A stretch of 40,129 nucleotides of DNA from Thermoanaerobaculia bacterium (GCA_023151375.1 JAKLJB010000081.1:1-40129), one strand, 5' to 3'. Positions 1-40,129 are shown, counted from the stretch's first letter. Notes: a model not told the origin generated them from the sequence alone. Made by a program: numbers and translations.

Positions 1-1
1 G

Positions 2-892
2 ACACTGAGAGCGGAGGCCGCCGCGCATGCCGCGCGGCTGAAGGAGCAAGGGATCACCCCTTCTCTCGTCGTCGTCCTCGCTGGCGACAACCCTGCCAGC
101 GCCGTCTACGTGAGAAACAAGGCGACAGCGGCCGGCGAGGCCGGAATCGCGGCGCGGACGCTGCGCTTCGATGCATCGCTTTCGGAAACAGAGCTCCTCG
201 GCACGATCCACGAGCTCAACGCCGACGACACGGTCGACGCCATCCTCGTCCAGCTCCCCTTGCCGGCGCACATCTCGACACAGCGAGTCCTGGAGGCGGT
301 GGTGCCGGCCAAGGACGTCGACGGCTTCCATCCCCTCAATGCCGGGAAGCTCCTGCAGGGCCAGCGCGGGCCCGTTCCCTGCACGCCCGCGGGAATCATG
401 GATCTCCTGCGACTCGAGGGAATCGACCCGAAAGGCATGAGGGCGACGGTGATCGGACGCAGCGACATCGTCGGAAAGCCCATGGCTCTCCTCTTGATGC
501 ACGCTCACGCCACCGTCACGATCGCGCACTCGCGCACTCGCGACCTCGCTGGCGTTTGCCGCGAGGCCGACCTCCTCGTCGCGGCTCTGGGAAAGCCGGG
601 TCTCGTGACGGCGGACTTCGTCAAGCCCGGTGCCATCGTCATCGACGTGGGCATCAACCGCGTGGACTCTCGGGCGGAGGTGGAGCGGCTCTTCGGGCAC
701 GACGAGAAGCGGCTCACGGAGTTCGACCGGAAGGGCTCGGTCCTAGCCGGCGATTGCGAGTGGGCCTCGGTCGTCTCGGTCGCCTCCGCCGTCACTCCCG
801 TTCCCGGTGGTGTGGGACCCCTCACCATCGCCCGGCTCCTGAAGAACACCGTCGAGCTCGCAGAGAGCCGGCGGCTGAGTATCCTCTCTTGA
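2..892 (+). CDS. folD: Bifunctional 5,10-methylene-THF dehydrogenase / methenyl-THF cyclohydrolase FolD (5' end outside window)
   Basis: The frame is open from nt 2 (TLRAEAAAHAARLKEQGITPSLVVVLAGDNPASAVYVRNK...). Conserved FolD blocks DAILVQLPLP, DVDGFHPLNAGKL, VIGRSDIVGKPMALLL and VGINRV are present. TGA at 890-892. Confidence 0.9.
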   Translation, partial: TLRAEAAAHAARLKEQGITPSLVVVLAGDNPASAVYVRNKATAAGEAGIAARTLRFDASLSETELLGTIHELNADDTVDAILVQLPLPAHISTQRVLEAVVPAKDVDGFHPLNAGKLLQGQRGPVPCTPAGIMDLLRLEGIDPKGMRATVIGRSDIVGKPMALLLMHAHATVTIAHSRTRDLAGVCREADLLVAALGKPGLVTADFVKPGAIVIDVGINRVDSRAEVERLFGHDEKRLTEFDRKGSVLAGDCEWASVVSVASAVTPVPGGVGPLTIARLLKNTVELAESRRLSILS

Positions 893-1515
893 TTCTCAGA
901 GCCGGCCTGACGGGAGGCATGGCTTGCGGCAAGTCCACCGTGGCCCGCACGCTGGCCGAATGCGGGATTCCCGTTCTCGACGCGGACCGGATCGTCCATG
1001 CCCTCTACGAACCCGGGGAGGAGGGGGCAGCCGCTGTCGCAGCCGCATTCGGACCGGCGATGCTGGCGAGCTCGGGTGCGGTCGACAGGAAGGCGCTCGC
1101 GGCGGCGGTGTTCGGCGACGCCGAGAAGGTGAGAAGGCTCAATGTCCTCGTCCACCCTCTCGTTCACAAGAGACAGGCGTCCTGGTTTGCCGAGCTCGAA
1201 CGGGAAGGACACGCGCTCGGTGTCGTCGAGGCGACTCTCCTTTTCGAGAGCGGCGGCCGGTCACGGTTCGACATCATCGTCACCGTTTCGGCGCCACAAG
1301 CCGTTCGAATCGAGCGAGCCCTCGCGCGAACGTCTGGGATCACGGCGGAAGAGGTCCGGTCCCGGATCAACGCCCAGTGGCCCGACAGCAAGCGAGAGGA
1401 GCTGGCCGACATCGTGATCCGAAACGAGGGCACCCTGCCCGAGCTGATCGAAGCCAGTCGCGCCCTCGCCGCGGCGCTCTTGAAGAGGGCGGCCTCCCGG
1501 CTTCAGCGGACCTGA
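889..1515 (+). CDS. coaE: Dephospho-CoA kinase
   Basis: P-loop GLTGGMACGKST and CoaE-like body. The proposed TTG start at 889 overlaps the folD TGA (TTGA). ATG at 919 is an alternative start but would remove the GLTGG start of the P-loop. Confidence 0.8.
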   Translation: MILRAGLTGGMACGKSTVARTLAECGIPVLDADRIVHALYEPGEEGAAAVAAAFGPAMLASSGAVDRKALAAAVFGDAEKVRRLNVLVHPLVHKRQASWFAELEREGHALGVVEATLLFESGGRSRFDIIVTVSAPQAVRIERALARTSGITAEEVRSRINAQWPDSKREELADIVIRNEGTLPELIEASRALAAALLKRAASRLQRT

Positions 1516-2081
1516 TCGAGGAGAGACCGGAGCTTGGAGAAAGCCTGGCTCCGGTGCGAGATCGCGTTCTTCTCGGCGGGTTCCATCTCGGCGAACGTCC
1601 GCGACTCCCCTTCCAGCACGAAGAGAACGTCCCAGCCGAAACCGCCCGAACCGCGCGGGAAAGAAGCGATCGTTCCCGCGACTTCCCCGCGCACGCAAGA
1701 AACGTCGGGGAGAGTGAATCCCGGCCGGGCCAGGGCGAGGACGGACACCGCCGTCGCCGAGCGATCCGGGAATGAGTCGAGCATCCGGGCAAACCCGGCC
1801 TCTCCGGCGGCCGCCACGGCCCACTTCGTGAAGGGCCCGGGGTACCCGTTCCACGCGGCAACGGAGAGACCCGAATCCTCGACGAGGACCCAGCCATTGA
1901 CGACCGCGGCGGCGGCGAGTGCCTTGGCTGCCGCGACGGCGGAAAAATCCGCGGACTGGATCTCGGGAAGATCGAGCCCGAGGGAACGGAGAGACCGTCC
2001 GGCGAGCGCCTCGGCCTCCCTTCTCTTTCCTTCGTTGCCGGTCACCAGGGTGATGACTTCATCCTGGCGGGGCAGATTCAA
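1503..2081 (-). CDS. rdgB: Non-canonical purine NTP pyrophosphatase (RdgB/HAM1, ITPase)
   Basis: ITLVTGNEGKRREAE and GSGGFGWDVLFV motifs. TTG start at 2081 overlaps the TGA of the upstream cyclase gene (TTGA). Confidence 0.8.
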   Translation of the reverse strand: MNLPRQDEVITLVTGNEGKRREAEALAGRSLRSLGLDLPEIQSADFSAVAAAKALAAAAVVNGWVLVEDSGLSVAAWNGYPGPFTKWAVAAAGEAGFARMLDSFPDRSATAVSVLALARPGFTLPDVSCVRGEVAGTIASFPRGSGGFGWDVLFVLEGESRTFAEMEPAEKNAISHRSQAFSKLRSLLDQVR

Positions 2082-3724
2082 TACGACGCTCCGGGGGGAG
2101 GCAGGGGCAGTCCCCTGCCGTCGAGCCGGACCCGATAGGCCCTGAAGCCTCGCGTCAGGCCTTTGAGCTTCATCTCGCCGAGCGGCTCGAACGAGAAGTC
2201 ATTGGCGGCCTGCTCGGCTGTCTCGTACCCGACGACGATCTCGTTCGGGCCGGCCACGTGTTCCTCGAGGCGGGCTGCGATGTTGACCGTGTTCCCAAGG
2301 ACGGTGTAGTCGACGCGCTTGTCCGACCCGACGTCGCCGACGAACACGTTGCCGGTGTTGATGCCGATGCGGATTCCCACTGTCGGCTCCCCGCGCGAGG
2401 CGCGCTCGGCATTCCAGGCCTTGACGTTCTCCACGAGCCGCGCGGCCGCGGCGACGGAGCGGCGGGCGTGATCCGGCTGATAGATGGGCGCGCCGAAGAA
2501 CGCCATCACCGCGTCGCCGATGAACTTGTCGAGGGTGCCGCCCTGGGCGAAGATCGCGTCCGCCGCGAAAGTGAAGACCGTGGTGAGGAACTTCGCGAGT
2601 TCTTCCGGCTCCATCGATTCGGCCGCGGTCGTGAACCCGACGATGTCGGCGAAGAGGACCGAGACGGGCCGGATCCGGATCTTCTCGACGTTGGCCACGT
2701 CGGCTTCCGAGACGATCTCCTCGACCACGGCGGGTGAGTGGTAGCGCGACAGCCGCTCCCGGATCTTCTCCTCGTTTTCGATGCGCTTCTGGAGCCGGGC
2801 GCGCTCGATGGCGACGGCGGCGAAGTTCCCGAGCGCCGTCAGAAGATCGAGGTCGTCCGCGGTGAAGGTTCCGGCGCGCAGGGGCGTGTCGACGTGGAGG
2901 GCCCCGATGATGCGTTCCTGATTCCAGAGCGGGACGCACATTGCGGACCGGATCTGCTGGATACGGATCGACTGCCCGGCCTCGAAGCGTCCATCGGCCA
3001 GAGCGTCGGACGTCAGGACCGCTATCCGATCGCGGACGACGGTGTCGACGATCGTGTGCGAGAAGATCTCGGTCGCCTCCACGCGATCCTTCCCCCGCTG
3101 CCGGGCCAGCATTGGAACGGGACGGTCGTTTCGGTCCAGAAGGACGACGACGGACCGATCGACGGGCAGGTACTCGAACAGGAGGTCCATGACCTTCTCG
3201 AGGATCTCGTTGACCTCGCGCGCCACGATCAGTGTCTTGGCGACCTGGACCAGGATTTCGAAGATCTTGCCCCTGGCCACGGGCGAAGTGAACCGCCGCC
3301 CGGAGACTGTGAGGCTCGCGTCCGCCTCGAGCGGTCCGACCTGCTCGAGGCCGAAGTCCCGGTTGAAGTCCGCGATCGACCGCACGAAGGTGGCCGACGA
3401 CTCACTTTGGACCTTCGACGAGGCCACGGGCCCGACCTGGACTTCTTCCTTCACCGTCAGGGTGAAGGTGCCAACGGTCACCACGTCTCCCTCGGTCAGG
3501 AGCGCCTGAGTCACGAAGCGGCCATTGAGCTTGATTCCGTTGGTCGAGTTCTGGTCGTAGATGATCCAGCGTTCCTTCTCGCGCCGCAGCACCGCATGCC
3601 GGCGTGAAACCGAGAAGTCGTTGAGGACGACTTCGTTATCACTGGATCTGCCGAGCGAGATCTCGGTGCCCGCAAGCCGGTACCGACGGGTTTGCCCCTC
3701 AACCTCGTAGACGAGTTCGAGCAT
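2078..3724 (-). CDS. FHA - GAF - class III adenylate/guanylate cyclase multidomain signalling protein
   Basis: N-terminal FHA block (GRSSDNEVVLNDFSVSRRHAVL...STNGIKLNG). Central GAF-like region. C-terminal CYTH/class III cyclase motifs (VTVLFADIVGFT, FIGDAVMAFFGAP, RIGINTG, VLGNTVNIAARLE). TATAAT-like -10 and GGAG lie just upstream on the minus strand. Confidence 0.8.
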   Translation of the reverse strand: MLELVYEVEGQTRRYRLAGTEISLGRSSDNEVVLNDFSVSRRHAVLRREKERWIIYDQNSTNGIKLNGRFVTQALLTEGDVVTVGTFTLTVKEEVQVGPVASSKVQSESSATFVRSIADFNRDFGLEQVGPLEADASLTVSGRRFTSPVARGKIFEILVQVAKTLIVAREVNEILEKVMDLLFEYLPVDRSVVVLLDRNDRPVPMLARQRGKDRVEATEIFSHTIVDTVVRDRIAVLTSDALADGRFEAGQSIRIQQIRSAMCVPLWNQERIIGALHVDTPLRAGTFTADDLDLLTALGNFAAVAIERARLQKRIENEEKIRERLSRYHSPAVVEEIVSEADVANVEKIRIRPVSVLFADIVGFTTAAESMEPEELAKFLTTVFTFAADAIFAQGGTLDKFIGDAVMAFFGAPIYQPDHARRSVAAAARLVENVKAWNAERASRGEPTVGIRIGINTGNVFVGDVGSDKRVDYTVLGNTVNIAARLEEHVAGPNEIVVGYETAEQAANDFSFEPLGEMKLKGLTRGFRAYRVRLDGRGLPLPPPGASY

Positions 3725-3775
3725 TCGAGCTCCGATTATAGGGTTCCGGCGGGCCAGACCCGGAAACTCCTGTTC

Positions 3776-4744
3776 CTAACCTCCGAGAGAAAACCTGACG
3801 GTCGTCGTGAGATAGACGTCGACAGGGACCCCTTCGACCCGGGCCGGCTCGTACTCGTACTCCTTCACCGCTTCCGCCGCGACTTGTCCGAGCCCCATCG
3901 GGAGGTCACGCAGAATCTGGACGGACCCGACGGTCCCGTCCCGCTTGACCAGAATCCGCAAGATCACGATCCCCTGCACGCCGGCGCGGCGTGCCCCGTC
4001 CGGGTAGCGGGGCTTCACCTCCTTCTTCAGGATGGGCCGTTCCGACCCCTCGGGGAGGCTCTCGTAGGGGCCGCTCGACACGGCCGGCCGATCGGGGGGC
4101 TCGAGCTCGCGTGCGGGAGGGATGGTGACCTCTCGGGCGGCGGGGCGGGGTGCGGGCTTTTCCGGCTCTTCCTCGGGAGGGTTCTCGGGCTCCGGAGTGG
4201 GAGTCGGCTCGGGCGGGACGAGCTGGACCGAGCGGCTCGCCACGAATCCGAGCGGCAGTCCGGGCAGCCTCAGTCCCAAGAAGTCTCCTCGCGTCGTGAG
4301 CACCTCGACCGGGGTGGCGGTCGGGATCTCGCCCCACTGGGCGGCCCCGTAGTCGGGTGCGAGGAACACGAGGGTCCGCTCGACTGTCAGACCCGGCTGG
4401 GGCGCAAAACCCTGGACTTCGCGGGTTCGCTCTTGCCGCTCGACGAGTTCAGAGGACCGTTCGAAAGTGCCCTGGGGAATCCAGGCCCGACGTCCGTCGG
4501 ACAACAGAACCGACACGAATCCATTCCTCGCCGCGCCGGCCTTGATCTGGGTTCCGCGCTTGAGCGTCGCGACGAGGGCCGAGGCCGCCGTGGCCTCCTG
4601 CCGGGCAAACGCCGGGTCGACGGAGATCGTCCCGGTGCTTTCGTCCGCCTGCGACTTCTTCGCGGCGCCCTTGCCGCAGGCCGACAGGGCAGAGATGAGA
4701 GATGCCGTCAGGACCGCCCGGGCGATCGCCCCCCGCCCCCGCAT
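3776..4744 (-). CDS. TonB C-terminal-domain lipoprotein (energy transducer TonB family)
   Basis: Lipobox LISALSAC-GKG. Pro/Glu-rich linker (PPEPTPTPEPENPPEEEPEKPAP). C-terminal TonB_C fold (PRYPDGARRAGVQGIVILRILVKRDGTVGSVQILR...AVKEYEYEP). The ATG sits 2 nt after the arcA stop. Confidence 0.7.
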   Translation of the reverse strand: MRGRGAIARAVLTASLISALSACGKGAAKKSQADESTGTISVDPAFARQEATAASALVATLKRGTQIKAGAARNGFVSVLLSDGRRAWIPQGTFERSSELVERQERTREVQGFAPQPGLTVERTLVFLAPDYGAAQWGEIPTATPVEVLTTRGDFLGLRLPGLPLGFVASRSVQLVPPEPTPTPEPENPPEEEPEKPAPRPAAREVTIPPARELEPPDRPAVSSGPYESLPEGSERPILKKEVKPRYPDGARRAGVQGIVILRILVKRDGTVGSVQILRDLPMGLGQVAAEAVKEYEYEPARVEGVPVDVYLTTTVRFSLGG

Positions 4745-4746
4745 GT

Positions 4747-6036
4747 TCAGGAGAGCGGGGCCCGCACGAGGGGCATCGTCATGCAGCGGGGCCCGCCGCG
4801 AGCCCGAGACAGCTCCGTCGACGTCAGGAGGATCGCGTACTTCTTCGACGGCTTCCAGAGCTCGAGCTCCCGCCGTCCGAGCAGCAGCTCGTCATCGGTG
4901 ATGACCTGGTACCCATGCCGCGTCAGCTCGTCGCACGTGCGCGTGTTTCGGTCGTAGAGCAGGATGACCCCGGGCGCCAGCGCAAACGCGTTCGCTCCGT
5001 CGGTCCATTGTTCCCGCTGCTGGTCGATCGGGTCTTTACCGCCGCACAGGAGGGGTTCGAGGTCGATCTTCCGGTGGCGAAGGGCCGTCAACAGATCCGC
5101 CTCGGTCGTCCATGTGATCTCTCTTTTCGTCAGATCCGCGACATAGACGTCCGCCTCCTCGGCTCCTCCCGCCAGGATCATCGGGGCATAGCAGAGGCAC
5201 TCGTGGTGGTTGATCTGGGTGAAGACCGTGTCGAGGTGCATGTACGACCGGGCTGGGGGAATCGCCACGACGAGGATCCTTTTGACGTGGGATTTGCCCT
5301 TCCGCAGCGCCTCGGCCAGGCGTTCGATGGTGATCTTCTCGGTCCTTTCCGAGTAGCCGATGACCAGGAGGTCTTCCCGCAGGACCAAGACGTCGCCGCC
5401 CTCGATCGTCGGACGCATCCGCGCGAAAGAGACCGGCCGGGAGAACTCGGTGGAGAACTCCTGGAACCAGAAGGGGTCGCCATCGAACGAGAAGCGTGAG
5501 TTGTGCGCGAAGGCCGCCCCGGAGATCAGGGGCTCGCGGGACCGGGCGGGCGTGGCCATCGAGGCCCGGATCAACCGGTCTCCCACCGCTATGGCGGGAT
5601 CCCTTTGGAAGAAGTAGTTGGGGATCGGGGGCAGGGCGAAGAGCGAGTCGAGCGTTCCCGAGATCTCGGGCGACTCCCTCTCGACTCCCTCGATGAGGGC
5701 GGCCGCGAGCTTCTCTGCCGGCATCTCGAGAAGGACCGGCAGGAGCTCCGCCGAGAGATGGAGCTCGGAAACGAGGCTCTCGAGCACCATCTGCTTCCGG
5801 TCGTCGTCCAGCAGGACCTCTTCGAGAAGATCCTGAATTTCAAGGACTTCCTGGGCGACGAACCGGAGGAGCTGCTGGAAGCGGCGGTGTTCCTCGCGGG
5901 CCCTGGCCCCGAACAGGATGTCGTCGAACAGGAGGTTCTGCATCATGGCCGGAACCATCCGGTCGATCTCTTTGCCCGGCTGGTGGATGACGACAGTCTC
6001 GAGCTTTCCGATTTCGGAATGGATCTGGAGTCTCAT
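4747..6036 (-). CDS. arcA: Arginine deiminase
   Basis: MRLQIHSEIGKLETVVIHQPGKEI N-terminus, HLDTVF, and C-terminal catalytic Cys in GGPRCMTMPLVR. The track ORF (to 6408) carries a 124-aa spurious N-terminal extension. ATG at 6036 chosen by homology. Confidence 0.85.
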   Translation of the reverse strand: MRLQIHSEIGKLETVVIHQPGKEIDRMVPAMMQNLLFDDILFGARAREEHRRFQQLLRFVAQEVLEIQDLLEEVLLDDDRKQMVLESLVSELHLSAELLPVLLEMPAEKLAAALIEGVERESPEISGTLDSLFALPPIPNYFFQRDPAIAVGDRLIRASMATPARSREPLISGAAFAHNSRFSFDGDPFWFQEFSTEFSRPVSFARMRPTIEGGDVLVLREDLLVIGYSERTEKITIERLAEALRKGKSHVKRILVVAIPPARSYMHLDTVFTQINHHECLCYAPMILAGGAEEADVYVADLTKREITWTTEADLLTALRHRKIDLEPLLCGGKDPIDQQREQWTDGANAFALAPGVILLYDRNTRTCDELTRHGYQVITDDELLLGRRELELWKPSKKYAILLTSTELSRARGGPRCMTMPLVRAPLS

Positions 6037-6126
6037 GACGGGGACAAGCTCTCGCGGGACGAGGGATACTAGCAAACACGGGAGCCGCGCCAAGAGCAGA
6101 TGCCAGCGGCACCACCGGAGGATCGG

Positions 6127-6297
6127 ATGGCTGGCGACTACGATTTCATCGTGTGCAAGAACTGCGAGACACCGTGCTACATGTTCGACCTCGACAGGAA
6201 AGGGAACATCCAGTCCGCCTTTTGCACGCTGTGCGGAAACGACGATGTGACCGAGTTCCGGCTCCCGGACGCGGACGAGACCGGAGTCGACGAGTGA
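6127..6297 (+). CDS. Small (56 aa) CxxC...CxxC zinc-ribbon protein, translationally coupled to purB
   Basis: MAGDYDFIVCKNCETPCYMFDLDRKGNIQSAFCTLCGNDD... GGAGGA at 6117-6122 lies 4 nt before the ATG. GC3 is very high in this frame. Its TGA (6295-6297) overlaps the purB GTG (GTGA). Confidence 0.6.
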   Translation: MAGDYDFIVCKNCETPCYMFDLDRKGNIQSAFCTLCGNDDVTEFRLPDADETGVDE

Positions 6298-7757
6298 CCC
6301 CTGGGCCCGCCGATTCTCTCTTTGACCGGTACGAGAATCCGCTGGTCTCGCGGTACGCGTCGCCAGAAATGGTGCGTCTCTTCTCGGCGCGTTCGCGGAT
6401 CGGCACATGGAGAAGGCTCTGGCTTTGGCTGGCCGAGGCCGAGAAGGACCTGGGACTGCCGATTCCAGAGTCCGCCGTAGACGCCCTGAGACGCCACCTC
6501 GTGCCCACGGACGGCGAGATGGCCTCCGCGGCCCGGCACGAACGGCAGACGCTTCACGATGTCATGGCTCACGTCCATGCCCTCGGAGAGGCCGCGCCCG
6601 AGGCCAGGGGGATCATCCACCTCGGAGCGACCTCGTGCTACGTGACCGACAACGGAGATCTCCTCATCATCCGGGAGGCCCTGGAACGGCTCACCGCCAA
6701 GATCGTCAGGGTGATGAATGCCCTGGCCATCTTCGCGCGGCGCCACAAGGCGCTGCCCGCGACGGGCTTCACGCACTTCCAGTCCGCCCAACCCACAACA
6801 GCCGGAAAGAGAGCCTGCCTCTGGCTGCAGGACCTCCTCCTCGACTACCACGAGATCGTTAGGCAGAAGGAGAACATTCCCTTCCTCGGCTGCAAGGGAG
6901 CCACCGGCACGCAAGCCTCCTTCCTCGCTCTTTTCGAGGGCGATGCGGACAAGGTCGTCGAGCTCGACCGGCGGATCGCCGAAAAGGCCGGCTTTTGCCG
7001 CACGCTCACCATTGCCTCGCAGACGTACACCCGAAAGCTCGACACCCTTGTCCTCTCTGCCGTCTCTGGCCTGGCGGGCACGGCGGGGAAATTCGCCAAC
7101 GACGTTCGCCTCCTTCAGCATCTGAAAGAGCTCGAGGAACCGTTCGGCAAGGGGCAGGTCGGCTCCTCGGCGATGCCCTACAAGCGCAATCCGATGAAGT
7201 GCGAGCGAATCAACTCGCTCGCCCGCTGGCTCATCACCGTCTCGGCAAACGGCGCCTGGACGCACGCTCACCAGTGGCTCGAGCGGACGCTCGACGACTC
7301 GGCCAACAGGAGACTCGCCATCGGCGAGACCTTCCTTTCGGCCGACGCCATCCTGGTCCTCATGGAGGCCGTCGTCACGGGCTTCCACATCAACCCCACC
7401 GTCATGGAAAGACGGCTCGCCGCCGAGCTGCCGTTTCTGGCCACCGAGAACATCCTGATGGAAGCGGTGAAGCGAGGGGGCGACCGCCAGGTTCTCCACG
7501 AGAGGATCCGGACGCTTTCGCGCGAGGCCGCCGACAGGCTGAACGAGGGCGAAACCGAGAACGTCCTCATCGACGCAATCGCGCAAGACGAGGGTTTCCA
7601 GCTCTCCCGGTCCGAACTGGACAGTCTCCTGTCGGCCGAGCTCTTCACGGGCCGCGCGGCTGACCAGGTCGAGACATTCCTCGATGAGGAAGTCCTACCG
7701 GTCCTGCGCCGGCACGCCGCCGTTCTCGAGACACCGCCCACCGAGGTCACCGTTTGA
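6294..7757 (+). CDS. purB: Adenylosuccinate lyase (ADSL-type)
   Basis: Collinear with human ADSL from DRYENPLVSRYASPEM through HVMAHVH, IHLGATSCYV, GFTHFQSAQPTT, GSSAMPYKRNP, ERTLDDSANRR and ELPFLATENI. GTG at 6294 chosen because the upstream frame is occupied by a strongly coding small ORF. Confidence 0.9.
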   Translation: MTPGPADSLFDRYENPLVSRYASPEMVRLFSARSRIGTWRRLWLWLAEAEKDLGLPIPESAVDALRRHLVPTDGEMASAARHERQTLHDVMAHVHALGEAAPEARGIIHLGATSCYVTDNGDLLIIREALERLTAKIVRVMNALAIFARRHKALPATGFTHFQSAQPTTAGKRACLWLQDLLLDYHEIVRQKENIPFLGCKGATGTQASFLALFEGDADKVVELDRRIAEKAGFCRTLTIASQTYTRKLDTLVLSAVSGLAGTAGKFANDVRLLQHLKELEEPFGKGQVGSSAMPYKRNPMKCERINSLARWLITVSANGAWTHAHQWLERTLDDSANRRLAIGETFLSADAILVLMEAVVTGFHINPTVMERRLAAELPFLATENILMEAVKRGGDRQVLHERIRTLSREAADRLNEGETENVLIDAIAQDEGFQLSRSELDSLLSAELFTGRAADQVETFLDEEVLPVLRRHAAVLETPPTEVTV

Positions 7758-8404
7758 CACGCCGGCGGGAGCTTTTCGCCTTGGCTCTCGCCGGGGTCTG
7801 TCTCGTGTCGGGATGCTCCTCTGCCCCGAAGACCGGCGGCCTCCCCGCCAGGGAGGGCGCCGTGGAACGCGGCATGGCCTCGTGGTACGGCCAGGAGTTC
7901 GCCGGGCTGCCCACCGCCAGCGGCGAGATCTTCGATCCCGCCCGGGTCTCGGCGGCGCACCGGACCTTGCCGCTCGGGACGCTCGTGGAGGTCACGAACG
8001 AGAAGAACGGTCTGTCGGTCTCCGTGCCGATCAACGATCGCGGCCCCTTCATCGCGGGCCGGATCCTGGATCTCTCCCGCGCCGCGGCCGAGGCTCTCGG
8101 GGCCGTCATCGACGGAGTCGTCCCGGTCTCGATCCGTGTGCTGGCCCTCGGAGACAACTCCAGGCGCCCCTCGGGTCCTCCCGTGAGCGCGTGGGTCGTC
8201 CAGGCCGGCGCCTTCTCGAGCGAAGAGAATGCCGTGAAGGTGCGTGATCTCTTATCCCGAAGCTATCCGAATCCGTATCTTGAGAAGTACCTCGGCCTCC
8301 TGCGGGTCAAGTTCGGGCCCTACGAAAAGCGCCAGGATGCCGAGGAAGCGCGCGAGTCACTCGGAACGCTCGGACTGGCGGGAATCGTTCTCCCCCTCCA
8401 GTGA
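7754..8404 (+). CDS. rlpA: RlpA-family septal lytic transglycosylase lipoprotein with C-terminal SPOR-like domain
   Basis: Lipobox LVSGC. DPBB block GMASWYGQEFAGLPTASGEIFD...AAHRTLPLGTLVEVTN...VPINDRGPF. C-terminal SPOR-like (WVVQAGAFSSEENA...). TTG start overlaps the purB TGA. Confidence 0.8.
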   Translation: MTRRRELFALALAGVCLVSGCSSAPKTGGLPAREGAVERGMASWYGQEFAGLPTASGEIFDPARVSAAHRTLPLGTLVEVTNEKNGLSVSVPINDRGPFIAGRILDLSRAAAEALGAVIDGVVPVSIRVLALGDNSRRPSGPPVSAWVVQAGAFSSEENAVKVRDLLSRSYPNPYLEKYLGLLRVKFGPYEKRQDAEEARESLGTLGLAGIVLPLQ

Positions 8405-8458
8405 GGTTCCAATGGCTCTCGCGAGCCCGCGACAGAAAAGCTCCGAAGGAGTTCGACC

Positions 8459-10366
8459 ATGAGTGATTCCGACGTTTTCCCGATCGACCCTGTCCCCGAA
8501 CCGCCCGCGGCTCCCGCTCCAGCGGCGCCCGTTCCTGCGGCGCCGCCTCCGCCCGCCGCGCAGGCTCCAGAACCCGCCCCGCCCGCGGCTCCGAGGAAGC
8601 CAGGCCGCGGCCTGAAGTTCCTCTTCATCGGGGCCGGCATCTTCTCCCTCCTGGTTCTCATCGCCGCGATCGGCTTCCTCCTCTTCGGGAAGAAGATGGC
8701 GGTCAAGGGCGGGACTGTCCTCGAGCTGAACCTCGAGTCGGCGTACCCCGAAATCGCGAGCGATGGTCCCTTCGCGTTCGGCAAGAAGACCATGACCCTC
8801 GCGGATCTGACGGGCACCATCGATCGGGCCGCCACGGACGAGCGAGTGTCGGGGCTTCTGGCTCGAATCGGAGCCAGCGCGACCGGAATGGCGGAGACCC
8901 AGGAGATCCGGGACGCGATCAAGCGATTCCGGGCCTCGAAGAAGTTCGCGGTGGCCTACTCCGAGACCTTCGGCGAGTTCGGGCCCGGGAACGGCTCCTA
9001 CTACCTCGCGACGGCCTTCGACGAGATCTACCTCCAGCCGTCCGGCGACATCGGACTGAGCGGGTTCGTCCTGGAGTCCCTCTTCCTTCGGGGGATGTTC
9101 GACAAGATCGGCGTCAAGCCCGAGTTCGACCACCGCAAGGAATACAAGAACGCGATGAACACCTTCACCGAGAAGGCCATGACCCCCGCCCACCGCGAGG
9201 CGATGGACGGGATCCTGCAGTCGCGCTACCGGCAGCTGGTCTCCGGAATCGCCGAGGCCCGGAAGATGAGCGAGGACGAGGTCCGAACGACCATCGACAA
9301 CGGACCGTACCTGGGGCCCGAGACGGTGAAGGCGAAGCTCGTCGACGGGCTTGCCTACTGGGATGAAGTCACGAAAAAGGTCAAGGAGCGGGCCGGCAAG
9401 AACGGACACCTCATGAAGGCTTCCCGCTACCTCGACGCGGAGGGACTCCTTCACGAAGAGGGCAAGCACACGATCGCCGTCATCCACGGAATCGGCGGCG
9501 TGGCGCGCGGCCGGAGCAGCGTGAACCCGGTCACGGGGAACGCGACCATGGGCTCGGACACCGTGACCCACGCCTTCCGCAAGGCCGCCGAGGACAAGTC
9601 GGTGAAGGCCATCGTCTTTCGCGTCTCGAGTCCCGGAGGGTCCTATGTCGCCTCCGACGCCATCTGGCGCGAGGTCGTCAACGCGAGAAAGGCGGGCAAG
9701 CCCGTGATCGTCTCGATGGGCGAGGTGGCGGGTTCGGGCGGCTACTTCGTCGCCATGCCCGCGGACAAGATCGTCGCCCAGCCCGCAACCATCACCGGCT
9801 CGATCGGAGTCCTCTCCGGGAAGTTCGTGACCAAGGAAATGTGGGAGAAGCTCGGGATCACCTTCGACCAGGTGGAGGCCGGCAAGAACTCCAACTTCTG
9901 GAACAGCTCGAGAAGCTACACCCCGGCCGAGTGGGAGCGGTTCCAGGCCTGGCTCGACCGGATCTACGAGGACTTCACGAAGAAGGTCGCCGAGGGAAGA
10001 AAGCTCCCGATCGAGAAGGTCCAGGAAATCGCCAAGGGCCGTATCTGGTCAGGAGAGGAAGGAAAGAAGATCGGGCTCGTGGATGAGCTGGGAGGAATGG
10101 AGACCGCCATTTCCCTGGCCCTGAGGGCCGCTGGCTTGAAGGACACCGACTCGTACAAGCTCGAGGTCTTCCCGAGAAAGAAGGCGCCGTTCGAAGCCCT
10201 CATGGCGGCTTTTTCGGGCCAGGACGAGGATGCGGCGGCTGCATCGGTCTCCTCCCAGGAGGAGCTCATCCGGACCCTTCGGCCCCATCTGAAGAAGCTC
10301 GAGGCCATGGGCGTGATCGGCGAACCGCCTGGAGTCCTGTCGATCCCGCCGGTCGAGATGCAGTGA
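8459..10366 (+). CDS. sppA: Signal peptide peptidase SppA (protease IV, 67K type)
   Basis: Pro/Ala-rich N-terminus plus TM (FLFIGAGIFSLLVLIAAIGFLLF). Two ClpP/crotonase-like halves with IAVIHGIGGV and SMGEVAGSGGYFVAM...ITGSIGV. AAGGAG SD 8 nt upstream. Confidence 0.85.
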   Translation: MSDSDVFPIDPVPEPPAAPAPAAPVPAAPPPPAAQAPEPAPPAAPRKPGRGLKFLFIGAGIFSLLVLIAAIGFLLFGKKMAVKGGTVLELNLESAYPEIASDGPFAFGKKTMTLADLTGTIDRAATDERVSGLLARIGASATGMAETQEIRDAIKRFRASKKFAVAYSETFGEFGPGNGSYYLATAFDEIYLQPSGDIGLSGFVLESLFLRGMFDKIGVKPEFDHRKEYKNAMNTFTEKAMTPAHREAMDGILQSRYRQLVSGIAEARKMSEDEVRTTIDNGPYLGPETVKAKLVDGLAYWDEVTKKVKERAGKNGHLMKASRYLDAEGLLHEEGKHTIAVIHGIGGVARGRSSVNPVTGNATMGSDTVTHAFRKAAEDKSVKAIVFRVSSPGGSYVASDAIWREVVNARKAGKPVIVSMGEVAGSGGYFVAMPADKIVAQPATITGSIGVLSGKFVTKEMWEKLGITFDQVEAGKNSNFWNSSRSYTPAEWERFQAWLDRIYEDFTKKVAEGRKLPIEKVQEIAKGRIWSGEEGKKIGLVDELGGMETAISLALRAAGLKDTDSYKLEVFPRKKAPFEALMAAFSGQDEDAAAASVSSQEELIRTLRPHLKKLEAMGVIGEPPGVLSIPPVEMQ

Positions 10367-10398
10367 AGGGGCTCCCCTCACCGGCGTAGACTCGACGC

Positions 10399-11037
10399 AT
10401 GTCGGCAATCGCGAAGCACATCGAGGACGAAGAGCGGGAGGCGCGGCCGGAGTTGCCGGCCGTGCCGGACTTCACGCAAATCTTCCACGAGATGGAAGCG
10501 GTTCTCGAAAAGCTGCCGGATCGCCCCAGGGTGGAGATCATCCGGGGCATCTTCGCCATGTCGCCCCGGCCGAGAGTCAGGCACAACCTGACCATTACGG
10601 CGCTACGCGCCCACCTCCACGACGCATTTGGACGGACCTCTGGGGCTGAGGCCCCCGAGTGGCTGTTCGTGGAGGAAGCCGAGCTCAAGTCAGAGGTGAC
10701 ATGGACGAGAGTCGTCCCCGACATCTCCGGGTGGCGCCGCTCGACGACCGGCTGGCCAGGGCTCGACGAATCCCTGATCACCTTGATGCCTGAATGGGTC
10801 TGCGAGGTCCTGTCGCCATCGAACGCCGCGACAGACCGCGGTGCAAAGCTCGAGGCTTACGGCTTGATGGGCATCGGATGGGTCTGGATCGCCGACCCGC
10901 AGGAGAGGACAATCGAGACCTTCGTCAATATCCGGGGGCAAATGAAGCCCGAGACGACAGCGGCGCCCGGTTCCGTGATCCAGGCGCCGCCGTTCGAGAG
11001 CCTGCCAGTCCGGCTCGACGAAATCTTCCCGGGCTAA
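10399..11037 (+). CDS. Uma2-family endonuclease-like protein (DUF820)
   Basis: Characteristic PEWVCEVLSPSN...D core and overall Uma2 layout. Paralogous to the ORF at 31599-32225. The 3' end overlaps ddl by 4 nt. Confidence 0.75.
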   Translation: MSAIAKHIEDEEREARPELPAVPDFTQIFHEMEAVLEKLPDRPRVEIIRGIFAMSPRPRVRHNLTITALRAHLHDAFGRTSGAEAPEWLFVEEAELKSEVTWTRVVPDISGWRRSTTGWPGLDESLITLMPEWVCEVLSPSNAATDRGAKLEAYGLMGIGWVWIADPQERTIETFVNIRGQMKPETTAAPGSVIQAPPFESLPVRLDEIFPG

Positions 11038-12134
11038 CGGCCCCTGACAGGACGCCGGAAAGCGCTCTGCACGAGCTTTCCGAGGAGCACGGGGAGGCTC
11101 GTGCCCGTGGCCTCCCACATCTTCGGGTACATCGAGATGGGCGTGAACCCCGGCAGCGAGTTGATCTCGTTGAGGAGGATCTTTCCGCTCGACCGCTCGA
11201 GGAAGAAGTCCACTCTCGCGAATCCCGCGCCGCCAACGGCGTCGAAGGCCGACACGGCGAGTGCGCGGATCTCCTCGATCCGCTCGGGTGCAAGGGCGGC
11301 CGGGATCACCGGCCGCGACGTGTTGTCGATGTACTTGTCCTCGTAGTCGTAGAACTCGTGGCCCGGGATGATCTCTCCCGGCAGAGACGCCAGCGCCGGC
11401 TCGCCGGCCTCGCCCTCGAGAACCGAGCACTCGATCTCGCGGGCATCGACGCCTTCCTCGACGATGGCTTTCGTATCCATCTCCAGGGCGAGCGCGATGG
11501 CCCGGTCGAGGTCGTTCACCGACTTGACCTTCGTCACGCCGACGGACGAGCCGGCGCAGGCCGGCTTGACGAAGACGGGCATCGGCATCATCTCGAGACG
11601 TTCTTCGAGGAGGTGGCGGCGTCCTCCGCTCCCCCAGTCGCTCTTCGTCACGGGCACGTAGTGCACCTGAGGAAGACCGGCGGCGGAGAAAGCAGCCTTC
11701 ATCAGGATCTTGTCCATGCCGACGGCCGAGGCGCTGACCCCGCAGCCGACATAAGGGATGTTGAAGGACTCGAAGAGCCCCTGGTAGACGCCGTCCTCGC
11801 CGAAGGTGCCGTGAACGATCGGGAACATGACGTCGACACGGGAGGCGCCGTGAGCCGCGAGAAAAGACCCGATGATGGCCTCTGGCTTCGCGAGCTCGCT
11901 GCCGGGCTTGACGCCGTCGAAGAGGAGGGCGTTGTCTGGGCGCGCGAACTGCGCCGTCATCTCCTCGGCCGAGGCCTCGGGAGTGTGCCAGAGCCCATCC
12001 TTGGAGACGAAGAGAGGGACACTCTCGTAGAGGTCACCGGGCAGGTTCTCGAGGAGGCACTTAGCGGAGTAGAAGGAGACTCCGTGCTCGCGCGAGGGGC
12101 CGCCAAAGACGACCCCGACTCGTATCCGGCTCAC
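11034..12134 (-). CDS. ddl: D-alanine--D-alanine ligase
   Basis: RVGVVFGGPSREHGVS, FPIVHGTFGEDG, ATP-grasp motifs and LNEINSLPGFT. GTG start overlaps the serA TGA (GTGA). Confidence 0.9.
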   Translation of the reverse strand: MSRIRVGVVFGGPSREHGVSFYSAKCLLENLPGDLYESVPLFVSKDGLWHTPEASAEEMTAQFARPDNALLFDGVKPGSELAKPEAIIGSFLAAHGASRVDVMFPIVHGTFGEDGVYQGLFESFNIPYVGCGVSASAVGMDKILMKAAFSAAGLPQVHYVPVTKSDWGSGGRRHLLEERLEMMPMPVFVKPACAGSSVGVTKVKSVNDLDRAIALALEMDTKAIVEEGVDAREIECSVLEGEAGEPALASLPGEIIPGHEFYDYEDKYIDNTSRPVIPAALAPERIEEIRALAVSAFDAVGGAGFARVDFFLERSSGKILLNEINSLPGFTPISMYPKMWEATGTSLPVLLGKLVQSAFRRPVRGR

Positions 12135-13738
12135 GACAGCGTCACGATCCTCGCCGCCAGGATGCCGGGCAAACCCAGGAGCGAGGCGGTCAGGGCGTCC
12201 TCATCGAGGCCGGTCTCTGGCCGGTCGATCTTCACGACCGCCGCGGCGCGCGACTCCGAGCTGCGGGCCAGGGCGAAGTCGGCGATGTTGATCCCGAGCT
12301 CTCCCAGCTTGGTACCGATCCGGCCGACGACACCGGGCACGTCCCGGTTCTCGATGAAGATCAGGTTGCCTTCCGGCGTGAATTCCATCGGCAGGCCATC
12401 GACCGCGACGATCCGGCAATGGCGCTCGCTGAAGAGGGTGCCCGACACACTTCGCCGCGAGGAAGCCGACGAGAGCGTGACCGTCACGAGGTTCGCGAAC
12501 CCCTCGGGACCTCCCTCCACGATCTCGGAGATGGAAAGGCCCCGTTGCCGGGCGATGGTCGGAGCGTTGACGAGGTTGACCGCCTCGGCACAGCGCGGGG
12601 TGAGGACGCCTCGAACGGCCGCTACCGTGCAGGCCTTCTGGACGCCCGGGGGCACTCCCGACAGCGAGACCTCGACCTTGACGGGCGCTTCCTTCAAGAG
12701 CTGGCTCGCAAGCTCGCCAGCCGCCCCCGCGAGGCGCATCCAGGGAAGGGCCGTGTGCGGATCGCCGCCCGCGGGGAAGGGAAGGTTGACAGCCGCAACG
12801 AAGGGCGAGCCCGAGAGCGCTTCCACGAGCATCTCCACGGTCTCGACCGCCACGCGGTCCTGGGCCTCGACGGTGGAGGCCCCGAGGTGGGGAGTGCAGA
12901 TCACCTTCGGGTGCGAAATGAGGGCAAAGTCCTTGGGCGGCTCCTCGACAAAGACATCGAGCGCGGCGCCCGCGATCTTCCCGGAATTGAGTCCCGCGAG
13001 CAGAGCGGTGTCGTCGATGAGAGTCCCGCGGGCGCAGTTGACGAGGTAGACCCCCTCCTTCATCTGCGCGACACGGGCCTCGTTCACGAGCCTCGCCGTC
13101 TCGGCGGTCGACGGCGTGTGCAGGGAGATGATGTCCGCGCGAGAGAAGAGCTCATCGAGGGAAACCAGGTTGATTCCGAGCTCGGCGGCCTTTTCTGGCG
13201 GAATGTACGGGTCGTAGGCCAGAAGGCTCACCTGCCAGGGCCGAAGCCGGGCCGCCACGCGTGAGCCGACCTGTCCGAGGCCGACGAGCCCGACTGTCTT
13301 GCCCTGAAGCTCCGTTCCGACGAACTGGGTCCTCTTCCACTCCCCGGCCTTCAGGGAGACGTGGGCCTGGGGGACGCGCCGGAGGAGAGCCAGCAGCATG
13401 GCAATCGAGTGCTCGGCCGCCGAAACGACGTTGCCCGAGGGGGCGTTGACGACGAGGACTCCGAGCTCCGTCGCGGCCTTCACGTCGACGTTGTCCAGAC
13501 CGACTCCGGCCCGGCCGACGACTCGAAGGTTCGTGCCCGCGGCCAGGAGCTCGCGATTGACCTTGGTGGCCGACCGAACGACGAGGCCGCCATAGCCCGG
13601 AATGATCGACAGGAGCTCCTCGCGGCTGATCCCGGCCTTCACGTCGAAGGAGAGACCGGCCTGCGAGAGGATCGCGAGGCCGGTCTCGGAAAGCGGTTCA
13701 GCGACGAGGACGGAAGAGTTCTTCGGCCGGGCGCTCAC
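12131..13738 (-). CDS. serA: D-3-phosphoglycerate dehydrogenase with C-terminal ACT domain
   Basis: Rossmann GLVGLGQVG. Catalytic core (CARG, HLGAST). ASB and ACT domains (NIADFALAR). GTG at 13738 chosen by homology (VLVAEPLSETGL) and overlaps the serC TGA (GTGA). The track's upstream extension was rejected. Confidence 0.85.
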   Translation of the reverse strand: MSARPKNSSVLVAEPLSETGLAILSQAGLSFDVKAGISREELLSIIPGYGGLVVRSATKVNRELLAAGTNLRVVGRAGVGLDNVDVKAATELGVLVVNAPSGNVVSAAEHSIAMLLALLRRVPQAHVSLKAGEWKRTQFVGTELQGKTVGLVGLGQVGSRVAARLRPWQVSLLAYDPYIPPEKAAELGINLVSLDELFSRADIISLHTPSTAETARLVNEARVAQMKEGVYLVNCARGTLIDDTALLAGLNSGKIAGAALDVFVEEPPKDFALISHPKVICTPHLGASTVEAQDRVAVETVEMLVEALSGSPFVAAVNLPFPAGGDPHTALPWMRLAGAAGELASQLLKEAPVKVEVSLSGVPPGVQKACTVAAVRGVLTPRCAEAVNLVNAPTIARQRGLSISEIVEGGPEGFANLVTVTLSSASSRRSVSGTLFSERHCRIVAVDGLPMEFTPEGNLIFIENRDVPGVVGRIGTKLGELGINIADFALARSSESRAAAVVKIDRPETGLDEDALTASLLGLPGILAARIVTLS

Positions 13739-14880
13739 GCCCCGGCTCCGGCTGCCGCGGGCACCTTCGCGCGGAGCTTCTCCACACAACGGTCATAGGC
13801 CGCCAGGAGGTTCCTGATGGACTCGACGTCCACGTCTCCCATGTGGCCGATGCGGATGTTTGTCTCCTTGACCTTTCCGTAGCCAGAACCCGGCGTGATG
13901 CCCTCGTTCTTGATGACCTTGTTGAGCTCGACGGCACTGATCCCCTCGGGCGGATAGAGGGACGAAACCGTCGGCGAGTGAGCGCCATCCACGGGGAAGA
14001 AGCGGAACCCGCTCGTCTTCGTCCACTCTTCGATCACGGACAGCATCTCGTGGTGCCGGGCCCAGCGGTTCTCCAGCCCCTCGGCAAGGATGTGGTCGAG
14101 CTGGACGTCCATGGCGTAGAGCAGCGGAAGGCTCGGCGTCGTCGGGTTCTGCTTCTTCTTTCCGAACTCATGGACGTCGATGATGTCGAGGTAGAGGCCG
14201 CGGAACTTCTTGTTCCGGGCCGCCTCCAGAGCCTTCTCGGAGACGGAGAAGAGGGCGATGCCGGGTGGAAGCGCCAGAGCCTTCTGGGAGCCGCACACGG
14301 CGATGTCGATCCCCCACTCGTCGACCTCGACCTTCGTTCCGGCCAGGGACGTCACGACGTCGACGAAGATCAGGGCGTCGGAATTCTCCTTGATGACCTT
14401 GCAGATGGCGGCGATGTCGCTGATGGTGCCCGTCGAGGTCTCGTTGTGGACCACCGTGACGGCCGCGTACTTCTTGGCGAGGAGCTTGGCCTTGACGTCA
14501 TCGGCCAGGATGGGCTTGCCCCAGTCGACCTTCAGGATGTCGGTCTCGAGGCCGAGCTTCTTGCTCATCTCGCCCCACTTGTCCGAGAACGCGCCATTGC
14601 AGCAGGCGAGGACGGGACCCTCCACGCACGAGACGAGGGCCGCTTCCCACACGCCGGTCGCCGAGGTGGCGAGGGTATGGGCGGCGCCCTTGGTCCGGAA
14701 GAGCTTCGGGAGGCGATCGAGGATCTTGCCGTACAGGTCCGAGAATGCCGCGGAGCGGTGCGACATCATCGGCCCGCCGAGTGCCGCCAGAACCTGGGGC
14801 CGAACCCAGACGGGGCCTGGGTTGAAGAACTTCACCTTGCCGGCAAAGCCGCTGGTCGAGTCGAATTGTTCGGTGCTCAT
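13735..14880 (-). CDS. serC: Class-V aminotransferase, short-type phosphoserine aminotransferase
   Basis: FNPGPV N-terminus, HNETSTG, VCGSQKAL (PLP-Lys region). It lies directly upstream of serA and is coupled to it. Confidence 0.7.
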   Translation of the reverse strand: MSTEQFDSTSGFAGKVKFFNPGPVWVRPQVLAALGGPMMSHRSAAFSDLYGKILDRLPKLFRTKGAAHTLATSATGVWEAALVSCVEGPVLACCNGAFSDKWGEMSKKLGLETDILKVDWGKPILADDVKAKLLAKKYAAVTVVHNETSTGTISDIAAICKVIKENSDALIFVDVVTSLAGTKVEVDEWGIDIAVCGSQKALALPPGIALFSVSEKALEAARNKKFRGLYLDIIDVHEFGKKKQNPTTPSLPLLYAMDVQLDHILAEGLENRWARHHEMLSVIEEWTKTSGFRFFPVDGAHSPTVSSLYPPEGISAVELNKVIKNEGITPGSGYGKVKETNIRIGHMGDVDVESIRNLLAAYDRCVEKLRAKVPAAAGAGA

Positions 14881-14946
14881 ACCCCGAATTCTAGTCCGGG
14901 GAGACTCCCACGGCCGGAGGCGACCAGACCAAAGTCCGGGGTGCGG

Positions 14947-15615
14947 CTAGTCAGCGAAAAGGTCGAGGATGTCCGTCAGGGAATCGACGAGGTAATCGGG
15001 CCGGGCGGACTCAAGCTCCTCGCGAGACGACGAGCCGGTCGGCAGGACGGCGACCGGCATGCCGACCGCCCGGGCGGTTTCGACATCGATCGGCATGTCC
15101 CCGACAAAGAGACTGGAAGAGGGCGGAACACCCATTGCGCCGAGCGCGGCGACGACCATGGCGGGATCCGGCTTGGGCGGAAACTCGGGAGTCGGCCCGG
15201 CAATGACCCGAAACCTCGGGGCGAGACCGAGCTCTTCCAGAAGCTGGATGGAGAACTGCAGGGGCTTGTTCGACGCCACGGCCAGGGGAACGCCGCGGCT
15301 GGCGAGATCCCGGGTCACCTGCTCCGCCCCGGGCAAGAGTTCGGTCATCTCGGGTCCGCTCCGGGCATAGCTCTTCCGGAACATGTCCACACCCAGGGGA
15401 GCACGTTCGGGACCGAGAACCTTTCTCATGAGGGCTTCGAGACCATTCCCGACGAGCCGGCGGGTTTCTTCCCTGCCGATCGGCGGCTCGCCGAAGGCGG
15501 CGAGAACCTCGTTGAGCGAGAGATTGATGGCCGAGTAGGAATCGATCAGGGTGCCATCGAGGTCGAAGACACAACCCGAGAAGCGAGGCGAGCCGTTTCG
15601 CGGCTTCTCAGTCAT
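14947..15615 (-). CDS. HAD-superfamily hydrolase (phosphoglycolate-phosphatase-like)
   Basis: DLDGTLIDS motif I, SNKP motif II, K...GDMPIDVETA motif III. Trimmed to ATG 15615, which overlaps the TGA of the upstream oxidoreductase (ATGA). The track's 524-aa ORF is an artefactual upstream extension. Confidence 0.75.
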   Translation of the reverse strand: MTEKPRNGSPRFSGCVFDLDGTLIDSYSAINLSLNEVLAAFGEPPIGREETRRLVGNGLEALMRKVLGPERAPLGVDMFRKSYARSGPEMTELLPGAEQVTRDLASRGVPLAVASNKPLQFSIQLLEELGLAPRFRVIAGPTPEFPPKPDPAMVVAALGAMGVPPSSSLFVGDMPIDVETARAVGMPVAVLPTGSSSREELESARPDYLVDSLTDILDLFAD

Positions 15616-16559
15616 TCCGGCACCGTCAGGACGACCTTTCCGATGTTCTCGTTTCGTTCCAGGATGGCGTGCGCAAGGGCCGTTTGACCGATCGGGATCA
15701 CGGCGTGAACGACGGGGCGGAATCGCTCGGCCGCGAATCCGGGCAGGATGTCGGCGGAGAACCGCCGGATGATCTCGGCCTTCTCGGAAACCGAACGGGA
15801 CCGAAGCGTGGACCCAATGATCCTCAGCCTCTTGGCCATGAGGGCCCGAAGGTCGAGCTCGGCCTTCGGGCCGCCCATCGTGGCGATCTGAACGAGCCTG
15901 CCGCCCCGGGAGAGGACCTGCACGTTCTGCGGGAAGAAGGGCCCGCCGACGGGATCCAGAATCACGCCCACGGCATCCCGTCCCCATTCCGCCTCCAGGG
16001 CGGCGGCAAAGAGGCCATCCGGCGCGGCCAGGGCGAGATCGGCCCCGAGGGCCGAGAGCGCCTTCAGTTTGCCGGCCGACCGGACCGTCGCCGCCACGCG
16101 GCAGCCCCGGTCCTTGGCGATCTGGATGCCGGCGGTTCCCACGCCCGAGGCCGCGGCGTGCAAGAGAATGCTCTCCCTGTCTTTCAATCCGGCTTCGAGG
16201 ACCAAGTTGAGATAGGCGGTCAGCCAGACCTCCGGAATCGAGGCCGCCTCTGCAAACGACAGGTTCGCGGGCACCGGCATCAGATGCGATCGAGGAACGG
16301 CCACGCGCTCGGCGTATCCGCCGCCCGGCAGGAGAAAGAAGACCCGCTCTCCCGAGTCCTCCGCCACGCCGGCCGCCTCGAGTCCCAGGATCTCCGACTC
16401 TCCAGGCGGAGGCGGGTACTTGCCCGCGGCTTGCAAGAGGTCCGCCCGGTTCACGGCCGTCGCCCGCACCCGGACCAAGACCTCCCCCGGCCGGCAAGAC
16501 GGATCGGGTACTTCGGTCCACTGGAAGTGACCGGGAGCCAGGCAGACGACCGCTCTCAT
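15612..16559 (-). CDS. Zn-independent NAD(P)H:quinone oxidoreductase (MDR superfamily)
   Basis: MRAVVCLAPGHFQWTEV..., GVNRADL, AAASGVGTAGIQIAK nucleotide-binding motif. Confidence 0.8.
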   Translation of the reverse strand: MRAVVCLAPGHFQWTEVPDPSCRPGEVLVRVRATAVNRADLLQAAGKYPPPPGESEILGLEAAGVAEDSGERVFFLLPGGGYAERVAVPRSHLMPVPANLSFAEAASIPEVWLTAYLNLVLEAGLKDRESILLHAAASGVGTAGIQIAKDRGCRVAATVRSAGKLKALSALGADLALAAPDGLFAAALEAEWGRDAVGVILDPVGGPFFPQNVQVLSRGGRLVQIATMGGPKAELDLRALMAKRLRIIGSTLRSRSVSEKAEIIRRFSADILPGFAAERFRPVVHAVIPIGQTALAHAILERNENIGKVVLTVPE

Positions 16560-16652
16560 GACAGTTCTTCTTCCTCTTTTCTCAGTTTAGCCCCGAGGAC
16601 GTCTTTCCATCTCCGGGGAAACGCCGCTTAGAATTCGAAAGGCACCAGCACC

Positions 16653-18584
16653 ATGAACGAGAGTTCCCGCCCGAGACGGCGACCGCTCACCGAGATCCGG
16701 CGCACGGTCAGCGAGTTCGCGACCGCGGTCGCCTCGCAGCCCGCGGCCTGGCCCCACCTCTTCACCGTCTACAGACAGCGGATCGCCGCGACACAGGGAG
16801 CCGACCTGCCCGACGCTGTCTCGACCCTCGAGACCGAGCATCGGGGCCAGACTCAGAGATACCTTTTCACGGGACTCGAGAGTTTCGGCAAGGGCGGGAT
16901 GAACGCCGTCTCGAAGGGCATCGAGATCCTCACGGGCCGGACGGTCATCTTGAGACGCCATCTCCCGTCCGAGAGCGCGGCTGAAGAAGAGGTTCGCTCC
17001 CGGCGGGACTTCATCGTCCAGGACCGGATGACGGTCCTCAGAAGGCACCCCATCATCCCCCGCTTCTGGGCCACCGGGGAGTTCGAGGGACAGAGGTGCG
17101 AGGTCTTCGATTTCGCGCCCGGAATCAGCCTGGCGAGCTTCGTCAATCAGAAGGGACTCACCTACGGCGACTTTCTCGACTTCGGCTACCACGCCGCCCG
17201 GGGGCTCTTCCACCTCCACCAGCAGGGCCTCATCCACGGAGACGTCAAGCCCGAGAACTTCTGCGTGGAGAAACGAGTCCACCCCGACGGCCGGTCGCGC
17301 CTGCGCGTTCAGCTGATCGACTTCGACATCGTCTCGACGGCCGAGGAGCAGATCCGGCAGTACTCCCTCGGCATCGCCCTCGAGGGCACTCTCCCCTACA
17401 TGCCCCCGGAGAACTTCTGGCAGGACGTGCCCGAGGACGACCTCCTCGCGGAGAGGATGGTCTTCTCCAAGGACGTCTTCGCCCTCGGACTCACCCTCTA
17501 CAGGATCGGCAGCGGACGGTTCCCCGAGAACTTCTACACCTCCGTCGAGTCGCTCCTGGCCAAGAAGGTGGAAGGGACGCCGGCGGAGCTCCGATTCCCC
17601 GGCTCCTGGCCTCGCGAGCTCATCCAGCTCGTCGAGCTGATGAGCGCGAGCGACTGGGCCATGCGCCCGGCCCTGCGCTATGTCATCCAGGTGTTCAGGC
17701 GTTTCCGGGATCTGACCACCGAGGAGGAGCGCGAGGTCCACCTGACGTTCCCGGAGGCGCCCGACACGGAATCGGCCACCGCCGCGATGGCGCCGCTCGA
17801 GGGCGAGCACGTCGGCCCCTACCTCGTCATCAACCAGAACTTCTATCCGCGCTCCGGATCCGATGGCCAGACGCTGCCGCTCGCGGCTCTCAGAGACCGG
17901 TTTGGAAGGAACCTCATCGGCGTACCCTTCGCCTTCCGGACGGAAGAGGAGGAAAAGGCGTTCTACGAGGAGCGCAACGATGCCCTCAAGAAGCTCAACA
18001 CCCTCAGGCTGAAGCACCCCGAGCACTTCCCGGGCAGCTTCCGGGACCTCGTGAGGGAGCACCGCGGAGGGCAGTACCTCGTCTGGATCATTCGCCCCCT
18101 GCTCGAAAACGCCAAGCCGCTCCCCCAGTTCCTCGAGGAGGAGAACCCGAACGCGACGCCAAAAGAGCGGCTCCAGATTCTGCGCAAGACCGCCGAGGCC
18201 CTGGCCTTGCTCGAGGAGGCCGGGTTCCACCTGCCCCAGCTGACGCCGGATCTCATCTTCTTCATCCCGCTCGCCAACGACGTCCCCGGGGTCTCTCTGA
18301 CTCGCGGGGCCATCACCCGGCCCGTGACGAGGATGTTCGACGTCCTGTCGAGACGCCCGGAAAACCGCTTCCGGCAGGAACTGATGGGCACGGCCTCGGT
18401 GAGACGAGGAGCCATGGGAACCAAGGACCCCACGGTCCCGGGCTTCCTCCAGATCGCGGAAGACATCCGCGTCCTGAGGGACCTCTCGATCGGCGAGACG
18501 ATCATGTTTCTCGCCATTCGCGAGGCCACGACCTGGCGGGAGCGCCTGAGCATCATCTTGATGCTCGAGATGCAGCAAGGCTGA
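16653..18584 (+). CDS. Atypical eukaryotic-like Ser/Thr protein kinase fused to a second, degenerate kinase-like domain
   Basis: HGDVKPENF (catalytic loop, non-RD), IDFDIV (DFG-like), GTLPYMPPE (APE-like), G-loop-like FGKGGMNAV. The C-terminal half repeats a degraded catalytic-loop-like FHLPQLTPDLIFF. Confidence 0.65.
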   Translation: MNESSRPRRRPLTEIRRTVSEFATAVASQPAAWPHLFTVYRQRIAATQGADLPDAVSTLETEHRGQTQRYLFTGLESFGKGGMNAVSKGIEILTGRTVILRRHLPSESAAEEEVRSRRDFIVQDRMTVLRRHPIIPRFWATGEFEGQRCEVFDFAPGISLASFVNQKGLTYGDFLDFGYHAARGLFHLHQQGLIHGDVKPENFCVEKRVHPDGRSRLRVQLIDFDIVSTAEEQIRQYSLGIALEGTLPYMPPENFWQDVPEDDLLAERMVFSKDVFALGLTLYRIGSGRFPENFYTSVESLLAKKVEGTPAELRFPGSWPRELIQLVELMSASDWAMRPALRYVIQVFRRFRDLTTEEEREVHLTFPEAPDTESATAAMAPLEGEHVGPYLVINQNFYPRSGSDGQTLPLAALRDRFGRNLIGVPFAFRTEEEEKAFYEERNDALKKLNTLRLKHPEHFPGSFRDLVREHRGGQYLVWIIRPLLENAKPLPQFLEEENPNATPKERLQILRKTAEALALLEEAGFHLPQLTPDLIFFIPLANDVPGVSLTRGAITRPVTRMFDVLSRRPENRFRQELMGTASVRRGAMGTKDPTVPGFLQIAEDIRVLRDLSIGETIMFLAIREATTWRERLSIILMLEMQQG

Positions 18585-18684
18585 GACCGAAAGAGGGAGG
18601 CCGCGGAGAGCGCAAAAGCCCGCTGCTCACGTCTCGCTCTCTCAAAAAGAGACCACGGCGTCGCCAGATCTATAGAATCAGTGC

Positions 18685-19233
18685 GTGCCCAGCCGAAAGG
18701 CGATGTCCCGCTGCTCTGAAGAGCCATGCGTCTACAGGGATCTCTTCGACGCCGTCGAGGACATCCTGTACGTGCGGGATCTCGACGGCGTCATCCTGGA
18801 GATCAACGAGGCAGGAGCGAGGTTTCTCGGAAAGCCGAAGGAGAAGATCATCGGAACGACGTTCCATGGAGCCCCCGTGGACGACAGGGCGATGAGCCTG
18901 ATGGAGACGAATCTGGCCCTCTTGGAAAACGGCACGGACCGTTCGACCGTCAAGCTCACCGGTGCCGATGGCGCCGAGCACGTCTTCGAGTGCCGCGCCA
19001 CCCTGATGCTCGACCCCCGGACTCGCAATCCGGCGGGGGCGTTCGGAGTGATGCGAGAGATCACGATGACCCTCATCGAAGAGCAGAGGGCGAGGCTCCG
19101 GCCCGCCTTCGAGGGGAACGCGCCCTCGTGGCTCGCGGATCCCCCGGCCTCGGCCGCATCGGACGTCGCGACCTGCGAGCTCCCCGGACTCCGAGAGGCG
19201 AAGGAGCCTCGAAAGGGGGGCGTGAGGCCGTGA
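18685..19233 (+). CDS. Stand-alone PAS-domain sensor protein
   Basis: YRDLFDAVEDILYVRDLDGVILEINEAGARFLGKPKEKIIGTTF PAS core. GC3 is high. The start is ambiguous: GTG 18685 immediately after a TATAGAAT -10-like box, or ATG 18703. Confidence 0.7.
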   Translation: MPSRKAMSRCSEEPCVYRDLFDAVEDILYVRDLDGVILEINEAGARFLGKPKEKIIGTTFHGAPVDDRAMSLMETNLALLENGTDRSTVKLTGADGAEHVFECRATLMLDPRTRNPAGAFGVMREITMTLIEEQRARLRPAFEGNAPSWLADPPASAASDVATCELPGLREAKEPRKGGVRP

Positions 19234-20306
19234 CCGAACAGAGAAACGACGCCGGCTTTCTCGCCCCGCTCTCCAACGCGCAGAGCTTCGAGGCCCTGCG
19301 CCGGCTCCACGGTGTCATGATGGTCGAGGAGAAGTGGACCGACTGGGAGGCGACCGGGTTCTCCTGGTGGCCGGGCCGGCTGAGGCAGAGGCTTCACATC
19401 GAAGAGGTGGACTGGCGGGGATACCAGGCCCGGCGCCTGGTGGCGGAGACGGACCTCTACTCCGGAAGTCCCGGCGCGGCCGCGCTTGAGGGATTCTGTG
19501 AGCTCTCGCGCTTTCCCCCGCTCAGCCACTTCGTGGTCGATCAGGACGCGAAGCGGACGGCTCTCAGGGCGCATCTCTTGCTTGCCGAGGCCTGGGAGGC
19601 CGAGATGGTCGCCCGTTTCTCGGTCGTGGCGATCTTGCAGGCGACCTTCGCGGAGCTCGGGGGCGAGGGCCTCGCCTCGCGCTTCGGTCTTGCGCTCGAC
19701 ACGAGCCAGCACCCCGAGAGCGGCGAGAGAGAACACCCGGACGGTCTCCTGAGCCTGGCCGCGGCCGAGATCGTGCCCGCCGGCCGGGACGGATCGGCCT
19801 GGAACACTCCGGAGGTCTTCGAGGAGGTCTCCGAGATCCTCGTGGATGCGGACGCCCGGGTGACATCGACGCGAGCCGGGCTCCTCTCGGCGCGCCTCCC
19901 CTCGCCCGAGCCCGGGGGCGACCGCTACGCGCCCCGTTCCTCGGCCCTCCTGCAGATCCAGTTCGAGGCGAACCACCCGGAGCTCGCGAACGGAGCCTGC
20001 CTGAGACTCTTCCTGCCTCACCACCTCACGGAGGCGGCGGGATCGCCCGCACTGACCGCCCTCACCTTGAACTCGCGAGAGATCGAGGGGGTGGACGCTC
20101 CCGCCTTCGGCTTCGGGGCCTGGTGCCTGGAGCACTCGATTCCCGAGGTCATCGAGTTCGCGGTGAAGCCTTCGCCCGCGCGGCTCTGCCACGTGGTCTT
20201 CATCCCGAACTATCTCCACGGCGAGAGCATCTTGCCCCTCCTTCTCGAGGACGAGATCCTCAGGTCGGCCTGGGCGCTGGATGTCCTCGGGGAAACCCGG
20301 AAGTAG
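19230..20306 (+). CDS. Hypothetical protein, translationally coupled to the PAS protein
   Basis: Very high GC3 in this frame for about 1.07 kb. GTG 19230 overlaps the PAS TGA (GTGA). No recognisable motif. Trp-rich N-terminus (WTDWEATGFSWWPGRL). Confidence 0.55.
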   Translation: MTEQRNDAGFLAPLSNAQSFEALRRLHGVMMVEEKWTDWEATGFSWWPGRLRQRLHIEEVDWRGYQARRLVAETDLYSGSPGAAALEGFCELSRFPPLSHFVVDQDAKRTALRAHLLLAEAWEAEMVARFSVVAILQATFAELGGEGLASRFGLALDTSQHPESGEREHPDGLLSLAAAEIVPAGRDGSAWNTPEVFEEVSEILVDADARVTSTRAGLLSARLPSPEPGGDRYAPRSSALLQIQFEANHPELANGACLRLFLPHHLTEAAGSPALTALTLNSREIEGVDAPAFGFGAWCLEHSIPEVIEFAVKPSPARLCHVVFIPNYLHGESILPLLLEDEILRSAWALDVLGETRK

Positions 20307-20359
20307 GACTCCGAAACTGCCAGCGCCCGCGGCCCCCGCCTTGCGCTACTCTGTCCGGC

Positions 20360-21532
20360 ATGCCACTCGTGATCGACTTCGACCTGGTTCGTGACGCCGC
20401 AATCCAGAAGACCAAGGTGAAGGAGCTCTGCGACACCGCGGAAGAGATCTACGAGGACGGCTTCTACCCGATGATGGAGGTTGTCAGACCCTGGTCGCGT
20501 CACAATCCCGTGCTCCAGGGCGAGCTCGCGTGCCCCCGGGCGATCCGGTGGTTCCTGGAACGGGAGCTGACGAAGCTCGCGCAATCGAAGGCCAAGGTCT
20601 CGGTGGGAGCCTCGCGGCCCGTCCTCGGCTTTGATGATCCCGCTCTTTTCTCGGCCCTCGACGAGCGTGAGTGGGACCTGCGGAAAAAGAAGCTCATCCT
20701 GTTTCGTCCGGAGAGAATCGCGCTCTCGCTCAACCGTCTCGAGCACTACACGGGGAGCAAGCCCGAGTGGTTCCAGCGCTTCGTCCTCTTCACGAACTAC
20801 ACGATGCACGTGGAGGTGTTCCTCAACGCTTTTCCGGATGCGCTCAGGCCCCGGCAGAACGGCGTGCAGATGCCGGCCTACCATCACGTGATGCCCGGCA
20901 ACACGGGCGTCACGCTCCTCAATATCGGGGTCGGACCCGCCAACGCGAAGACGATCACGGACCACCTCGCGGTGCTCCGGCCGGACGCGATGATCATGGT
21001 CGGCCACTGCGGGGGGGTCAGAAACCACCAGGAGATCGGGGATCTCGTCATTGCGACGGCCTTCATGAGGGGCGACCGCGTGATGGACGAGATCCTGCCG
21101 AGGAGCGTGCCGGTCGCCTCGAATCACCACCTGAATTCCGGCCTGATCGCCGCGCTCGACCGCCGCGATGCCCCCTACCGGATCGGGACGGTCTACACGA
21201 CCGGCAACCGGAACTGGGAGTTCGACCCGAAAGACACGATCGAGGAGATGGCCCTCTGCCGGGCCGTCGCCATCGACATGGAGTCCGCCACCATCGCGGC
21301 GAACGGGTTCAGATACCGGATCCCCTTCGCGGCGCTCCTCTCCGTCAGCGACAAACCGCTTCACGGCAAGCCGAAGCTCTCGGCGGAGGCCCAGCTCTTC
21401 TACAAGGCGAGCCGGGAGCAGCACCTGGCCACGGCCATCGAGGCGATCGAGAAGATCCGGGTCCAGTTCCCCGACGGCCTTCCGACCGGAGACATCCGGT
21501 CGATCGATGAACCGCTCCTCGGCAACCGCTGA
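20360..21532 (+). CDS. amn: AMP nucleosidase
   Basis: Collinear with E. coli Amn: LEHYTGSKPEWFQRFVLFTNYT, GVGPANAKTITDHLAVLRPD, MVGHCGG, AVAIDMESATIAA, SDKPLHG. Shorter N-terminal domain than E. coli. Trimmed from the track ORF to ATG 20360. Confidence 0.85.
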   Translation: MPLVIDFDLVRDAAIQKTKVKELCDTAEEIYEDGFYPMMEVVRPWSRHNPVLQGELACPRAIRWFLERELTKLAQSKAKVSVGASRPVLGFDDPALFSALDEREWDLRKKKLILFRPERIALSLNRLEHYTGSKPEWFQRFVLFTNYTMHVEVFLNAFPDALRPRQNGVQMPAYHHVMPGNTGVTLLNIGVGPANAKTITDHLAVLRPDAMIMVGHCGGVRNHQEIGDLVIATAFMRGDRVMDEILPRSVPVASNHHLNSGLIAALDRRDAPYRIGTVYTTGNRNWEFDPKDTIEEMALCRAVAIDMESATIAANGFRYRIPFAALLSVSDKPLHGKPKLSAEAQLFYKASREQHLATAIEAIEKIRVQFPDGLPTGDIRSIDEPLLGNR

Positions 21533-21607
21533 GGCGGGCGGTCCGCTAAGATTACGGCCGATTTCCGCAGGGCCCCGCGCGACGGGGCCGGCAAGGAAGG
21601 AACCCGC

Positions 21608-22357
21608 ATGAAAAAGGTCGTTCTCCTCCGGCATGGCGAGAGCCAGTGGAATCTCGAGAACCGGTTCACGGGCTGGACCGATGTCGACCTGACCCCGAAG
21701 GGAGTCGAGGAGGCCAAGACAGCCGCCCGGCTCCTGACCGAAGCCGGATTGACGTTCGATGTGGCCTACACCTCCGTCCTGAAGAGGGCCATCCGGACCC
21801 TCTGGCTGACGCTCGATGGGATGGATCTCATGTGGATCCCCGTCATCAGGAACTGGAGGCTGAACGAGCGCCACTATGGAGCCCTCCAGGGGCTCAACAA
21901 GGCCGAGACGGCCGCCAAGTTCGGCGACGCCCAGGTGAAGCTCTGGCGCAGGAGCTATGCCGTTCCGCCCCCGGCGCTGACGCCCGAGGACGAGCGGTAC
22001 CCGGGCAAGGACCGGCGCTACAGCGGGCTCTCGCCCGAAGAAATGCCCCTGACCGAGTCCCTGAAGGACACGGTCGCCCGCTTCGTTCCCTACTGGGAAA
22101 CTGTCATCGCGCCGGCCGTCAAGGCCGGGGAGCGCGTCCTGATCGCCGCCCACGGCAACAGCCTGCGGGCGCTGGTCAAGCACCTCGACGGCCTGTCGGA
22201 AGAGGCCATCATCGAGCTCAACATCCCCACCGCCATCCCGCTGGTCTACGAGTTGGACGACGACCTGAAACCCCTGAAGAACTACTACCTCGGCGATCCA
22301 GAGGCCGCCAAGAAGGCGGCGGAGGCGGTCGCCAAGCAGGCAGCGGCAAAGGCGTAG
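21608..22357 (+). CDS. gpmA: 2,3-bisphosphoglycerate-dependent phosphoglycerate mutase
   Basis: [50 protein letters not shown] upstream. Confidence 0.9.
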
Positions 22358-22491
22358 CGCCGCTCCGCCAGGCCCCGAAGGCCCGTCTCTACAGGGAGAG
22401 GGCTTTGCCTGGCGGTCCCTGTCGCCCAGAAGCCGCTCTCTACCAGGGGAGGGGCAACGCCAAGGACGCGGGGTGAGATCCCCCAGAAGCA

Positions 22492-22527
22492 CTCGAGGCG
22501 GCCTTTTGGCCGCCTCGAGGTCTTCTT
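22492..22527. terminator. Bidirectional intrinsic terminator between convergent gpmA and etfA
   Basis: Perfect 12-bp stem CTCGAGGCGGCC / GGCCGCCTCGAG around a TTTT loop (22492-22519), followed by GTCTTCTT. It sits exactly between two convergent stop codons. Confidence 0.7.
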
Positions 22528-22545
22528 ACCGGGAATGGTTGGGCT

Positions 22546-23523
22546 TCAGCCCTTCATCTTCTTGGCGGCCTCGGTCATGGCCGGGACGATCTGGAAGAGA
22601 TCGCCGACGACGCCGTATGTGGCGACCTTGAAGATCGGGGCTTCGGGGTCCTTGTTGATGGCCACGATGACCTTCGAGGAACCCATGCCCGCCAGGTGCT
22701 GGATGGCGCCGGAAACGCCGCACGCCACGTAGAGCGAGGGAGAGACGACCTTGCCGGTCTGGCCCACCTGGTGAGAGTGGTCGATCCAGCCCGCGTCGAC
22801 CGCCGCGCGAGAGGCGCCGAGGGCCGCGCCGAGTTCCTTGCAGAGCCCGCGCAGGATCGGCCAGCTCTCGGGTCCCTTGATGCCGCGTCCGCCGGTGACG
22901 ATCTTGTCGGCCTCGGCCACGTCGAGCTCGCCCGCTTCCGAGGTCTCGAGCTTCACGACCTTCGCCCGGATCTTCAGACCGGCGAGGTCGAGATTCACGA
23001 TTTCACCCGCTCCCGGAGCGTCCTTCGACGCCGGGAAGACGTTCGGGCGGGGGGTTGCGATCTGCAGGGCGGCACCGGCGGCGGGGGCCACCGTGGCGCG
23101 CGCCTTGCCGGAGTAGACCGAGCGGTTCCCGACGAGGTTTCCGCCCTCGATGTCCAGAGCCATCACGTCCGAGAGCATGCCGGCCTTCTTGCGGGCGGCA
23201 AAGCGCGGAGCGACGTCCTTGCCCATGGTCGTCGCGGAAACGAGGACGACATTCGGGGAGAACGCCTTGGCGGCGGCGTCGAGCGCGGCCACGTAGCCCT
23301 CGCAAGAATAGAGAGCGAGATCGGCGTGGTCGGCCACGAAGACCTTGGCCGCGCCATAGGCCGAAAGCTCACCGGCGAGCCCGGCAATGCCCGAGCCGGC
23401 CACGACGGCGGCGACGGAGCCGCCACTCTTCTTCGCCAGGTTCCGGCCAAGGGTCAGAGCCTCCAGGGAGGCCTTGCGAATCTTTCCATCACGCTGTTCG
23501 ATGAAAACGAGAACGTTCGCCAT
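22546..23523 (-). CDS. etfA: Electron transfer flavoprotein alpha subunit
   Basis: [18 protein letters not shown]-binding C-terminus [27 protein letters not shown]. Confidence 0.9.
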
Positions 23524-23553
23524 GGATACTCTTCCTTCCTGATCCCTGAAAAC

Positions 23554-24342
23554 CTACAGAACCTTCGCTTCGTCGCGGAGCAGGCGGAGGAGCTCCTCCG
23601 CGGCCTTGGCGGGGTCGTCCGCCGGCACGAGCTTGACGGCCTGACGGGCCGGGGGCAGCTCGAGCTTGGTCCAGCGCACGGGCGACTTGTCCCCGCTCAT
23701 CGCGGCGGCATCCACACCCACCTCGGCGGGCTTCTTCACCGCGATCTGCTTCTTCTTGGCGGCCATGATGCCCTTGAGGGAGGCGTAGCGCGGCTCGTTG
23801 AGCCCCTTCTGCGCGCCGATCACGGCCGGCAGCGGGCACTCGACGACTTCCTTGGCCCCCTCGATCTCTCTCCAGGCAGTGACCGCACCGGCCTTCCACT
23901 CGATCTTCGTCACGAGGTTCACGTGCGGCAGGTCGAGGAACTCGGCCACCATCGGCACCATCACCTGGGCGTCGGTGCCAACGCCCTTGTTGCCGAGCCA
24001 CACGACGTCGTACTTGAGCGTCTTGATCGCGCCCGCAAGCATCTGGGCCACGCCGAGGGAGTCAACATCCGCGATCCCTTCGGAGGCGATGCGGATCGCT
24101 TCGTCCGCTCCGCGCGCCAGGCACTCACGCAGACCGACATCGGCTCGAGCCGGACCGTACGTGACCACCGTGACCGTTCCCCCCTTGGCTTCCTTGGCCT
24201 TGATGGCCTCCTCCAGGGCGAACTCGTCATAGGGCGACACGATCCACTTGACGTCAGCCTCGTCGATCGACTTCCCATCGGAGCCGATCTTGATCTTGGT
24301 TTCTGTATCCGGAACGTACGCTATGCAGACGACGTGATTCAT
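23554..24342 (-). CDS. etfB: Electron transfer flavoprotein beta subunit
   Basis: MNHVVCIAYVPDTETKIKI, SPYDEFALEEA, EtfB signature region. AGGAAGG SD for etfA in the 30-nt gap. Confidence 0.9.
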   Translation of the reverse strand: MNHVVCIAYVPDTETKIKIGSDGKSIDEADVKWIVSPYDEFALEEAIKAKEAKGGTVTVVTYGPARADVGLRECLARGADEAIRIASEGIADVDSLGVAQMLAGAIKTLKYDVVWLGNKGVGTDAQVMVPMVAEFLDLPHVNLVTKIEWKAGAVTAWREIEGAKEVVECPLPAVIGAQKGLNEPRYASLKGIMAAKKKQIAVKKPAEVGVDAAAMSGDKSPVRWTKLELPPARQAVKLVPADDPAKAAEELLRLLRDEAKVL

Positions 24343-24419
24343 CTCTGCTCCCTCTAGAAATTGACGCGAGACCCCGGACGGGGCCCGTGAATCAAACTAC
24401 CACGCTCCCGGGACGTCCG

Positions 24420-24590
24420 GCACAAAAAACCGTAGGAACCTCTCAGAACGCCCGCAAATCCCTCCATTCCATTGATTTCCCCTATTTACTCCAATTTCTC
24501 TCTTTTCCCCGCACCCTTGACTTACGTCTTTTTTGCGACTAGCGTTAGTCAGGCGCAAATACGGATTCGTGCTCGAGGGGGGAAAGGATC
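24420..24590. promoter_or_regulatory. AT-rich divergent control region (etfBA leftward, imuAB-dnaE2 rightward) with -35-like TTGACT and a GACTA-N4-TAGTC palindrome
   Basis: Local GC drops sharply (CCATTCCATTGATTTCCCCTATTTACTCCAATTTCTCTC...). TTGACT at 24517-24522. Inverted repeat GACTAgcgtTAGTC at 24537-24550. GAAC-N6-GAAC at 24436-24449. Confidence 0.35.
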
Positions 24591-24688
24591 ATGGAGGCTC
24601 TTCAGATGGTGGGGGCGAGGGAAGCAGGAGGAACGGGAAAAGCTGGCGAACGCGGCACGGCCGAGATCGCGGGAATGACCTCATCGGG

Positions 24689-25549
24689 GTGGCCAGGAGG
24701 GACGCCAGGCACGGCGGTGGTCGCACGGTTGAGGGCGGCTCTTCCAGACTCCCTCTCTTCCTTTCTTTCCCGGGGAACGGACCTCTTGCAACAAGGATTC
24801 CGGGGTTTGACGAAGTGCTGGGGGGCGGTTTGCCGAAGGGAGAGGTCGTCGAGATCACCGGCTCTCGTTCCTCGGGCCGTTTTTCGCTCGTCCTGTCGCT
24901 TCTGGCCGCCGTGACGAGCCAGGGGAATTCCGCGGTTTTCATCGACTTGGGGGACAGTCTCGACCCGCGAGCCGTCCGGGCGGAGGGAGGGGATCCGTCC
25001 CGGCTCCTCTGGGTGCGGCCCCGGAAGTTCCGGGAGGCCCTGGTGGCGGCGGAGATCGTGGCGGCGACGGGGTTTTCGCTCGTCGTTCTCGACCTGGGGG
25101 TGGATCCGATCCGGCGCGGGCCCTTCCGGGAAGCGGCTCCCTGGCTCCGGCTGGCCCGGACGGTCCGGACGCACGACACGGCCTTCGTGATCCTCGGCGC
25201 CACGAGGGTGAGTGGACCGGCGGCGCGTCATGTCCTGTCGCTTGCGCGCCCCCGCTCGTTCTGGAAGATCGAGGCTCCTGCTCCCCCGCTCCTCGAGGGG
25301 CTGGCAACCGGTCTACTGGTCGAGAAGCACCCCGGGTCAGGGCCCGGGCTCTACCGGCGGATCCGCTTCCAGGTCCCCGAAGCTCTGACCCGGCCGGAGC
25401 GTCTCGAGCATGAGGAGCGTGGACGGGCGGCCGGCTCCGTTCCCGCGGTGGCGGCGGAGGCGCCGGTGCTTCGCAACCCGGAAAGCGCAGAGGGCGGAGC
25501 CCCGTCGAAAGCCGCGGCCGCCGTTCACCGGCGGGCAGTGGGGGCGTAA
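24689..25549 (+). CDS. imuA: ImuA (RecA-fold, SulA-like mutasome component); start uncertain
   Basis: Conserved ImuA block IPGFDEVLGGGLPKGEVVEITG with degenerate Walker A (GSRSSGRFS), then FIDLGDSLDP...RLLWVRP...AAEIVAATGFSLVVLDLG. High GC3 begins only near 24795. GTG 24689 is the nearest in-frame start. First gene of the imuA-imuB-dnaE2 cassette. Confidence 0.65.
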   Translation: MARRDARHGGGRTVEGGSSRLPLFLSFPGNGPLATRIPGFDEVLGGGLPKGEVVEITGSRSSGRFSLVLSLLAAVTSQGNSAVFIDLGDSLDPRAVRAEGGDPSRLLWVRPRKFREALVAAEIVAATGFSLVVLDLGVDPIRRGPFREAAPWLRLARTVRTHDTAFVILGATRVSGPAARHVLSLARPRSFWKIEAPAPPLLEGLATGLLVEKHPGSGPGLYRRIRFQVPEALTRPERLEHEERGRAAGSVPAVAAEAPVLRNPESAEGGAPSKAAAAVHRRAVGA

Positions 25550-25560
25550 GGAGGGATCCC

Positions 25561-27135
25561 GTGGCGCCGCGCATCGCGTGTCTCTTTGTCCCGCTCTTTC
25601 CCCTGGCGGCGCGTTTACGCAGTGAGCCTGAGTTGCGCGACGAGGCCGTCGTCATCGTGGAGGGCAATGGCACGGCGGCCCACGTCGTGGCGGCCTCGAA
25701 AAAGAGCCGCAAGGCCGGGATCCAGCCGGGCATGACGCTCCCCCAGGCAAGGGCGCTCTTACCAAAGCTGGTGGCGCGCAGCCGCGACGCCGCCTGCGAG
25801 AGGGCCGCGGAGGAAGTCCTGACCGAGGTCGCGGGCCGCTTCACCCCCCGCTGGGAAGACGCGGGGCAGGGAGTGGTTTACCTGGAACTCGGGCAGGCGG
25901 GGAAAGAGGATGTGAAAAAGCGGGAGAAGCTCCTGGGAAGCGACCTCATTGCCTGCTGCGAGAAGGAGAGCCTGCCGGCGCGCTGTGGCATCGCCGCGAA
26001 CAAGCTGGCGGCGCGGGTGGCGGCGGGACTCCCGGAGTCTCCCACGGTCATTCCAGCGGGCGAGGAGCCGGCGTTTCTGGCACCGCTCCCGCTCGACCGG
26101 CTGAGTCCGGAGATCGAGATCTCGGCGGTGCTTTCCCGCTGGGGGCTCTCGTCGATCGGAGACTTCGCGAAGCTCCCCGCCGCCGAGGTCGTGGCCCGTC
26201 TCGGGGAACCCGGCCGGGCGCTGCACGAATCGGCCCGGGGTATCGGCAGTCAGCCCTTTTTCCCCTCCGTGCCCCCGCCGCTCTTCTCCGAGGGGTTCGA
26301 CATCGATTGGCCCGTCGTGACTCTCGAACCGTTCCTCGAGTTCGTCGAGGCTGCTCTCGAAAGGCTCTTGAAGCGCCTCAAGACCGAGGCCCGAAGCTGC
26401 CGGGAACTCGCCCTGGAAATGAGGCTCGACCCCTCTGGAAGCGACGCGCGGGCGCTGTCCCTCCCGGCCCCCACGCAGGACCTCAAGACGTTGAAGACGC
26501 TCGTGAAGCTCGAGCTCGAGGCCCGTCCGCCGAAGGCCCCGATCATCGGGTTCACCCTGTCTGCTCATCCGGACCGGCCCCGGATGGGGCAGCTGACGCT
26601 CTTCGGCCCGGTGGAGATCTCTCCCGACCAGCTCGCGACGGCTCTCGCGCGGCTGGCCGTCCTCGTGGGAGAGGGCCGGATCGGCTCCCCGGATCTCTTC
26701 AACGGCCACCTTCCCGAAGGCTTCGTCACCGAGGCGTACGACCCGCCGCCGGCCCCCCTCAGGCCCACTCCGGCCCGGAGCCGGGGACTTCTCTCCGCAC
26801 GCGTTCTGCGCCCTCCCGTGGAGCTGGAAGTGTTAACGCAGGAAAAACCGGGCGGCTTCCGGCTGCTCTCGATCAAGCCACTTCCCGACAGCAAGGCCCT
26901 GCACACGGACACGACACCCCGGGAAACTGTCAAGCCGCCAGACGCCAAGGCCCTCGACGCGTTACGAGGCACGGTGCTCGTTGCCTCGGGCCCGTGGCAC
27001 CTCGAGGACGGCTGGTGGAGCGACCAGCCCGTCCGGCGGGCCTACTGGGACCTCGAGATATCGGGCGGGACTCTCTGCCGGATCTTTCGAGACGAGACGA
27101 ACGGCTGCTGGTTCGCGGACGGGATCTATGACTGA
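25561..27135 (+). CDS. imuB: ImuB (inactive Y-family polymerase-like mutasome subunit)
   Basis: IACLFVPLFPLAARLR N-terminus typical of ImuB/UmuC-like. AAGGAGGG SD 6 nt before GTG 25561. Position between imuA and dnaE2. Confidence 0.85.
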   Translation: MAPRIACLFVPLFPLAARLRSEPELRDEAVVIVEGNGTAAHVVAASKKSRKAGIQPGMTLPQARALLPKLVARSRDAACERAAEEVLTEVAGRFTPRWEDAGQGVVYLELGQAGKEDVKKREKLLGSDLIACCEKESLPARCGIAANKLAARVAAGLPESPTVIPAGEEPAFLAPLPLDRLSPEIEISAVLSRWGLSSIGDFAKLPAAEVVARLGEPGRALHESARGIGSQPFFPSVPPPLFSEGFDIDWPVVTLEPFLEFVEAALERLLKRLKTEARSCRELALEMRLDPSGSDARALSLPAPTQDLKTLKTLVKLELEARPPKAPIIGFTLSAHPDRPRMGQLTLFGPVEISPDQLATALARLAVLVGEGRIGSPDLFNGHLPEGFVTEAYDPPPAPLRPTPARSRGLLSARVLRPPVELEVLTQEKPGGFRLLSIKPLPDSKALHTDTTPRETVKPPDAKALDALRGTVLVASGPWHLEDGWWSDQPVRRAYWDLEISGGTLCRIFRDETNGCWFADGIYD

Positions 27136-27699
27136 GACGTCGAGTTCCTTCCCGGTGTCGCCTCCCGTCCAGGGGGAACGGCCTCGTGGGATTCGACACC
27201 TCGGACCTCGTGGGATTCAACACCACGAGCCTCGCAGGATCCAACGCCACGGGGAAGCTCTGGTAGCCCCCTCTTTTGTAAAGAGGGGGTTGGGGGAGTT
27301 AGAGCCCGCCCGCGAGCCTCACCCACACCGCCGGGCCGCGCTCCTCTTCCTGACACACGCCACCAACCCAGCAGAGATTGACGTCAACCTCGCAGAGGCG
27401 CTGCTTCGTAGCCCGGCGATTCATCGCCGGGCGTTCGCACGCTTTTCTCCGAACCCCAAAAAAAAGAGGGCGCGAGGGAACCAAAGTCCAGCCCGGTCTT
27501 CCATTCGAGCTCTAACTCCCCCAACCCCCTCTTTACAAAAGAGGGGGCTTTTCGGGCCGCTCCTGATTCACACCCCGCGGCTTTTCGGGCCGTTCCAGAT
27601 CCACGCCCGTGGCTTTTCGGGCCGCCACAGATCCACACCCCACGGCTTTTCGAGCCGCCACAGATCCACGCCCCGCAGCTTTTCGGGCAGACGGAATCT
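27128..27699. mobile_element. Foldback/MITE-like repeat unit 1 (572 bp), inserted at the imuB stop / dnaE2 start overlap
   Basis: Bounded by the 9-bp direct repeat ATGACTGAG (27128 and 27700). Perfect 39-bp inverted repeats at 27267-27305 and 27509-27548 flank a 203-bp core. Three 24-bp tandem repeats on the left (27182-27253). About 4.5 copies of a 33-bp tandem repeat on the right (27549-27699). Confidence 0.6.
27526..27553 (+). terminator. Terminator-like hairpin formed by the right inverted repeat of unit 1 (CCCCCTCTTT-aca-AAAGAGGGGG then CTTTTC)
   Basis: 9-10 bp GC-rich stem followed immediately by a U-rich tract on the imuB-dnaE2 sense strand. The identical structure recurs at 28075-28102 in unit 2. 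Confidence 0.4.
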
Positions 27700-28232
27700 A
27701 TGACTGAGACGTCGAGGTCCTCTCCGCTGCCGCCTCCCATCCAGGGAAAACGGGCTGGTGGGATTCAACACCACGGGCCTCGCAGGATTCAACGCCACGG
27801 GGAAGCTCTGGTAGCCCCCTCTTTTGTAAAGAGGGGGTTGGGGGAGTTAGAGCCCGCCCGCGAGCCCCACCCGCACCGCCGGGCCACGCTCCTCTTCCTG
27901 ACACACGCCACCAACCCAGCAGAGACCGACGTCAGCCTCGTAGAGGCGCTGCTTCGTAGCCCGGCGATTCATCGCCGGGCGTTCGCACGCTTTTCTCCGA
28001 ACCCCAAAGAGAAAGGGGGAGCGAGGGAACCAAAGTCCAGCCCGGCCTTCCATTCGAGCTCTAACTCCCCCAACCCCCTCTTTACAAAAGAGGGGGCTTT
28101 TCGAGCCGCTCCTGATTCACGCCCCGTGGCTTTTCGGGCCGTTCCAGATTCACACCCCGCGGCTTTTCGAGCCGCTCCTGATCCACAGCCCGTGGCTTTT
28201 CGGGCCGTTCACATCCCGGGGGCTTACCCCTC
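27700..28232. mobile_element. Foldback/MITE-like repeat unit 2 (533 bp), diverged tandem copy of unit 1
   Basis: Same architecture. 39-bp inverted repeats at 27815-27853 and 28058-28097. The core is about 95% identical to unit 1. Two left 24-bp repeats, about four right 33-bp repeats. Ends in ATGACTGAG, which is the dnaE2 start. Confidence 0.6.
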
Positions 28233-31200
28233 ATGACTGAGCGCTTCCCTCCCACCCGCGACCTCTTCATGCCGGGAGACGCGACGAAGATCATCGGCCC
28301 CGGCGCCCGCAAGGAGAAGCTGCGCAACCGCTCCTTCTCGCCCTCCGCACCCGCACCGGGAGCGCGGTATGTGGAACTGCACGCCGCCTCTGCCTTCTCC
28401 TTTCTCGATGGAGCCTCCGAGCCCGAGGACATCGTGGAAGCCGCCGCCGCCCTCGGTCTCCCCGCGGTCGCCCTCATCGACACGAACGGCGTCTACGGCG
28501 CCCCGCGCTTCTACAAGGCGGCGAAGAAGGCCGGGATCAGGGCTCTCGTCGGCGCGGAAGTCGTCCTGGACCCTTCTCCTTACATCCCTGCCGCTGCCGA
28601 CACGCAGAAGCGCGGCCCGCTGGCGCGCCAGCCGTCGCTGGCGCGCGGCCCGCTCGGCATCGTTCCGCCTCCCCCGCCGCCGGGTCTCCCCCCCGCCCGC
28701 GTGACGCTCCTCGTCGAGAGCCAGCGCGGCTACCGCAACCTCTGCCGGCTCCTGACCCAGGGCGCCCTCGGCAAGCCCAAGGGCGAGGCCGCCGTCACCT
28801 GGCACGACATCGCCCACCACTCCGACGGGCTCCACCTCCTGACCGGCAGCGACGAGGGCCCCGTCGCGCGCACCCTCGCCCAGGAGGGGATCGACTCGGC
28901 CCGGCGTCTTCTCGAGCGGCTCTCCGCCCTCTTCCCCGATCGCTGTCACGTGGAACTCCAGCGGCACAACCGTCGCGACGAGGAGCACCGCAACCAGGCC
29001 CTCGTCTCCCTCGCCCGCTCGCTCAAGCTCCCCCTGCTCGCGACGAACGGCGTCCGGTACGCACGGCGGGAAAAGCGGCCGCTCTTCGACATCCTGACCT
29101 GCATCCGGAACCACACGACGCTCGACGCCGCCGGAACCCTGCTCGACATCAACCGCGAACGCCACCTGAAGAACGCCTCCGAGATGGCGCTCCTCTTCGC
29201 CGACCTCCCCGAGGCCGTCGTCCATGGCGTCGAGCTTTCCGAGAGGCTCGACTTCACGCTCGCCAACCTCGGCTACCGCTTCCCCGAGTACCCGCTCCCG
29301 CCCGGAGACACCGCCGCTTCCCTCCTGCGCCGCCTCACGTGGGAAGCCGCGATGAGCCGCTTCCGCCCGCTTTCGGCCAAGGCCCAGGCACAGATCAACA
29401 AGGAACTCGCCCTCATCGAGAAGCTCGACCTCGCCGGCTACTTCCTCATCGTCTGGGACATCATCCAGTTCTGCAAGAGGAACGGGATCCTCGCGCAGGG
29501 ACGCGGCTCGGCCGCCAACAGCGCGGTCTGCTACGCCCTCTCCATCACGGCCGTCGATCCGGTCAAGATGGACCTCCTCTTCGAACGCTTCCTCTCCGAG
29601 GAGCGGGGCGAGTGGCCCGACATCGACCTCGATCTCCCCTCCGGCGATGCCCGGGAGAGCGTCATCCAGTACGTCTACCGGCGCTACGGCTCGCACGGTG
29701 CCGGGATGACGGCCAACGTCATCACGTATCGCGACCGCTCCGCCGCCCGCGAGGTCGCCAAGTCTCTCGGCTTCTCCGCCGAGCAGGTCGACCGGCTCGC
29801 CAAGCACCTCGGCAAGTGGAGCTTCGGCGAGTTCCGCGACGGGTTGCGGAAGTTCCCGGAAGAGATGCGGGCCGCCGGATTCGACCCCGAAGACCTCCGA
29901 ATCCGGCACTTCGAGACCTTCTGGAAGGAGATCCAGAACCTCCCCCGCCACCTCGGCCAGCACTCGGGCGGGATGGTCATCGCCATGGGGCGGCTCGACG
30001 AGGTCGTCCCGCTCGAACCCGCGGCGATGCCGGGCCGCAACGTCATCCAGTGGGACAAGGACGACTGCGCCGACCTAGGGATCGTCAAGGTCGACCTCCT
30101 CGGGCTCGGGATGCTCGGGGCGATCGCCGAGATGATCCCGACGATCCGGGAGCACGAGAAGGTCGACGTCGACCTCGCTCATCTCCGCATGGACGACCCG
30201 AAGGTCTTCCAGATGCTCAACGAGGCCGACACGGTGGGCGTCTTCCAGGTGGAAAGCCGTGCGCAGATGGCGTCGCTCCCCAGAAACGCGCCGAGGAACT
30301 TCTACGACCTCGTCATCCAGGTGGCCATCATCCGGCCCGGGCCCATCGTCGGCGGGATGGTCCACCCCTTCTTCGACCGCCGCCAGGGACGCGCCCCGGT
30401 CGAGTACCCGCACCCCTCGCTCGAACCCATCCTGGCCCGGACGCTCGGCGTCCCGCTCTTTCAGGAACAGCTCCTGAAGATCGCCATGGTCGCGGCGGGC
30501 TTCACCGGGGGCGAGGCGGAGGAGCTGCGGCGCGCGATGGGCTTCAAGCGTTCCTCCGAGCGGATGGCCGTCATCGAGAAGCGGCTGCGCGACGGGATGA
30601 CGAACCGCGGCATCACGGGCGAGGCGCAGGAACAGATCGTCAAGTCGATCACCTCCTTCGCGCTCTACGGATTTCCGGAGTCCCACGCGGCGAGCTTCGC
30701 CCTCATCGCCTACGCGAGCTGCTACCTGAAGGCCCACCACCCCGCGGCGTTCCTGAAAGGGCTCCTCAATGCCTGGCCGATGGGCTTCTACCACCCGGCA
30801 ACTCTCGTCAAGGACTCCCAGCGGCACGGCGTGACAGTCCTGCCGATCGACGTCTCCCACTCGGGTTGGATGTGCCGGATCGAGAAGGGAGCCGTGCGGC
30901 TCGGAATGCGGTTCTTGAAAGGCCTCCGGCAGGCCGCCGGGGAGCGGATCGCGAGGGAAGCTTCGTTCCGTCCCTTCGGAAGCACGCAAGAACTGGCGCG
31001 GCGCTGTGAACTCCACGAGGACGAACTCTCGGCCCTCGCCTTCTCCGGAGCGCTCGGATCCCTCGGCCTGACGCGGCGTGAGTCGCTCTGGCAGGTGGCG
31101 GCGGTTTCCCGGCACCAGGGACCGCTCTTCGATTCCTCGGACGAGGAGATGGCGCCGTCCCCGCTCCCGGAGATGTCGTCCTTCGAGGAGACGGTCGCGG

Positions 31201-31586
31201 ACTACACCTCCTCCGAGATCACGGCGGGACCGCATCTGATCGCCTACTACCGGAGGCAGTTCCGGGAGAAATCGATCTTCTCCGCGGAGGAGCTGACACG
31301 GCTCCCGGACGGCATGCGGGTCCGGACGGGAGGGGCGGTCGTCGTGAGGCAGCGGCCCGGGACAGCGAAAGGGTTCGTCTTTCTCTCACTCGAGGACGAG
31401 ACGGGAATGGCCCAGGCGATCGTGAAGCCCGACATCTTTCGCGAGAACCGGGCGCTCATCGTCGGGTCGCCAGGCCTCATCGTGGAGGGGCGGCTGCAGA
31501 AGACCGACGGGACGCTTTCCGTGAGGGCGGAGAAGTTCTGGCGGCTGCCGGACCTGCCACAGATCCCGAGTCACGACTTCAGATGA
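28233..31586 (+). CDS. dnaE2: Error-prone DNA polymerase DnaE2 (ImuC)
   Basis: N-terminal PHP domain (YVELHAASAFSFLDGASEPEDIV). Pol III alpha core (GRGSAANSAVCYALSITAVDP, DIDLDLPS, fingers/palm motifs). 1117 aa. Lies downstream of imuA-imuB. Confidence 0.9.
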   Translation: MTERFPPTRDLFMPGDATKIIGPGARKEKLRNRSFSPSAPAPGARYVELHAASAFSFLDGASEPEDIVEAAAALGLPAVALIDTNGVYGAPRFYKAAKKAGIRALVGAEVVLDPSPYIPAAADTQKRGPLARQPSLARGPLGIVPPPPPPGLPPARVTLLVESQRGYRNLCRLLTQGALGKPKGEAAVTWHDIAHHSDGLHLLTGSDEGPVARTLAQEGIDSARRLLERLSALFPDRCHVELQRHNRRDEEHRNQALVSLARSLKLPLLATNGVRYARREKRPLFDILTCIRNHTTLDAAGTLLDINRERHLKNASEMALLFADLPEAVVHGVELSERLDFTLANLGYRFPEYPLPPGDTAASLLRRLTWEAAMSRFRPLSAKAQAQINKELALIEKLDLAGYFLIVWDIIQFCKRNGILAQGRGSAANSAVCYALSITAVDPVKMDLLFERFLSEERGEWPDIDLDLPSGDARESVIQYVYRRYGSHGAGMTANVITYRDRSAAREVAKSLGFSAEQVDRLAKHLGKWSFGEFRDGLRKFPEEMRAAGFDPEDLRIRHFETFWKEIQNLPRHLGQHSGGMVIAMGRLDEVVPLEPAAMPGRNVIQWDKDDCADLGIVKVDLLGLGMLGAIAEMIPTIREHEKVDVDLAHLRMDDPKVFQMLNEADTVGVFQVESRAQMASLPRNAPRNFYDLVIQVAIIRPGPIVGGMVHPFFDRRQGRAPVEYPHPSLEPILARTLGVPLFQEQLLKIAMVAAGFTGGEAEELRRAMGFKRSSERMAVIEKRLRDGMTNRGITGEAQEQIVKSITSFALYGFPESHAASFALIAYASCYLKAHHPAAFLKGLLNAWPMGFYHPATLVKDSQRHGVTVLPIDVSHSGWMCRIEKGAVRLGMRFLKGLRQAAGERIAREASFRPFGSTQELARRCELHEDELSALAFSGALGSLGLTRRESLWQVAAVSRHQGPLFDSSDEEMAPSPLPEMSSFEETVADYTSSEITAGPHLIAYYRRQFREKSIFSAEELTRLPDGMRVRTGGAVVVRQRPGTAKGFVFLSLEDETGMAQAIVKPDIFRENRALIVGSPGLIVEGRLQKTDGTLSVRAEKFWRLPDLPQIPSHDFR

Positions 31587-31598
31587 AAGGAGAACCCC

Positions 31599-32225
31599 AT
31601 GATTCCAGAGCCCAGTTCGTATAGTGTTCCGGCGATGTCGAGCCAGCCTCTGCGCCGCCGCGCGACCTACCAGGACATCCTGGACCTGCCAGACAACGTG
31701 ACCGGTCAGCTCGTCGATGGCGAGTTGATCGCGTCGCCGCAACCGGTCATCCGGCACCAATGGAGTGCTTCCGCGCTGGGCGGCGACCTTTTCAACCCAT
31801 TCCATCGCGGCCGGGGTGGCCCTGGGGGCTGGTGGATCATCGATGAGCCCGAGCTTCACCTCGAAGAAGACATCCTCGTGCCGGATATCGGCGGCTGGCG
31901 AAAAGAGAAGCTCCCGATCCTCCCGGACGAGCCGTACTTCACGCTCGCTCCCGACTGGGTCTGTGAGGTTCTCTCCCCTTCGACGGCCCGCATCGACCGG
32001 ATCAAGAAGCTCCCGATTTACGCACGCGAAGGTGTCAGCCACGTCTGGCTGATCGATCCCGATCTTCAGACTCTCGAGGTCTTCAGGCTCGAGGGTCAGC
32101 GCTGGCTGCTGCTCCTGACGGCGGGAGGAGACGAGGTCGTGAGGGCCGAGCCGTTCGATGCCATCGAGTTGGAACTGGCGGGACTCTGGATCCAGCCGGC
32201 GGCGGCCGAACCGGACCGCCGCTGA
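31599..32225 (+). CDS. Uma2-family endonuclease-like protein (DUF820), second paralog
   Basis: APDWVCEVLSPST core. AAGGAG SD 7 nt before the ATG and only 12 nt after the dnaE2 stop. Confidence 0.75.
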   Translation: MIPEPSSYSVPAMSSQPLRRRATYQDILDLPDNVTGQLVDGELIASPQPVIRHQWSASALGGDLFNPFHRGRGGPGGWWIIDEPELHLEEDILVPDIGGWRKEKLPILPDEPYFTLAPDWVCEVLSPSTARIDRIKKLPIYAREGVSHVWLIDPDLQTLEVFRLEGQRWLLLLTAGGDEVVRAEPFDAIELELAGLWIQPAAAEPDRR

Positions 32226-32511
32226 CGACTCCCGGCGGGGTCTCGCGCGGCCGTCGGTTCGATCCCGTGGCGAGCAAAGACCGGCCGCCGTTCCGGTCGC
32301 GGGGAGGTCATCACCCGAAGACCATCACGCAGGGCCTCGTTCACCAGGTCCACCCCTGTTCTTGTGGGAAGACTGGACCAGTCCGACTTCGCGGCAATCT
32401 TGATGACCCGGGTACTGCTTGCCGGGCTGGGAGTAGTTCAACACTCGGCGAGGCAGGAGAACGCGTCTCTCCTTGCGTGCATCATGTCAAATATATAAGA
32501 TAGGCGAGCTG

Positions 32512-33204
32512 ATGGTCGTGCCCGCCGAAAACGCCCCGCCCCGGCACCGGCAGCTCAGGCAGTGGGTCGCGGATCACCTGCGAGCGGAGATCCTCGAAGG
32601 AAAGCGAAAGCCCGGCGACTGGCTCCGGCAGGAGCAACTCGCCCGCGAGCTGGACGTCAGCCAAACACCTGTCCGAGAAGCGCTCAAACAGCTCGTGGCG
32701 GATGGGCTCCTGGAACACGTCCCCTACCGGGGCATCCAGGTCGTCCGGTTCTCGGTCGAGGACGTCGAGGACCTCTACGAGAGTCGCTCGGTCCTGGAAG
32801 CGATGGCGGCGCGCCACGCCGCGACCGCGATCACCGCGGAGGAACTGAAGCTCCTGGCATCGCTTCACTCCCGGATGCTCGAGTGCGAGATGCCGTCCCA
32901 GCTGAAGGCCTACCGCGACCTCAACCGGCGTTTCCACGAGACCATCATCACGGCGTCGCGCCGGAGCTTCCTCACGCGCACCTTGAGCCAGCTCTGGACG
33001 GCGTTCCCGACCATGCTCTGGAGCAACGTCCCCCACATCGCCCTCAAGTCCATCCCCGAGCGGGACGAGCCGGATAACGCCGAACACGCCGAGATCGTCG
33101 CGGCCCTGCAGGCCCGCGATCCGGACCGCGCCGCGCGAGCCGCCAGAAGCCACATCGAGAGTGCGGGCCGGACCCTCCTGGCGGCGATGAAAGCCCGTCC
33201 ATGA
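32512..33204 (+). CDS. GntR-family (FadR/FCD-type) transcriptional regulator
   Basis: wHTH (LRQEQLARELDVSQTPVREALKQLVADGLLEHVPYRGIQV) plus C-terminal FCD-like helices. ATG 32512 chosen downstream of an AT-rich TATATAAG promoter-like box (32486-32497). Confidence 0.75.
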   Translation: MVVPAENAPPRHRQLRQWVADHLRAEILEGKRKPGDWLRQEQLARELDVSQTPVREALKQLVADGLLEHVPYRGIQVVRFSVEDVEDLYESRSVLEAMAARHAATAITAEELKLLASLHSRMLECEMPSQLKAYRDLNRRFHETIITASRRSFLTRTLSQLWTAFPTMLWSNVPHIALKSIPERDEPDNAEHAEIVAALQARDPDRAARAARSHIESAGRTLLAAMKARP

Positions 33205-33374
33205 ACAGCTCGCAGGGTTTCCGCCACCCGGCGGATCCGCAATGCGGCATCCCATCCCCTTCATCCGGACGGCTGACCGTCAGCGGGACCGCCGCGCGGC
33301 GGCCCGTGCCATTCCCGGTCTCTAACGGTCATCGGGCGCCACAAGCCCGTCATTCCCAGCCCCGAGGAGGAGAA

Positions 33375-40129: not shown

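Follow-up and report, generated by a model that had tools for sequence, protein, structure and literature searches.

The window analyzed here is a stretch of 40,129 nucleotides from a Thermoanaerobaculia bacterium (GCA_023151375.1 JAKLJB010000081.1:1-40129). It carries the mutasome genes imuB and dnaE2 on one strand, separated by a spacer of about 1.1 kb (27136 to 28232) that consists largely of repeats (Table 1). The two genes are themselves ordinary and intact, and both have a strong third-position GC bias. ImuB of the window is 100% identical to protein P0001 of a Thermoanaerobaculia MAG, and its C terminus ...WFADGIYD*, encoded by TATGACTGA, is kept in six relatives. The window's ImuB translation has a GTG start; an exact-protein look-up with this translation and with DnaE2 gave no match, and P0001 gave one. 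The N terminus encoded by the dnaE2 start (MTERFPPTRDLF) is conserved with respect to L014 and L035. The motif ATGACTGAG occurs at 27128, 27700, and 28233 and delimits two tandem units (27128 to 27699, 572 bp; 27700 to 28232, 533 bp), just as an earlier note on this DNA had described. The two units are 92% identical.

TABLE 1 Genes, repeat units, and predicted RNA motifs at the imuB-dnaE2 junction (positions in the window)
Feature	Position	Strand	Details
imuB (Y-family polymerase-like)	25561..27135	+	Pfam IMS, 1.8e-20
imuB 3' end GACGGGATCT with ATGACTGAG (first copy); left boundary of duplicated segment	27118..27136	+	
Unit 1 leader, unique sequence	27137..27180	.	15% divergent from unit 2 leader
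24-nt tandem repeats, 3 copies (unit 1)	27181..27251	.	TRF
Unit 1 left arm	27265..27308	-	Module M (GCTCTAACTCCCCCAACCCCCTCTTTACAAAAGAGGGGG) at 27267-27305, minus strand
Unit 1 core	27309..27505	.	Unrelated to cores of other inverted M pairs
Acido-Lenti-1-like two-hairpin motif (RF01687), unit 1	27386..27431	-	cmscan 27.8 bits, E 3e-4, model 1-46
Unit 1 right arm	27506..27549	+	Module M at 27509-27547, plus strand, then CTTTTCGG
33-nt tandem repeats, 4.4 copies (unit 1)	27546..27688	.	TRF
Duplicated imuB 3' end GACGGAATCT with ATGACTGAG; start of unit 2	27690..27708	+	Repeat D4, unit alignment
24-nt repeats, 2 copies (unit 2)	27754..27801	.	24-nt gap in unit alignment
Unit 2 left arm	27813..27856	-	Module M at 27815-27853, minus strand
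Unit 2 core	27857..28054	.	94% identical to unit 1 core; 1-nt insertion
Acido-Lenti-1-like motif, unit 2	27934..27979	-	cmscan 36.8 bits (gathering score 37), E 1e-6
Unit 2 right arm	28055..28098	+	Module M at 28058-28096, plus strand
33-nt tandem repeats, 3.4 copies (unit 2)	28095..28207	.	TRF
Unique tail upstream of dnaE2	28208..28232	+	Outside duplication: unit alignment breaks down
dnaE2 (ImuC), intact	28233..31586	+	Pfam PHP, DNA_pol3_alpha, finger, HHH_6, and OB domains

In both units terminal inverted repeats bound a short noncoding element. The perfect 39-bp inverted repeats of the earlier note are four perfect copies of one sequence (0 expected by chance), extendable to arms of 44 nt (98% complementary, 39 nt of them perfect) with 197 to 198 nt between them. 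We refer to the 39-nt palindrome within each arm as module M; as read from imuB, the left arm of unit 1 comes hairpin first. The arms do not differ at any of 88 nt between the units, whereas the cores differ at 11 of 197 positions (5.6%; P = 0.006), close to the 5% given before. The 9-bp stem GCCCGGCGA/TCGCCGGGC is present in both cores; the TTGACGTCAA palindrome that had been ascribed to the core as well is found in unit 1 but reads CCGACGTCAG in unit 2. The flanking 24-nt and 33-nt arrays were recovered by TRF where they had been placed. Each 24-nt repeat forms a small hairpin, CCTCGTGG...CCACGAGG, in the MFE fold, and the 33-nt repeats are seeded from GGCTTTTCGGGCC, the sequence directly 3' of the M hairpin. 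The idea that the left and right arrays are inverted relatives, extending the foldback, was dropped, as their alignment score lay within that of shuffled sequences. A short-palindrome listing over the whole window was uninformative.

How did the two units arise? Their divergence supports the view, put forward before, that they are old tandem copies and not a fresh duplication. The middle ATGACTGAG and the end of imuB have 10 further upstream bases in common (GACGGRATCT), which argues that the middle copy was made by a tandem duplication beginning inside imuB; repeat D4 starts at 27115 and again at 27687. In the first and third copies, the sequence codes for conserved protein termini, ImuB ...ADG[IV]YD* and DnaE2 M[T/S/A]E..PPTRD, so that the third copy is there because the start of dnaE2 is conserved. 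All copies of ATGACTGAG lie at least 130 nt from the arms. Hence, ATGACTGAG is explained by coding ends plus a tandem duplication and not, as had been proposed, by a target duplication or by the relic of an 8-nt gene overlap. Nor does the comparison of junctions bring out such an ancestral overlap: the closest relative has both motifs with a 62-nt spacer between them and without the repeat element, and in those further removed, imuB and dnaE2 are separated by entire genes. The imuB-dnaE2 spacer is an insertion hotspot in this clade, and recurrent insertion at this junction is relevant to the regulation and the splitting of the SOS mutagenesis cassette.

Module M is not confined to this operon. 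A single exact 23-mer scan of the incomplete, near-identical Thermoanaerobaculia MAG Bin_89R, on which the genome-wide census rests, gave at least 7 loci, and M was also found on 16 metagenome contigs. Leaving aside the imuB-dnaE2 spacer, 6 further loci of one MAG hold at least 13 copies; the contigs carry 18, 17 of them within 6 mismatches and one being a loop-insertion variant. M is absent from Rfam. Its sequence hardly varies among several Thermoanaerobaculia assemblies and two lower-GC contigs, and its stem-closing pair shows compensatory changes (T-A, G-C, A-T). Nearly all copies are intergenic, either single or paired in inverted orientation with unrelated cores in between. Of 14 modules that come first after a gene 3' end, 13 are oriented hairpin first, like the one after imuB. 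The neighbors are diverse housekeeping genes from 86 unrelated families, with no enrichment of a transposase or RAYT family. With its covarying stem and strong orientation bias after gene 3' ends, M is a candidate REP-like family; to our knowledge, REP-like elements are poorly described in this phylum.

Does M mark the ends of a mobile element? Inverted M pairs of the same geometry enclose unrelated cores of 141 to 233 nt at four other loci (L002, L006, L022, and L024), and no homologous cores were found among six inverted M pairs. Target-site duplications were absent from the arm pairs, the flanks differing in the window and at the same four loci. The arm-carrying loci, about 290 kb retrieved by an exact 23-mer or 25-mer of the arm, held no further copies of the core, the leader, or the flanking repeats. 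The 68 ORFs neighboring M included no transposase, and no distant inverted M pair was seen there; among the M neighbors examined, we found no Y1 transposase (RAYT) and no IS with M ends. Of the units described before as MITE-like, the arms recur and do belong to a dispersed, probably mobile family of short repeats, but the 572-bp unit is not a transposable unit, having no other copy in these loci and no target-site duplication. A bolder view is that M serves as the recognition end for a mobilization system of Thermoanaerobaculia that has not been described before and that depends on single strands or hairpins. Hairpin-outward inverted pairs would capture and move arbitrary small cargos of about 140 to 440 nt, such as the Acido-Lenti-1 RNA in this spacer, the DUF559 nuclease gene of L007, and unrelated sequence elsewhere, and the mutasome operon copy would have been kept because it sets the DnaE2:ImuB ratio; we regard this as an improbable, speculative proposal.

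Several other ideas about M were discarded. The M site shared by L004 and L019 looked orthologous in two genera; the contigs are 91 to 96% identical in DNA as against 66% identity of ImuB, and the likeness is due to horizontal transfer or bin contamination and is no evidence of age. A resemblance to attC sites (GCTCTAAC...GTTAGAGC) was considered and set aside: the second half is missing in most copies, the copies are dispersed or inverted and not arrayed, and no integrase lies nearby. The locus L007 suggested that M-pair cores are decayed DUF559 genes, for which tblastn gave no significant match.

REP/BIME sequences of enterobacteria are short extragenic palindromes in alternating orientation that form mosaics with other small motifs and vary in unit number between strains. 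They lie between operon genes or after gene 3' ends, where they stabilize the upstream mRNA and attenuate downstream expression. The spacer resembles them. M is a short, 39-nt palindrome with a 10-bp stem, multicopy and nearly always extragenic; together with the Acido-Lenti-1 hairpin and the 24-nt and 33-nt hairpin repeats, it forms a mosaic in which the arms alternate in orientation, and the unit number differs by one repeat between strains. However, the sequences are unrelated, M consisting of a conserved single-stranded tail of 16 nt and a 10-bp stem closed by A/T as opposed to GTAG and a GC stem; the inverted M copies are 141 to 233 nt apart; the copies found so far number tens rather than hundreds; and no RAYT was found near M.

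The REPINs (Bertels and Rainey, PMC3116915) likewise have an inverted palindrome pair as their unit, are extragenic, and are long-lived, and M occurs in more than one MAG and in several metagenome assemblies; yet REPIN spacers are short and homologous, and those of M pairs are 141 to 233 nt long and unrelated, so that M pairs are not doublets in the REPIN sense. The Correia elements, MITEs of Neisseria, share the foldback with terminal inverted repeats. They are cotranscribed inverted repeats that are cleaved by RNase III and alter the expression of neighboring genes (PMC2649163), making them the best functional analogy for the predicted 41-bp duplex. They differ in having uniform units of 100 to 155 bp whose core is conserved and whose target duplication is TA, whereas here the core varies among loci and there is no target-site duplication. 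Pneumococcal BOX elements (PMC3049150) are also modular, with a variably reiterated internal module, hairpin-forming, intergenic, and cotranscribed, but their modules are different, they lack inverted 39-nt termini, and they belong to another phylum.

The RNA of the spacer is predicted to form a perfect arm duplex of 41 bp, with an MFE of -259 kcal/mol (z = -7), and individual hairpins of -19 to -29 kcal/mol. The M hairpin has a 10-bp stem (-19 to -22 kcal/mol) with a weak U-tract (one flank reads CUUUUCGG, the other UUGGGGG), and in other copies M is not followed by a U-rich tail. The "stem plus U-tract" seen in the right arms has only 4 U, and a terminator scan of the spacer called nothing; the predicted folds nonetheless support the more general suggestion that the hairpins could influence transcription or the fate of the mRNA. 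The promoter/operator-like motif TTGACTTACGTCT occurs within the window only upstream of imuA. As this is the only recognizable promoter-like motif, dnaE2 would have to be read through the spacer.

Our preferred reading, which we hold with moderate confidence, is that the spacer is a noncoding repeat mosaic of the REP/BIME-like or MITE-end-like kind, duplicated in tandem, that most likely breaks the coupling of dnaE2 to imuAB and reduces dnaE2 expression as a side effect. A mosaic of about 550 bp would have accreted 3' of imuB from two inverted copies of the 39- to 44-nt palindromic module M, dispersed and strongly conserved in Thermoanaerobaculia; a core with a double hairpin of the Acido-Lenti-1 type on the minus strand, another multicopy repeat; and hairpin-forming 24-nt and 33-nt arrays that presumably came from local slippage and whose copy number still varies between strains. 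Duplication in place would then have taken along the last 18 nt of imuB and so produced the middle ATGACTGAG. The transcript would fold into stable hairpins of 10 to 12 bp and two perfect duplexes of 41 to 44 bp, structures that could act as barriers to 3' exonucleases, as weak terminators, and as RNase III substrates. By this route, the spacer RNA probably attenuates or uncouples dnaE2 expression, and we infer that the effect arose incidentally, as selfish or neutral repeats accumulated, and is not that of a designed relay. The usefulness of dnaE2 is clearly not abolished, the gene being intact with a strong coding bias. The junction would then exemplify neither a new mode of translation coupling nor a MITE with target duplication, but ordinary bacterial repeat clutter.

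The same mosaic could also be a neutral passenger that leaves expression unaffected, either because dnaE2 has its own unrecognized promoter in the last unit or the tail or because read-through is unimpeded. We consider this rather unlikely, although it is the alternative that fares best. The intact state of dnaE2 and the hairpins lacking a canonical U-tract are consistent with it, as is the finding that unrelated genes often come between imuB and dnaE2 in this clade and that dnaE2 can have a TTGACTTACGTCT motif to itself, which suggests that coupling is dispensable; in a relative with a detached dnaE2, the motif lies directly upstream of the gene. In the window, however, no copy of TTGACTTACGTCT precedes dnaE2, and a sigma-70 promoter scan of the spacer found no site on either strand. 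The same scan missed the imuA promoter, and an internal promoter of a non-sigma-70 type may be present within the spacer. Moreover, perfect RNA duplexes of 41 bp, if transcribed, are unlikely to be inert.

The cores raise the question of whether the units encode an RNA of their own. On the minus strand, both cores align to Acido-Lenti-1 (RF01687) over the full model (1 to 46) with no noncanonical pair, and the architecture of the family is present: one hairpin of 8 bp and one of 5 bp, with a 12-nt linker containing GGCUA between them. The motif in unit 1 includes the 9-bp stem noted before, and the first hairpin is near-identical to that of soil and whale-fall members (CCCAGCGAUGAAUCGCUGGGCUA). 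The scores of 36.8 and 27.8 bits fall 0.2 and 9 bits below the Rfam gathering score of 37, and Rfam at gathering threshold gave no match in the whole window. The family is multicopy and often tandem (PMC2864571 supplement), as is the motif here, and it has been classed as a probable sRNA by Rfam and Weinberg et al. 2010 (PMC2864571); the motif here differs in that M arms enclose it within a foldback and that it runs antisense to the operon. Each core might then be a minus-strand unit for an Acido-Lenti-1-type RNA, insulated by the outward-facing M hairpins, with the RNA or its transcription interfering with the operon. This is improbable in our judgment, despite the strand-specific match over the full model (E 1e-6 in unit 2), the family's classification, and the order of core and then M in the gene-to-hairpin direction on the minus strand. 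Both scores are below the cutoff, the scan detected no promoter-like site on the minus strand, and the family behaves as a multicopy tandem repeat. Other M pairs have unrelated cores, with no Rfam match at L002 and L006. A core stem-loop segment of 22 to 40 nt recurs outside the spacer; its copies at L001 were considered as Acido-Lenti-1 members and rejected, as they are only first-hairpin-like. The occurrence of this "sRNA" as a module in a mosaic supports a repetitive element over a trans-acting RNA as the nature of the family.

The earlier note had read the spacer as two MITE insertions that split an ancestral ATGACTGA overlap and left a 9-bp target duplication, the inserted DNA then being recruited as a series of translationally coupled ORFs along which ribosomes pass from imuB to dnaE2. 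The three copies of ATGACTGAG fit this, and both unit frames are indeed open and end on ATGA or ACTGA; in the relative L014, the end of imuB and the start of dnaE2 are alike at 7 of 9 positions and may reflect an older junction duplication. However, the frames do not look like genes. GC at codon positions 1/2/3 is 0.65/0.58/0.66 and 0.68/0.59/0.63 in the two spacer ORFs versus 0.71/0.51/0.84 in imuB and 0.68/0.46/0.90 in dnaE2. Neither ORF has a Pfam match, and a search of 5.8 billion proteins returned no homologue besides the ORF of the strain itself. The right halves of the units are read in different frames owing to a 1-nt indel between them, and the frame is changed again by a 32-nt indel in Bin_89R, all of which speaks against a ribosome relay.

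The length of the frames does not require selection either. In a dinucleotide-preserving shuffle of unit 1, the ATG frame stayed open in 13% of trials, and the window has 100 stretches that run for at least 178 codons without a stop, only 28 of which look coding. ATGACTGA has TGA in both other frames, so that any open frame is likely to end there, and the two open frames are not independent, as unit 2 was copied from unit 1. The chance of 1e-3 attached to the frames was thus far too low; their length is a by-product of the GC-rich composition and of the ATGACTGA stops in two frames. Together with the reach of the middle ATGACTGAG 10 nt into imuB sequence, the element-free relative whose motifs already stand 62 nt apart, the lack of a second unit copy in the examined loci, and the lack of a target-site duplication at any M pair, this leaves the model of MITE insertion and coupled frames largely refuted and, in our estimate, very improbable.

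It is equally improbable that the duplication or the repeat copy numbers stem from misassembly of a repeat-rich region: short-read contigs of 5 samples all break exactly at the first M hairpin, and two full-length versions differ by one 32-nt repeat, but two different assemblies with a difference of about 0.3% in the flanks both have the two units with the same 50 unit-specific differences, and collapsed or expanded repeats would not give copies that are 6 to 9% diverged. In Bin_89R, the 32-nt indel corresponds to one more copy of the 33-nt repeat, and the spacer is otherwise identical. The unit 1 leader matched no other arm-carrying locus, and the unique tail (28208 to 28232) weakly resembles the sequence that precedes dnaE2 in L014.

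The spacer between imuB and dnaE2 is a REP/BIME-like repeat mosaic, and its most interesting part is an undescribed 39-nt module, here called M. The layout proposed in the earlier note, with three copies of ATGACTGAG, two units, perfect 39-nt arms, and 24- and 33-nt arrays, was found as described. The two units align at 92% identity and differ by a 24-nt gap, a 1-nt indel, and a diverged 3' end. Their paired 44-nt arms are 98% complementary and 197 to 198 nt apart, and each of the four carries the 39-nt sequence without a mismatch, where chance would produce none. The arms are identical in all copies against a divergence of 5.6% in the cores (P = 0.006), a contrast that suggests either constraint or gene conversion. 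The palindrome TTGACGTCAA, claimed for the core of each unit, turned out on alignment of the units to be present in unit 1 only. The 24- and 33-nt tandem repeats are small hairpins themselves, and the first bases of the 33-nt array are those normally found after M (GGCTTTTCGG...). The idea that these flanking arrays are inverted copies of one another was rejected by comparison.

Coordinates of features in the window and in the compared loci (L numbers)
Sequence	Feature	Position	Strand	Basis or score
Window	TTGACTTACGTCT site	24517-24529		
Window	imuB	25561-27135		Pfam
Window	ATGACTGAG copies	27128, 27700, 28233		Window sequence
Window	Unit 1	27128-27699		
Window	Unit 2	27700-28232		
Window	44-nt arms	27265-27308, 27506-27549, 27813-27856, 28055-28098		Repeat search
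Window	24-nt array	27181-27251		TRF
Window	33-nt arrays	27546-27688, 28095-28207		TRF
Window	Acido-Lenti-1 (RF01687)	27386-27431	-	27.8 bits (gathering score 37)
Window	Acido-Lenti-1 (RF01687)	27934-27979	-	36.8 bits (gathering score 37), E about 1e-6
Window	dnaE2, intact	28233-31586		Pfam
Window	Uma2-family gene	31599-32225		
L001	Core stem-loop copies	2987-3020, 3111-3150		
L003	Core stem-loop copy	5812-5833		
L004	Region shared with L019	1-6864		
L019	Region shared with L004	1718-8691		
L007	M cluster with DUF559 gene	3349-4620		
L007	DUF559 gene	4014-4412	-	
L007	Group II intron domain (RF00029)	6776-6853	-	41 bits (gathering score 40)
L007	M entered by ORF	4582-4620		
L020	M entered by ORF	1989-2027		
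L022	M entered by ORF	3281-3319		
L014	TTGACTTACGTCT site	4215-4227		
L035	TTGACTTACGTCT site	5648-5660		
L015	Other genes 3' of imuB	6576-9800		
L016	Other genes 3' of imuB	6582-8600		
L033	Other genes 3' of imuB	4055-5359		
L034	Other genes 3' of imuB	4046-5953		
L035	Other genes 3' of imuB	4073-5685		

An exact-match scan with a 23-mer of the arm, covering one genome per species, matched seven loci, all in one MAG, Thermoanaerobaculia bacterium Bin_89R (JAJVIN01). Its L005/L008 represent the same imuA-imuB-dnaE2 locus as the window, where an imuA-like gene was also confirmed with Pfam. ImuB is 100% identical, roughly 0.3% of the flanking positions differ, and the Bin_89R spacer has one additional 32-nt right-hand repeat and is otherwise identical. 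In both, a Uma2-family (putative restriction endonuclease-like) gene begins 12 nt past the dnaE2 stop. Logan short-read contigs with an identical ImuB from five samples (L009 to L013) all end 136 to 156 nt past the imuB stop, in the hairpin of the first arm or just past it, a break that multiple arm copies in those genomes would be expected to produce; the spacer was never assembled from short reads in these samples. Since identical ImuB was recovered in five independent short-read assemblies, the strain occurs in several public runs. Samples with this strain are SRR28201750, SRR18671895, SRR28263011, SRR10609169, and SRR6928282.

The sequence of M, defined by the arm, is GCTCTAACTCCCCCAACCCCCTCTTTACAAAAGAGGGGG, usually continued 3' by CTTYGGAG. 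BLAST comparison of the window with the six other Bin_89R loci gave matches to 41 to 52 nt of the arm and a 22- to 40-nt core piece only; the leader, the 24-nt and 33-nt repeats, and the remaining core had no other copy there. Judged by these matches, the dispersed, probably mobile part is the arm, and the 550-bp-scale unit is not a mobile element. The MITE-like foldback of the earlier note retains its dispersed MITE-like ends and diverged tandem copies and loses the mobility of the whole unit. A metagenome scan (25-nt pattern with two free positions) revealed 16 additional M-bearing contigs, including two from the MAG holding the closest ImuB relative and two at 42 to 54% GC. Although the search pattern did not extend to the 3' half of the hairpin, this half is complementary in every copy. 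Covariation is seen at the stem-closing pair, which is T-A in the majority of copies, G-C in L004, and A-T in L018 and L029.

M is arranged as singletons, as inverted pairs, or, at L007, around a DUF559 gene and within a 225-bp tandem array. The GTTAGAGC/GCTCTAAC tails point inward in every inverted pair, the cores compared (203 nt in the window, 233 nt in L002, 188 nt in L006, 141 nt in L022, and 148 nt in L024) are unrelated to each other, and no direct repeats flank any pair. The genes beside M are housekeeping genes unrelated to each other, and a scan of 68 ORFs revealed no transposase. When genes are called crudely by GC3, the module that comes first past the 3' end of a gene has the hairpin-first orientation in 13 of 14 cases (p = 0.002), and the first arm past imuB is oriented likewise.

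In L007, the DUF559 (Vsr-like nuclease) gene lies between an inverted M pair and has its TAA stop codon supplied by M. The last ~180 nt of the gene plus M form three tandem repeats with a 225-bp period, followed by two more M copies 119 nt apart, and a group II intron domain match lies ~2 kb from this M cluster. Over more than 6 kb, L004 and L019 have 91 to 96% DNA identity, the common region containing an Eco57I-like methylase/restriction gene and an M copy; ImuB of the two MAGs is 66% identical, and the shared DNA is either a recent horizontal transfer or bin contamination. The M copy of L004 is inside a 1599-codon stop-free frame. Long coding-looking ORFs in L020, L022, and L007 enter M and stop inside it, for example at the TAG of GTTAGAGC, and M insertion may have remodeled the 3' ends of some genes.

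Scanning of the spacer with permissive Rfam thresholds yielded two full-length, strand-specific matches to Acido-Lenti-1 on the minus strand, which contain the 9-bp stem pointed out in the earlier note. The seed alignment of this motif includes many copies per genome, often in tandem with 74- to 200-nt spacing, and the first hairpin of some soil and whale-fall members is almost identical to the spacer motif (PMC2864571 supplement). According to its authors, the motif is found in Acidobacteria and Lentisphaerae and at times lies close to group II introns, an association that Weinberg et al. noted for Lentisphaerae (PMC2864571). Given these matches and the multi-copy M, the spacer combines at least two multi-copy palindromic modules with locally generated tandem repeats in a mosaic. 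The core stem-loop GTAGCCCGGCGA(W)TCATCGCCGGGCGTTC is a REP-like GTAG plus GC hairpin; extra copies in L001 (two, 124 nt apart, 3' of a baeRF-family gene) and L003 come without the second Acido-Lenti-1 hairpin.

How did the three copies of ATGACTGAG arise? An ancestral 8-nt overlap of imuB and dnaE2 and a 9-bp target duplication had been suggested. Directly ahead of the middle copy stands GACGGAATCT, which matches GACGGGATCT at the imuB end; therefore, the duplicated segment started inside imuB, at ~27118. The duplication junction is within a 33-nt repeat. The first copy is dictated by the conserved ImuB C-terminus W[F/Y]ADG[I/V]YD* and the third by the conserved DnaE2 N-terminus (MTERFPPTRDLF in the window, VSEPHPPCRELF in L014, and MAEGPPTRDF in L035). 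In L014, the nearest relative with conserved synteny (ImuB 66% identical), the dnaE2 start GTGTCTGAG is already 62 nt downstream of the imuB end TATGACTGAG, with M absent from the spacer. Because of the imuB-derived middle copy, the conserved termini, and the L014 spacing, neither the ancestral overlap nor the target duplication is supported; an older duplication of the imuB-dnaE2 junction stays formally conceivable. Unrelated genes occupy the position after imuB in five more distant relatives (ImuB 58 to 60% identity; L015, L016, and L033 to L035), namely, MarC, a PIN/antitoxin pair, phage-integrase fragments, a glyoxalase, and a cupin plus a methyltransferase, and dnaE2 is displaced or missing from the locus. 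Insertions seem to have recurred at this junction.

A translational relay from imuB through two spacer peptides into dnaE2, as the coupled frames had suggested, is contradicted by frames that are not conserved, flat codon-position GC, and the lack of an outside homologue. The two spacer ORFs have no Pfam domains, and the 1-nt indel between the units puts the right half into a different frame in each ORF; in Bin_89R, the frame is changed once more by the 32-nt indel, and the annotated 203-aa ORF stops on the second TGA of ATGACTGA. GC at the three codon positions is 0.65/0.58/0.66 and 0.68/0.59/0.63 in the spacer ORFs, compared to 0.71/0.51/0.84 in imuB and 0.68/0.46/0.90 in dnaE2, and among 5.8 billion proteins the only homologue was Bin_89R's own ORF. 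The ATG frame of unit 1 stays open in 13% of dinucleotide shuffles, no stop interrupts two of the three plus-strand frames in the right half, and 72 stop-free stretches that look non-coding and span at least 178 codons occur in the window. ATGACTGA provides stop codons in both other frames. The chain of coupled frames thus results from GC-rich composition, the duplicated imuB stop/ATG, and the ATGACTGA stops.

The promoter/operator-like motif TTGACTTACGTCT (a -35-like TTGACT, 17 nt, and then TAnnnT) is located ~55 nt 5' of imuA in the window and L014. In L035, where dnaE2 is detached from imuAB, the variant TTGACTTACGTCTTACTTACGTCT lies ~20 nt upstream of dnaE2. The motif is probably the damage-inducible promoter/operator of the clade's mutagenesis cassette. 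No copy precedes dnaE2 in the window, and hence dnaE2 probably depends on read-through across the spacer. The scan called no U-tract terminator in the spacer. Unit 1 RNA is predicted to fold into a perfect 41-bp duplex between the arms (MFE of -259 kcal/mol, z = -7), and the predicted single-arm hairpins have -19 to -29 kcal/mol. The spacer has one analogy in what is generally known of REP/BIME sequences. A further analogy is with Correia elements, which are cleaved by RNase III and alter the expression of neighboring genes (PMC2649163). From both together, we hypothesize that the spacer most likely stabilizes the imuAB 3' ends, undergoes cutting by RNase III, and lowers or uncouples dnaE2 expression.
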